DNA of 64,000 bases, from positions 70,707-134,706 of the forward strand of contig JAOMTZ010000002.1 of the NCBI GenBank assembly GCA_028356125.1, read 5' to 3'. The DNA comes from Candidatus Poseidoniaceae archaeon. GTDB lineage: Archaea > Thermoplasmatota > Poseidoniia > Poseidoniales > Poseidoniaceae. Made by a program: the position numbers and the translations under genes. Each line of letters opens with the position of its first letter. Positions within the stretch are counted from its first letter, which is position 1. This document shows, in pieces, positions 1-64,000 of this stretch. The notes under the pieces were generated by a model. It saw only the letters and a list, made by a program, of their open reading frames with translations, was not told the origin of the DNA and made no database searches.

Positions 1-1
1 A

Positions 2-856
2 ATCGAAGCACTTGATGCTGAACGAAATTCAACTATTCGTATGGCAAGAGCAATGCGTGGAGTAATTGATGAAACATCGGATTTACGCAAAGAACACAAA
101 GCGATTATCATAGGACTAAAAGATAGAAACAAGAATCTAGATTCTATCAAAACGCAACGAGATAAAATCAACTCGGACATCATCTTGCCAATTCATATGA
201 TTGAAGATGAATTAGCAAAAGTATACTCTCGCTTAACAGAAGAGATCGATATACACAGAGTCCCTTCCTTAGAAAAAGAAAAAATACAATTCGCATGGTT
301 CCTAGAACTACAAGCCATGCATGGCAAGGCTAGAGAAGCTAGTGAATTACATCAGAGATTCATTAACTTAGTCAAAGAACAAAAGGGCGAAATAAAGAAA
401 CTCAAGGTCTATGAAACCAAGCACGATGAAACAACGATGAAGTTGCTTGAACAAGAGCCTCTTTTGAAGGACAAGAATATCAATTCCAATGAAGCCCGCT
501 CTTACGACCGCAGAGTCCAGAATATCCAAAAAGCACTACGCGAAAGAAGAGGAGAAATGCACAAGTTACGCAGAGAATCTGGAAGACTAGAAGCTTGGAT
601 GAGAAAGAAAAGCAGCGGGCCTCAAGGTGGCCGCCGTGGTGGAAACAATAAACAATTCAAATCTAAATCCAGTAAACCAAAGGAAGCATCTGGACCTATT
701 ACATTGGGCGACCTTTCCGGTTTACTATCTGGTTTATCCACTGATTCTCCTTCGAAGAAAGAAAAGAAGGTAAGTTCGAAGAAAGCCGGGATGAAGAGAT
801 TAGGAAACCTTGGAGCACACAGAGGTTCCCGCTCACACTTCAAAAAGAAGGAATGA
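2..856 (+). CDS. Coiled-coil protein, 5' end cut by window edge; basic Lys/Ser/Gly-rich C-terminal tail
   Basis: The frame is open from nt 2 to the first listed Met (41). The sequence is charged and heptad-like (K/E/R/L-rich) throughout. It is similar in style to ORF 1775-2659. It resembles archaeal COG1340-type coiled-coil proteins, from memory and unverified. Confidence 0.55.
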   Translation: MEALDAERNSTIRMARAMRGVIDETSDLRKEHKAIIIGLKDRNKNLDSIKTQRDKINSDIILPIHMIEDELAKVYSRLTEEIDIHRVPSLEKEKIQFAWFLELQAMHGKAREASELHQRFINLVKEQKGEIKKLKVYETKHDETTMKLLEQEPLLKDKNINSNEARSYDRRVQNIQKALRERRGEMHKLRRESGRLEAWMRKKSSGPQGGRRGGNNKQFKSKSSKPKEASGPITLGDLSGLLSGLSTDSPSKKEKKVSSKKAGMKRLGNLGAHRGSRSHFKKKE

Positions 857-881
857 TGAATCAGAAGCCACCCCGCCAATC

Positions 882-1340
882 ATGGGCGCACAGTGGCACT
901 TGGGACCTAGTCCTAAATCCCTAGATGCAGCCACTGTAGAAATCGTAAAACAATTATTCCTAGATCAAACTGGAGAAGTCTACTCTGAAGCATCGGTCAA
1001 AAGTTTACCAATACCCGAATGGGATGGGAATTTGGTATTATTAGACCAAAATAAAATGCTTAGGGGATTATTATGGACCAATAAATTTAGTCAAACAAGA
1101 GTTCGAATTGTTGCATTTGCAATAGACTCTGACTACAAAGGACAAGGATTTGGAGCCCAGGCTTGGGAACATTTGCTAGTTGCCGCTCGGGCTGACGGTA
1201 TCAAGGAGGTTCAATTAGAGGTCCGAGGAGATAATCAGTTCGCAATCGACTTCTATAGAAGAAGAGGCTTAGAAATAATTATGCCCTTAGAAGGATATTA
1301 CAAAGCCGGAATTGGTTACGTAATGCGAGGAAATATTTGA
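882..1340 (+). CDS. GNAT-family N-acetyltransferase (RimI-like)
   Basis: Acetyl-CoA binding motif region VRIVAFAIDSDYKGQGFGAQAWEHLL...QLEVRGDNQFAIDFYRRRGLEI. The ORF is open from 810, but that part overlaps the upstream gene, so ATG 882 is preferred. Confidence 0.75.
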   Translation: MGAQWHLGPSPKSLDAATVEIVKQLFLDQTGEVYSEASVKSLPIPEWDGNLVLLDQNKMLRGLLWTNKFSQTRVRIVAFAIDSDYKGQGFGAQAWEHLLVAARADGIKEVQLEVRGDNQFAIDFYRRRGLEIIMPLEGYYKAGIGYVMRGNI

Positions 1341-1684
1341 TGCAAATAGTCATCATCCGTCAAGGTCTACACCTAATTGTGGCAAACACCATTATCGAAG
1401 ATTTAGCCGATGGCGAGTGCGTACTTTCCGCTGCTCTGATGGACTCAGAAGGTTTCACCATCGAACGTACGTCCACTGAATTCAAACCAATGGACATGAC
1501 TGAGATACTAGATTTATCTCCGGATTCAAAATTAGTAACAGTAGTGGGGGAACAATCTACAATAATCATTTCACGGATAGAATCGGGTCATTCGATCATT
1601 ATTCAATGCCCAAATAATGGTAATTTGGGCAAGGCTAGAATGAAATTATCTAGAGCTTGTGAAGCAATTATTCCATTCTTGTGA
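1337..1684 (+). CDS. Roadblock/LC7 (MglB-like) domain protein
   Basis: 115 aa. The pattern SAALMDSEGFTIERT...GNLGKARMKLSRACEAI matches the Roadblock/LC7 layout. Its start overlaps the GNAT stop (ATGA-type 4-nt overlap). Confidence 0.5.
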   Translation: MMQIVIIRQGLHLIVANTIIEDLADGECVLSAALMDSEGFTIERTSTEFKPMDMTEILDLSPDSKLVTVVGEQSTIIISRIESGHSIIIQCPNNGNLGKARMKLSRACEAIIPFL

Positions 1685-1774
1685 CATTTCTCCCGTAGGG
1701 AGGCTTCAAATGGGAAAGGTCAGTCGCCCAGTCGCTGATGTACGGGAGTACACTGCGAACAGGTGCGATGGATA

Positions 1775-2659
1775 ATGGCTGAATTGAAGGAAATTCTGGA
1801 CGAGAAGCGAAAATTAGTTGACCAAAAGGCAACTCAGTACCGCACTACTAGAGATGATTGGAACTCCAGAACAAAGGAGCATACAGCCATCAGAAACGAA
1901 CTAAATTCAGAAGTTCGTGAGCTTATCCAAAATGTCCGCCAACAGCGAGAAATCCGCGAACAAATGAATGAATTAGTTCGTGAAAAGAAGTCAATTCGCT
2001 CAGATGCTAACAAAAAAGTCAAGGAAGCAAAATCAATGCTTGACTCTGAAAGAGGAGAAAAAGAGGAACCTGCACCTGCACCTGGACCTAGAGGTCGCCG
2101 TGAACGCAAGGTTACAGTACATTCTCTTCGCAGGGATTTACAAAAACTAGAGGCTGAATTCGAGCGTGGAGCTCACACTGGCCAAAACGAAGTCAAGGTA
2201 ATGAAGCGAATGAAAGAAATTTCAGTCCAAATCCGTAAGATGAAATCTTCTGAAGATTCCAATGGAGATCTCAAAGAAGCAAGAGGCATGCTAAGAGAAG
2301 CAATGGTTCTGCAAGAAGAAGCACACGTCGAAGTCCAGAAAGCAGCACAAGCGGCTCAAGAAGCGCACGAGTTGATGCTACAATGGAACAAAGAAGTCGA
2401 CAGACAGCGTGAGCAAGCAGAAGACGCTCACCGTGAATTGAGAAAGTCAAAGAAAGAAGCAGATAAAGCACATCACTTCTACATCGTTTCCCTACGTTGC
2501 TTACACTCAATCCAAGACATGCTAAGAGCCATGAGAGGCGCATCATCTAGTGATGGTCAGCGTGGAGCACGTGTCGAAGTTCAAGACTTGATGAGCAAGT
2601 TGATGAGCGGAGAAACTCTGTCCACTGATGAATTAATGCAATTACAACGCTTTGATTAA
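1775..2659 (+). CDS. Coiled-coil protein, paralogous in type to 2-856
   Basis: 294-298 aa of K/E/R/Q-rich heptad-like sequence with a PAPAPGPRGRR hinge. The ORF opens at GTG 1763; ATG 1775 (MAELKE) is the likelier start. Confidence 0.6.
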   Translation: MAELKEILDEKRKLVDQKATQYRTTRDDWNSRTKEHTAIRNELNSEVRELIQNVRQQREIREQMNELVREKKSIRSDANKKVKEAKSMLDSERGEKEEPAPAPGPRGRRERKVTVHSLRRDLQKLEAEFERGAHTGQNEVKVMKRMKEISVQIRKMKSSEDSNGDLKEARGMLREAMVLQEEAHVEVQKAAQAAQEAHELMLQWNKEVDRQREQAEDAHRELRKSKKEADKAHHFYIVSLRCLHSIQDMLRAMRGASSSDGQRGARVEVQDLMSKLMSGETLSTDELMQLQRFD

Positions 2660-2707
2660 CTTCAAAGGCCATCTCGGACACCATCATAGCAAGGGAGGAG
2701 TTATTTC

Positions 2708-3865
2708 ATGATAGAAAAAGACGAGATTGCAGGAATTATCGAGGATTATGCGCGCCTTAAGTTACGCATTGGAATGACCGCCAGCCACTCTGCTCTAGAC
2801 ATATGTGATGGAGCAATTGAAGAAGGTTTTCCGACTGTAGCATATTGCCAAGAAGGTAGAGATAAGACCTACTCTCAGTATTTCAAAACTCAAAGAACAT
2901 CCTCCGGTAGAGTACGAAGAGGAATGGTTGACAAAGCAATTGTAATGAATTCGTTTAACGATGTAATGCAACCTCAAATGCAAGAAGAGATGAGAAAGCG
3001 TAATGTCGTTTACATCCCTAACAGGTCATTCACCTCTTACTCAACTATTGATGATGTTGAGAATAATTTCCATGTACCAATGTTTGGTTCGAGGAATATG
3101 CTTAGAATGGAAGAAAGAACTGAGGAGCAAGATTACTACTGGATTCTTGACAAAGCAGGACTACCATATCCAGAAGCTATCGCAGACCCTCAGGACATTG
3201 ATTGTTTAGTAATAGTCAAATTACACCATGCGCAAAAGAAACTCGAGCGTGGATTCTTCACCTGTGCTTCCTACAAGGAGTACGTAGAGAAGAGTGAAAC
3301 ATTGCTTAAGGAAGGCACAATTGATCAAGAAAGCCTTGACGGCGCACGTATTGAAAAATATGTCATCGGTCCGGTATTCAACCTCAACTTCTTCTATTCG
3401 CCCCTGGAAGAAGACATGCCAAAACTCGAACTTTTAGGTGTTGACTGGAGATTCGAATCATCACTTGACGGCCATGTAAGATTACCTGCGCCTCAGCAAA
3501 TGACCATGCCTGCACATCAGCAGATCCCAGAGATGACAGTTGTTGGACACAACACTGCTACAATCAGGGAATCTTTACTTGAGACGGCATTCGAACTTGG
3601 AGAGAAATTCATTACTGCTTCAAAGGAACACTACGACCCAGGTATTATCGGTCCATTCTGTCTGCAAACTTGTATCGACAAAGACATGAATTATGCAATT
3701 TATGACGTAGCACCACGTTTAGGTGGCGGCACAAATGTTCACGTGTCGGTTGGACACCCATATGGTAATGCAACTTGGAGAAAGCCTGTTTCGTCAGGTC
3801 GTAGAATTGCAATGGAGTTGCGAAGAGCAGTAGAACAGGACAGATTGCTTGAAGTTCTAACATGA
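2708..3865 (+). CDS. purP: 5-formaminoimidazole-4-carboxamide ribonucleotide (FAICAR) synthetase, archaeal PurP, ATP-grasp
   Basis: The N-terminal motif IGMTASHSALDICDGAIEEGFPTVAYC and the C-terminal PRLGGGTNVHVSVGHPYG are typical of PurP. A GGGAGGAG Shine-Dalgarno sequence lies 7 nt upstream. Confidence 0.85.
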   Translation: MIEKDEIAGIIEDYARLKLRIGMTASHSALDICDGAIEEGFPTVAYCQEGRDKTYSQYFKTQRTSSGRVRRGMVDKAIVMNSFNDVMQPQMQEEMRKRNVVYIPNRSFTSYSTIDDVENNFHVPMFGSRNMLRMEERTEEQDYYWILDKAGLPYPEAIADPQDIDCLVIVKLHHAQKKLERGFFTCASYKEYVEKSETLLKEGTIDQESLDGARIEKYVIGPVFNLNFFYSPLEEDMPKLELLGVDWRFESSLDGHVRLPAPQQMTMPAHQQIPEMTVVGHNTATIRESLLETAFELGEKFITASKEHYDPGIIGPFCLQTCIDKDMNYAIYDVAPRLGGGTNVHVSVGHPYGNATWRKPVSSGRRIAMELRRAVEQDRLLEVLT

Positions 3866-3868
3866 TAG

Positions 3869-5377
3869 GTGTCTGATATGGACATCTGGGTTCTAGCATC
3901 ATTCTTACTATTCCTCCTGATATTTGCCGGGGTAGGAATGGCCTCAATTTTTGTAAAAGAAAATACAACTGATGACTATTTAGTTGCAGGAAGGGGAATG
4001 CATCCAGCATTGGCTGCATTGAGTGCTGTATCAACATGGAATTCAGGATACATGTTCATTGGATTTATCGGATTTATGTGGATGTATGGATATTCAGCAA
4101 TTTGGATTTCATTAATTTCAACTTTAGGTCAGCTAGTAGCTTGGATTTGGCTTTACAAAAGAATCCAACATGAGGCTAATGAGAGGAATGTTAGATCACT
4201 TTCTAGTTTAGTCGCTAAAGTCAAAGGTGCCCCAGAGGCGAAACTTGCTGCACTCTTTTCTGTAATGTTCCTACTTATCTATGCAGCAGCGCAACTATCC
4301 AGTGGAGGAAAGGCCCTTTTCGCAATGTTAGGTTGGTCACAAGTAGTTGGAATCCTCATCGGTTACATGTTGGTTATTTTGTACTGTACTGCAGGCGGAA
4401 TCAGAGCATCAATTTGGACTGATGCTGCACAATCATGTGTGATGATTATTGGATCGACACTACTCTGTTGGGTTGCAATGGGAGAGATTGGAGGGTTCTC
4501 AGGTATGCATGCATCGCTAACAGCGATTGACCCTAATCTTACTGACATTGCACCACAAGGTTTGAAATTTGGATTTTCACTTTGGGTATTTGCCTTCTTC
4601 CTTGGAGGGGTAGGGGTTGCTGGTCAACCTCAAGTCGTAAGCAGAATAATGACTCTCGAGTCCGATTCAGACCGCAAGAAGGCATGTGTTTGGTTCTTCG
4701 TATGGCAAACACCGTTCTTGATTCTCATGGTTCTTATTGGTCTAGCAAGCAGAGTCATGTTCCCCGTCGAGGGCTCTTTCGACCCTGAATTAGCATTGCC
4801 ACTTTTGGCAATGGATGTTCTTGGACCATTCTGGGTTGGTGTAATCCTCGCTTCGATATTTGCTGCGACAATGTCTACTGCAGATAGTCAAGTTCTTGCA
4901 TGCACTGCTGCAATAACAGACGATTTAATTCCAAGTTGGGCACAGGACCACTCCAAAACCAAACTTACCACAGTGACAATGGCAATTTTGGCGACAGCGA
5001 TATCTTTGGGTGCATTATGGACAGAAAATAACTCAGTATTCAGCTTAGTAGTACTGGCAGTATACGGTTTAGGAGGGATTTTCATCCCACTACTGGTAGT
5101 TCGCTTTTCAGGATATCAGCCGTCGTCTTCGCACTCAATTATCATGATGGTAAGTGCACTTACGGGAGTTATTACTTGGAGGATTCTTGGACTCAATGAT
5201 GAGATATTCGAATCTGTTCCAGGAATGGGAGCGGCTTTTATTGCTCACTTCGTGTTACTATGGGTAAAAAAAGACCCATGGCTGAAAGAATGCTTACCAA
5301 GCCGAGACAAATTTATTACAATAACTGGTATAATTATCGCTTGTGTTGTAGCAATCGAGTTGTGGTATTTCATCTGA
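3869..5377 (+). CDS. Sodium:solute symporter family transporter (PutP/PanF-like)
   Basis: About 13 hydrophobic helices. The SSF-type motif AGRGMHPALAALSAVSTWNSGYMFIG is near the N-terminus. The GTG at 3869 or the ATG at 3878 are possible starts. Confidence 0.8.
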   Translation: MSDMDIWVLASFLLFLLIFAGVGMASIFVKENTTDDYLVAGRGMHPALAALSAVSTWNSGYMFIGFIGFMWMYGYSAIWISLISTLGQLVAWIWLYKRIQHEANERNVRSLSSLVAKVKGAPEAKLAALFSVMFLLIYAAAQLSSGGKALFAMLGWSQVVGILIGYMLVILYCTAGGIRASIWTDAAQSCVMIIGSTLLCWVAMGEIGGFSGMHASLTAIDPNLTDIAPQGLKFGFSLWVFAFFLGGVGVAGQPQVVSRIMTLESDSDRKKACVWFFVWQTPFLILMVLIGLASRVMFPVEGSFDPELALPLLAMDVLGPFWVGVILASIFAATMSTADSQVLACTAAITDDLIPSWAQDHSKTKLTTVTMAILATAISLGALWTENNSVFSLVVLAVYGLGGIFIPLLVVRFSGYQPSSSHSIIMMVSALTGVITWRILGLNDEIFESVPGMGAAFIAHFVLLWVKKDPWLKECLPSRDKFITITGIIIACVVAIELWYFI

Positions 5378-6173
5378 GATCGAATACGTCTCCTTCATTG
5401 CCTACTTTCCAGCCCAATTCAGTTACAGGTGTCGGATCTCTACAAAGTGGGTTGGTGTGGTTCAGGTGAATGAACACTACATCCCCATCTCCTTCTCTTC
5501 TTTCCCCTAGCATCTGTAGGGTTTGCTCTACAGGGGGATGCGGCACATCATCCTGGTTACGGTGCTTCAATTCATCTTGACTGAAAAATGTACCATCTAT
5601 CAAAGCGATATCTACTTCCAAATGATTGAGCCAAGCACGTAAATCATGCTCTCTAAGAGTTTCTTGCCAAGTGTCATGATCAGGAAGGAACAGTAGAGTT
5701 TTTTCTGCTTTAATCAAATAAGCATGCATATCCGAAAGTTCCGCTCTATGTGGCACTTCCAGTGCCTCAACTGTTACACCAGGTAACTGGACGAGTGATG
5801 CGGTTCGAGGAGAAAAAACTCCGTGTGATAACAAAATCGACCAATTCGGTGTTCTCTCAATCAAATCCAACATACTCTTAGAACAATGTAATGAGATTCC
5901 TTGTGCATTCATTGTCTCTTTGCCAAATAAACCTAAGCCATCAACATGTCCAAAATGAGCATGAGTCAAGAATAGTGAATCTACTGAATCAACTTTCCAA
6001 ATACGTAACTGCTCTCCAAGATAACGAGTTGCTTCAAACAGATGTTTTCCACCTTCTGCATCTGTCAAACCAATCGAAACTGGGTATCTTTGTTCTAAAT
6101 CTGTACAACAATTGCATCCAACTTGGGGTACACCCCCATCTTGGGCACTACCCAACAAGGTCACAGTAACCAT
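5370..6173 (-). CDS. PqqB-like metallo-beta-lactamase-fold protein
   Basis: The N-terminus VTLLGSAQDGGVPQVGCNCC resembles the PqqB N-terminus. An LTHAHFGHVDGL HxHxDH-like motif is present. No other pqq genes lie nearby. The gene converges on the symporter gene with an 8-nt overlap. Confidence 0.65.
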   Translation of the reverse strand: MVTVTLLGSAQDGGVPQVGCNCCTDLEQRYPVSIGLTDAEGGKHLFEATRYLGEQLRIWKVDSVDSLFLTHAHFGHVDGLGLFGKETMNAQGISLHCSKSMLDLIERTPNWSILLSHGVFSPRTASLVQLPGVTVEALEVPHRAELSDMHAYLIKAEKTLLFLPDHDTWQETLREHDLRAWLNHLEVDIALIDGTFFSQDELKHRNQDDVPHPPVEQTLQMLGERREGDGDVVFIHLNHTNPLCRDPTPVTELGWKVGNEGDVFDLR

Positions 6174-6182
6174 TTGAAAGCC

Positions 6183-9100
6183 TCAAATCTTGCGTACCCA
6201 TTGCCTAGTAGTCGGGTCACGCATGTACCAAGCACCACTGGACGCAGGGAATTCTAGCCACTCATTTCCATCAGACCTCATTGTACCAACATCGTAGAAT
6301 GTTGGACCTAGTGGAGCCTGCTGTGGCATTACCGCTTGACCTGGCAATGCTGCTAGATTAGGAGAAGCCGCTGCTTGTTGCGCGACTACAGGGTGTACTG
6401 GTTGGACTGGTTGTTGATACTGAGAGTATGCTGGCTGCTGTGGAGCAACAGCTTGTGCATACAGCCCGCTATTTGCTGGCATTGCTGACATATCAGGCAT
6501 AGCAGGTTGTGCATTCATATCTGGCATCATTGGAGCATTATTCCAATCCTTCTCACCTTCATCTGAATCCATTCTTCTCATTATTAGCAATCCCGCCATA
6601 ATAATTACAAGTAGAACTCCGACTCCAATTCCCCCGTAAGCTAGGATGCTACCACCTGATGATTCTTCGACCTTTGCTTCGCAACCGTCCTCTTTCGCAA
6701 CACCGGCTATTTCTGGGCAAAGGTCAGGATTCTTACCTTTCGGATTATCTCCAAAACCATCTCCATCTGTGTCGTTCCACTGCGAAGAATCTTCAGGGAA
6801 CTTGTCAATCAAATCTGCCCAACCATCATTATCAGTGTCTACACATCCAAGGACTCCACCTTTGTATGAGAACCCTGCAGTTTCGATACAATTGTCCGCA
6901 GATGTTCCTTGTGGGTTATCGCCATATTGGTCACCATCAATATTGGACCATTGAGTTGGGTCTGTAGGATTCCAGTCAGTACCATCAATCGGGTCACCAT
7001 AACCATCCATATCGAAATCAGGACAGCCAAGAACATCGATTGTGGAGTACCCTTCTACTTCTGGACAGTTATCATAACCATCTGCTATTCCATCACCATC
7101 TGTATCTTCGTATTCGTTAGCATCTGCTGGGAATGCATCCATGAAGTTAGCCCAACCATCACCATCGCCATCGGGACAACCTAAGATGTCATCTTGCCAA
7201 GAATTGCCTGCTAAAGTGGGACATGCGTCTTGGTCTCTGGAATATTGATAATACTCTCCAGGCCAATTTGTATTACGGTCAGACCATGATAAATTACCAT
7301 AGTTGTCACCAAATCCATCTTCATCCCAATCCGACCATTGTGTTTCATCAGTAGGGAATGCATCAGCACCATCTCCTATTGACCAAGAAGAATCTTCAGA
7401 CGAATAACCATCATTATCTGGGTCTGGGCATCCATACCGATCTAGAACTGATGTACCAGATGTGTCGATACAAGCGTCCGGAGTATTTCCATCCTGATTA
7501 TCACCGTATCCGTCTCCGTCGACATCACTCCATTGTGTATTGTCATTAGGAAGATCATCGTCGATGTTGGCCCAACCATCACCATCAGTGTCTGGACACG
7601 CTAGTGTCCCACCAAGTGATGAATTCCCAAAAGAGTCAGGGCAGCTATCTTCAATATTAGCCCAACCGTCTCCATCTGAATCTTCACATCCTTGATATGC
7701 GCCTAGACTTGAGGTTCCTGCGACTTTATTGCAATCATCTGCTGCATCATCATAACCATCACCATCGTCATCCAGATCTTCATCTGCATCTCTGCAGCCA
7801 TCGCTATCAATGTCATTGGAAGAATCGGAAGACCACCAATTGCGAGGAGGAGAGTAAGAACTCAAACAGTCATCATTTGAATCCTCAATACCATCATTGT
7901 CATCATCATTATCTTCGCTAGAGTCTTTACATCCATCATTATCGAAATCAGTTGTAGAATCACTAGTCCAATTCCAAGCGCCGCCTCTTGGGCAATCATC
8001 ACCTGAGTTATCTGTGATTCCATCATTATCATCATCATAATCGCATTCGTCACCATTTCCATCAAGGTCGCTATCTATTTGCAAAGGATTGTTCGTATTT
8101 GGACAATTATCTGTTAAGTCATTTACACCGTCGTTATCGCTGTCTGCATTGTTGGTTGGATCAAGAGTCCAAATAACAAGGTCGAGACCCCAGGTACTAG
8201 TTACAGACTGAGTTCCTTTGTTGATAGTTGATTGGAAGGAACCGAAAGCCGCAGGTACATCGGTGTAATTGACTGCCAAACCTGCAAACAAGTCGTCACT
8301 AGTACTTCCTAAGTTTTCCACCCAATCCCAGTTTCCTGAACTATCTAATTGAGCCATGTATAGGTCTAATCCACCATTAGTATTGGCGACATGTATTCCG
8401 AAATCTGTTGGACCAGAAATCATTCCACCTGCGATAAAATCTCCAGATGAGGTCTCAGCAATCGAGTAAACTCTCTGAGTACCTGTGCTACTACCAGCAC
8501 TTGTGGCCCAAGAACTAGTACCGGTTTTGAGAATCTTGACGACGTAAGCATCTCCCTGGCCTTTATCGGTTAGAGTATTTTGATTACCGGCATCTAATGA
8601 ACCTAAGAAGACTCCAGATACAACTACATCATCATTCTGAGTTACAATCAAATCCTCTGGAAGATTAACTTCACCCGCCCCACTTGCTAAGCCAATTACG
8701 TCTTGTACAACTCCTCCCGGGCTCCATTTGATGACTAATGTGTCTGTATTGCTAACCGCTTGATGAGATTTACCATTAGATGAGAATGTACCATCAGTAG
8801 TACCTGCTTGCCAAATATTCCCTGAAGAGTCTACGGCTACTTCTCCTCCATTCTCAGCACCAATACCTCCGGCAGTAGAAACCCAGTTTAGACTACCAGT
8901 CATCCGATCAAACTCAGCTACAAAGAGTTCAGAATCAGTATTGTTTTTGCTAATACCTCCGAAATCTGTGACCCCTTTCTGAGTACCGGATACGACCAAA
9001 TCTCCCGAAACTGTTTCCTGTAAACCTTCGACACTACTACTGTTTGGACTTGTGCTATTTTCGACATAAGGTGAAGTGAACATTACCGCCCACAACCACT

Positions 9101-9611
9101 GCCCGTTGAATGCATCCACTTTAGCTATGAATCCGTCACCATACTGGTTTTGACTACGTAATACTGTCGAACCAAAAGATACCTCGCCTACAATCACGCC
9201 TCCAATGTAAACATCGCCCATAACCGATGTTGTCAAACATGTCAACACGGTCAATCCTAAAGATGCATCAGGCATTACTGCCCAGTTCCAGTTGCCCTGG
9301 TTATCTAAAGATGCGACATAAGAGTCTGCATCCAATTGAGTATTGTAGGGGGATGTCGATTGTACTTGGTTAGAACCGAAGGTCATAGTGTGCCTAGTAT
9401 TGCCGGCTACGATCCAACCATCAGGTGTAGCCCCGATTTGTGTGCCATTAACATGACCAAAAGTCGAGCCTGCTTGAACCAAAAATTCAGGTTCAGAATC
9501 AGCATATGATACTGAAACAACATCTGTTAGTTCGATATCATTGGACACGGGAATAATACTCGCAAGAAGGATAGAGATTATTGCAAGACTCAATACCGCA
9601 CGATAGCGCAT
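6183..9611 (-). CDS. Large exported surface protein: SBBP-type beta-propeller repeats, thrombospondin type-3 Ca-binding repeats, TM anchor and Pro/Gln-rich cytoplasmic tail
   Basis: There is an N-terminal signal/anchor ([18 protein letters not shown]). SBBP-like repeats are present (e.g. [22 protein letters not shown]). There are more than 15 DxDxDGxxDxxDxCP repeats. A TM helix ([18 protein letters not shown]) is followed by a P/Q/M-rich tail. Confidence 0.8.
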
Positions 9612-9648
9612 GACCTATGGTCATGAAACTGGCTCAAGAAGTCTTTGC

Positions 9649-10533
9649 CTAGAAGTTTGAATGGACATTACCTGTCACGCCGTTCAAAACCCACTCTTTA
9701 CCAAGAGAATCAACACCTTTGTGGGCAGGTACTAACACCTTGTACTCAGTTCTATTAGAAGATGATTCATCAAACTTCCACCAGCGTAGTAAATCACCCA
9801 TTCCATCAGAGAAAGCACGGCGTTCTGAAAGTACATCGGCAAAAATTGGGCTTTCCTCGATTGGCAGGTGTTCATGATTCAGCATTGGAGACCTTTCCAA
9901 CAATTCAACATCATCGATAACATGGAGACCATCACAATTCAGTACCCACCTAATTATTTCATCTTCCACAGGTCCCTTAAGCGTGCCAGTAACTCTGTAA
10001 AGAATGGCAGGAATAAGTACTGGTTTAGCCATTGAGACATCATATCCTTTCTTCTCTAACGCTGAGAAATCATTCAATGGCTTCAATGTGAATGGACCTT
10101 TGCCAGAGAATAATTCAGGTACTTCTGAATTCTCCTCAACTACCAACTGTTCAACGATTACTAAACTACCATCTAATACTGCATGTCCGATGAAAGCTGC
10201 AAGTTTGTCTTGAGGCCAGATTGACAAAATCCTTCCACCCCTTGAAGGTGAATCTTTCAGATCAAATGTCATTTTTCGCTCTACAATAATCAGGTGGTCG
10301 CCTCTTGGAGCATCGAATAACCATGATTCAATACCTACTAAATCAAGAGGAGCAAATCCTTGACCAGAGGTCCAAACCTCCATGCCTTCGACCAAACCTT
10401 GTTGAGAATGTTCTGGAGAGACGTCCAATAGTCGACCAAGCCATGTAATTACTCCAGGAGATGTGATAGGAGGAGAATCGGTGTCAAGGCTGACGCCCAA
10501 CTTTCTCATCACAGCGACGAGGTCAAGGCCCAT
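9649..10533 (-). CDS. Hypothetical protein (no recognisable family)
   Basis: A 294-aa ORF on the same strand, directly downstream of rpl30e. No motifs are recognisable by eye. Confidence 0.5.
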   Translation of the reverse strand: MGLDLVAVMRKLGVSLDTDSPPITSPGVITWLGRLLDVSPEHSQQGLVEGMEVWTSGQGFAPLDLVGIESWLFDAPRGDHLIIVERKMTFDLKDSPSRGGRILSIWPQDKLAAFIGHAVLDGSLVIVEQLVVEENSEVPELFSGKGPFTLKPLNDFSALEKKGYDVSMAKPVLIPAILYRVTGTLKGPVEDEIIRWVLNCDGLHVIDDVELLERSPMLNHEHLPIEESPIFADVLSERRAFSDGMGDLLRWWKFDESSSNRTEYKVLVPAHKGVDSLGKEWVLNGVTGNVHSNF

Positions 10534-10563
10534 GGCCTTTCCAAAGTCTCTCCGTCTTTAGTT

Positions 10564-10863
10564 TCACTCTAGATTGCTGTCTAGTGTCAACAATTCAGAA
10601 TCACCAGCGTTTACAACAGTGATTGTCGATACGCTAAATGGTTTACCTGATGCAACGCCAAGGTCACGGTTAACCATTCCAGTTCGGTGCATAGTAACCT
10701 CTGGGTGCTTTGCAGCAAGGTCATCTATGTACTCCTGTGGGCAGTTGGCTGCAAGAATTATGCACTTGGCATCTCCTTCAGCACAAGCATCTATTGCTTG
10801 GCGTTGTCCAAACAATAACTCACCAGTCGTATTTGCAATCTTCAGTTGTTTACTTATATCCAT
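10564..10863 (-). CDS. rpl30e: 50S ribosomal protein L30e
   Basis: ISKQLKIANTTGELLFGQRQAIDACAEGDAKCIILAANCP...GKPFSVSTITVVNAGDS is typical of L30e/L7Ae-fold L30e. ATG 10863 has a GGAGGAA Shine-Dalgarno sequence 7 nt upstream. The listed TTG at 10881 is probably not the start. Confidence 0.85.
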   Translation of the reverse strand: MDISKQLKIANTTGELLFGQRQAIDACAEGDAKCIILAANCPQEYIDDLAAKHPEVTMHRTGMVNRDLGVASGKPFSVSTITVVNAGDSELLTLDSNLE

Positions 10864-10903
10864 ATTTTCATTCCTCCACAATTCCGCTTCTCAATGTTGA
10901 ATT

Positions 10904-12463
10904 TCACTCTGGGATGTAATACAATTCCACAGATCCAGTTCCTAGACTGATAGGTTGTCCGACAATGATGTTTTCAGCGACACCTGTTAAGTTGTCTCTT
11001 TCACCAATGATTCCAGCCTTTAGCAGGTGGTTAACTGTAACTTCGAATGCTGCACGAGCTAAGATTGAGTGCTTTGTACCGGACACACCATGGCGACCAA
11101 TTGCACGCACTTCACCTTCACTAGTCATTACATCTGCAACCATCAACAAGTGACGTACGTCGACTTCAAGACGTGCTCCGTCGAGAGTTGCTTGTAGCTC
11201 ATTGACAATAGCCTGTCTTGCTGCTTCAATACCAAGGTACTGATAAATCTCAATGATGTTGTTAGTGTAAGTTCTTGCTCTATCAATTCCATCCATGTCA
11301 GATATCCTTGCTAGATTGCTTCCAATAGTTGACAGGTAATACTCTCCTGTTTTGTCATCTAACTGAACGTTAGCACGTTCGACATTTGGAACACCCTTTA
11401 ATCGCATATCTCTGATCTTATCTTCTAACTGTAGAAGTTCGGTGTAGGATGGAGGGTTCTCAGCAAGAGTCTTCATGTCATCTTCTGTTTGAACACCAGG
11501 GATTAGAGTAAGTGTTGAAGGATTCTTTTCCTTGTCTGCTTCAACATATAGTCGAAGTGCACGCTCTAGTTTATCCTTAACCTCTGCAGGAGTCATACTC
11601 TTCTGCTTCAAGTTACCCTTCTTCAATTTGAGAACCAAACGACGTTGTGCAACGTCTGTTTCTATATCAGCGATATTGACTGTAGTAGTAATCTCAATTG
11701 CTGCAGCAAGTTTTCTTGCTGCCTCAGGAGAGGTACTGCTGTCTCCAGAGAGACGAATAGTCATAGTCGGGGTATTAGGTACTTTACGAGCATCGACAAT
11801 TTCAATAATACGAGGAAGACCTTGTGTTACGTTTACTGTTGCTACACCCGCATAGTGGAAAGTACGCATAGTCATCTGAGTACCAGGTTCCCCAATAGAT
11901 TGAGCCGTGATAATTCCTGCTGCCTCGTATGGGTCAATCTTAGCCATGTCTTGAGCCTTGGATGCTTCAGCAACAAGTGCTTCAGCTTGCTTCTTGGTCA
12001 ACTTGGCCTTTTCACGGTCATGGACTGCTTCAGTCAAATCGTGAATTGTTAGTTGAGTGAATTTTGCTCCAGCTGCTTCTGCTGCTGCTTCAATAGACTT
12101 GAAGACTGGGTCGTTTGCAAGTTCATCTACATAGGATAGTAACTTAGTTTCAGGATCGTACGACTCTAATTCTTGAACAGTCTTTGCGGTACGTCTGCGG
12201 CGAGTTCCTCGGCGTAGACGAACTGATGTGGTTGCAGAGTTTGCATCTCCAGTTGAATCACGGTTAGTTGAGTTAGCACCAGTAATAATTCCATGAATCC
12301 TTGCTGCTGTATCAGAATCTGTTTCACAGAACTGAGCGATTTCTTGGGCGGTCAGTACTTTCACGTCATCCCACTTTCTATCATCTGCCAACTTGTGTGC
12401 GAATTCCTCAGGGACTAACATGTCCATGAGTTTCTTCTTTGTTGCGCTCTTTACTACCATCAA
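10904..12463 (-). CDS. rpoA2: DNA-directed RNA polymerase subunit A'' with an N-terminal extension of about 100 aa
   Basis: Conserved [28 protein letters not shown] and C-terminal A'' blocks are present. At 519 aa it is longer than usual. The N-terminal 45 aa are homologous to the RpoH N-terminus in this window. Confidence 0.9.
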
Positions 12464-15400
12464 AGTTCACCTCCAGCCGCTGCTTCAGAATCCCCTTCAC
12501 CAAATCCAAGGTCGAAGTTCTTATCTTCAGTGATAACAACATCTTCATCCTTAGTCTTGGTTGGACCATCTGTGCCTAATGCTTCATCGACAACTACGTC
12601 GATGTTGAAAGGTTTACCGTGTACACCACGGCTTGGATCAATTCCATCTTCTCCGTAAGAGAATTGGATGATTCTGTTAGCAGTATTCCTAACTGACAAA
12701 TTCTCATCATTGAATACCTTTAGATCATCCATAGCGTTAATCAAACGACGCTGCATGTATCCGGACTTACTTGTACGAACCGCTGTATCAACCAGAGATT
12801 CACGACCAGAAACAGACAGCATGAAGAACTCTGTTGGTTCAAGACCACGCTTGAAAGAAGACGAGATGAATCCTTTCTCAGGAGCACCAAGTCCGCCACG
12901 CTTGAAGTGAGGTAGAACACGCTGATGGTATCCACGTTCTAGACGTGCACCACGTACCTTTGCTTGTCCAATACTACCTGCCATCATAGTCAAGTTATCC
13001 ATAGACCCACGAGCACCAGATATCGCCATTCCAACAGCAGCGTTTGAGTTGCCGCTTTCGTTTAGTTCGTCTTTAGCAACGTTACCTGCCGCTTGCTTTC
13101 CGAGGTCTAAGATAACCATGATGTTCTCTTCAAGAGTCTCTTTAGGAGTTCTTCCAGGACGGGTTTCATATCCACGGCCATCCTTACCGAACTTGTCTAA
13201 CTCTGCTTGCACTTCATCACGAGCTTCTTGGTTGTGCCTCTCGATTTCGCTTAGAGCATGAGATGAAAGATCTTCATCATCAATTCCGGTTGTGAAACCT
13301 AGAGATGTACATGCTGCAATGGACAAACGTGTAAATTCGTCTAAGAACCTAGCACCTTCTGTAGGACCATTAGTTTGTACGATTGCGTCTAGCAGACGGC
13401 CATCTTCAGCACCGATAGCCCTCTTGTCCAGAGTACCACTGACCTTACCGTTCTTGACAACTACAGCGTCATTTGAACGGCTTCTGAATCTCAAGTGTAT
13501 GTTGTCAGGTATGATTACGGAAATCAAATCTTCACCGTTGAAGTATTCTCCTTTTGGTCCCTTGTGGACCTTAGGTAGTTCACCAGTGTATGCGATATTA
13601 CCTAACATCTCTAATCCATTTCGCTTTGAAATCTTAGTATCTGGCCTTGATAGAAGGTATGCTCCAGAGATGTGATCGTGAATTCCACCAATTACCGCTC
13701 CTCCGTATCTTGGAGTTAGAATGTGTTCCTGAACACGCATCAAAATCTTAGCTTCAGCACGTGCTTCTTCTCCTTGGATAACGTGTAAGTTCATCTCGTC
13801 ACCGTCGAAGTCAGCGTTGTAAGGAGTACAGACTGCCAGATTGAATCTGAATGTGTGTCCTTCCATTACACGAACTTCATGAACCATCATTGACATTCTG
13901 TGCAATGAAGGCTGTCGGTTGAATATTGCAACATCGCCATCAATCAAGTGGCGTTCTACAAGCAATCCTGGCTTAGGGTTGCCATTCATGTCGACGGTCG
14001 CAAGGCGATCTTCAACACGTGTTCTCTCTCCCCATTCATTGTCAGGGCTACCACAGTGTGGACATGCAACTTCAAGATGCTCCGGGTAAGGAGTGTCATG
14101 GTTGGCTAGTTCGAACTTCCAGCGATGGTGTAGAACTGCTCTAGGGTCGTCCTCAGGTAGAGGCTGGCCATCTACATCTTCTCCGCGTAGATTTGCAAGA
14201 GTTGCATCTTCATCGATTGCATAGGTTACTAGTTCTTCTCCACCTGCAACTGCCTCTTCTCGAGAAACGAATTTCTTTACAACGAGTCCAGGAAGGAAAT
14301 TTGGTGCAGGTAGTACCTGATGTAGATCGAACCTAGTTGTTGTTTCTTCCATACATTCAGGGTTGTGACAGCGGAAACCAGCGTTGATTAGACGGCTTCT
14401 TTCGTTAATTCTGACACGGCGCTTGTCGCCACGAATAACATAGTTAACACCAGGGTGAACATCGGGACCACGAAGAATCATCTGACGCATTTGTTCACGG
14501 TTTCGTGTTGTTACACGGATAGGAACTGTCAGTTCTTTAGCAATCTTTGTTGGTACTCCTACTTCGTTTACTCCAAGGTATGGATCTGGTGAGATAACAG
14601 ACCTAGCACAGAAGTTAACACGCTTTCCAGATAAGTTAGAACGGAAACGTCCTTCTTTACCTTTTAGGCGCTGAGTTAGTGTCTTCAAAGTTCTTCCAGA
14701 GCGGTGTCTAGCAGGTGGGATACCGCTTGTCTGATTATCGAAATATGTTGTAACGTGGTATTGCAACAATTCCCAAAGGTCTTCAACAATCAATTGAGGT
14801 GCTCCTGCGTCACGATTCTCACGTAGTCTCTGATTGATTCTTAGTACGTCAACCAACTTGTGGGTTAAGTCGTCTTCAGAACGGTCACCTGAGTCTAGAG
14901 TGATGGATGGTCTAACTGTGATTGGAGGTACTGGTAGAACTTTCAGAATAATCCATTCTGGTCTGTTCTCCTTGTGCATACCTAGGAAAATGAGGTGTTC
15001 CTGAGGTATTCCCTGAAGCCATTCACGGATATCACGAGCATTCAACTTTCGCTCTGTTGGCTTGCCGCCACCTTGAGCTGCAATGTTCTCTTTGAAAGTT
15101 GTAGGCTTGTCCAAAACAATTTTTCCTTGTTGGGACTTGCAGTGCATACAGATAGTTCTCTTTGCTTCTGAAGTCTTCTTCTCGATATCCTTGATAATCT
15201 TCGAGAATTCAGTAGACCCAACGCCGTGCTTTGTGATTAAATCACGTACACGAGCACGATAGAAATCTTGCTCTGAAAGTTCTGGGTTTGAAGGGTGAGT
15301 TCCTTCTGCGTCGTGAAGAAGAATCTTGCTACACGAATTGCAAGTTGCTTTGATTGCAGTCTTGATCAGATTAACGAATCCAATGTGGATAACTGGCAAC

Positions 15401-15654
15401 TCAAGTTGAATGTGCCCGAAGTGACCTGGACTTTCGTCATACTTACAATTGTCAGTTGGGCATAGCAAACCAGGTTCAATAACACCCATGTGAGGGTCCA
15501 TCAAACCTTGGCGGAATGCGTGTCCGTCGTCTTTGTATGTATCAGCAGTCTTTACCTCAACTGAAGACATTCTTCTGATTTCAGTAGGGTCCATCAATCC
15601 GAAGCGGATGCTTGCGATTCTCTTTGGAATCATTGTTGTGCTATTTTGGCTCAT
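12460..15654 (-). CDS. rpoA1: DNA-directed RNA polymerase subunit A'
   Basis: The zinc motifs, [12 protein letters not shown] and the catalytic [12 protein letters not shown] are all present. The gene is 1064 aa and carries a Cys-bracketed insertion. It overlaps rpoA2 and rpoB by 4 nt each. Confidence 0.95.
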
Positions 15655-18600
15655 CTGCGGTCCTCCAGTTCTAGACGCATTGCCACTCCGAGACTCTTCA
15701 TCTCATCAAGTAGCAACTTGAATGCGTAAGAGGTTTGAATCTTGTAAACCTCTGCTCCGTCACCATGAATTGGTGACACATATGTACGGCGTTTCGGATC
15801 ATACCAAGCAACGTGACCAGATTGGGCACAAACGAACAAGTCTATTCCGTCTGATTCGTCTAGTAGTCTGTCCTTGATGACCATTGATGCACCGTGTGCA
15901 ATCAAACAATCACGTTCCATTTCACCAAACCTTAGACCACCCTGTCGAGCACGTCCTTCAGTAGGTTGTCTGGTTAGAATCTGTACACGTCCACGGCTGC
16001 GAGCGTGAATCTTTCCAGATACCATGTGGTGAAGTTTCTGGTAGTAGATACATCCAACGAATATCTCTGAAGGATATGTCTCTCCAGTTTCTCCATTGAT
16101 CATGTATTCTCTTCCAGTGTGGTCGTATCCATTACGAACTAAGCTGTCACGTAGGCTACCTTCTTTCTCTCCTCTAAATGCAGTTCCGTCGATTCTACGT
16201 CCTTCTAGAGAACCAACTTTACCGCCAATCATTTCGAGAACGTGTGCAACTGTCATTCTAGATGGAATTGCGTGCGGGTTGATGATTAGGTCAGGTACTA
16301 TACCATCACGAGTGAATGGCATGTCTTCTTCATTGACTAGGCGTCCAATAACTCCCTTCTGCCCGTGACGTGAAGCGAACTTATCTCCAATCTCAGGGAC
16401 TTTGTGGGAACGGACCATACATCGTACAAGACGTCCAGAATCTAGAGATTCTGTGACATATACGTTGTCGACCCATCCTTTCTCACCATGACGGATTGGC
16501 ATGGATGATTCACGGCGTTCTTGAGCCTGTAAGAAGGCACCTGCTCCTGTTTCTTCAAGGAAACGAGGCGGGCTGGTCTTACCAACTAGTACATCTCCAC
16601 CTTCAAGATACTTCTCTGGGTGAGGAAGACCATCGCCTTCCAGGTGATCGTAAGAACCAACCGGCTTCAAGCCCTTGACTTCTTCAAGTCCAGTTCCTGG
16701 AATCTCGATTTCTTCAACTTGACCACCAGGGAAACGGCGACGTTCTGCGTTGTAAGTACGGTTGAATGTCGAGCGGCCTAGAGCGCGTTGTACGCTGGAA
16801 CGGTTCATGATTACAGCGTCCTGCATGTTGTATCCATGAAGGCTCATAACTGCGACAATGAAGTTCTGACCACCTGGGCGGCTATCGAACTTTGTAGTAT
16901 CCATAGCTTGTGTGTGGGTAATAGAACGCTGCGGATAATGCAATATGTGCAATCTTGTATCTGGGCGTAGGCGGTAGTTAGCACTAGGTAGACCTAATGA
17001 TTGCTTTACCATTGCAGTACCACCAGTAACACGAGGTGTAGAGTTGTGCTCAGGATATGGAATCAATGAAGCACATACTCCGAGTACCAATTGTGGATCA
17101 ATCTCACAATGTGTGTGTTCGCTTGTGTAAAGCAAATCAACATCAAAGACAGCATCACCCTTTACTCCGTTAGGCATTGTTATTCTAGCCTGTAGTTTAG
17201 CAGAAGTTGCGCCTGGTTCTCCAAGATTCAACCAAGTGATAGTTGAATGGCTAACTGGCCTACCTGCATACTCATTTCCTTCAGGGACTACTTCTGGTAG
17301 AGAGAAAGGTCTTGGAGCGATGTAAAGGTCTTCTTCTTCCTCTGCATCTATCCATTCAACGACTCCTTCATTGACTAAATCTTTGAAAGTCATATCACCT
17401 GCAGATACCATCTCTAGGTGCTTCTGAGTTAATCTAGGTGCACCATCGTAAAGAATCAATACTGGTCTTAGGATTCTTCCTTTGTCTGTGTTGATGAAAA
17501 TGTCACGGTTTGCAGTATCGTATCTAATTGATACTTCAGGACGAATAGCCCCTCTGCGGCGTGCGTTCTTGAATTGGGTTACTAGATTCTTACCACGCTT
17601 GTGAATTCCATAAATGTCACCATTAACGTGAATTCGGTCACCATCTGTCCAATCATCAGGCTGGAATACATCCATTTCATCCAAACGAGAGCGAATTTCT
17701 GTTTCTGGAATTGCTTCTGAAACATCGATCATCTGAGCTGCGTTCTTTACCAGACCACAGTTCTGACCTTCAGGGGTCTCGTTAGGACATAATCGCCCCC
17801 ACTGAGTAGGGTGCAGGTCACGTGCTTCGAAGTGGGGTTGGCTTCTAACTAGAGGGCTAGTTACACGCCTCATGTGAGATAGTGCGGAAAGGTATGTTGT
17901 TCTATCAAGTAGTTGGCTTACACCAGAGCGCCCACCAACCCAGTTTCCAGTGGCTAGTGCGTGCATAATCTTGCTAGTAAGTACATCTGGCCTTAGACAT
18001 GAAGTGATCTTCAGTTCACGCTTTCTGTTGTGGTGACGTTCTAGTTGGTACTTTAGGTCACGAGCCAACTGTCCCATGGATACACGGAACAAGTCTTCAA
18101 TAAGGTCTCCTGCAAGGCGGACACGCTTGTTTGCATAGTGATCTTTATCGTTCGGCTTACGGCTAGTAATTGCCATTTCCAAAACTTGGCGGACGATTCG
18201 TCCTAGGAAAATCGCTTTCTTCTTGCGGTCTTCTTCTGAATCACCCAAGTGAGGAAGGAGTTCACGGTCGAGTAACTGAGTTACACGTGCTTCACGGTAT
18301 TCCTTCTGCTGTCCTGCGGCGAACTTCTTCTCTAACCACTGGTGAGCTTCTTCTAAAGAGTCAACTGCGTATTCTTCGTTATCCTTAACTTCGTTAATGT
18401 TGGCAACGATGAACTTGAATGTCTCAGTAGGACCTGCAATTGCCTGGAATAGTTCTTGGTCGTTTTCAATACCAAGTGCTCTCATCAAAAGAACCACTGG
18501 GATTGCTGTTGTTCCAGCAGTACTAATCTTGACCATTAGCATTCCATCACGGCGCTTTTCAACAGTTAGAGGCTTTCTCATTCCGTCTTTTTGTGAGAAA

Positions 18601-19262
18601 ATCTTTGCGACTTCAGTCTTCTTTGCATATCTCTTGTTAATCTCAACAGTTACACGGTTTGGAGCTAAATCCTCCATTGAGATTAGTACACGTTCAGTAC
18701 CGTTAATGATGAAGTAGCCTCCAGGGTCTAGAGGATCTTCGCCTTTGGTTCTGAGGAGCTTTTCCCACATCTTGTGGTCTTCGTCAGAAGTAGTAGGGTG
18801 GAGTACTTTGTCTCCTGCTACGTGGTTAGCGTGAAGATTACATCTTCTACTGCGAACCATGATTGGCATGTTACCAACTTGAACTCCCTTCTCTGGTTGA
18901 GAAGGAACTCCATTCTTGAATATAGTGAAATCCATACGTACAGGTGACATGTAAGTCAACTTACGTAGTCTGCATTCCATAGGGATGGAAGGGTGGTCGC
19001 TACCATCTGCTTCTCTGATTGTAGGTTCACCAAGTTGGATGTTCTTAACACGGATGATGATGTCTTGGTCGATTACGTCTAATTTGATTAGACCGCCCAT
19101 ATCGTCTTCGACTTCTTCATCAGTACCCACACGGATACTGCGAACAATCTTCTCCATGCGTGAAACTGAGTTATCACCGGTTGGGATACAATCGTCGTAT
19201 GATGCTAACTGGTGGTTCACCAGGCTACGTTCTCGGAAAAATGATTCAATAATCTCCTTCAT
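15651..19262 (-). CDS. rpoB: DNA-directed RNA polymerase subunit B (unsplit)
   Basis: 1203 aa with the conserved blocks GDKFASRHGQKGV, GGLRFGEMERDCLIAHGA and a C-terminal Zn-ribbon-equivalent region. Confidence 0.95.
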   Translation of the reverse strand: MKEIIESFFRERSLVNHQLASYDDCIPTGDNSVSRMEKIVRSIRVGTDEEVEDDMGGLIKLDVIDQDIIIRVKNIQLGEPTIREADGSDHPSIPMECRLRKLTYMSPVRMDFTIFKNGVPSQPEKGVQVGNMPIMVRSRRCNLHANHVAGDKVLHPTTSDEDHKMWEKLLRTKGEDPLDPGGYFIINGTERVLISMEDLAPNRVTVEINKRYAKKTEVAKIFSQKDGMRKPLTVEKRRDGMLMVKISTAGTTAIPVVLLMRALGIENDQELFQAIAGPTETFKFIVANINEVKDNEEYAVDSLEEAHQWLEKKFAAGQQKEYREARVTQLLDRELLPHLGDSEEDRKKKAIFLGRIVRQVLEMAITSRKPNDKDHYANKRVRLAGDLIEDLFRVSMGQLARDLKYQLERHHNRKRELKITSCLRPDVLTSKIMHALATGNWVGGRSGVSQLLDRTTYLSALSHMRRVTSPLVRSQPHFEARDLHPTQWGRLCPNETPEGQNCGLVKNAAQMIDVSEAIPETEIRSRLDEMDVFQPDDWTDGDRIHVNGDIYGIHKRGKNLVTQFKNARRRGAIRPEVSIRYDTANRDIFINTDKGRILRPVLILYDGAPRLTQKHLEMVSAGDMTFKDLVNEGVVEWIDAEEEEDLYIAPRPFSLPEVVPEGNEYAGRPVSHSTITWLNLGEPGATSAKLQARITMPNGVKGDAVFDVDLLYTSEHTHCEIDPQLVLGVCASLIPYPEHNSTPRVTGGTAMVKQSLGLPSANYRLRPDTRLHILHYPQRSITHTQAMDTTKFDSRPGGQNFIVAVMSLHGYNMQDAVIMNRSSVQRALGRSTFNRTYNAERRRFPGGQVEEIEIPGTGLEEVKGLKPVGSYDHLEGDGLPHPEKYLEGGDVLVGKTSPPRFLEETGAGAFLQAQERRESSMPIRHGEKGWVDNVYVTESLDSGRLVRCMVRSHKVPEIGDKFASRHGQKGVIGRLVNEEDMPFTRDGIVPDLIINPHAIPSRMTVAHVLEMIGGKVGSLEGRRIDGTAFRGEKEGSLRDSLVRNGYDHTGREYMINGETGETYPSEIFVGCIYYQKLHHMVSGKIHARSRGRVQILTRQPTEGRARQGGLRFGEMERDCLIAHGASMVIKDRLLDESDGIDLFVCAQSGHVAWYDPKRRTYVSPIHGDGAEVYKIQTSYAFKLLLDEMKSLGVAMRLELEDRR

Positions 19263-19276
19263 GGTATCACCTCAGC

Positions 19277-19897
19277 TCAGCTGCCCTCCACTATCAATCG
19301 ATAAGCGATTGATTTTCCAGCGGATGGTGATTTACGGATAACCTTCAGAACACGATCCGAGAGCCATCCTGCAGGCAGAGGAACATGTTCCTCATCGCCT
19401 TCAGCGTTTGCATCTCTTGCACGCTCTACTGTTTCCTTAATCACCTGGACAACTGGATCTGTAATCAGAATCTTCGGTAGAAGTTCCTTTGCTAGGCGGG
19501 GTTCGCCTGTTTCTTCGTCAGTAGTAAGAAGGCCCCATGGCTCAAGTTCACTTTCTTCATCTTCTACTGCAACGAGTTCCTGATGAGGAACTAGTACGTG
19601 ATTTAGAACATTAAATTTGGTACCAGCCAAATCCATGTCATCATCGTCTAAAGCTTTCTTAGAGATGGTAATCTTGCGGCTGCGGCGCTTCTGGCGCCTC
19701 TGGCCCAATTCAGCAAGTGCATTCATTGCGCCTGTAAAAATCTCATCGTCTTTGGATACTCCAAGGCATGAAGCAATTTCATCCGCCGCCATGGCCTTGA
19801 TATCGGTCATGTTGCGGTCCGTGGCCAATTTGTGAGCGTATTCCTCAGCAATTCCCATTTCCATTAAACGCTTCTTGGTTGCTGATTTAACTACCAA
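19277..19897 (-). CDS. rpoH: DNA-directed RNA polymerase subunit H with an N-terminal extension and internal insertions
   Basis: The C-terminal part NHVLVPHQELV...LPKILITDPVV...VLKVIRKSPSAGKSIAYRLIV matches the RpoH/Rpb5 C-domain. It sits in the canonical position upstream of rpoB. It is 206 aa, whereas RpoH is typically about 80 aa. Confidence 0.8.
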   Translation of the reverse strand: MVVKSATKKRLMEMGIAEEYAHKLATDRNMTDIKAMAADEIASCLGVSKDDEIFTGAMNALAELGQRRQKRRSRKITISKKALDDDDMDLAGTKFNVLNHVLVPHQELVAVEDEESELEPWGLLTTDEETGEPRLAKELLPKILITDPVVQVIKETVERARDANAEGDEEHVPLPAGWLSDRVLKVIRKSPSAGKSIAYRLIVEGS

Positions 19898-19948
19898 ACA
19901 AATTCACCCCTGTAGCCCTTGCATACGTCGAACCTGAGCCTAAAAGGC

Positions 19949-20021
19949 GGGCCTGACGGGGTTCGAACCCGCGACCGTCCGGTTAAAAGCCGGAAGCTCT
20001 ACCTGACTAAGCTACAGGCCC
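19949..20021 (-). tRNA. tRNA-Lys (anticodon UUU)
   Basis: A 73-nt cloverleaf was folded by hand. The acceptor stem is GGGCCTG/CAGGCCC, the anticodon stem is TCCGG/CCGGA with loop CTTTTAA, and the T arm is GCGGG-TTCGAAC-CCCGC. No CCA is encoded. Confidence 0.9.
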
Positions 20022-20117
20022 AATAGTATGCGTTGGGCTTTCTGGCCGACCTGCAAAGGGTTATTAAAACCTCCGCCGGCTAAACTGGCATCAAAAATGC
20101 GACACTAAGAGGAGGGA

Positions 20118-21545
20118 TTGACAATTCCTCAACAGATACGGCTTATTGGCAAGAGGCATAAAGGCTTCGGCTCCGACGGATGGTTGAAGCGCATGGATGA
20201 AAGAGAGGTATTTTCACCCCTGCATGCAGAGAGGGAGATTGAGTTTCTAAAAAAACCCCCTAGTAACACGATTTGGTCGCCTTTGAACGGAGTTAGTTTC
20301 CGGCTATTAATACCGAATACAGTATACCCTCCAAGAGAAGACACTGACCTTCTGGCCAGAAGAATAATTTCTTTTGGTCCTGGCCGAGGCAGAACATTTC
20401 TCGAAATAGGGTGTGGATCAGGAGCTGTAAGCATTCTGGCCGCTTCCATGGGATGGAAGGTTTCGAGTTGCGACATCAATCCATTCGCCGTAGCCGCAAC
20501 TAAAGGCAATATGGCCGAAAACCAACTAGATGCTGAAATCAAAGAAGGTGGAGTCGGGCCCGAAGAGTTTCCGTTCACTGGAAACTACGACATGATTGTA
20601 TGGAATCTCCCCTACATCCCGCACAGTGAGATAAATGAAGTTCTTGGCCCTATGGAGGAGGCCAGTCTAATCGACACCGATAGACTGGGCTTGGGTCACC
20701 GGATGTTGCGCAGCATAATTAGTAATCAACTACTTGCACCTAAAGGAAGGATACTCACAATCTCACGAAAAGATACACTTGAAGACACACTCATTTTTGC
20801 ACATAGAGTTTGGGATGAGATTGAATTTGAAGACGGAGAGAAATTGGCCCTAACTTGCTTCTGGAGACCATATGAGGGAGCCGAGAAAATATTTGTAGAA
20901 TCAACAGGTTCAACAAATGACGATCTACTAATAAAAAATGGCATTGGCACACACATATCAACTAAGTTTCAAAGTGTAGGAAGGGGACGAAGAGACAGAA
21001 CATGGGATTCGACAGATAGTAGTTATGCAGGTTCTTGGATTGTTGCAGAAAGTGGTGAAATCAATCCAGGTCATTTACAACTATCAGGCGCGTTAGCAGT
21101 ATTGAATGTATTTCGCAATGAACAATTACTTCTGAAGTGGCCAAATGATATTCTAATCGGAAACCGTAAATTATGCGGGATTCTAGCAGAAGGTAAATCA
21201 AATAATAAATTCACTAAGGTAGTTCTAGGAATTGGTATAAATTTGAAAAAGAGCGATACAAATGAACATACAGATTACTCATCATTAGATGAAATCCTTG
21301 AAACTGAACATGAAGAATTGGATTCTTCATTGAATCGAGAACTATCATCATTGCTGGAAGTTCTACCAGATATCCCCCCGGTTCGGCACGCAGAGGTCAG
21401 AATGCAAATTCTCGAAAAAATGCGTCTTTTTGGGATTCCTGTTCACAATGGTAAGGCCTACAAATCATTTGGACTGAATGAACATGGCCAATTAGTTCTA
21501 GGGGAACAGGCTATCGACGATGGAGAAGATATTGAATGGATTTAG
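20118..21545 (+). CDS. Fusion protein: N-terminal HemK/Mtq2-like (NPPY-class) methyltransferase + C-terminal biotin-protein ligase (BirA catalytic domain)
   Basis: The N-terminal half has VYPPREDTDLL, EIGCGSGAVS (SAM motif I) and NLPYIP (motif IV). The C-terminal half has ESTGSTNDDL, GRGRRDRTWDS and KWPNDILIGNRKLCGILAE. The start is TTG with a GGAGGG Shine-Dalgarno sequence at 20111-20116. Confidence 0.8.
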   Translation: MTIPQQIRLIGKRHKGFGSDGWLKRMDEREVFSPLHAEREIEFLKKPPSNTIWSPLNGVSFRLLIPNTVYPPREDTDLLARRIISFGPGRGRTFLEIGCGSGAVSILAASMGWKVSSCDINPFAVAATKGNMAENQLDAEIKEGGVGPEEFPFTGNYDMIVWNLPYIPHSEINEVLGPMEEASLIDTDRLGLGHRMLRSIISNQLLAPKGRILTISRKDTLEDTLIFAHRVWDEIEFEDGEKLALTCFWRPYEGAEKIFVESTGSTNDDLLIKNGIGTHISTKFQSVGRGRRDRTWDSTDSSYAGSWIVAESGEINPGHLQLSGALAVLNVFRNEQLLLKWPNDILIGNRKLCGILAEGKSNNKFTKVVLGIGINLKKSDTNEHTDYSSLDEILETEHEELDSSLNRELSSLLEVLPDIPPVRHAEVRMQILEKMRLFGIPVHNGKAYKSFGLNEHGQLVLGEQAIDDGEDIEWI

Positions 21546-22048
21546 TCATCCAGTATGGCTTCAACAGGTTCATCTTTTTTAGCATCAATTCTCTTCAAAA
21601 CACCAAAGATGAGAATCACTCCGCCCAAGAGATATAGTCCATAGTCAAAGATGATTCCTCTACTCAGAGAATATTTGATTTCGGACTCTTCCATTCCCTC
21701 TATTATAAACGAGTGAATGCCAGACTCTTTAGCTGTGTATTCCCAATTACCTTGATCCGAATCCACATCTCCAGAAAGTATCCAATCGCCAGATGGAGTG
21801 TAAACACCCGGCCTCACTACACCTTCTGTGATTTCCAAGGTGAAGGTGTCGCCTTCAGAAATATCGTACTTAATAGCGAATGCATTGTCAGATCCCTCTT
21901 CCACAATGGTAGGATTAACCCAAGTTTGCATAATTAGCATAATTAGGATTATCGATGAACCGATAAGGATCATAACATCCTCTCCTTTAACTGGCGGCGC
22001 TCCACCTCCGGCTCCCATGAACCTGTGGAAGAAGGGTGAGCACTTCAA
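21542..22048 (-). CDS. Hypothetical membrane protein (2 TM, extracytoplasmic middle domain)
   Basis: Hydrophobic helices are MILIGSSIILIMLIM and LYLLGGVILIFGVL. The real start is possibly Met26 (about 21973). The gene overlaps the upstream Pop5-like gene by 4 nt. Confidence 0.45.
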   Translation of the reverse strand: MKCSPFFHRFMGAGGGAPPVKGEDVMILIGSSIILIMLIMQTWVNPTIVEEGSDNAFAIKYDISEGDTFTLEITEGVVRPGVYTPSGDWILSGDVDSDQGNWEYTAKESGIHSFIIEGMEESEIKYSLSRGIIFDYGLYLLGGVILIFGVLKRIDAKKDEPVEAILDD

Positions 22049-22329
22049 CGCTTTCTTGGCTTGCGACTAAATTCCATTCTCTCACGGACAAGTCTAATCT
22101 TACCACTGGAAGTTTGACTGATTACCTTTCCAACTACTAGTTCGGACTTAATCGATTCATAATCTTCGAGCTTGACCATTAGAATACATTTTCCATCTTC
22201 ATAGTCATAAAGTCTTACTGGATATTTTGAAAGATATTCAGCAAGCTCTGAACGCTTTTCAAAGTCGGGGCAAATACATCCAACCCAACGTCGCTTCCCT
22301 CGCAACGCTTTGGTTAATTTCTTCGCCAT
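22045..22329 (-). CDS. Probable RNase P protein component 2 (Pop5/Rnp2-like)
   Basis: 94 aa. LRGKRRWVGCI corresponds to LRxKxRYIxF, a central beta-strand segment is present, and SSGKIRLVRERM corresponds to the Pop5 VSGTIKxLK motif. The match is by pattern memory only. Confidence 0.5.
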   Translation of the reverse strand: MAKKLTKALRGKRRWVGCICPDFEKRSELAEYLSKYPVRLYDYEDGKCILMVKLEDYESIKSELVVGKVISQTSSGKIRLVRERMEFSRKPRKR

Positions 22330-22393
22330 ATGTGCTGATTTAGGGCATTTGTCTTAACATGATGCTATCTCTGGCACAAAATGGGAGAGTATT

Positions 22394-23707
22394 ATGTCTG
22401 AAGATTCTGGGTCCCAATTTGAGCAAATTGGTATTATCCAGTTAATCAAAAACATGCTATCACCAAGGACTTTACCTCACATCATAATGATCGCACTAAT
22501 TTCAATAATTTTGTTATTCTTGGTCGAATCGCATGAAGTATTTGTGGCTATGGCATTCATTTCTTTAGCAATGTCATATACAATTGTCGCATCTTTGTCG
22601 AATAAAGTAATCATCCAAAATTTGACCAAATTACCCGAAGATAACGGAGATGCCAAACTGATTGTAAGGTTTCTATTCAGCTTTAGAATAACTATTGTTC
22701 CAATTCTAATTGCATCGACTATAGTAGGGATATTATGGAGTGGACTAGGAGGTAATAGTAACCCTTGGATTTCTCCAATGCTTGCGTCTTTATTCATTGT
22801 GTGGTCAATTGCACAAGCCGCCTCATTCCGAACAGGAATGGTCGAATGGTTAGCAAATGGATTAGGAGACGCCAAGTTACACACTTACAAAGAGAAGGCA
22901 TCTACTGCATCTCAATTCGCAATTGTTCAATCGTTTGCATTCGTGATTATTTGGGTTGGGCAAATGGTTACCGACTCGGAAAAAATGAACTTTCAAGATG
23001 CATTCCTAGGAGGAATTGCTTTCCTAGCAATAAGTTTCATTTTGCAAGCGATTACAATGTGGTTGACAAGAGATGAAAGAGAATCTGCAGGTAACGAAAA
23101 AGGACTTGCTGGTTTCTCATTCAAATGGATGATTGTGGCACAATTGTTCATCACTTGGCACGCATTCAGCATCTATAGAAGGTGGCAGATGAACCCCTCA
23201 GAGGTTTCAACCCTTATCGAAGAAGGCATACTGATGGCATTTACTGTAATCTTCGCTGTTTGGTCTCTAACTACTTTCACTGTAAGGGATGGAAAGAGAT
23301 TGGTTTCTGAGAATGCATCTCTACCTCTAGGAATTTCATTTGGATATGCTTATGCAGGCTCTGTCGCAATGCTTACCGGGACTTTCGACAGCCTAAGGGA
23401 AGTGATGATTTTCGGACACATACTAACTATTTGCGCCATGATCCTACTCCTAAGGCCGACCCTTCGAACTAGCCGAATCTCATCGGACATATTCGCTACT
23501 GCTAAAAGCATCGACATCTCTGACAAAGATGAGAAAGAAGATGCCAAAGAAGAAACTGAAGAAAAATCAAGAGATGATGAAGAAGAATCAGCAGAAGAGG
23601 AAGAAGTTTGGCAAGAAGATGAACAAGTAAATTGGGAAGAAGGGAAGGACATCAGTGATGGAACTGAATGGAAGGAAGATGATTCAGATGTCGAAATAGC
23701 CGACTAG
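22394..23707 (+). CDS. Polytopic membrane protein with a highly acidic C-terminal tail
   Basis: About 10 hydrophobic helices. The last 70 aa or so are rich in D, E and K (DKDEKEDAKEETEEKSRDDEEESAEEEE). No family was recognised. Confidence 0.6.
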   Translation: MSEDSGSQFEQIGIIQLIKNMLSPRTLPHIIMIALISIILLFLVESHEVFVAMAFISLAMSYTIVASLSNKVIIQNLTKLPEDNGDAKLIVRFLFSFRITIVPILIASTIVGILWSGLGGNSNPWISPMLASLFIVWSIAQAASFRTGMVEWLANGLGDAKLHTYKEKASTASQFAIVQSFAFVIIWVGQMVTDSEKMNFQDAFLGGIAFLAISFILQAITMWLTRDERESAGNEKGLAGFSFKWMIVAQLFITWHAFSIYRRWQMNPSEVSTLIEEGILMAFTVIFAVWSLTTFTVRDGKRLVSENASLPLGISFGYAYAGSVAMLTGTFDSLREVMIFGHILTICAMILLLRPTLRTSRISSDIFATAKSIDISDKDEKEDAKEETEEKSRDDEEESAEEEEVWQEDEQVNWEEGKDISDGTEWKEDDSDVEIAD

Positions 23708-24633
23708 ACGAGGCTCAAACCCGATTTTTCTTCTAACCCTGAAACGACTGCTACGACCCTAATACTACCTTTTAGGTCATCGCTAACTCTTGCCCCTAGT
23801 ATAACTTGGGCATCCTCATCAAATCTAGCTGTGAAAGCATCAGCAATAAGTCCAACTTGACCTACAGTCATACCCGGCCCGCCTTCTATCTGCAGAAGAC
23901 AAGCTTTGGCACCATCCAGTGAAAGATTTGCTAAAGGTGCACTCAAAGCATCTTCAAGTAAAGAATTGGCATCATTAGGATCACCTTGACCCACCATCAA
24001 AGTTGAACCTCCACTGTGTCCAACGATTGTTTTCAAATCCATCATATCGAGATTAATTAAGCCAAGGCGCATCAATGTCCTTACCAGCCCATCAACAAAT
24101 TCCTCAACCCAGGAAGCACCTAATCTCCAATCAGTGCCCCTTTCACGAGCTTGCCAGGCCAGACGATCCAAATCTAATCGCACGCAAACATCAGAATTTG
24201 CTTCAAGTTTTGGCAAGCCCTCTTTGCTGACTTTCAAACGGGCTTCTTGTGCTTCGAATGGAATAGCAGCAATCGAGATTACTATTGCACCAGAAAGACG
24301 AGCCTGACGAGCAAACTCTGGAGCGGCACCGGTACCTGTGCCACCGCCTAGTCCAGTTAGAAGAATTACCATTTCAACCCCGTCCAAAAGGGTACGAGAT
24401 ACACCCGCTGCTTGCCTCATCCTTTGCTCACCCAATGGAGGTAATGCAGCACAACCTGCTGAGTCCAAATCTTTGCCTAAACGTATCACATGGGCGTCAG
24501 GAGATGCGAAGGTTGTTTCATCGGCATCGATCAGTACTAAATCGATATCATGACCTGTTTTGGCATGTGCTCTTTGAGCCCAAGCACCACCTAAACCTCC
24601 GACGCCCGCAATCAAGATTTGAGCGCCATCCAT
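23704..24633 (-). CDS. FtsZ/tubulin-superfamily GTPase, short core-only divergent paralogue
   Basis: The T4 signature GLGGGTGTGAAP and the T7-like INLDMMDLKTIV are present. The C-terminal domain is colinear with FtsZ (ACLLQIEGGPGMTVGQV...IRVVAVVSGL). The T1 loop is altered (GVGGLGGAW versus GGGGxN). There is no C-terminal linker or tail peptide. Confidence 0.8.
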   Translation of the reverse strand: MDGAQILIAGVGGLGGAWAQRAHAKTGHDIDLVLIDADETTFASPDAHVIRLGKDLDSAGCAALPPLGEQRMRQAAGVSRTLLDGVEMVILLTGLGGGTGTGAAPEFARQARLSGAIVISIAAIPFEAQEARLKVSKEGLPKLEANSDVCVRLDLDRLAWQARERGTDWRLGASWVEEFVDGLVRTLMRLGLINLDMMDLKTIVGHSGGSTLMVGQGDPNDANSLLEDALSAPLANLSLDGAKACLLQIEGGPGMTVGQVGLIADAFTARFDEDAQVILGARVSDDLKGSIRVVAVVSGLEEKSGLSLV

Positions 24634-24658
24634 GCCCGCCCCTCACATTGGAGGTTAT

Positions 24659-24964
24659 TCAATCTCTGCCAACATATCGCATATATCGGCGCCGAGCATC
24701 TCGAGCCCAAGCATTATCTGGTTCCAAAGCTAATACTTTCCCATAAATTTCAACCGCTTTTTCGAAATCAGAAAAGTGCCTACCATAGAGGTGTGCTAAG
24801 TTATTTAGCACTGGAATACACTCCTCATCTTCAACCAGCATAGCAAGCAAAATCTCCTCCGCTTTACCGAGATTATTTCTCAGCATTTCTTCCTCTGCTT
24901 CATCCAAAGACTGAAGTTGTTCGTTTGAGAGGTCATAAGTGTTCTCGAAAGCGTGGTCTGACAT
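24659..24964 (-). CDS. Small TPR-like repeat protein
   Basis: 101 aa. LNNLAHLYGRHFSDFEKAVEIYGKVLALEPDNAWA fits a TPR helix pair. It lies 25 nt upstream of the FtsZ-like gene on the same strand. Confidence 0.55.
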   Translation of the reverse strand: MSDHAFENTYDLSNEQLQSLDEAEEEMLRNNLGKAEEILLAMLVEDEECIPVLNNLAHLYGRHFSDFEKAVEIYGKVLALEPDNAWARDARRRYMRYVGRD

Positions 24965-25107
24965 GTCCGCCCCTCGCCGTGATTATCAATATGTTTTCCC
25001 ATCAAATGTTCAGTGCAAAAATACGCCGAAATTGTTACACTGCAAGACCATAGCACGAAGGCTAGACAAGGAACGATTATAGGCGCAATCCAAGTCGCAT
25101 AAACCGG

Positions 25108-25908
25108 TTGGGATACGCTATGCGCAAATCACGGGTTTCCGTCCGAATTTTCCTCCCCCTAATCCTAGTGCTGGTTATGCTTTTACCCGGATTGGTAAAT
25201 GCCTACCCTGAAGGCATTGGCGGCGAGCAACAAAACGGCTCAGAGACGATTGACGACGTGGCTAAAGAAGGCTGTCTTTGTCACGGTGAAGAACCTAGCA
25301 ATTCTGTTATGATCCTCCTAGTCGGAGTCCCACATACCTGGTCACCAGAACAAACCTACAACATGAGATTGGAAATTGTCGGAGGCCCTGCGACCGACAT
25401 GGGCGGATTCTCCGCAAGAGTTAGTGCAGGAGAGTTTTCGGGAGATGGACAGGCATGGGAAGAAGACCCAATGACAAGAACTCATGTTTCATCATCTTCC
25501 AGAATATTCGAAATCACTTGGACATCCCCAAGTGCCGGCGCTGAACACATTGATTTCTGGATTAGTGGCAACGCTGTAAACGGAGCAGATGGCCCCGCTG
25601 GAGATTACTGGAACCAACTTGTATTCAATTTGGTCGAGGTTGCAGAAGATGACGGCAGAGGAACTCGCACATTAATTGCAGGCAGTGGAACTCCTGAAGC
25701 CCCTGAAGCTGAATCCGGAGAAATTGACCTTCACACCATGGGTGCACAATTCAGAGCCCACTGGCTCGGACTTCTTGGATTTGGAGCAGTAATTGCAGTT
25801 ATTATATTCTGTGGGCTATTACTACGCTATGGATTCTCTACATCATACAAGGGCAGAAGTAACCTACTGCGCCTAAGGTACAAAGTCAACAGAAGAGGTG
25901 ATCAATGA
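25108..25908 (+). CDS. Exported protein with C-terminal TM anchor, first gene of the Rieske/cyt b operon
   Basis: A signal-like N-terminus (IFLPLILVLVMLLPGLVNA) is followed by a soluble domain of about 190 aa containing GCLCHG. A C-terminal helix (LLGFGAVIAVIIFCGLLL) is followed by a basic tail. Possible starts are TTG 25108 or ATG 25120. There is a weak resemblance to Reeler-type beta-sandwich domains, from memory only. Confidence 0.6.
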   Translation: MGYAMRKSRVSVRIFLPLILVLVMLLPGLVNAYPEGIGGEQQNGSETIDDVAKEGCLCHGEEPSNSVMILLVGVPHTWSPEQTYNMRLEIVGGPATDMGGFSARVSAGEFSGDGQAWEEDPMTRTHVSSSSRIFEITWTSPSAGAEHIDFWISGNAVNGADGPAGDYWNQLVFNLVEVAEDDGRGTRTLIAGSGTPEAPEAESGEIDLHTMGAQFRAHWLGLLGFGAVIAVIIFCGLLLRYGFSTSYKGRSNLLRLRYKVNRRGDQ

Positions 25909-26360
25909 TGGCTAAAGACACAATAACCCAACTTCTAGAGAAGGTCGCCTCAGGCAAGGTCAGCGTCAAAGATGCAAGGACTGCCCTAGAGGATGCTAGT
26001 CTAACTGAAGAGCAAATGGATAATGCGATTAATCACGGAGTGTTTAATCCTGCAGAACCCGGAACTGTCATCTCAGCAGCATTAGCGCCATCTGGTAAAT
26101 CCGCTCTCACAATGTTCTTCTTTGGATGGGGAATATTTTGGGCACTATTTTGGTTTGGAACAATGTTGTACGGGCTCCTCAACGGCTCAGCATGGGACCA
26201 ACAACAATTGTCTTACCACCTTGCAATGGGTCTATCCACCCTAATCATGATGGGGATAGTCTACCTAAAGTGGGTACTTCCAGATACAATTATTGTCAAG
26301 CACAGTCAGAATAAGTTCATCCCTGAGCATCAGAAGGACTGGAGAGAATACAACTGGTGA
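25905..26360 (+). CDS. Small 2-3 TM membrane protein, operon member
   Basis: 151 aa. The soluble N-terminal 60 aa are followed by hydrophobic helices. It overlaps both neighbouring genes by 4 nt. Confidence 0.55.
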   Translation: MMAKDTITQLLEKVASGKVSVKDARTALEDASLTEEQMDNAINHGVFNPAEPGTVISAALAPSGKSALTMFFFGWGIFWALFWFGTMLYGLLNGSAWDQQQLSYHLAMGLSTLIMMGIVYLKWVLPDTIIVKHSQNKFIPEHQKDWREYNW

Positions 26361-27214
26361 TTCCTATGGACGACATGAAACTCAGACCTGCACCATCCAC
26401 TGCTGGAGACTTGTTGTCTCTTACAGGTGACATGATTGTCAATAGAAGACAATTCATGAGATACGGATTCAACGCTACAAGTGGTGTATTAGCTTCCACA
26501 TTAGGAGCGCTAGGGTTCGCTGCCATCCTTCTACCCCCTTCCGGAGGAGGAGGAGGAGATACTTCGGTTCTCTATTGGGCAAAGGGTCGTGAGGATGAGG
26601 CATGGTATGGTGCAAAGCACTTGCAACCGATGTCAAAATCTGATTTCGAAGCAGAAGCTGCAAAGTCCAGCGTAGGCATGTCTGGCGCCCAGGGTGTTTG
26701 GAATGGACTACCGGTGATCGTCAACTACGTACCTCACTCCGTCAATTCAATCAAACCGATGGCCGACAATTCACCTAGATTCCAAGAGATGCCAGGATAT
26801 GACATCGGTGGAAACTATGTTGCTCACGCAACAGAATACCTACTAGGAAACCCAGAGATATTTGATCCAAATGGCAATCTAATCATGATATTCTCAAGAT
26901 GTACGCACTTGTGTTGTATACCTGGATGGCAATTAGTATCAAATTCGTTTACAGACGATAACTGGACGCCAGGCGGAGGAGACGACGGTGGAAGTAAGAT
27001 GTTCTGCATCTGCCATTCAAGTAGGTTCGATCCAACTGCTATCGAAGTAAACCGTAACGCTAACCGTTCAACTGGTGCTTCATTCGAATATCTCGGCATC
27101 CGCCGTGCAGGTGGACCTGCACCAGTCGGATTACCAATTATACCAATCATAATGAATGGCGATACAATTGAGGCGTCTTCTGATTACACGGGCTGGTTGA
27201 CCTACTGCGACTGA
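26357..27214 (+). CDS. Rieske [2Fe-2S] protein with twin-arginine signal
   Basis: The Tat motif is NRRQFMRYG followed by a hydrophobic helix. Rieske box I is CTHLCC (res 182-187) and box II is CICHSS (res 217-222). Confidence 0.85.
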   Translation: MIPMDDMKLRPAPSTAGDLLSLTGDMIVNRRQFMRYGFNATSGVLASTLGALGFAAILLPPSGGGGGDTSVLYWAKGREDEAWYGAKHLQPMSKSDFEAEAAKSSVGMSGAQGVWNGLPVIVNYVPHSVNSIKPMADNSPRFQEMPGYDIGGNYVAHATEYLLGNPEIFDPNGNLIMIFSRCTHLCCIPGWQLVSNSFTDDNWTPGGGDDGGSKMFCICHSSRFDPTAIEVNRNANRSTGASFEYLGIRRAGGPAPVGLPIIPIIMNGDTIEASSDYTGWLTYCD

Positions 27215-27223
27215 GGTGAAAAT

Positions 27224-28090
27224 ATGAGCACAATATTCTGGGTACTTTGGTTCTTTATTGCATTCATCATTGTTCTTATTGCGTTTACTCTACGCAAAGA
27301 GAATGAGGACATCCCACGCCGTGAAATTCTACGTGCAGTAGAATCAAGCGGGAAAATGGGATTCGCTGAGAGAACTTTCCTATGGGTATTCTCGTTCCTA
27401 GACACTAGGTTCAGAATTCAAGATTATTGGAATATGAGCAAAGGTGCGTACTACAATATGCATCGCCAAATGCCTCTTACTCACGCTGAAAAATACAAAT
27501 TGCGAATCATTTGGTATTGGTACCCATTGTATTGCTTAGGAGGAATTTCTTTCCTTTCTTTCATTATTCTAGTCATAACAGGTACAGTCCTAGGTATCTA
27601 TTATGTCCCAGGTGGAGAAGGAGACCCATCTCCTGCTTATGCAAGTATGCAGTTTATCATGACACAGTTGCCATTTGGTTACATCATTCGTGCTGTCCAT
27701 CATTGGGGAACTCACTTCATGGTTGCATCAGTATTCCTCCATATGTGTAGAGTATACTTTACTGGAGCTTACCGCAACCCTCGTGAACTAAACTGGTTAA
27801 TCGGAGTGGCACTCATGGCATTAACAATCGTCTTCGGATATTCAGGTTACTTGCTACCATGGGATAGCTTGGCCTATGGTGCGGCTGTAATTGGTATCAA
27901 TCTCGCTAACTCAACACCGCTCATAGGTAAATTAGTGGCCACCCTATTGTTCGGAGGATCATCATTATCACATCAGACAGTAACTCGAATGTATTTCATT
28001 CACGTGTTTATACTGCCAGTGATTGTAACCACATTGATCATTATACATTTGTTCATTGTTTGGGTTCAAGGAATTGCGGAGCCGCACTGA
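27224..28090 (+). CDS. Cytochrome b, N-terminal (b6-type) half
   Basis: AVHHWGTHFMVASVFLHMCRVYFTGAYRNPRELNWLIGV...GYSGYLLPWD is present. The helix-D histidines FIHVF...IIIHLF have 14 intervening residues (b6/Firmicute type). Confidence 0.9.
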   Translation: MSTIFWVLWFFIAFIIVLIAFTLRKENEDIPRREILRAVESSGKMGFAERTFLWVFSFLDTRFRIQDYWNMSKGAYYNMHRQMPLTHAEKYKLRIIWYWYPLYCLGGISFLSFIILVITGTVLGIYYVPGGEGDPSPAYASMQFIMTQLPFGYIIRAVHHWGTHFMVASVFLHMCRVYFTGAYRNPRELNWLIGVALMALTIVFGYSGYLLPWDSLAYGAAVIGINLANSTPLIGKLVATLLFGGSSLSHQTVTRMYFIHVFILPVIVTTLIIIHLFIVWVQGIAEPH

Positions 28091-28107
28091 TATTGGAGGT
28101 TTGAATT

Positions 28108-30924
28108 ATGGGACTTATTGAGAATCTTGGCGCTGTTGCTTCATCCTACATGGATGAAAAAGAGAAATTGGAATCTGCTGATGAAAGGCGTAAGCGTACT
28201 CGTGCGGGCCATGGGTTTTGGCCTCATGAAGCACTACGTGACACATTGATCTTCGGATTCATGGCTTGCGTACTGCTATTTTATGCATGGTTAATTCCAC
28301 CTCCGCTACACAGTGCTGCTGATCCATTCGCCCAGGCAGGTTTCGTATTCCCTGACTGGTACGTACTATTCTCATATGGATACTTACGCTGGGGAGAATA
28401 CCTTCCTCAGTTCGATGTACCCCTTGGACCAGTTGGAGATTTCTTCGGACAGCCAACTTTCCCTTGGAACGCTGCATGGTGGGGTGCTTTCCTAACTGGA
28501 ATCCCAGTAGGAATCCTTGCACTACCTCCTTTCCTAGGCGGCCGAGAGAAGAGACCTGTTGAAGACCCGTGGTTTGCTAGTGCTGGTGCAGTATATCTTG
28601 CCCACATTTGGTTCATCTCAGTATTCTCCATCAACATCTTCTTGGAACTTTACGGTAAAAACAGAAGTGATTACTGTAAATTGGACGGTAATGGTGACCT
28701 AGTTTGTGGCACTAGAGACCCATGGGTTGCTGATCTGTTCAATATGATACCCTGGGTTTTGACAGGCATCCTGTTATGGATTGTGATTTATTTCGTTGCT
28801 AAGTGGCTATTCAATAACGCGTGGGGAGCAAGATTCACCCCCGCTCATGGAAAGAAGTTGATAGTTGGTGCATTCATTGTAGCAACTGCTGCAAGTGTAG
28901 TTTCATACCCAGTTTATGACAATGGTTTCTGGGACGCTAAGGGATTACTCACGATTTCAGATTATGAGGAATTAGAGGAAATGCGTTCTCAACCAAATGA
29001 TGTTCAAGTAACCGAGAGAAATGAATTCATGGATACACAAGGCTTCGAAGGAGATATTGTTCCAGCCTCAGCTTGGATGGATTGGATTATTTACCAACCT
29101 GCGAGATATTACATGATCGATTTCGCCGATAACAACGGACATCAGGATCTGGAATCTGGAGTCAACGGTGCTACAGGAATAGATAATTACACTGCAGATG
29201 AATACATCTGGGCTACTGGGTCGTTCCAAATTACAGATGGTACATCGATGAACTACTGGCCTGATGACAGTGACTTTACCACGGTTCCTGTTGACGCAAC
29301 TTGTTCTACAAGGGCTAGTGAAGTAATTATCGACGATGGAGATTCAACCTCTAAGATGATTCAATCAAGTCTAATTGTCTCAGAACATGACTCTGGTGAT
29401 GTAATCATAGAAACTGACTGTAACACTGGAGAATTGGGTATCGAACTTCCTGCGGGAACTTATGACTATGAATTCAAGGTAGAATCTACTGATGGTCTCC
29501 TCAACAATGACAGCGTTATTGTAGAGACTACATTCGCTATCAAAGCATACCAGCCACTCCTATTGTACGGAGAGAGTGCAGGCAATGGACTTGCAGGACG
29601 TACTGTAGATCTTTCTAACTCAACTGCACTTGAACTCGAAGGAGATTATGCAGGAGTTGTAGAAAACCCAACCTACCACGTTAACCCTAAATCGTTGGAT
29701 GCAAAGTTGACCTATGCAATGTTCATTCCATGTTTGGCTGCTGGTGCAGGCGTATTTGTTGTCCTCCGAAATATGGCTAGAGGATATGAGTTTGAGATGA
29801 ACAAGTGTTACGGGTGTGACCTTTGTGACGATGCTTGCCCGGTTAGATTATTCAATGCTGGTGACAAGTTGAACATCATTTACAATTCATGGAACAATGA
29901 AGACGATGGAGTCCCGATGTACTCGTGTCTCACCTGTACAGCATGTACTAATGCCTGTCCTCAACTAGTAGACTACGACTCATATGTTGACATACGTCGA
30001 ACACTGATTGTAGGAGGGCCTGCTGCAGAGATTCCTCACACTGTTTTACAGGCTGTTCTAGCTGCTGAAGCAGAAGAAGACAGTGATGCAGACTTCGTGG
30101 CTGTTGAAGATTACCCAATAGACTCCAATGTAGGATATTACCCTGGATGTGTAGATTACCTTGACCAGGAGATGGTATTTAGCCACCTAAACGAAGGTGA
30201 CATGAACCTAGGGGACACCACAACTGCTGCTTTCACTCTGTTTGAAGAGATGGGAACAGAAGTGTCATACCTCGGACGTGATTTCTTGAAGTGCTGTGGT
30301 CACGACCAAAAGTGGCAGGGACTTGACGAAGTGTTTGACAAACTGAAGTCTTACAATCAAAAGAAGATTGAAGCATCCGGCATCGATACTCTTGTTTCTT
30401 CCTGTGCAGAGTGTTTCAGAACATTCGCTCGTGACTACGAATTAGAAGGGATCAAGGTTATGCATACAACCGAGTATCTTATCGAAAACGGATTCGATAT
30501 GGAAATGAAGGTTGAAGATGAACTAACTGTAACTTACCATGACCCATGTAGACTAGGTCGACAAATGGGAATTTATGATGAACCTAGAGAGCTAGTTGCG
30601 GGAGTCGAAGGTGTTCAACTTGTAGAGATGGAGCACCATGGTGAAGATGCAATGTGCTGTGGAGTTTCAAGTATGATGTCATGTAATGAGAATGCACGTG
30701 CCCTAAGAGTTTCCAGAATGGAAGAGATTAGAAACACAGGTGCTGACATGATGATTACTTCCTGTCCAAAGTGTGTATCTCACTTCGAGTGTCTGAAATT
30801 CGAAGGTGATGAAAGACACGATATCGAAATCCTCGATGTTGTATCCTTCCTTGCTCGTCAAGTCGATGCAAAGAAATCACTTGCTGAAGAATCCACCGTA
30901 ACACCAGTTACTGCTGAAGCGTAA
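28108..30924 (+). CDS. Fusion: cytochrome b C-terminal/subunit-IV-like membrane domain + extracytoplasmic domain + 2x[4Fe-4S] ferredoxin-like + 2x CCG cysteine-rich domains (HdrD/GlpC-like)
   Basis: The FPDWYVLFSYGYLRW (PEWY) motif and 5 TM helices occupy res 35-270. A hydrophilic domain spans res 271-533, followed by TM6. The Fe-S motifs are CYGCDLCDDACP and CLTCTACTNACP. Two CCG repeats are present (LKCCGHD...SCAEC; DPCRLG...MCCGVS...SCPKC). Confidence 0.85.
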   Translation: MGLIENLGAVASSYMDEKEKLESADERRKRTRAGHGFWPHEALRDTLIFGFMACVLLFYAWLIPPPLHSAADPFAQAGFVFPDWYVLFSYGYLRWGEYLPQFDVPLGPVGDFFGQPTFPWNAAWWGAFLTGIPVGILALPPFLGGREKRPVEDPWFASAGAVYLAHIWFISVFSINIFLELYGKNRSDYCKLDGNGDLVCGTRDPWVADLFNMIPWVLTGILLWIVIYFVAKWLFNNAWGARFTPAHGKKLIVGAFIVATAASVVSYPVYDNGFWDAKGLLTISDYEELEEMRSQPNDVQVTERNEFMDTQGFEGDIVPASAWMDWIIYQPARYYMIDFADNNGHQDLESGVNGATGIDNYTADEYIWATGSFQITDGTSMNYWPDDSDFTTVPVDATCSTRASEVIIDDGDSTSKMIQSSLIVSEHDSGDVIIETDCNTGELGIELPAGTYDYEFKVESTDGLLNNDSVIVETTFAIKAYQPLLLYGESAGNGLAGRTVDLSNSTALELEGDYAGVVENPTYHVNPKSLDAKLTYAMFIPCLAAGAGVFVVLRNMARGYEFEMNKCYGCDLCDDACPVRLFNAGDKLNIIYNSWNNEDDGVPMYSCLTCTACTNACPQLVDYDSYVDIRRTLIVGGPAAEIPHTVLQAVLAAEAEEDSDADFVAVEDYPIDSNVGYYPGCVDYLDQEMVFSHLNEGDMNLGDTTTAAFTLFEEMGTEVSYLGRDFLKCCGHDQKWQGLDEVFDKLKSYNQKKIEASGIDTLVSSCAECFRTFARDYELEGIKVMHTTEYLIENGFDMEMKVEDELTVTYHDPCRLGRQMGIYDEPRELVAGVEGVQLVEMEHHGEDAMCCGVSSMMSCNENARALRVSRMEEIRNTGADMMITSCPKCVSHFECLKFEGDERHDIEILDVVSFLARQVDAKKSLAEESTVTPVTAEA

Positions 30925-30965
30925 TCTTAACCAGTGTTTAACGGGTTAAAATTGATTAACGATTA

Positions 30966-31754
30966 GTGATTAGTATCTGCATGGATTACGATAGTCAGAC
31001 ACTGGTTGCATTGAAAACCATTTGTAAAGACCGTGGTCTAAGAGTAAGTGAAAGCAAGGCAGAGGTTGTAATCAGGTTAATTGAGGATGATGAATCTAAA
31101 TCACCTCAGCCTATTTCGATACAACAACCAAATGTAGTTCAGCAGCAGCCAGTAACTCATATAATTGTCAACCAAAATGCAGACCTCACCTTACAAATCA
31201 CAGGTATTGGGATAATATTGTATGGGTTTTTCAGAATCGGAATGGCATTAATATTCTCAGATTGGCGACCTGATCAATCTTTCATGGCATTATTAATTGG
31301 CTTGGGTTATTTATTCGGAGGAACACTAACACTCCAAGGTTACAAGCAAGGATTACAACTGACTCTGATAGTTCTAGCGATATCCGGTATTTTGTCATTG
31401 ATTTATCATGATGATTTGAGCCCACTATCTATCGGGATGGACGGCACTTGGCCAATTGGGTTCTCGGTAATTTGTTCCGGAACTTGTATGCTGATAGTTG
31501 CAATTCCACTACTAGGCCCAGCAGATGCTTCATTCAAACAAGGCCATCCGAGTTACCTCAATGCACTAATGAACACTGCAGACCTTGCGTCTCCACTCCC
31601 CATCACATCAGGTTCTTTAACAAGCCAAAGAGCGCCAGTGGAAACCAAAATAGTAATCACGTGCCCACAGTGTAGTGGCTCAATGAAGGTACCTTCAGAT
31701 TACAAAGGTAGTGTTAGATGCCCTAGGTGTAAAGAAAAAGTGAAAGTTCAATAA
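30966..31754 (+). CDS. Membrane protein with N-terminal SAP/Rho_N-like motif and C-terminal zinc ribbon
   Basis: LVALKTICKDRGLRVSESKAEVVIRLIE fits the SAP helix-extended-helix motif. About 4 TM helices follow. The C-terminus has CPQCSGSMKVP...CPRCKEKV. ATG 30981 is the likely start. Confidence 0.55.
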   Translation: MISICMDYDSQTLVALKTICKDRGLRVSESKAEVVIRLIEDDESKSPQPISIQQPNVVQQQPVTHIIVNQNADLTLQITGIGIILYGFFRIGMALIFSDWRPDQSFMALLIGLGYLFGGTLTLQGYKQGLQLTLIVLAISGILSLIYHDDLSPLSIGMDGTWPIGFSVICSGTCMLIVAIPLLGPADASFKQGHPSYLNALMNTADLASPLPITSGSLTSQRAPVETKIVITCPQCSGSMKVPSDYKGSVRCPRCKEKVKVQ

Positions 31755-31779
31755 TCAAATTATTTGGATTAGTAAACTT

Positions 31780-31801
31780 CCAATTGATGTCATTCAATTG
31801 G
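31780..31801. terminator. Perfect 8-bp hairpin between convergent genes (possible bidirectional terminator)
   Basis: The sequence is CCAATTGA-TGTCAT-TCAATTGG. It lies 26 nt after the + gene stop and overlaps the stop of the minus gene at 31790. A T-rich tract (tgtttcgtcttctt) follows on the + strand. Confidence 0.35.
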
Positions 31802-32074
31802 TGTTTCGTCTTCTTCCATGCCCCTAATTTCATAGTTTGAAGGGAATAAAGCAACTATGACACCAGCAATCAAGAAACCAAGTCCTAATCCGAACTTCTG
31901 TTCTACAAACAAGAACTCTAAAGCTAAGACAACAAGAAGCAGACCACCAATGTTTGAAACCCAAACTAATGTTTTGAAAGTAGAAAGTGAGACACCGGTC
32001 GTATTTTCCCCTCTGGATGGCCCAAATTCTCCACCGAAACGTTGTGCTCCATCGTGCTCTGGTTGTTTACTCAT
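31790..32074 (-). CDS. Small 2-TM membrane protein, last gene of the asnB-gshA-like operon
   Basis: 94 aa with two hydrophobic helices. It starts 4 nt after the ferredoxin gene stop. Confidence 0.4.
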   Translation of the reverse strand: MSKQPEHDGAQRFGGEFGPSRGENTTGVSLSTFKTLVWVSNIGGLLLVVLALEFLFVEQKFGLGLGFLIAGVIVALFPSNYEIRGMEEDETPIE

Positions 32075-32078
32075 TCAA

Positions 32079-32411
32079 TCACCTGTCAATCATTGTAATC
32101 GCGTCTGTTGGACATGCTAACACACAGAGCCTACACCCAGTGCAAGCATCACGTATAATCTTGGCTTTGCGATTACTAGGAACCTCTAGTAAAGGTGAAG
32201 CCATGTCTTTGAAGTAAAGTTCAATCGCATCATCATCACAAACGATTGTACATTGGTCGCATCCGATGCAGAGGTTTTCAGTGACCCAAGCCACTGTTCC
32301 TTCACCTCCTTTGATCATTGCCCTTTTCTCACCCTTCTGCCTAGCCAGAGAGATAGCAATTCGTTCAGCCTCCGCTGCACGACGCTTGGCTAAGTCCTCA
32401 GAGGAAGTCAT
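32079..32411 (-). CDS. 2x[4Fe-4S] ferredoxin with a charged N-terminal extension
   Basis: CIGCDQCTIVCDDDAI and CTGCRLCVLACPTDAI are present. It overlaps the upstream membrane-protein gene by 4 nt. Confidence 0.8.
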   Translation of the reverse strand: MTSSEDLAKRRAAEAERIAISLARQKGEKRAMIKGGEGTVAWVTENLCIGCDQCTIVCDDDAIELYFKDMASPLLEVPSNRKAKIIRDACTGCRLCVLACPTDAITMIDR

Positions 32412-33055
32412 TCAGTTGCCTCCAAGCGGTGCTCACCTTCAAACCTAGCGACCGATATGTTCACCAACAAATCCCCTAAACAATAGAATGCACCAACTAA
32501 TAATGGTGGATTCCAAGCTGTTAATCCAGTCCAGGGCACATCATTAGCCCATGTCCAATTGGTAAGGTATGTGCCCCAAAGTTCCATCAAAAGCGCAGCC
32601 CAAGCCATTGTTGCATACAATGCAGGCTGCGGTCCCCACTTGGTGAATACGAGAACTAGTATTAGCAGAATCAACCCTGAAGTATCTCCACCAGTCCAAA
32701 CTCCGTAAATAACGAATGGAATGAATGGAGCCAATGATAACAACGCTTTTTCGACAGGTAAATATTGAGAAATCCTTCTACCTGCATCGAATAAAAACCA
32801 ATGGCCAACTGGAACGAATAAAGGCATCATTCCTCTTTGATACTCGTAGATTAGCCAAACTTCACTGAAGAACAATTCCATTGGAGTTGCAAAAGCCAAA
32901 ACTGTCAGCATTTCAATTCGTTCTTTACGCTCTGCTTTGTAGAATAGAGCAAGGAATAAACCGATACACCAGATGTTCACTGGTAACTCTGCATATTCAG
33001 CACTTACAAATAGACCAATACCAATAGTAAGTGCATAAATTGCAACTCTCTTCAT
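32408..33055 (-). CDS. Polytopic membrane protein (about 7 TM), unknown family
   Basis: 215 aa, Trp-rich and hydrophobic. No motif was recognised. Confidence 0.55.
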   Translation of the reverse strand: MKRVAIYALTIGIGLFVSAEYAELPVNIWCIGLFLALFYKAERKERIEMLTVLAFATPMELFFSEVWLIYEYQRGMMPLFVPVGHWFLFDAGRRISQYLPVEKALLSLAPFIPFVIYGVWTGGDTSGLILLILVLVFTKWGPQPALYATMAWAALLMELWGTYLTNWTWANDVPWTGLTAWNPPLLVGAFYCLGDLLVNISVARFEGEHRLEATE

Positions 33056-33066
33056 GGAAATCCCCT

Positions 33067-34050
33067 TTATTGTAATTCAATGGATACGCCTTCAGAACGC
33101 ATTACTTCGATTATTGATTCAATGACGGCATTAGAAAGTCTCTCTGGTGCATGAACTCCAGAACCAAGCATATCCGGCTGCTTTATCCATTCCAAAGCAC
33201 AGCATGCTGTAACCAAACCTGTAGTGCGAGCCATACTAGAGTCTCCACTCATGCCACTATCTTCAATTATCCATCTCTTTTCATTATTACCAGATATGAT
33301 ATGGATTTCCATCCAAGTAAATTCTTCTTTTGATGGATCCATCTTCCACGCATCTACTAATTCTTCAGGATTCAAATTAGATTGCTGATATTTCTGAATA
33401 TGACCTGGCCAGCGAACTGTGTATTCCCCCATACTCTTTGCAGGAGTATCGAGAAGAGAACGCAGACCATCAGTTAGGAAAGCCTCCATTGCCCTTCCAT
33501 TGGCATCTATAGCATGAAGTTCAGTCATAGCAGGAACTTCCGATACCTTGCCATTCGCAATAATCCTAGCTGGGCGTGTATATTCTGCGATTACATCATG
33601 GGGCGAAAATGGGGCCATATACGACCAACCAGAATCGGGGGTACTAGGATTGCCACCCACCTTGATGGTAACAGAATCCAGTTCTCCATATTCACGAACT
33701 GCCATTGATACGAGCATATTAGAGAGTCCCGGGGCGATTCCAACATCCCACAATATTGAACTGGTAACATTTTCTAAATTGTCAGGAGTATATTCGCTGA
33801 ATGATAGGTCGACAATCCTCTGCCCTGTTCCTTTCAGAAGTTCTGTTGCTTTGTTACCAAGCGAACCTGGCAACATATTGATGATCAAGTCTGCACTACT
33901 ATGGTCGGCAATTAATGCATTTCCAAGATGGAATGTAGCATCGGTATTTCTTTCAATAATGTCGAAAAGATGAACATCGAGACCTGATTTAACCAATCTG
34001 CGAGTCACAAACAAACCGACTAATCCACCACCCAAACAATGAATTTTCAT
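33067..34050 (-). CDS. Saccharopine dehydrogenase-like NAD(P)-dependent oxidoreductase
   Basis: The N-terminal Rossmann motif is KIHCLGGGLVGLFVTRRL. Also present are GIAPGLSNML, VGGNPSTPD...WSYMAPFSP, YTVRWPGH and ARTTGLVTACCAL...GVHAPE, as in the Sacchrp_dh N/C domains. Confidence 0.65.
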   Translation of the reverse strand: MKIHCLGGGLVGLFVTRRLVKSGLDVHLFDIIERNTDATFHLGNALIADHSSADLIINMLPGSLGNKATELLKGTGQRIVDLSFSEYTPDNLENVTSSILWDVGIAPGLSNMLVSMAVREYGELDSVTIKVGGNPSTPDSGWSYMAPFSPHDVIAEYTRPARIIANGKVSEVPAMTELHAIDANGRAMEAFLTDGLRSLLDTPAKSMGEYTVRWPGHIQKYQQSNLNPEELVDAWKMDPSKEEFTWMEIHIISGNNEKRWIIEDSGMSGDSSMARTTGLVTACCALEWIKQPDMLGSGVHAPERLSNAVIESIIEVMRSEGVSIELQ

Positions 34051-35258
34051 TCTGCTCTCACCATCTGTTTGAGTGATTCAGCACCCATTGCAAGCATTGA
34101 CAATTCTGCAATCAAGGCGTGCCAGCCATGCGCATGCTCGCCATATGCAGTTCCAACCTCACTGTAGGGGTGGAACTTTGCAGAAGGGGAATTGAGGTTT
34201 TCCATTTCGCCTTTCTTTGGATTTATTCTGTAAAACCATGAAGCCGCTTCACCATCCACAAGATATACAACCGGTTCGACAGGAGCCCCATCAGAAGTTT
34301 TGATGTTCGTTGGGACGCCTTCTTGAATCAAGAAGTTCTCGACATCGACTCCTCCTTTAGAATACATTAATCTCTTGAATTTACGATTTGAAAGTGTGAG
34401 TAATTCATCTCCACTGCTCACAGCCATAATTCCCAAACCGTAGGTTCCACTATCGTTTTTGATGAATGCTACTGGTTCTCTATCAATACCTAGTGATTCG
34501 TATCTTGCAGTGATTCTAGCTAGGAACTCATCGACTTCAGATGCCAGAATTTTTCGGCATGTTTCTTTCTCTAAGCATTTACCCTCACTGACAAACCAAT
34601 CTGCCAAAAGATGCCATGAATCGATGTTCAAAATTTCTGCAATCTCATCAACATACTCTTGCAGGCAAGCATAGTGTTCAGATTTCCTGCGCCTTTGCCA
34701 ACCCATATGCGGAGGAGGTGAGACTTGATGTGCGCCCAGACCATCGACCATCCCCTCTGTCAAATCATTGTTTAGCATTATCAAATCAGGTTTCTTCCCA
34801 TCGATTAGAAGAGATTCATCTTCGACTACAACCATGTCCAAGAGCAGTGGTCCTGTGATACCATCAAGTGATCCGTGACCCTCTAATTCAGGAGAGCCAA
34901 CCGTACATCTAAATCCACCATTCTCAATCAATCTCTTGATGGTGGCGACATTTTCGATATATCCTTGATTTCGAGTATGTGATTCGGGATAAAGGTGAAC
35001 CCATTTACATTCTGGATTTTGCCGCAGGATGTGATCTTTGAGTAAAGAGGATAACCTTTCGACATCTTCAATAGATATATTATTGAAACCTGCAGGAAAG
35101 TGATTCGCATCGACAACTGCGACTTTCCAACCACTGTCTCGGATGTCAACACTTCCATAAATCGGAATTGGTACTTCTGAACGTTTCTTAGACATCCATT
35201 TCGTAATCAATTCACGGTTCTCTTCTAAGTGTGCTGATAAATCATGAACTGTAGACAT
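34047..35258 (-). CDS. GshA-type (PF08886-like) glutamate-cysteine ligase family protein
   Basis: The N-terminal block PIYGSVDIRDSGWKVAVVDANHFPAGFNNI matches my recollection of the compact bacterial GshA family ([26 protein letters not shown]). Substrates cannot be read from the sequence. Confidence 0.55.
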   Translation of the reverse strand: MSTVHDLSAHLEENRELITKWMSKKRSEVPIPIYGSVDIRDSGWKVAVVDANHFPAGFNNISIEDVERLSSLLKDHILRQNPECKWVHLYPESHTRNQGYIENVATIKRLIENGGFRCTVGSPELEGHGSLDGITGPLLLDMVVVEDESLLIDGKKPDLIMLNNDLTEGMVDGLGAHQVSPPPHMGWQRRRKSEHYACLQEYVDEIAEILNIDSWHLLADWFVSEGKCLEKETCRKILASEVDEFLARITARYESLGIDREPVAFIKNDSGTYGLGIMAVSSGDELLTLSNRKFKRLMYSKGGVDVENFLIQEGVPTNIKTSDGAPVEPVVYLVDGEAASWFYRINPKKGEMENLNSPSAKFHPYSEVGTAYGEHAHGWHALIAELSMLAMGAESLKQMVRAE

Positions 35259-36970
35259 TAAATCACCTCTTGTAACAAATCAGATACATCTCCAACTCGT
35301 TTATTCCTTCCACCATCTAGGATGTGCATCGCTTCAAACAAACCTAATCCGATTGCGATTTCAGGTTGTTTTAGCAAAGTCCTTTCAAGGCCCTTATTCT
35401 TCTTAGCAATCCCTTCGACAAAGGGATTCAGTTCATCTAAAAGAGAGTCTATCATCCTTGGAGAAGTTGCTCTACCAGCAGGTAGTTTTGGCCTTCTAAC
35501 AATCTCTTTTGGAAGATTGGTCAGATCCGCTGCAGCCCTCAGTGCTGCTTTTTCTTCCAAATTGGCAGGCAGCCTCCAATCCATAGGTAATTTGTGTGAA
35601 GCATTTCGGTGTCTGCTTCCAAGGAATGGAACTCTAACTTCTAGACCATGCGCCATTGAGTGCCGATCAACCAAACGTAACTGGAAATTTGATAACTGCC
35701 CATTATCAATTTCGAATTGTAGGAAATCCTGTAATGATTTAGTGTGAATTTCAGGAGAGTGGTTTTCATTCCACCAACCATCACTATCAAGATTAGTTAC
35801 TTCTGCATCCATTTCATCCAGACGTTCCCTAACCATTGTCGAGTGGTTGTTTAGTTCACGGTACCGTGGATATCCAGCATGCAGTTCGTCAGCACCTTGA
35901 CCACACAAGCCAACTGTAACAGATTCTGACATCTTTTCAAATAACGGCTGGAAGAATAATACCGTTACATCCAAATCTTCACCATGCCATGCTAAATCTG
36001 GTAATCTAGAATGAAAAGTATCTGATTCCAGAATGTGTTGGTGGTGTTGCAAATCCAGTCTGGAAGCCACTAGTTCAGCAGCCTGCCAATCAGGATTATC
36101 TTCACTTTCAGCGACTGTCCAACAAGCAGGAATCGGTTGTTGAGCTATTTCTGCTGCTTCTGAAGCAACAGCGCATACTAAACTCGAATCTAGTCCTCCA
36201 GAAAGCACAATTCCAACTGGAACATCTGACATTAACCGATCACTTACGCTCAGGGTGAATGATTCAAGCAAACCTTCGGGGTCATCCCAACTAATTTCTG
36301 GTTCGATTTTTTGAGTTTCGAATTGGGCGATACTTGTCATCTTAGGATAGCCATTCACTAATTCCCATACTTCGACAGTACCTGGTCTGACTTGATGAAC
36401 GTCTGCAAACAGTGTAGTTCCGTCAAGAGGATACTCCCAAGCAATTCTTACTTTCATAGCAAGATTATCAATTGCCGGAACATAATCCTCGTGGGCCCTG
36501 AGTGCCTTAGCTTCAGAAGCGAATAGTAGAGTATCTCCAACTAAAGTTCGCATCAGTGGCTTAATCCCCACTGGATCTCTTGCCAATATCAATTGGTTCT
36601 CAGACCAAATAGCAAATGCAAACATTCCATCTAATTGCGAAATCCATTTCGCATGTTCACCAGCGTTTGCTTTACCTTTGTGTAATGACAAAATCACTTC
36701 ACTGTCACCATTAGTAGTGTAACCATAACTCTCACTTTTCAAAGATAAGTGGTTGTATATCTCACCATTAACAATTCCAACTTTTCCTGGCCCGTAAATC
36801 GGTTGAGGAGAACCTGCTACATCGACAATAGCAAGTCGAGAATGTGCAAGTCCGCATTGGTCATCTGCGAAGATACCGTGACCATCGGGCCCACGGTGCT
36901 TCATCAGCTCAATCATCCTTGACAGAACTACTCTGTCAGGCTGACCTAGCATTCCGCCGATGCCACACAT
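35258..36970 (-). CDS. asnB: Asparagine synthase (glutamine-hydrolysing) family amidotransferase
   Basis: The Ntn nucleophile start is MCGIGG. The GATase-II block is RGPDGHGI...LAHSRLAIVD. The synthetase PP-loop is GIVLSGGLDSS. The upstream 20 codons of the listed ORF (to 37030) were discarded so that Cys2 follows Met. Confidence 0.85.
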   Translation of the reverse strand: MCGIGGMLGQPDRVVLSRMIELMKHRGPDGHGIFADDQCGLAHSRLAIVDVAGSPQPIYGPGKVGIVNGEIYNHLSLKSESYGYTTNGDSEVILSLHKGKANAGEHAKWISQLDGMFAFAIWSENQLILARDPVGIKPLMRTLVGDTLLFASEAKALRAHEDYVPAIDNLAMKVRIAWEYPLDGTTLFADVHQVRPGTVEVWELVNGYPKMTSIAQFETQKIEPEISWDDPEGLLESFTLSVSDRLMSDVPVGIVLSGGLDSSLVCAVASEAAEIAQQPIPACWTVAESEDNPDWQAAELVASRLDLQHHQHILESDTFHSRLPDLAWHGEDLDVTVLFFQPLFEKMSESVTVGLCGQGADELHAGYPRYRELNNHSTMVRERLDEMDAEVTNLDSDGWWNENHSPEIHTKSLQDFLQFEIDNGQLSNFQLRLVDRHSMAHGLEVRVPFLGSRHRNASHKLPMDWRLPANLEEKAALRAAADLTNLPKEIVRRPKLPAGRATSPRMIDSLLDELNPFVEGIAKKNKGLERTLLKQPEIAIGLGLFEAMHILDGGRNKRVGDVSDLLQEVI

Positions 36971-37023
36971 AGATGAATCCCTAATCAGGTTACTTTTGAC
37001 ACCTTGTATTGAACAGGCGCACA

Positions 37024-46147: not shown

Positions 46148-48208
46148 ATGGGTGGCGACGCGGGACTCTCTTGGCTAGCGCACCCAACTCCCAGAGAAGG
46201 GCAATTGGAAATGATTTCCGCTTGTTTGGAGACTCTAGCAAAGGGCGGAGCCCACCTTGCAAGTGCACCAACTGGCATTGGTAAGACCGCTGCTGCTTTG
46301 GCTGCAGCCCTAGAATTCGCAGATTCATCTGATGAGCGCAAAACGATAATGTTCCTAACTCCAAGACAAAGTCAACACAAAATCGTTGTAGATACTGTTC
46401 GTAGGATAAACGAGATCCGCGAAGGTGAAAAAATAACCTTAGTAGATATGATTGGCCAATCGGGAATGTGCGTGGAACCTTTTGCTGGAAATCGAGGCGT
46501 AAGTTTCTCCCTATTATGTTCAAATCACAGGAAAAACAAGCAATGTAAACCATGGTTGACCAAAGCCCCTGGCTTTGAAAGACGAATTCTTTCTGACCCG
46601 CTTCATGTAGATGAACTAGTAGAAATGAGCAAAACACACATGGAAAATGGAGAGAAACGCCAAACTTGCCCTTGGAAAGCAGCTAGAACTGTAGCCAAAG
46701 AAGCACAGATTATAGTTTGTGATTACAATCATTTATTCATCGAAGAAGTGAGAAATGCATCACTAAAAGCCATGGATTTGAAACTTGATGATCTGATTGT
46801 CATTGTGGATGAAGCACACAATTTACCAGATAGGGTTCGAATGGGGATGCAAAGAAGACTAACACCCACCATGGTTCGTAACGCAGCCTCCGAGGTAGAA
46901 GAAAATCTTGGCGACATGCAGAAAGTCGCCCAAGTTAACGATTTGATGGGTGATGCAATAATGTTGAAATCTTGGTGCTTAGCAGTATGCAAGGAATTCA
47001 GACTAGTTCTAGTACGGGAGTTCAAGAGAATGATTTCACAAATCGATTCAAATGATGAAATGCTGATTAAGGCAGATGATGTTCTATCTTGGCTAAATGA
47101 GGCATTCGATGCAGTAGCTGCAATTGTAAATCAATCAACACTAACTGGAACCAATAGTGCTTTTGCAAATCCAGATACAATTGTACGTTTGAAAATGTTC
47201 AAGCAGATTTTGGAATCAAACGAAGTAGAAATAGATGAAGATGGGGATAATGAGCCATCCGCACACCTTCTTGCTCACCTGATTGATGTATTGGACAGAT
47301 TTGGAGATGGCTCTGCTCTTTGCCTAGTATTCGATGGAGAAGGAACTGCTGGGCGCATAGTAACTCATCTGTTAGATGCTGGATTAGTCGCTGGACCAAT
47401 ATTTGAAAGAACAGCAGGAGCAATTCTGATGTCTGGAACTCTAGACCCACCAAACATGTTTGCAGACCTACTTGGCCTAACTCCGAAGATGCGAGGTGAG
47501 TCCATACATCCTTCTCCTTTCGCAAAGGAAAGGCGGCCGATTGTTGTCGCTACCGATGTGACTACATTGTACAGAGCAAGAGGGCCCGATAATACCAAGA
47601 AAATCCAACAACACATTCAGGCTGTTGTCCAAAACACTCCAGGTAATGTTGCTGTATTCGTACCTTCATACAAATTCCTGGAAGAGACTTGTGACGACCT
47701 TTACATCCCTGGTGTAAAGAAATTAGTAGAATCAAAGAAATGGACAAAAAAGGATATTGCCGCATTGCTAGTCGACCTTGAAGAAGCCCCTAAAATTGGC
47801 AGAAAAATACTACTTGCAGGAGTTTTCAATGGTCGACTTTCCGAGGGTGTAGATTATGCAGGTGGAATCCTTGATGCTGTTATTTGTGTGGGTATACAAA
47901 ATGCTCCACCATCAGTTTTCCAAAAGTCGTATGGTAATTACATCAAGGATAAGTTCGGTCAAACTAATCACTGGAGATATGCAAACTCTCAACCTGCCAT
48001 CAATACAATATTGCAAGCAATGGGTCGTCCGATAAGAGCAATGGGGGACAGAGCACTGATTGTTCTACTCGATCGGAGAAATGTCGACAGAACATATTCA
48101 ATCTGCTATCCGCCCGACATTAAGATGAATCAAGTGAGCAATCATGATGGGTCAGGGCGCTTTGCAAAACGCTTCTTTTCTAAAGTCAAAAGAGAAGCCG
48201 ACATCTGA
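46148..48208 (+). CDS. xpd: XPD/Rad3-family 5'-3' DNA helicase with Fe-S domain
   Basis: Walker A is ASAPTGIGKTAAAL. Four Cys lie in the Fe-S insert (GMCVEP...LLCSNH...KQCKPW...QTCPW). VCDYNHLF, the DEAH box IVDEAHNL and QAMGRPIR are present. Confidence 0.85.
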   Translation: MGGDAGLSWLAHPTPREGQLEMISACLETLAKGGAHLASAPTGIGKTAAALAAALEFADSSDERKTIMFLTPRQSQHKIVVDTVRRINEIREGEKITLVDMIGQSGMCVEPFAGNRGVSFSLLCSNHRKNKQCKPWLTKAPGFERRILSDPLHVDELVEMSKTHMENGEKRQTCPWKAARTVAKEAQIIVCDYNHLFIEEVRNASLKAMDLKLDDLIVIVDEAHNLPDRVRMGMQRRLTPTMVRNAASEVEENLGDMQKVAQVNDLMGDAIMLKSWCLAVCKEFRLVLVREFKRMISQIDSNDEMLIKADDVLSWLNEAFDAVAAIVNQSTLTGTNSAFANPDTIVRLKMFKQILESNEVEIDEDGDNEPSAHLLAHLIDVLDRFGDGSALCLVFDGEGTAGRIVTHLLDAGLVAGPIFERTAGAILMSGTLDPPNMFADLLGLTPKMRGESIHPSPFAKERRPIVVATDVTTLYRARGPDNTKKIQQHIQAVVQNTPGNVAVFVPSYKFLEETCDDLYIPGVKKLVESKKWTKKDIAALLVDLEEAPKIGRKILLAGVFNGRLSEGVDYAGGILDAVICVGIQNAPPSVFQKSYGNYIKDKFGQTNHWRYANSQPAINTILQAMGRPIRAMGDRALIVLLDRRNVDRTYSICYPPDIKMNQVSNHDGSGRFAKRFFSKVKREADI

Positions 48209-48244
48209 AAGGTTCAATACGCTCCGCCACTGGAGGGTTAGAAC

Positions 48245-48667
48245 ATGGAAGAGTGGGAAGAGGTCGAAATCTTGACTACATCAGATGGTCTAGACGCTAC
48301 ACCAAGTGAACTGCACGCCACTTTTGAGATTTCAGGCGACCATTTGAACGAAGTTAGAGACCGCCACACAATGATGCTAATCGCATCTGGTGAACTACCT
48401 GAGAAACACATGGTAGATATTGCTCCAGAAAGAGTTCTAAATTGGATTGTTGAAGAACTAAATGGCGTTAGAAGAACAGATGGTTTGTCCATTCCTCTAC
48501 ACGGAGCAGACTTACCAACTGTCGAACTTTCTAAAGGAACAGTTGATGGACACAGTATTCTCAAACTCAAAGTTGGAAACAACTTCGTCAGAAAGTTGCC
48601 ACTACCTGCAGAGGTCGATTCAATCAAGGCCACACTCAATGGCGGAGTCTTAGATCTTCGCTGGTAA
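48245..48667 (+). CDS. hsp20: Small heat-shock protein (Hsp20/alpha-crystallin family)
   Basis: The C-terminal block is FVRKLPLPAEVDSIKATLNGGVLDLRW, typical of the alpha-crystallin domain end. Confidence 0.8.
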   Translation: MEEWEEVEILTTSDGLDATPSELHATFEISGDHLNEVRDRHTMMLIASGELPEKHMVDIAPERVLNWIVEELNGVRRTDGLSIPLHGADLPTVELSKGTVDGHSILKLKVGNNFVRKLPLPAEVDSIKATLNGGVLDLRW

Positions 48668-51600
48668 TCATCGGTTTGGAATCTCGCCTAACTGCCCAAT
48701 CTCACCGACTACTCTTGTCAGTGCTTCTTGTGCATTTATCTTGTGACTCTCACCCATTTCGTGTCGGCTATATCTTGCCTCTTCGAATACATTGTCCAGT
48801 AGTGATAGTGACTCCTCCGTGATATTTGGAAGAGCCGCACGAATCGCCATTTCGAATTCTCTAACAGTTTCGAAATCACGTCGTAGGAATCCTCTTCCCA
48901 TCAAGATGTGAACCAGGCTCTCATAGCATTGGAAGATTGCTTCACGCATTGAATCTCCAGCCGCCAGTAACTCGGCAGTGTAGGAGAATATGTCTGCTAT
49001 TTCTTTTGCAGCCTCTGTTGCACGGCGCCTCATGATAACGAATGCAGCACCTGCCCCAATAATCAGCATTGCAATCACATAAACCCACCATGGAGCACCG
49101 CTACTATCACTCTCATAGGTGTAGTCCGGATTAATTCCTGAGCTGTAAATTGTATTGAATTCACTCATTGAACCATCTGAAATTACAAAGTTAGGAGATA
49201 TCTGAATCTTTAGAGTCAACTCTCCATATTCGGAAACATCCCCATATGGCGGATCGGAATTAAACTCAAACGAAGCAATACCATCCGAATCAGTGACAAT
49301 AACGACTTCATCTAATCGAGTATTGTTTTCTGATTCAAGATAAACAGTGATTGCAATTCCTTCAACACCCTCATCAGTGTCATCTGCGATGAGTTCTATC
49401 TCACCAGAAACAACTTCTTGTTCACCCTCAATAATATCATCAATATCAACACTGATTGGAGACTTGAGGTTGATCCTAACTGAAACAGGTTCCGTCCAAG
49501 AGTTTCCAGAGCGTAGGTACAATGTGGAGTTTTCAGGTGTCAGAAGATTAAATTGCATCTGACCTGGTTCAATCCATGATGGAGCAGTAGCACTCAGAGT
49601 GAATGTGCCACCATTCCAGATAATACTGTCTGTAGTGATACAACGGCTCTCAACACCGCTGGTTCCACAATTTATTCCTTCACCTAATACCAGTGATGCA
49701 CCGTCGATAAGAACACCTTGGCCACCGATTTCAGTAACTCTTCCAGTAATCTGAATCTTGTATGTAGTACTGTCACTTCTAACAACATCATATGGCTGTA
49801 TGGAATCTATATTGACATTGACATCTGCCCAAACCAAAACCGTCTCGTTAGAATCAATTGGCAGATGGCCTGTACTTCCATCGAAAGCAAACCGCATCAC
49901 GTGAGTACCACGAGAGTAATCTGAGTCTGCACGAATAGATGTAGAGAAATCACCAGTCAAAGTAGTTGTAGCGAAACCAACCTGAACTCCATCCAAGAAG
50001 ATGAAGATTGTTTCTCCTGGCAACCCCTCGTTCAGGGCTGTATCAATATCATACAGTGAACCAGATATTTCCCAGAAGTCATCCCTAGTTGCATCTTTGT
50101 CAACAAAGTCTACTGTAATTCCTGTACGGTGCGATAAGAAGAATGTTGTATTTGCTTGCCCCGAACGATACCATCCCTGAGCAGGAACATCTGCAACAAC
50201 TGTATGTACGCCGTCCGACAAGAAGTTTGGAACAACCCAGTTGAAACTGAAGTTACCGTTAGAATCTGTTGTTGCATTACCAATTGGAATGCCTTCAACT
50301 GTCACCTGAACAAGCATGTCAGATAATGGATTCATTTGATTGTCGCCTACGAAACCGTCAATCGTTGTTAACTGGTCCACAGCTAGAGGAGACTCGATAT
50401 TCACCTGAACTACGATCTTCGAATAGATATTCCACGTGCCATCATTGGTTGATGGCAGATACTGCGTAGTACCGATGAATCTTGTTTCAAGAACTACAGG
50501 TCCAAGTTCTGCATCTGCAGGTACTGGATGGACTGCATTGAATGAACCATCAGCAGTTGTTGTAACATTGGTCAGGAAAACTCCGCCAAGCCAGATTTCT
50601 ATTGTTTCACCCTCTAGAGGGTTGTCAACAATATCTAGAAGTCTTCCTTGAACTGTCAAAGTATCTTCTCTGTCTACTTGTCCACCAGTAGTCAGTAGTA
50701 GTATCTTAGTAGGCACTGCAACTGTGAAATTCACAGATGAGGAACTCGGCTTGTAGAAGTCAGGGTTAGCACTGTCTCCTTCGCCAATCGGATTGACCCA
50801 ATCTCTTCCGCCTGTGAAACTAATCTGAATATTATGCTGACCAGCCTCGATACTTTCAGGAGAGGTCCATGCGAACATATACTTGCCATCTGAAGCATTG
50901 GATTGAACGCTCGAAACAGGAACTCCATCTATCAGAAGATAGACTACTGCTATTGAATCAACTCCATCAATCTGTAAAGGAGAGCCTAAATCATCTAGCA
51001 ATGTTCCGTTAACATACAGAACATCACCAGCAGTGATTCCAGACGAACTTTCATCGATAGTGATCTCAGTATTCGCTAGTACGATGAATATGACATCTGT
51101 TGTGTCCCCAATTAGTCCAGTAGTACCCGCAGTTCCAACGAACTCAGCTTCCAAATCATGGAAACCAACAGACAATGTTGTAGGGACGGTTAGATTAACA
51201 TCAACAATTCCTGATGCATCAGTTGTTCCAGTAATGGTAACTGGAGTCCCATTAAGTGAAACTGTTACTTGAACTCCAACGACTGGAGCCCCTGTGTTAT
51301 CGAACAATTGTAGTCTAGCATTGACATCATCACCACGATCAGTACGGTCGTTAAGTGATGGTTGGTCCACCCCATCTAATGATGGTGATACGAATGTCAG
51401 AGTAGTAAACCCTCTACTGTCGAAGGATTGATTCGCACTTGAACCAGAGTAATAATTCACAGATGGGATATACTGAGCTTCAGCAATGTGAGTTCCTGCA
51501 CTGAATGAGGAACCAAGCATAATACTACCAGACCAAGTGCCATTTGCCAAAATTTGTACATTGGATTGAGTGAAGCCTGTTGCCTGGTCATCGATTGTAA

Positions 51601-54600
51601 ACAACACGCTAGCCGTTAATGGAGCCCCATTCCTCAATTGAAGAGCACTGCCATTATCACTAGCGATTGAACCACTGATTGTGAACGATTCACCTGCAAC
51701 AGGATTTGCCACTATAGCATCAACTACCATAATCGTGGTAGAACGGATTGTAATCGTGGATAGATTTGTTTGAGTAGACAATAGATCAGTAGTTCCGTTG
51801 TACATCATCGAAATCGTAATCATGCCCAATGGCTGATCAAATGGTATTGTGTAAGAGAAATTAGCTCTGCCTTGAGCATCTGTAATGTTAGATGCTAGCC
51901 AAGTTGCATCAAAAATGGCACCGATACTGAACCCTTCTAGAGGTTGGAACATGTTAGATGATTCAACCATCTGTAAAGACATGTTCACAGTTTCACCACG
52001 GTTCACGATCATTGGATTCAAAGGTTGAACATTCTCGAATAGAGTAACCCCTTGAACTAGAATCGAATGATTACTAGAATCTGTTAGATAGAACGGAGAT
52101 GAATCTTCAACTACTGAGATTATGAATGTTCTTGGCCCTCTCAATGTACCATTACTTAGAACATCTGTAGGGACAGATAGGTTGAAACTTCCATTCACTG
52201 AAGTGAATACGCCGTTGACCAATTTCTCATCTGGATTGTCCAACCAGAACATTTCTAATGCGACTGCCGAAGTAAGGTTTCTGCTAGCATTATCACCATC
52301 CTCAACTTGGCCTACAACTTGGAAATTAAATCCTGCAGTAACTGTTGAAGGGATTGAATCGACTCTCAGATTCGATTGGACCTGCACTGTTACGTTGATG
52401 TCTGTAAAGTTACCTCTGTGCCTAGTTGCACCGCTTGTCTTAGCAGACAAGAGGTCATCTACAACTTCCATTCTTAGGACATAACGACCAGGATTAACAC
52501 CAGATACAGTCCAAGAAAATGTTGCATTTCCTTCCGCATCTGTAAGGGCATTTCCGATTGAAATATTAGCGCCGCCATAATCAATAATGTAATCCACTTG
52601 TGCGCCTGAAACATTTGAGCCATCAGCAACATCAGTAACTCTGATGTTGAAATCCACGTTTGTGCTCATGACAGCAATTACATCCCGCGAACCATCTTCT
52701 GGTGGAGACAATACAACATCCGACTCTATTCCCCAAGTCGTTGAAGGCATTTGCGGCAATGCAGGAGGTACGGCTGTTGGCACCCATTCAAAGTATGCGC
52801 CGCCCTCTTGAGAAACTGATGCGAAATCAGACATTATCTCTACATCATACACTCCTGATGGGAAGTTGTTAGGAGCTGCAATAGAGATATTGTAACTACC
52901 TGTGCTGTTGTTCAACATACCCTGACCGATTTCCACAGTTCCAAATGGAGTTATCAATTGTGCAATTACTAAAGAATCATTGGCTAGAATTGCACCACCA
53001 TGAACAGCATCAGTAAAGTCACCTACAATCCAAGTAGTGTTACCAAGATAGGTCCAATCATCAATAATTGAAACTGTGATATCAACAGTACCCATAATTC
53101 TCAATAGCGAATTATTGGTTGATGCCATGAAGTATTCATTTCCTCCAAAAGAGATGTCGAATACATAATCTCCTGCAAAGAGATTAGCGTCTGTTGAGAA
53201 CGTTGGAGAGATAGTGCTAGATTCCGGATCAATGGTGGTATTCACCGTTGAACCATTGAAATCAAAGGTGAAAGTTCCAGTCAGGTTTAGTTCAAATGAG
53301 CCTCCTAAATGGTCTGTAACCACTACAATAAGCCCAACATCTGTCCCTCTAATTTGCGGTAATGCCTGCAGTTCGAGGAATAATATTCCTTGTAGGAACC
53401 ATTCGGTTCCAGATGTGTTTAACGAATCTGTAGCTTCAAGACTGTCAGGATAGAATATTAGTTCAAGTTCAACATCTCCAGCTTTAACAGTAGTATTGTT
53501 GTAATCAAGGAAATGACTAATCGAGAAAGCACCGTTTACTGATTTATTGAATAATTCAACAAAGGTTCCTCCACCATTCAGTTCTCGCATTCCGAATGAA
53601 AGATTCCCGGAAAGGGCCGATGGTGTTGCACCAAAGGACTGTGCGGTACCGTTGATGTAAACCAGTTGATCGATTTGCATTATGGAATTATCTACACCTG
53701 GTCCTTCGATAACCGCCGTCAAATTCGGGGCATCTCGGATATCCATGGTAATTGAGTGAGTTGTTGGGCGCAAGTGGAATTGAGGACCACCTATTGCTTG
53801 CGAATTATCTTGCCAACCACTGAAACCGAGTGTCGCTGAAATATTTGTCTTAACTTCCAATTCATCCAGTGAGACATTGATTGACCAAACTCCATCTGGT
53901 CCTACTGTTCCTGAGAGATTGGTTGCTCCGTCTTCAGAAGATATGAAATCTAACCAGACGCTCAAATCACCAAGAACATCTGCACCTAATGTTTCATTAC
54001 TCAAAAATAGTAAATCTCCGGTCAACACAGTGGTAGCCCCTGCTCCAAGGATAGGACTATCCACTGGCCCAGGTTCACTGTGAGTCAAGTTGGAATCGTC
54101 AGTCATGTTAATGAAAACGCCCAAATCAATACCATCGTTAGAGACATAGCCACTTTGTATATGTTCAATGACTATACTAGCATAACCAGGTTGTACAGGA
54201 GTTACTAACGAACCATTGATGCTGAAATTACCATTGGAGTCCGTTTCAATGGAACCGAAAAGGTTGCCAGGAACTGCAGCACTTCCTGGGACATTATTTA
54301 CATCTCCCGAATTTACTACGAAACCACGGATTGTGATATCCGGTATTGCAGTTGTATTCTCAGTGTATTGTAAAGTTCCAGTAACAACAACCTCTGCTGA
54401 ACCTCCGCGGTCATAATTTGTTGGAGACCATGTAAGGTTGACTATTTCGATAGCCTCGGGCTCAGGACAAGCATCAAAGGGTATCCAACCTAGGTCGTCG
54501 CCACCGCTTCCAGCACTCATCTCAAGACGCACTTCGCCCCATTGAGCCAGATCACCGCCATATATTTCGTAACCATTTCCGGTCCACGAACCATCACGAT

Positions 54601-57577
54601 AACCGGTGACGAATCTGGTAGGTAAACCTGCAATTCTCGCCATCGTAACGAAAACTGTAGTGAATTCAGAACATGTACCTTCTTTTGCAATACTCAGTAA
54701 TTCAACTGATAGATCTGCTTCAGCAGGGGTTCCACTACCATTGTAATTCCTCTTGAAATCATACGAAGCGTTTCCGTCTCTAAGGAAAGTTGCGATTGCT
54801 TCAGCCTTCGAATAAGCATCTGTAGCACCAGCGGAACTAATTACATCGTTTGTAATATTCATAACCACTGATTCCGGCAGGCTAGTGTTAGAGAACTCTT
54901 CAGGAACTATTAGTTCGTAAGAAGAGTTCGTACCTGCAATAGTGTTGGCAGAAATTGTATCCCAGTCATACCAATATTCATACTGCTCCAACCAGATAGC
55001 GTCTAGAACCCCCGAATCTACCTCGTATGTGTGAGTGTCATTTGTCCTAGTAACTACTACTTGGGAATCTGACCAAAACGTGATATTGAATTGGTATGCA
55101 GGTAGTGGCACAACTCCCGAAAAGATAGGATTTGCGAATGCGATATTCCATGCCACGGTATCATTTGCATAATTTGAACTAGCCAAATGTGTGTTATTTG
55201 TGTAAGGAATTGTAATGTCTGCAGCTGGATGTGAATCTGTCTCTAATCCGTAAGCAGCACCTGTATAGAAATCGTACGTCTGCAATCTCCATAGATGTTG
55301 ACGGTTGAGGTCAACTACACCGCTGGTGTTGTTAGCCCAGAAAATAACTTCATTCTGCACTACATCGTCTGAAGGGTTGAACGGATCGAATGGTGATCCT
55401 ACACAATTGGTGAACCAAAATTGTTGTGGGCATTCATCGCCGTCCATCATTCCCCCGCCATCTGTATCAGGGTTTCTCCAGTCAGTACCGGTTTGGTTTT
55501 CAACCGCATCAGGGATTTTATCTCCATCGAAGTCTTCAGGCAAAAGGTCATCTGTCGGATCATTTTCAGGGTTTGAAGAGTCGAAATACTCTTGCTTATC
55601 ATTAACACCGCCAGCATCTGTATCTAAGTTATTTTCATCAGTAACCCAAATATCTTGACTGCCGTTTGTAATTCCAATCCATGAATTATCACAACCAGTA
55701 GTAGTTTCGAAATAGTTGTTCAATCCATCTCCGTCATCGTCTAAGGTATTGTCACAAGGTTGTAATGGATCTGTATCGACATTTACTTCATCGTAATCAT
55801 TGACTCCATCTGAGTCTGAATCGGCTAATGTTGGGTTTGAAAAATACCCATATATCCCGAGTGTCTCTTCCCAGTCTGCTAGTCCATCTCCATCTGAATC
55901 TGAATAATCGTCGTCACAGTATGTAGGGAATGAACCTCCTGATATATCGTGACACCATGAATTGTTACGGCTCTCAATATCTGTAACTCCGGCCGGAGGT
56001 TGAACGAATACGCCTTGGAGAACTCCATTTAATTCACCACCATAAGAGAACTGAGTATATGTTCCTGAATTATTGTAGTAAGCAATTCCACCACTTGGGC
56101 TGAATCCTGAACCGCTAGTAACAGTCAATTGGCTTGAACCTGTGCTGTATGAAACGATTGTAGTCGAAAATTGGATCAATGAATCACAGGGGTCCGTACC
56201 ATGTGAAGCGTTAGCTTCGTCTCCATCATTTACTCCACCAAAATCCGTATCTGCTACATTCCAAAGCGTACATGACAGGTTTTCTTGCCAATTCTCAAGG
56301 CCGTCATTATCGAAATCTCCTGAATCTTCACGCCTGGTAGGGTCGGTTTCATTGGAATCTACGATTCCATTTCCATTAATATCTTCAGCACCATCATCGA
56401 AAGCATCGTCATCTGTGTTATTGTCACGTGGGTCACTAGCTTGTGCAGGGAATCCATATTGGCCGTTTACCTCTACTCCGTCGTTTATCCCATCACCGTC
56501 AGTATCAACATTGGTAGGGTCAGTAAGTAAGGTCAAAGCCTCATGAGAGTCGTTTAATCCGTCGTTATCGGTATCTGGGTCAAGAGGTAAAGTGGATGTA
56601 ACACCATCGGTTTCGGCAGTAAGTGTTGCACAACCACCTGGCCCAATTCCTAGATGAGGCGAACATGGAGTTGTGGTTTCTGTGAATGAACCTGTTGGGC
56701 CAGGCCTGTAACAAGGCTGCCCACCACAAGTTGTGGTCCAAGATGGATTGATGTACTCAAAGATGTTAATCAGGCCATCACCATCTGGGTCCCCGTTTGT
56801 ACCATCTGCATTAGATGCAGAGGTTGCATTAAGCCCGTTAGATGCTTCCCATCCATCCGGCATTCCATCTCCATCAGTGTCCCAACCCATTGGGTCTTCG
56901 TCAATTAGTCCGTCTCCGTCATCATCATCTGAAGAACAATCAGCGTCACCGTCAAAGTCATTATCTGCAGAATCGACCATGCCATCCTTGTCATTATCAA
57001 TTCCATCTGTACAGATGTTTCCAACTGGGTCTTCATCACATAGAATCACATTTCCAGTTCCATCAGAACCTGCATCTCCACAAGCTAACTGGTTGTATTG
57101 CATTGCATTCTCTTCGTCCCAATCATTGACTGGAACTGTACCATTCCACCAAACTCCGTTATCCAAGACGGAGGTCGAAGAGGATAGGTCCCAATTTGAC
57201 GGCTGATGGTAGTTGTATTCTTGCAAATTCGAGAAACCGTCTCCATCTGGATCTCCGATTGCACCATCGGAATTACTGCTCGAAAGGGGGTCTAATCCGT
57301 ACTGCCATTCCCAGCCATCCGGTAGTTGGTCGTTGTCAGAATCCCAATCATTAGGCTGAGTATTAATGAGGTACTCAAGCCCGTAAGTAAGACCATCTCC
57401 ATCTTGGTCTGTAGCAGCAAGGGCTGTGAATGATACGAATTCGATAGATGCAATTGTAGACAACAACATCAGTAGTGCAAGTCCTACTGACTTGAACTTC
57501 TTTTCGTCTAACTCTCTAAGGAGTTGGGGACGCGCTGACAGATGGATGGAGGACATACGCATGGCTAACACCAACAC
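48668..57577 (-). CDS. Giant (2969 aa) exported protein: TSP3 Ca-binding repeats, transglutaminase-like core, many Ig-like repeats, C-terminal TM and DUF4129-like cytoplasmic domain
   Basis: There is an N-terminal signal/anchor and DxDxDGxxDxxE repeats. The transglutaminase core is GTCSEFTTVFVTMARIAGLPTRFVTGY...GWIPFDA (Cys codon at 54671-54673). A long beta-rich repeat region follows. The TM helix is WWVYVIAMLIIGAGAAFVIM. The tail REAIFQCYESLVHIL...VFEEARYSRHE resembles DUF4129. Confidence 0.85.
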   Translation of the reverse strand: MLVLAMRMSSIHLSARPQLLRELDEKKFKSVGLALLMLLSTIASIEFVSFTALAATDQDGDGLTYGLEYLINTQPNDWDSDNDQLPDGWEWQYGLDPLSSSNSDGAIGDPDGDGFSNLQEYNYHQPSNWDLSSSTSVLDNGVWWNGTVPVNDWDEENAMQYNQLACGDAGSDGTGNVILCDEDPVGNICTDGIDNDKDGMVDSADNDFDGDADCSSDDDDGDGLIDEDPMGWDTDGDGMPDGWEASNGLNATSASNADGTNGDPDGDGLINIFEYINPSWTTTCGGQPCYRPGPTGSFTETTTPCSPHLGIGPGGCATLTAETDGVTSTLPLDPDTDNDGLNDSHEALTLLTDPTNVDTDGDGINDGVEVNGQYGFPAQASDPRDNNTDDDAFDDGAEDINGNGIVDSNETDPTRREDSGDFDNDGLENWQENLSCTLWNVADTDFGGVNDGDEANASHGTDPCDSLIQFSTTIVSYSTGSSQLTVTSGSGFSPSGGIAYYNNSGTYTQFSYGGELNGVLQGVFVQPPAGVTDIESRNNSWCHDISGGSFPTYCDDDYSDSDGDGLADWEETLGIYGYFSNPTLADSDSDGVNDYDEVNVDTDPLQPCDNTLDDDGDGLNNYFETTTGCDNSWIGITNGSQDIWVTDENNLDTDAGGVNDKQEYFDSSNPENDPTDDLLPEDFDGDKIPDAVENQTGTDWRNPDTDGGGMMDGDECPQQFWFTNCVGSPFDPFNPSDDVVQNEVIFWANNTSGVVDLNRQHLWRLQTYDFYTGAAYGLETDSHPAADITIPYTNNTHLASSNYANDTVAWNIAFANPIFSGVVPLPAYQFNITFWSDSQVVVTRTNDTHTYEVDSGVLDAIWLEQYEYWYDWDTISANTIAGTNSSYELIVPEEFSNTSLPESVVMNITNDVISSAGATDAYSKAEAIATFLRDGNASYDFKRNYNGSGTPAEADLSVELLSIAKEGTCSEFTTVFVTMARIAGLPTRFVTGYRDGSWTGNGYEIYGGDLAQWGEVRLEMSAGSGGDDLGWIPFDACPEPEAIEIVNLTWSPTNYDRGGSAEVVVTGTLQYTENTTAIPDITIRGFVVNSGDVNNVPGSAAVPGNLFGSIETDSNGNFSINGSLVTPVQPGYASIVIEHIQSGYVSNDGIDLGVFINMTDDSNLTHSEPGPVDSPILGAGATTVLTGDLLFLSNETLGADVLGDLSVWLDFISSEDGATNLSGTVGPDGVWSINVSLDELEVKTNISATLGFSGWQDNSQAIGGPQFHLRPTTHSITMDIRDAPNLTAVIEGPGVDNSIMQIDQLVYINGTAQSFGATPSALSGNLSFGMRELNGGGTFVELFNKSVNGAFSISHFLDYNNTTVKAGDVELELIFYPDSLEATDSLNTSGTEWFLQGILFLELQALPQIRGTDVGLIVVVTDHLGGSFELNLTGTFTFDFNGSTVNTTIDPESSTISPTFSTDANLFAGDYVFDISFGGNEYFMASTNNSLLRIMGTVDITVSIIDDWTYLGNTTWIVGDFTDAVHGGAILANDSLVIAQLITPFGTVEIGQGMLNNSTGSYNISIAAPNNFPSGVYDVEIMSDFASVSQEGGAYFEWVPTAVPPALPQMPSTTWGIESDVVLSPPEDGSRDVIAVMSTNVDFNIRVTDVADGSNVSGAQVDYIIDYGGANISIGNALTDAEGNATFSWTVSGVNPGRYVLRMEVVDDLLSAKTSGATRHRGNFTDINVTVQVQSNLRVDSIPSTVTAGFNFQVVGQVEDGDNASRNLTSAVALEMFWLDNPDEKLVNGVFTSVNGSFNLSVPTDVLSNGTLRGPRTFIISVVEDSSPFYLTDSSNHSILVQGVTLFENVQPLNPMIVNRGETVNMSLQMVESSNMFQPLEGFSIGAIFDATWLASNITDAQGRANFSYTIPFDQPLGMITISMMYNGTTDLLSTQTNLSTITIRSTTIMVVDAIVANPVAGESFTISGSIASDNGSALQLRNGAPLTASVLFTIDDQATGFTQSNVQILANGTWSGSIMLGSSFSAGTHIAEAQYIPSVNYYSGSSANQSFDSRGFTTLTFVSPSLDGVDQPSLNDRTDRGDDVNARLQLFDNTGAPVVGVQVTVSLNGTPVTITGTTDASGIVDVNLTVPTTLSVGFHDLEAEFVGTAGTTGLIGDTTDVIFIVLANTEITIDESSSGITAGDVLYVNGTLLDDLGSPLQIDGVDSIAVVYLLIDGVPVSSVQSNASDGKYMFAWTSPESIEAGQHNIQISFTGGRDWVNPIGEGDSANPDFYKPSSSSVNFTVAVPTKILLLTTGGQVDREDTLTVQGRLLDIVDNPLEGETIEIWLGGVFLTNVTTTADGSFNAVHPVPADAELGPVVLETRFIGTTQYLPSTNDGTWNIYSKIVVQVNIESPLAVDQLTTIDGFVGDNQMNPLSDMLVQVTVEGIPIGNATTDSNGNFSFNWVVPNFLSDGVHTVVADVPAQGWYRSGQANTTFFLSHRTGITVDFVDKDATRDDFWEISGSLYDIDTALNEGLPGETIFIFLDGVQVGFATTTLTGDFSTSIRADSDYSRGTHVMRFAFDGSTGHLPIDSNETVLVWADVNVNIDSIQPYDVVRSDSTTYKIQITGRVTEIGGQGVLIDGASLVLGEGINCGTSGVESRCITTDSIIWNGGTFTLSATAPSWIEPGQMQFNLLTPENSTLYLRSGNSWTEPVSVRINLKSPISVDIDDIIEGEQEVVSGEIELIADDTDEGVEGIAITVYLESENNTRLDEVVIVTDSDGIASFEFNSDPPYGDVSEYGELTLKIQISPNFVISDGSMSEFNTIYSSGINPDYTYESDSSGAPWWVYVIAMLIIGAGAAFVIMRRRATEAAKEIADIFSYTAELLAAGDSMREAIFQCYESLVHILMGRGFLRRDFETVREFEMAIRAALPNITEESLSLLDNVFEEARYSRHEMGESHKINAQEALTRVVGEIGQLGEIPNR

Positions 57578-57640
57578 TAGGGGTTACTCAAAGGCTATTA
57601 AGGCAAATGGAACAATGTTCATACATAATTTTGTCAAAAC

Positions 57641-57657
57641 TCTCCCCTACGGGGAGA
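57641..57657 (-). terminator. 7-bp hairpin followed by an oligo-T run, downstream of the 970-aa gene
   Basis: On the minus strand the sequence reads TCTCCCC-GTA-GGGGAGA and then GTTTTG. It lies 23 nt after the stop at 57680 and about 60 nt before the start of the 2969-aa gene. Confidence 0.35.
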
Positions 57658-57679
57658 ATGTATCGATAAAATGTTGAGT

Positions 57680-60592
57680 TCAAAGGTCTTCTAAATCATC
57701 AAGAAGTTCCAAGTCATCTTCATCTTCAAAATCATCTTCTTCTGTAACAATATCCGGAATATCTTCGAGTTGATCACTTACCATTTGATTGGTAAACTCT
57801 TCCTCTTCGAATGCTGCGAATTCCCTAGCAGAAGTTTGCCCCCTTCGGTAAATTGCGAGGAATACAACAAGTAGTATTCCCACGTAAAGTCCGATGGTTT
57901 GTGGGCTTTCAAAGTCTAGAGCGGCATTAGTGATACATGAGAATCCTTCACATGCGGTCGAGAACACAAATTGAGGTGTTTGCTTGAGCGTGTTTGTGCT
58001 TACTTCACTGTCTAGAGGTTCAACCGATAGTACGACGATTGCATCTTTTCCTCCAACTAAATCCTCTGAGGATTTTAGAATCAAAGTAAATTCGCTAGTT
58101 GTAAATGCTGGAATCTCGAGCAAGATTGTATTACCTTGCTGAGTTGAACCGCTAGTCGAGAAACTTGCAGACCACCCAGATGGTAAAGATTGCGCGGAGA
58201 TAATTACGTCTAATTCGACGTTATTTGAATTCTCCACACGGAATTCTACATTTTGTTCAGAACCAGGCAGGAAAGGAGTAATTTCTGTAATTCTTTCGAC
58301 AAAGATCCGGCCAGGCTTGACTTCTTCTTCAACAATTATCTCTAATGGCAAATCGAAGTATCTTGGGTCCCCTTCTGACACTTCTTCAGTAATTCGGAGA
58401 TATAACGTGTGGTTTTTAGCAAGTACTTGGTCTCGCATATCGATTGTTACTTCAATGTCACCTTGTGAATCAGGCATTAGTTGAATGGCCACTACATCTG
58501 CACCATCATCGCCCTGAATGGAATAATCCCATGTACCGTATGCTGGGTCTCCTGTGTCGTTATTGGTATTTTTATCGAGCTTGTCTGGAGAGATAATTCT
58601 CCAGGTGTTTTCAGTACCTCCGTCAGTACTATCAGTTATTCTGACATCGAAGGATACTGTTGAACCCGGTGCCACTGGACCGACACTACCAATTTCTTGT
58701 CCGTCAGAATCCGAGATTACTTCGGCAAGGATTCCAAAGGTTCGATGCACTGTGAATGAAACTGACGAACTTTGTTGATCATCCCCTGCGCTGAAGCAAA
58801 TAATAGTGAATAAACCAATATCTACATCATCCCTGTTTGATGGAGGATAAATCTTCATCATCAGAGATAGGGTTTCATGTGAACCAATGTCTGGTGTCAA
58901 AGCATACGGGCCTGATGTCGTCAATTCAGTGTCAGTATCATTATCGAAGAATGTGTAAGTCCAACTAGAACTTGGTGCATCTTCAACTTTCAACCTATAG
59001 GTATCTGTATCGAAACCTGCGTTGAATAAATCGATGTAAAACGGCTCACCAGGAATCGACATACCAGAATCAATGTAATGTGATAATGTTTCATCGAAAG
59101 CCTCGGGTCGGTTAGAGTCAGCAATCTGTATTTGGTGCTCCTCATCTTCGTAGATGTTCAGCCTAGGAGGTGCGAATACTCCTACTTCTTCTACATCCAT
59201 TACTATTTTCTCTATTACTACCTCTTCGCGAATATTGTCTTCATTTTCCACGAATCCACGAGCCCATACTTCAATTCGATCAGGGGCAGTAGAAAGGTCG
59301 CCATCAGGCGCATAGATGGATAGTGTGGCAATCTTGAATGAACCTCCACCATTGAGTGAATATCCGCCTGGCCGATCCCATACTGGTGACGACCAAGTTG
59401 ATGGCAGAGACGTGAACAATTCGAACTCAACATCCATTTGAATTCCAGCAGAACCTGTGTGTTCCACCATGAACTCAACGTCGCTTTGCTGACCAGGAGC
59501 AATCAATACGTTGTCAGATTGATCAACAGGTAGTGAGAGATACATTCCGTACTCCATGAAATCAATACCAACGTGACGATAAACCACTACGTGGCCTTGA
59601 ACATCGGTTATCTCTAGAGAGAGATTATAGTGACCGGGCGCCATTCCAGAATCATAGGTCCAAGTGTAGTTTCCAACCAAACCATTGTTGTCTAACCTTA
59701 GGTCGTCATCTTCAAACTCTTTGTCGAATACTGAATTGGTACCCGATGGAGTTGAAAGAACTAAGTTGACTGAATTGATGTCATCCCTACCGAATGCATC
59801 ACGAACATCGACAGAAAATTGGATTGTTCTGAAATCAGGCCTATGGTTTGGAGACCATTCTAATTGTTCAGCATCGGTCCAAATTCCTCCGGAAGCGTGA
59901 ACTTTTACGCTCGAATCAGAAAGTGCATTAGCCTTCATAGAGATTCTTGAAAATCCATTTGTTTGTTCAACATCACCATAGGCGACTAACACTTCACAGT
60001 CCCCGCCCTGTCCGATTCCGCCTTGTTGACCTTCACAAGAAGCAGAACCATCAATTTGAAGTCTAAGTTGAGCGCCTTGTTCAACCTTGAATCCATCTTC
60101 TGGAATATCGAAGAAAACTTCATTCAGTGTCCATGAACAATCGCTGTTAAACAAGCCACTGTTACACGGATCATCCAATGTCATTGTCTCGGTGTAAGTA
60201 TTGCCCCCTACAGAGTTCAGAGTGAAAGTCAAGTCAGCAGTTGATTGCTCTTGACCTGTGAACTGTAAATAAATGTACAAGTGAACTTCAGTAGCGCTCC
60301 CCTGCCCATAAATAGTCAAATCACTAATCATATCGGGAGAACGGAATTCCACCCCAGAAAGTATGTTGGCCTCTTTGTGAGCACCTTCTGGTTCCATGGT
60401 TGTAATCTCACCATCTCCGCCGGAATCACCTTCTTCATCCAAGTACAAATTGTAGGTTTCTAGGTTTGCTGGAACCTGCTTGACAACCGTCTCCTGTTCG
60501 AGAGTTTCAAACTCTACAACAGGAAGACCTGAAGATAGCATCAACAACAACACGAGGACAGGAACAAAACGTGATTTTAGCATGCGCACCAA
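57680..60592 (-). CDS. Large (970 aa) exported protein with C-terminal TM anchor and poly-acidic tail
   Basis: The signal peptide is FVPVLVLLLMLSSGLPVV. The ectodomain is beta-rich with no recognised family. The TM helix is IGLYVGILLVVFLAIY. The tail is EEDDFEDEDDLELLDDLEDL. Confidence 0.7.
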   Translation of the reverse strand: MVRMLKSRFVPVLVLLLMLSSGLPVVEFETLEQETVVKQVPANLETYNLYLDEEGDSGGDGEITTMEPEGAHKEANILSGVEFRSPDMISDLTIYGQGSATEVHLYIYLQFTGQEQSTADLTFTLNSVGGNTYTETMTLDDPCNSGLFNSDCSWTLNEVFFDIPEDGFKVEQGAQLRLQIDGSASCEGQQGGIGQGGDCEVLVAYGDVEQTNGFSRISMKANALSDSSVKVHASGGIWTDAEQLEWSPNHRPDFRTIQFSVDVRDAFGRDDINSVNLVLSTPSGTNSVFDKEFEDDDLRLDNNGLVGNYTWTYDSGMAPGHYNLSLEITDVQGHVVVYRHVGIDFMEYGMYLSLPVDQSDNVLIAPGQQSDVEFMVEHTGSAGIQMDVEFELFTSLPSTWSSPVWDRPGGYSLNGGGSFKIATLSIYAPDGDLSTAPDRIEVWARGFVENEDNIREEVVIEKIVMDVEEVGVFAPPRLNIYEDEEHQIQIADSNRPEAFDETLSHYIDSGMSIPGEPFYIDLFNAGFDTDTYRLKVEDAPSSSWTYTFFDNDTDTELTTSGPYALTPDIGSHETLSLMMKIYPPSNRDDVDIGLFTIICFSAGDDQQSSSVSFTVHRTFGILAEVISDSDGQEIGSVGPVAPGSTVSFDVRITDSTDGGTENTWRIISPDKLDKNTNNDTGDPAYGTWDYSIQGDDGADVVAIQLMPDSQGDIEVTIDMRDQVLAKNHTLYLRITEEVSEGDPRYFDLPLEIIVEEEVKPGRIFVERITEITPFLPGSEQNVEFRVENSNNVELDVIISAQSLPSGWSASFSTSGSTQQGNTILLEIPAFTTSEFTLILKSSEDLVGGKDAIVVLSVEPLDSEVSTNTLKQTPQFVFSTACEGFSCITNAALDFESPQTIGLYVGILLVVFLAIYRRGQTSAREFAAFEEEEFTNQMVSDQLEDIPDIVTEEDDFEDEDDLELLDDLEDL

Positions 60593-60664
60593 TATACCGT
60601 CTGCGCCCGGGTGTTAAACCGTTTTGCACGGATTGCATCCTAGGACAGTCACCCTACGGGTGAT

Positions 60665-63064
60665 TCATTTACGCCGTAGAGACCACGCCGTGGCTCCACA
60701 AAGTCCGATAATTAGCAAAATCATCGGGTCAAATGTCCAATTGTCAATGATTGATATTTCAGACTGTCCGCCTTGGCCCCCTTCACAACCAGCAGGAGGC
60801 GGCCCAATTCCTGGCCCCCAAGTCTCACCAAATCCATCACAATCCCCGCCGCCACCTTGGCCGCCACCAGCATCACTAGACATGTCAGCTTCACCATGAT
60901 AGCAGATCAAGAAGTATGGGAATCCCATATCACCATCTCCATTTTGCATTGTGGTGTGATAATGATAGATCCCTTGAGGGAAATCAGGAGTTGGTCCAAA
61001 ATGACCATTGCATACATCTAGATGGCCAAGACCTTCCGTGTATTGATAATCGTCAATTCCATTATATCCTGTTTGCCCGTTCTTCAGTTCGTACGAACTT
61101 TTCATCTCTACAACATTCATATTGTCATCATATCCCCAGAAACCATAGATCGGATAACCATCATATGCGACTCCGATTACTTTCGAGTGATTGCCGTCAT
61201 AGGTATTTTGAGCAACTGCTTGGATTGTAGATTCATCATAATCATTCTCAATAGATTCTCCTTCCTCTGGATGCCAATGCATACAATTTCCATCCGCATG
61301 ATAATGATAGGTTCCACCTTGTGCAGCATGACCATGGCAAATACCCAATTCTATTGGTTGCCTATCTTCGTTGTAGGCGCCATGTTCGGCAGCAACTGCG
61401 TCTCCGCCAGGACCATCTTCTGGACCATAGATTGGAACGCCATTAATCGATAGTGCTACCGCACCACGGTCAGGAGCACACTCGTAAGCACCAGCTGCTT
61501 CTGGACAATTAGAACTGTCGTGACCACCTGTTGTATCGTTAACAGGGCTTCTTGGAATTGACCAGGAATAAGATTGTGCCACAGCACAATCACCCGCCTG
61601 AGAACAAGCTAAAGTGGATTCAAAATCATGATTAGGCAACCCATTTGTTGCAATAATCAAGTGGGTCTCATTAAGCGTGATAGATACCTCGCACTGATGG
61701 TTCTCAGTTGTAGTAGTTGTAAGATCATCAACCGACGGCCTGTCATCTGTCGATTGACATTGGAAAAAGTCGAGCCAGAACTGTGCTAAGTCTGTAGCAT
61801 CATAACCCAGTTCAATGACACTCAATGTCACGCTGGCTGTACCTGAACCTGCACTATTGTTTGCGAATACAGTAAATGTATTTTCAGTCATAACTTCAGA
61901 CGGAGTTCCACTAATTCTACCAGAGATATTATCGAATGACAACCCGTTTGGCAACTCAGGATATATCTCCATTGATTCAATATGTCCACCAATACTTGAG
62001 AAGGTGATATCTGTCATCGCAGTACCGTTAGTAAGTGACTGTGAAACTGTATAAGGTGTTATTTCTGGGACAGTTATTACTGCAGTTAAAACAAGAGTTT
62101 CTTTACAGAAATCTTCACCATCATCAACATAAAACTCGAAAGTAAAATTTCCAATAATATCTGGTGTAAATTCTGCAATTATGTTTGAAGGATTAACTAT
62201 CTCTGCTACCGAATCCTCTGGGGCTTCGATAATTTGCCACGAAGGGTTCTGTAACGTGTCGCCATCTGTATCTCCTGAATTACTAGCATCAAGATAAACT
62301 AATTCATTTACATCAGTAGTCATATTATTACCAACATTACAACTTGGAGGGGTGTTTTCTCCAGTACTATCATACTCACAACTGCCATCATCATCAGTTG
62401 CTTCTGAATTGTAATTATTTGCATATTGATCGGTACAACCTGCAACTTCATCAGAATCTAAAACTCCATCATCATCTTGGTCAAAATCACAACTACCGTC
62501 ATCATTCGTTGCATTTGAATCATAATTATTAGCAGTGCTATTAGTACAGCCGTCGATTAATTCTGCAGTAATTAATATTGTAATATTATCAGACCAGGTG
62601 TCTTCTGGCAGATTATGAGCTCTAAATGTGATAGAGATATCTTGGCTTCGATCTTCTACTTCAGGCGCAAAACTCCAGGTACCATTCATGTCTGTAGCCA
62701 AATTATCTCCACTTGAAATTCCTTCAGCAGATTCCATTACCCAATTTATCCTTACTTCCATTGGGTGGTCATGAATCACATTACCTGTAACGAATTGTTC
62801 TCCTTCGATTTCAACTAAAATCGCCTCTAAAACGGGGTCGGCATGAAGATGTTTAGAATGATCAATTACATCCTCATCAGAACTATCTGAACAATCTTCA
62901 AATCCATTATTCTGTAAATCTGCAGAAATTTCATCTCCATTATCGCAAACAAAAACGACATCTCCGGTATCGTTACCTTCCTCGTTATTTCTGTCTATTA
63001 CGATATACCCAATTATCGAAAATACCAAAATCCCGATTAATACAACCGGAGCCGCCTTACTCAT
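60665..63064 (-). CDS. Exported multidomain protein (799 aa) with LDLa-like acidic motif, tandem CxxxxAxNY..AT.DDGSC repeats, PKD/He_PIG-type Ig domains, YHYH domain and C-terminal anchor
   Basis: - N-terminal TM helix.
- LDLa-like motif: FVCDNGDEISADLQNNGFEDCSDSSDE.
- Tandem repeats: CTNSTANNYDSNATNDDGSC and CTDQYANNYNSEATDDDGSC.
- He_PIG-type motif: LPNGLSFDNISGRISGTPS.
- YHYH motifs: GTYHYHADG and GIYHYHTT.
- Gly/Gln-rich Cys loop, then the TM helix ILLIIGLCGATAW followed by RRK. Confidence 0.75.
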   Translation of the reverse strand: MSKAAPVVLIGILVFSIIGYIVIDRNNEEGNDTGDVVFVCDNGDEISADLQNNGFEDCSDSSDEDVIDHSKHLHADPVLEAILVEIEGEQFVTGNVIHDHPMEVRINWVMESAEGISSGDNLATDMNGTWSFAPEVEDRSQDISITFRAHNLPEDTWSDNITILITAELIDGCTNSTANNYDSNATNDDGSCDFDQDDDGVLDSDEVAGCTDQYANNYNSEATDDDGSCEYDSTGENTPPSCNVGNNMTTDVNELVYLDASNSGDTDGDTLQNPSWQIIEAPEDSVAEIVNPSNIIAEFTPDIIGNFTFEFYVDDGEDFCKETLVLTAVITVPEITPYTVSQSLTNGTAMTDITFSSIGGHIESMEIYPELPNGLSFDNISGRISGTPSEVMTENTFTVFANNSAGSGTASVTLSVIELGYDATDLAQFWLDFFQCQSTDDRPSVDDLTTTTTENHQCEVSITLNETHLIIATNGLPNHDFESTLACSQAGDCAVAQSYSWSIPRSPVNDTTGGHDSSNCPEAAGAYECAPDRGAVALSINGVPIYGPEDGPGGDAVAAEHGAYNEDRQPIELGICHGHAAQGGTYHYHADGNCMHWHPEEGESIENDYDESTIQAVAQNTYDGNHSKVIGVAYDGYPIYGFWGYDDNMNVVEMKSSYELKNGQTGYNGIDDYQYTEGLGHLDVCNGHFGPTPDFPQGIYHYHTTMQNGDGDMGFPYFLICYHGEADMSSDAGGGQGGGGDCDGFGETWGPGIGPPPAGCEGGQGGQSEISIIDNWTFDPMILLIIGLCGATAWSLRRK

Positions 63065-63196
63065 TAAACTAAAATATCTGCAAAAGCATTTAATCCCTTA
63101 GTAGTCATGTCCTATACGTATATTCTGAGATACTTGTAAAATCTGGCCATTTGTCCCGACTCATTGATAAATTGTAAGCCTCGCCGATTGATTGAC

Positions 63197-63282
63197 GCAG
63201 GGGTTGCCGAGTTGGTCAAAGGCGCCGGGCTTAAGATCCGGTCTCGATGGGTTCGTGAGTTCGAATCTCACCCCCTGCACCA
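63197..63282 (+). tRNA. tRNA-Leu (anticodon UAA), class II with long variable arm, CCA encoded
   Basis: The acceptor stem is GCAGGGG/CCCCTGC. The anticodon stem is CCGGG/TCCGG with loop CTTAAGA. The T arm is GTGAG-TTCGAAT-CTCAC. The 3' end is ACCA at 63279-63282. Confidence 0.9.
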
Positions 63283-63996
63283 TTAAGTTAGAGACCATCC
63301 ACCATCTACTGGTAATATGAAACCAGTAATGTAAGAAGCATCTGCTAGGAATTTCACAGCCCCTGCAATGTCTTCAGGGGTACCTGCCCTTCCAAGTGGA
63401 ACTTTTTCCAGAATTTTCTCGAACCTTTCTTTCTCCCATGCTGCGGCTAGAATTGCTCCAGGAGCTATCCCATTGACCCTTATTTCAGGTGCTAATTCTC
63501 CTGCTAGATTAATCAATAGTTGGCGTAGTGCAGCCTTGGTAGCAGTATAGTGAGCCAACTCCTCCCAAGCATGGTCCCAACTGGTGTCAACCATACCAAT
63601 TACACTACCTTTTTTCGCCTTCAACTTTGGTACTAAACCTTGAGTTATGAAAAATGGGGCATCAAGGTGGATTGAGGAGAATCTACGTAACTCTTGCGGA
63701 GTAACTGTGGCGAAGTCTTCTTGATTATAGATTGAGGCATTATGGACCAGTAGGTCAATACCTCCTGCTTCATCCACTAATTCATGATCATGAATTTCTT
63801 CGATGATTCTGAATAATTCTTCATCATTCGAAAGGTCCCCTGAAACGATTGCACCTTTCCCTCTTTTTATCAAATGTTTAGCCTGAGTGACGGAACGATT
63901 GCAATGGATTATTACAGCCCATCCTTCATCGATTAGCATATTGGTTATTGCAGCGCCAATTCGTCTAGCCCCGCCGGTAATTACAGCCACTCGCAT
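63283..63996 (-). CDS. Short-chain dehydrogenase/reductase (pteridine-reductase/FolM-like SDR)
   Basis: VAVITGGARRIGAAI (TGxxxxxG), NASIY, and the YxxxK motif in HYTATKAAL are present. The stop codon abuts the tRNA-Leu 3' end. Confidence 0.8.
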   Translation of the reverse strand: MRVAVITGGARRIGAAITNMLIDEGWAVIIHCNRSVTQAKHLIKRGKGAIVSGDLSNDEELFRIIEEIHDHELVDEAGGIDLLVHNASIYNQEDFATVTPQELRRFSSIHLDAPFFITQGLVPKLKAKKGSVIGMVDTSWDHAWEELAHYTATKAALRQLLINLAGELAPEIRVNGIAPGAILAAAWEKERFEKILEKVPLGRAGTPEDIAGAVKFLADASYITGFILPVDGGWSLT

Positions 63997-64000
63997 AAAC

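Follow-up and report, generated by a model that had tools for sequence, protein, structure and literature searches.

Can a Rieske/cytochrome b complex exchange electrons directly with cytoplasmic redox chemistry? The question is raised by one gene in a 64-kb window (the whole stretch of DNA analysed) from Candidatus Poseidoniaceae, a family of the Marine Group II archaea (Poseidoniales). No other planktonic archaea are as abundant in the surface ocean. The initial annotation read the gene as a single open reading frame joining cytochrome b subunit IV to an HdrD-type Fe-S module, on the cytoplasmic face of a Rieske/cytochrome b complex. The fusion is already in databases under generic names ("Fe-S oxidoreductase", "heterodisulfide reductase-related"). 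In the literature, we found no paper on a fusion of subunit IV with an HdrD-type module, or on such wiring of a Rieske/cytochrome b complex.

An intact and conserved fusion gene

The reading frame (Table 1) runs from its ATG to its stop codon with no internal stop; at the base composition of the window, 938 stop-free codons would arise by chance with a probability of about 5e-24. The frame recurs uninterrupted and at full length in at least 80 Poseidoniales species genomes. Relatives are encoded in 447 GTDB species genomes; for the best 80 of these, all Poseidoniales, the match covers essentially the whole protein, save one cut by a contig end.

Could an assembly join or sequencing frameshift have merged a petD-like with an hdrD-like gene? 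This concern, raised at the outset, deserves practically no credence. The same uninterrupted architecture is found in more than 120 full-length homologues (protein clusters of 908–942 aa, 60–96% identity) from independent ENA, JGI, NCBI, and Tara assemblies, and it recurs in distant relatives with 33–39% identity. We found no point in favour of an artefact: the sole split versions come from short or error-prone contigs and are mere fragments, truncated or frameshifted, with frameshift tails; they were rejected as genuine split genes. Conservation of the fusion thus argues against a join error, and subunit IV and the CCG domains do share one polypeptide, as annotated. The protein is very probably a genuine fusion subunit of a Rieske/cytochrome b complex.

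Across Marine Group II, mean identity is 84% for the subunit-IV core (residues 46–179), 94% for the dicluster domain, and 84% for the CCG domains, versus 41%, with variable length, for the outside insert. Judging from these values, the redox parts are under strong purifying selection.

Table 1. Genes of the Rieske/cytochrome b cluster, modules of the fusion protein, and a neighbouring ferredoxin gene
Feature	Coordinates	Strand	Description
orfA	25108..25908	+	Signal peptide, outside domain (NCBIfam choice-of-anchor V), C-terminal TM anchor
orfB	25905..26360	+	Small membrane protein resembling DUF7318; 4-nt overlap with orfA and with the Rieske gene
Rieske [2Fe-2S] protein	26357..27214	+	Twin-arginine (Tat) signal
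Cytochrome b6-type, four-helix	27224..28090	+	PF00033, E = 8e-43
Fusion ORF	28108..30924	+	938 aa; last gene of the conserved five-gene cluster
Subunit-IV / cytochrome b C-terminal-like module	28108..28800	+	Residues 1–231; hydropathy, family profile
Marine Group II-specific insertion	28858..29763	+	TM5 (251–269), outside domain (270–533), TM6 (534–552)
2x[4Fe-4S] dicluster domain, predicted cytoplasmic	29794..29964	+	Residues 563–619; Pfam Fer4_8, Fer4_9, Fer4_10
Two CCG (non-cubane cluster-binding) domains	30133..30786	+	Residues ~676–772 and ~808–893; Pfam CCG
Small 2x[4Fe-4S] ferredoxin	32079..32411	-	Pfam Fer4 families; opposite strand

The membrane module

Hydropathy reveals the five helices that had been assigned to subunit IV (residues 46–64, 122–144, 161–179, 213–231, and 251–269), and the sixth annotated farther along the chain is also present. 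The first three correspond to subunit-IV helices E, F, and G, and the fourth (TM4) is helix-H-like, returning the chain to the cytoplasm. These four are the sole membrane helices shared with shorter relatives; helix 5 lies in the Marine Group II insertion. The outside ef loop, between helices E and F, contains PDWY, a variant of the PEWY motif (residues 82–85; nucleotides 28351–28362). Over 43 aligned family members P82, D83, and W84 are invariant, and Y85 nearly so. The outside loop after helix G carries the invariant residues C190 and C200. Just before helix E, R44-D45 is invariant in Marine Group II; in the profile alignment it stands opposite the K-D ending PFWPYFVIKD of bacterial cytochrome b. 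We take this pair to be the equivalent of Qi-site residues K251/D252 in Rhodobacter sphaeroides cytochrome b.

Homology to subunit IV is significant solely because the family profile takes in the shorter relatives. Residues 1–273 have no match to Pfam Cytochrom_B_C (PF00032), even at E ≤ 10, and direct phmmer comparison with solved b6f subunit IV reaches only E = 0.025. A profile built from the N-terminal regions of the fusion and its shorter relatives, however, matches the C-terminal halves of solved cytochromes b (E = 6e-15) and subunit IV of b6f (E = 4e-12), and the alignments stay in register from helix E through PDWY to helices F and G. Moreover, relatives reached at E values of 1e-13 to 1e-24 carry PF00032 above its cut-off. 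The annotated subunit-IV identity therefore stands, but through the family profile; the proposed profile search returns the Fe-S and CCG families directly and Cytochrom_B_C not at all.

Homology to subunit IV, the helix count, and charge bias (loop 232–250 contains four K/R and no D/E) together assign a cytoplasmic location to the N-terminus and the Fe-S/CCG module, and an outside location to residues 270–533. This predicted topology agrees with the orientation originally suggested.

From sequence comparison, a transmembrane hairpin bearing a fast-evolving outside β-domain appears to have been inserted between the subunit-IV and Fe-S parts in Marine Group II: TM5, the outside domain, and TM6 are all missing from relatives of 543–789 aa. 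The outside domain is acidic and hydrophilic (50 D/E versus 11 K/R), contains invariant C399 and C438, and matches no Pfam family, consistent with its annotation as a hydrophilic domain of unrecognised family. AlphaFold models residues ~340–510 as all β (pLDDT 80–94), so that the domain is predicted to be an acidic β-sandwich. Its fold matches are weak and generic for a β-sandwich (the GOLD domain and the Clostridium perfringens enterotoxin C-terminal domain, E ~2e-3).

The Fe-S module

The C-terminal module contains two CxxCxxCxxxCP motifs and two CCG repeats, as annotated. The dicluster cysteines are C567, C570, C573, and C577, followed by P578; and C607, C610, C613, and C617, followed by P618. 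Both CCG motifs are complete, with five cysteines each in the pattern CXnCCGXmCXXC: C681, C729-C730, and C766xxC769; and C814, C850-C851, and C886xxC889. Pfam identifies CCG (PF02754) twice (E = 1.1e-24) along with a Fer4 dicluster. Among the 43 aligned family members, all eight dicluster cysteines and nine of the ten CCG-motif cysteines are invariant; C730 is nearly so.

The closest solved relatives of this module are mycobacterial EtfD, LutA, and HdrB (Foldseek: EtfD, 8e-14; LutA, TM-score 0.76; HdrB, about 0.6), which together with the Pfam matches and the cysteine conservation upholds the HdrD-type identity. EtfD is the best solved match in both sequence and fold, over residues ~603–931 (phmmer, 2e-23). 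The first CCG motif keeps CC where EtfD has C-T, and E768 occupies the position of EtfD His583. Partial NCBIfam matches to TfrB, LdhH, and GlpC fall far below their cut-offs (TfrB, 115 bits versus 385), and no HdrD match is listed in the NCBIfam scan. AlphaFold assigns the dicluster region a pLDDT below 50, which may reflect the absence of Fe-S clusters from AlphaFold2 models.

The gene cluster

The fusion gene ends a co-oriented cluster, in the order orfA, orfB (DUF7318-like), Tat-Rieske, cytochrome b6, fusion, with 4-nt overlaps or gaps of 9–17 nt. The b6-type gene had been noted as its immediate upstream neighbour, and indeed only 17 nt separate the two. Conservation was counted in 80 loci, from the best 80 of the 447 relatives; all five genes are conserved in 70–80 of these.

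The cytochrome b6-type gene (80/80 loci) encodes ~100 extra N-terminal residues, including one more transmembrane helix. Its best solved matches are cyanobacterial and chloroplast cytochrome b6 chains (E = 4e-45), and it has the four haem-ligand histidines, as two pairs spaced by 13 and 14 residues. Residue C104, in the sequence YCLGG (nucleotides 27533–27535), aligns with Cys35 of b6 and is invariant in 62 Marine Group II homologues; it is the predicted attachment site for haem ci/cn. The CxGG motif has been linked to haem cn (PMC5600118). The Rieske protein (75/80 loci) displays RRQF at residues 30–33, CTHLCC at 182, and CICH at 217, and matches TIGR01416 with E = 2e-8, below the family cut-off.

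OrfA (NF041895, E = 2.5e-23; 70/80 loci) contains the sequence GCLCH, invariant in 70 homologues. Its C-terminal anchor aligns with that of a c-type cytochrome whose gene takes the place of orfA in the operon of a related cluster. On the outer (p) side, orfA is the candidate acceptor of electrons. OrfB (72/80 loci) has no Pfam match of its own; a WDQ motif and a basic C-terminal motif are common to it and the DUF7318 proteins of loci L083, L084, L087, and L089. In related clusters, DUF7318 proteins precede Rieske.

The ferredoxin gene lies downstream in 66/80 loci; its matches among solved structures are generic and polyferredoxin-like, and its tie to the complex, as merely a conserved neighbour, is uncertain. 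GshA, a glutamate-cysteine ligase, is likewise encoded downstream, at 3 kb. The conserved Marine Group II cluster encodes no flavin or NAD(P) domain, no flavoprotein dehydrogenase, and no CXXCH protein. Among window ORFs of at least 150 aa, the scan found no etfAB, 2-oxoacid:ferredoxin oxidoreductase, HdrA, or FlpD gene.

A family of fusions

The same domain order, which the initial annotation had suggested seeking in other archaea, is found widely, and is not unique to this window. The fusion defines a family that takes in all Poseidoniales and, from other archaea, shorter forms (543–789 aa, without the outside domain). However deep the divergence, the module is joined in every case to subunit IV of a Rieske/cytochrome b cluster. 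The shorter forms are usually followed by genes for HdrA/B/C-like proteins or FlpD, with FrhB also among the followers; these neighbours strengthen the idea of a cytoplasmic redox couple. Sizes fall into a series: plain subunit IV (239–280 aa); subunit IV plus dicluster (336–458 aa); subunit IV plus dicluster and two CCG domains; and the Marine Group II form. Such a gradation suggests that the cytoplasmic arm for electron transfer grew step by step.

Comparison with known complexes

By sequence, the protein combines a subunit-IV relationship (PF00032, through the family profile) with an HdrD-type Fe-S/CCG pattern, beside a b6-type partner with CxGG and four histidines. The system resembles cytochrome b6f and the Firmicute-type complexes of b6 plus subunit IV with haem ci/cn: cytochrome b is split, b6 has the CxGG cysteine, a separate gene encodes the PEWY-type subunit IV, and the Rieske protein is Tat-dependent. 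Here, however, subunit IV continues into a fourth helix and the cytoplasmic 2x[4Fe-4S] and 2xCCG domains, and the Marine Group II form adds two helices and the outside domain. The cluster also lacks cytochrome f or c1, and orfA (CXCH rather than CXXCH) holds that operon position; moreover, it includes the DUF7318-like small subunit.

The domain order, two CxxCxxCxxxCP motifs and then two five-cysteine CCG motifs, is that of HdrD. As in HdrDE of methanogens, DsrMK, and QmoC, a cytoplasmic module is attached to a membrane b-type cytochrome system. Those systems employ a NarI/HdrE-type dihaem cytochrome, whereas here the membrane partner is the covalently fused subunit IV of a Rieske/cytochrome b6 cluster. 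This difference, and the lack of an NCBIfam HdrD match, led us to reject HdrDE membership. The substrate of HdrDE is CoM-S-S-CoB; Marine Group II archaea, being aerobic heterotrophs, presumably have no such methanogenesis cofactors.

EtfD (Rv0338c; M. smegmatis, PDB 9ojn) and EMO, the ETF:(methyl)menaquinone oxidoreductases, likewise combine a membrane domain with a dicluster and CCG wire in one polypeptide, in hosts that live on beta-oxidation. Their membrane domain, in contrast, is N-terminal, NarI-like, and contains haem b. In EtfD, C-T replaces CC in the first of the CCG motifs, which gives a linear 3Fe-4S cluster, and His583 is a ligand; the fusion has CC and Glu768 at these positions. 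Membership was rejected on the other membrane-domain family, the absence of C-T/His583, and the lack of etfAB among the scanned ORFs.

Rieske/cytochrome b complexes of anammox bacteria (Kuenenia) also combine b6-like and subunit-IV-like proteins with an extra n-side redox module, the proposed acceptor of the low-potential electron from bifurcation at Qo (PMC12954380). That module, however, is a separate flavin/NAD(P)-type subunit, and these bacterial complexes include multihaem cytochromes c. With no flavin/NAD(P) domain or CXXCH protein in the Marine Group II cluster, anammox-type membership was rejected; the likeness would be functional and conceptual only.

Which way do the electrons flow?

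We propose that the cluster at 25108–30924 encodes an archaeal Rieske/cytochrome b complex of the b6 type, in which the fusion serves as subunit IV. Past the subunit-IV helices, the chain would re-enter the cytoplasm bearing an HdrD/EtfD-type wire: two cubane [4Fe-4S] clusters, then two non-cubane clusters. The complex would still run the Q cycle, since PDWY, the Rieske protein, the four haem histidines, the haem ci cysteine, and the R-D pair are all conserved. The fused Fe-S chain would form an extra n-side branch between a cytoplasmic redox partner and haem bH/haem ci and the Qi pocket. Electronic coupling of the chain to Qi or the n-side haems seems likely; transfer between the two, its direction, and its partner are inferred.

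In an aerobic, peptide- and fatty-acid-oxidising archaeon, flow might run inward, from a reduced cytoplasmic carrier to quinone at Qi. Candidate carriers would be ETF from beta-oxidation, ferredoxin from 2-oxoacid oxidoreductases, or a thiol. The model for such delivery is provided by EtfD/EMO and GlpC-type proteins, which use other membrane anchors; the route also resembles the ferredoxin route via haem ci proposed for chloroplast b6f. EtfD wires ETF to menaquinone through non-cubane clusters, cubane clusters, and haem b in turn (PMC13083937), and the EMO non-cubane clusters are relays, not catalysts (bioRxiv 10.64898/2026.08.18.745454); both are precedents for a relay that runs inward. Fatty-acid degradation is encoded in every Marine Group II genus, and the pathway is in part highly transcribed (PMC6461757; bioRxiv 10.1101/2020.09.16.299958). 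They have cytochrome b and Rieske proteins, but no canonical bc1 (PMC6336850). The conserved ferredoxin neighbour counts for the inward direction; the absence from the window of etfAB and the other partner genes sought counts against it. Moreover, the NarI-type anchor suffices in EtfD, so a Rieske/cytochrome b complex is unneeded for this route, and the full Hdr-like CCG motifs (CC, Glu768) are at least as compatible with disulfide catalysis as with simple relaying. In most of the characterised membrane complexes that pair a cytochrome b with an HdrD-like protein (HdrDE, DsrMK, Qmo), flow is the opposite, from quinol to the cytoplasm. For Marine Group II we favour the inward direction, tentatively; the explanation as a whole, a Q cycle with an inward n-side wire, is our preferred one, held with similar reserve.

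The opposite direction is the leading rival, if rather unlikely. Quinol would be oxidised at Qo, one electron passing to the Rieske protein and oxidase chain; the other, at low potential, would travel via bL, bH, and ci into the fused Fe-S chain, replacing or accompanying quinone reduction at Qi. The Hdr-type non-cubane clusters would then reduce a cytoplasmic disulfide (for example, of a low-molecular-weight thiol), or in shorter relatives feed HdrA/FlpD modules, making ferredoxin or F420H2. Such bifurcation specifically needs fusion to Q-cycle machinery, and this, with the HdrA/FlpD partners of the relatives, points rather to use of Qo bifurcation. HdrDE-type enzymes do carry electrons from the quinol pool to a disulfide in the cytoplasm. 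The two CCG motifs are both complete, Hdr-like rather than EtfD-like; HdrC-, HdrB-, and HdrA-like genes, FlpD, and FrhB follow the shorter relatives; and the nearby GshA makes a γ-glutamylcysteine-type thiol plausible. Qo bifurcation is proposed likewise for the anammox b6 plus subunit IV complexes with a cytoplasmic NAD(P) oxidoreductase (PMC12954380). Nevertheless, Marine Group II archaea live as aerobic heterotrophs that have reductant to spare (PMC6336850), with no evident need for low-potential reduction driven by quinol. They encode neither HdrA nor FlpD in cis as a partner, Qi-type residues seem retained, exposed Hdr-type clusters are expected to be oxygen-sensitive, and the predicted reductase has no assigned cytoplasmic substrate.

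Other readings take the module out of the Q-cycle circuit. That it is a self-contained GlpC-, LutA-, GlcF-, or SdhE-like dehydrogenase part, merely tethered by subunit IV and reducing free quinone rather than the haems, is improbable. SdhE, GlpC, and similar CCG proteins do work without a haem anchor, LutA is close in fold, and the partial NCBIfam matches are to TfrB, LdhH, and GlpC; but the invariable partnership with subunit IV, dicluster-only intermediates that resemble a wire towards the membrane core rather than an enzyme, and the lack of a flavoprotein dehydrogenase gene in the Marine Group II cluster all speak against a mere tether. Still more improbable is a non-catalytic role, whether in redox sensing or in assembly or stability, or as a relic without electron throughput. 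Unassigned partner and substrate would fit, as would the low dicluster pLDDT, for which the missing clusters may account. However, the cluster-ligand cysteines are conserved (C730 nearly so), the Fe-S domains retain 84–94% identity in Marine Group II, and the module is kept across phyla, all of which argues for a working redox chain.

Marine Group II thus joins one membrane subunit of its respiratory Rieske/cytochrome b complex permanently to an HdrD-type module, an arrangement that suggests direct electron exchange between that complex and cytoplasmic metabolism.

Gene cluster and fused protein

The cluster comprises five co-oriented genes, joined by 4-nt overlaps or separated by gaps of 9-17 nt: orfA, orfB, a Rieske protein, cytochrome b6, and the fusion. 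Its genes are kept in 70-80 of the best 80 related loci. As read from sequence, it encodes a b6-type Rieske/cytochrome b core with a covalent, predicted cytoplasmic redox chain, whose ligands are complete for two cubane and two non-cubane clusters. The fusion ORF is intact; given the base composition of the window, 938 stop-free codons have a chance probability of about 5e-24. Every motif that the initial annotation had listed in this protein was found in its place by hydropathy and motif inspection of the translation. Pfam recognizes the Fer4 dicluster domain (residues 563-619) as well as both CCG domains (E 1.1e-24).

Features of the window, of the fusion, and of related proteins (residue numbers are those of the fusion unless stated; L numbers denote related loci)
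Feature	Position or length	Strand	Remarks
orfA	25108-25908	+	Signal peptide, outside choice-of-anchor-V domain, C-terminal anchor
orfB	25905-26360	+	Small membrane protein, DUF7318-like
Rieske protein	26357-27214	+	Tat signal (RRQF), CTHLCC, CICH
Cytochrome b6	27224-28090	+	PF00033, E 8e-43
b6 N-terminus	27224-27520	+	About 100 residues ahead of the b6-matching region; extra hydrophobic helix (b6 residues 5-22)
Fusion	28108-30924	+	ATG start, 938 codons
PDWY	Residues 82-85		Subunit-IV module
Six hydrophobic helices	Residues 46-64, 122-144, 161-179, 213-231, 251-269, 534-552		Hydropathy
Very acidic hydrophilic segment	Residues 270-533		50 D/E, 11 K/R
Two CxxCxxCxxxCP motifs	C567-P578, C607-P618		
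Two five-cysteine CCG motifs	C681/C729/C730/C766/C769, C814/C850/C851/C886/C889		
Ferredoxin	32079-32411	-	110 aa, 2x[4Fe-4S]
GshA-type glutamate-cysteine ligase	34047-35258	-	PF08886, E 1e-99
Methylmalonyl-CoA pathway genes	37797-40709		MeaB GTPase, B12-binding mutase subunit, carboxyltransferase
Cytochrome b561-type membrane protein	42436-43047	-	Stand-alone; PF01292, E 9e-16
Glutamate dehydrogenase	43067-44428		
Giant ORF	48668-57577	-	2969 aa; transglutaminase core, Ig-like, MG2/alpha-2-macroglobulin-like domains
ORF of 970 aa	57680-60592		No Pfam family
ORF of 1142 aa	6183-9611		No Pfam family
DUF7318 proteins 5' of Rieske	L083 123-575, L084 4312-4677, L087 5133-5630, L089 4942-5352		
b6 with N-terminal fusion	L087 6406-7968, L084 5304-7931		Outside cupredoxin (PF00127) or Big-type domains
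Plain subunit IV	239-280 aa		
Subunit IV + 2x[4Fe-4S]	336-458 aa		
Subunit IV + dicluster + two CCG	543-789 aa		Short forms
MGII form with outside insert	908-1349 aa		

Among 5.8 billion proteins searched, more than 120 are homologous to the fusion over its full length (908-942 aa, 60-96% identity). Their ENA, JGI, NCBI, and Tara source assemblies are independent, and the taxa given for those with a name are Candidatus Poseidoniaceae, Poseidoniales, or Thermoplasmatota. A GTDB scan, with one genome per species, found relatives in 447 genomes. Among the best 80 of these 447, 79 match approximately the whole protein and one is interrupted by a contig end; with one exception, their labels are Poseidoniales (Marine Group II, MGII; subgroups MGIIa and MGIIb), Thermoplasmatota, Methanobacteriota, or Euryarchaeota. 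(The exception, L048, NZEQ01000055.1, carries a full-length, 71%-identical fusion under the deposited name 'Verrucomicrobiales bacterium isolate ARS100'; the contig probably stems from Poseidoniales and was misbinned.) The window is 99% identical to locus L023 and 96% identical to an MGIIa long-read MAG, which assigns it to MGIIa. Recurrence of the same architecture in independent assemblies, with relatives in 447 genomes, rules out an assembly artefact, and those 447 matches make read mapping over 28.9-29.8 kb superfluous. Fragments of 150-480 aa on long contigs, considered as natural unfused N-terminal versions, were rejected, as alignment shows frameshift tails and truncations. With the N-terminus alone as query, a word-indexed homologue search returned only MGII fragments.

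Identity of the two halves

The initial annotation placed a subunit-IV module, Fer4, and CCG domains on one polypeptide. Pfam reads the latter two directly, whereas the first emerges only through relatives and a mixed profile. In a direct scan of residues 1-273, Pfam Cytochrom_B_C has no match at E<=10, and phmmer against solved structures brings b6f subunit IV only to E 0.025. A profile of 17 MGII full-length proteins still yields E 0.085 for subunit IV against solved structures, without gain because its members are too alike. When an N-terminal profile was run exhaustively with HMMER over 1.84 billion representatives, 114 relatives emerged. Those at greater distance (E 1e-13 to 1e-24) are shorter proteins in which PF00032 scores above the Pfam cut-off and precedes Fer4 and a pair of CCG domains. 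A mixed N-terminal profile of MGII proteins and short forms then matches solved structures, at E 6e-15 for the C-terminal halves of cytochrome b from bacteria and mitochondria and at E 4e-12 for b6f subunit IV; helices E, F, and G and PDWY all align in register. PDWY is present in all family members inspected. Direct evidence is by itself weak, but the predicted identity of the N-terminus as true subunit IV holds because of the mixed-profile matches, PF00032 in relatives, PDWY, and the upstream b6 gene.

AlphaFold2 with a shallow MGII alignment gave a mean pLDDT of 49 and an unusable N-terminus; a 43-sequence alignment raised the mean to 68.6. Since Foldseek with the fusion models returned no subunit-IV or cytochrome b chain in its top 50, structural evidence is limited to the CCG module and a beta-sandwich in the middle of the protein.

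Residues R44-D45 of the fusion are invariant across MGII and, in the mixed-profile alignment, stand opposite the K-D ending '...PFWPYFVIKD' of bacterial cytochrome b, which we take to be Qi-site K251/D252 of R. sphaeroides. If that match is correct, a functional Qi (quinone-reducing) site is likely. The b6 gene finds its best solved matches in cyanobacterial and chloroplast b6 (E 4e-45), and its product has all four haem histidines. The cysteine of its 'YCLGG' aligns with b6 Cys35, the covalent attachment site of haem ci/cn; CxGG is the haem-cn signature (PMC5600118) and is usual in the b6 genes of relatives. The N-terminal extension of b6 is common to MGII.

For the C-terminal module, the closest solved relative is Mycobacterium smegmatis EtfD (9ojn; phmmer 2e-23 over residues 603-931, Foldseek 8e-14), followed in fold by LutA (TM-score 0.76) and HdrB (about 0.6). 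NCBIfam gives only sub-threshold partial matches, to the C-terminal half of TfrB (3e-33) and then LdhH, GlpC, TmcB, DsrK, and GlcF; the module falls within none of these named families. Across 43 family members (33-85% identity), eight of eight dicluster cysteines and nine of ten CCG-motif cysteines are invariant, and C730 is nearly so. EtfD forms a linear 3Fe-4S cluster because its first CCG motif reads C-T, and it has His583 as a ligand; the fusion has C-C-G in both motifs, and Glu768 in place of the histidine. Since both motifs read C-C-G and the EtfD histidine ligand is missing, the predicted ligand set is Hdr-type.

Topology and the outside insert

In b6f and bc1 complexes, subunit IV has its N-terminus on the cytoplasmic (n) side and its PEWY loop outside. 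Counted from that orientation, helix E runs in to out, F out to in, and G in to out. Loop 180-212, with invariant C190 and C200, falls outside; TM4 returns inward to loop 232-250, which has four K/R and no D/E; TM5 leads out to residues 270-533, with invariant C399 and C438; and TM6 returns to the inside. Helix count and charge thus support a cytoplasmic Fe-S/CCG module, in agreement with the initial annotation, which had set the module on the cytoplasmic face and the middle domain outside.

In the short forms, the Fe-S module directly follows TM4. Therefore, TM5, the outside domain, and TM6 are an MGII-specific insertion. Mean identity in the insert is 41%, versus 84-94% for the redox modules. 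The insert also varies in length: the distance from PDWY to the Fe-S motifs ranges from 450 to 907 residues, peaking in long-insert versions from some Poseidoniales (P0320, P0330, and P0340, 1334-1349 aa; P0104, 1062 aa), with up to about 400 further residues outside. The surface domain thus varies in size around redox modules that do not change.

AlphaFold models the insert as a beta-sandwich (pLDDT 80-94) whose fold neighbours are only generic: the GOLD domain and the C-terminal domain of Clostridium perfringens enterotoxin, at E about 2e-3. Its description as an unrecognized family stands, as a direct Pfam scan of residues 271-557 at E<=10 was empty. The domain was considered as a redox-centre replacement for cytochrome f/c1 and rejected because no redox motif was seen in it: only one invariant histidine and two invariant cysteines, which probably form a disulfide.

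The orfA outside domain contains an invariant 'GCLCH', that is C-x-C-H, not the CXXCH haem c motif. Its transmembrane anchor, 'RAHWLGLLG', aligns with that of the first-gene c-type cytochrome in the L089 cluster (E 6e-4), and a weak second alignment sets GCLCHGE on CKTCHGE of the same cytochrome; against sequences of solved structures, orfA matches nothing at E<=10. Perhaps orfA stands in for cytochrome c1/f, with an atypical cofactor site.

Relatives and their neighbours

The initial annotation had proposed looking for the same domain order across archaea, and it recurs beyond this genome, in MGII and in shorter forms. Named hosts are Thermoplasmata MAGs and Ca. Geothermarchaeales, along with a Halobacteria MAG for the 336-aa dicluster-only form; several short-form contigs are judged archaeal because genes for A-type ATP synthase, DUF7xxx families, and the like lie nearby. 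The operon core of the relatives is DUF7318 protein (where upstream sequence is available), Rieske, b6, and fusion. OrfB has no Pfam match; its 'WDQ' motif and a basic motif at its C-terminus recur in the DUF7318 proteins preceding Rieske in related archaeal clusters, and locus L081 has a 77-aa WDQ-motif protein in that place. The DUF7318 family seems to provide such complexes with a small subunit of their own.

On the outer (p) side, the acceptor of the relatives is the first gene or a b6 N-terminal fusion: a cupredoxin, or a cytochrome c carrying one or five haems. The b6 proteins fused to cupredoxin or Big-type domains imply that the p-side acceptor is also covalently attachable in this family. 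On the cytoplasmic side, five of six CCG-fusion clusters continue with genes for HdrC-, HdrB-, and HdrA-like proteins, Fer4-FlpD (MvhD), and/or FrhB; in the sixth, the contig stops at the fusion. Of the indirect evidence that the fused module serves as a cytoplasmic electron port, this recurrent association with partners of the flavin-based electron-bifurcation type is the strongest.

Among the scanned ORFs of 150 aa or more in the 64-kb window, no HdrA/B/C, FlpD, ETF, acyl-CoA dehydrogenase, or 2-oxoacid oxidoreductase was found. Downstream of the MGII fusion lies a non-conserved SAP/zinc-ribbon protein. The ferredoxin is the opposite-strand downstream neighbour of the fusion in 66 of the 80 best Poseidoniales loci; this could mark a redox partner or mere conserved synteny. 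The glutamate-cysteine ligase, 3 kb downstream, hints that MGII makes a gamma-glutamylcysteine-type thiol, relevant to a disulfide-reductase reading. Farther away, the methylmalonyl-CoA genes and glutamate dehydrogenase are consistent with a breakdown of odd-chain fatty acids and amino acids.

Possible directions of electron flow

The initial annotation saw here a way to wire a Rieske/cytochrome b complex to a cytoplasmic redox couple. Architecture and topology support such wiring; its function we infer. Electrons would pass between the Fe-S chain on one side and haem bH/ci with the Qi pocket on the other. For inward flow, a cytoplasmic donor would reduce the chain and then Qi, as in EtfD/EMO, where electrons from a cytoplasmic donor pass through an Fe-S wire to quinone (PMC13083937; bioRxiv 10.64898/2026.08.18.745454). 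This fits the organism, because MGII is aerobic and oxidizes fatty acids and peptides (PMC6336850; PMC6461757; bioRxiv 10.1101/2020.09.16.299958), and a ferredoxin gene adjoins; inward flow in MGII is a tentative reading, to which we give a little less than an even chance. By our own bookkeeping, the H+/e- yield of one-electron injection at Qi would equal that of a bc complex combined with a separate dehydrogenase.

Flow may instead be outward, with the low-potential electron of Qo (the quinol-oxidizing site) travelling along the chain to an acceptor in the cytoplasm. The Hdr-type cluster ligands, the HdrA/FlpD partners beside the relatives' fusions, the anammox precedent, and the logic of attaching such a module to a bifurcating enzyme all point this way; MGII, however, is without an HdrA/FlpD-type partner in cis, and for MGII outward flow seems rather doubtful. 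A reading of the complex as an electron-bifurcating reductase, driven by quinol and built on Rieske/cytochrome b, we consider unlikely. The high-potential branch, from Rieske to the oxidase chain, would then drive the second quinol electron via bL, bH, and ci into the Hdr-type clusters, which would reduce a cytoplasmic disulfide; in relatives with HdrA/FlpD, the bifurcated electron would finally reduce ferredoxin or F420. Bifurcation with an n-side reductase has been proposed for anammox Rieske/cytochrome b complexes (PMC12954380). Anchor-only or non-catalytic roles of the module take up most of the remaining probability.

Novelty and significance

Each half of the fusion belongs to a well-known superfamily. 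What appears new is an HdrD/EtfD-type module on a Rieske/cytochrome b complex, not on a NarI-type cytochrome, and its attachment via subunit IV. Subscription-only papers aside, no description of a subunit-IV/HdrD-type fusion was found in the literature, including the main Rieske/cytochrome b phylogenies, and database names of the protein are generic. Conceptually nearest are the anammox complexes, in which an NAD(P) oxidoreductase subunit lies on the cytoplasmic side. MGII has been described as having cytochrome b and Rieske without a canonical bc1, and 'MGII specific (complex III)' proteins (PMC6336850).

The graded series of forms and the HdrA/FlpD neighbours bear on how Hdr-type modules are recruited to different membrane anchors. 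The fixed stoichiometry offers a test system for the role of haem ci and of n-side electron entry or exit in b6-type complexes; the ferredoxin route of cyclic electron flow is a long-debated n-side entry question. It likewise offers a test system for Qo bifurcation serving chemistry beyond quinone reduction, as proposed in anammox bacteria. The bifurcating reading, if true, would be a second example, archaeal and oceanically abundant, of a mechanism so far only proposed for anammox, with haem ci as the gate to the n-side electron exit.

MGII archaea are among the most abundant surface-ocean heterotrophs, and the fusion is universal in this globally dominant group, whose 'complex III' has so far been noted only as non-canonical (PMC6336850). 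If the fusion directly couples the Q cycle to a cytoplasmic redox carrier, the MGII respiratory chain differs in its working from textbook chains, and a further point of entry or exit would have to be written into models of how MGII oxidizes carbon, peptides, and lipids.
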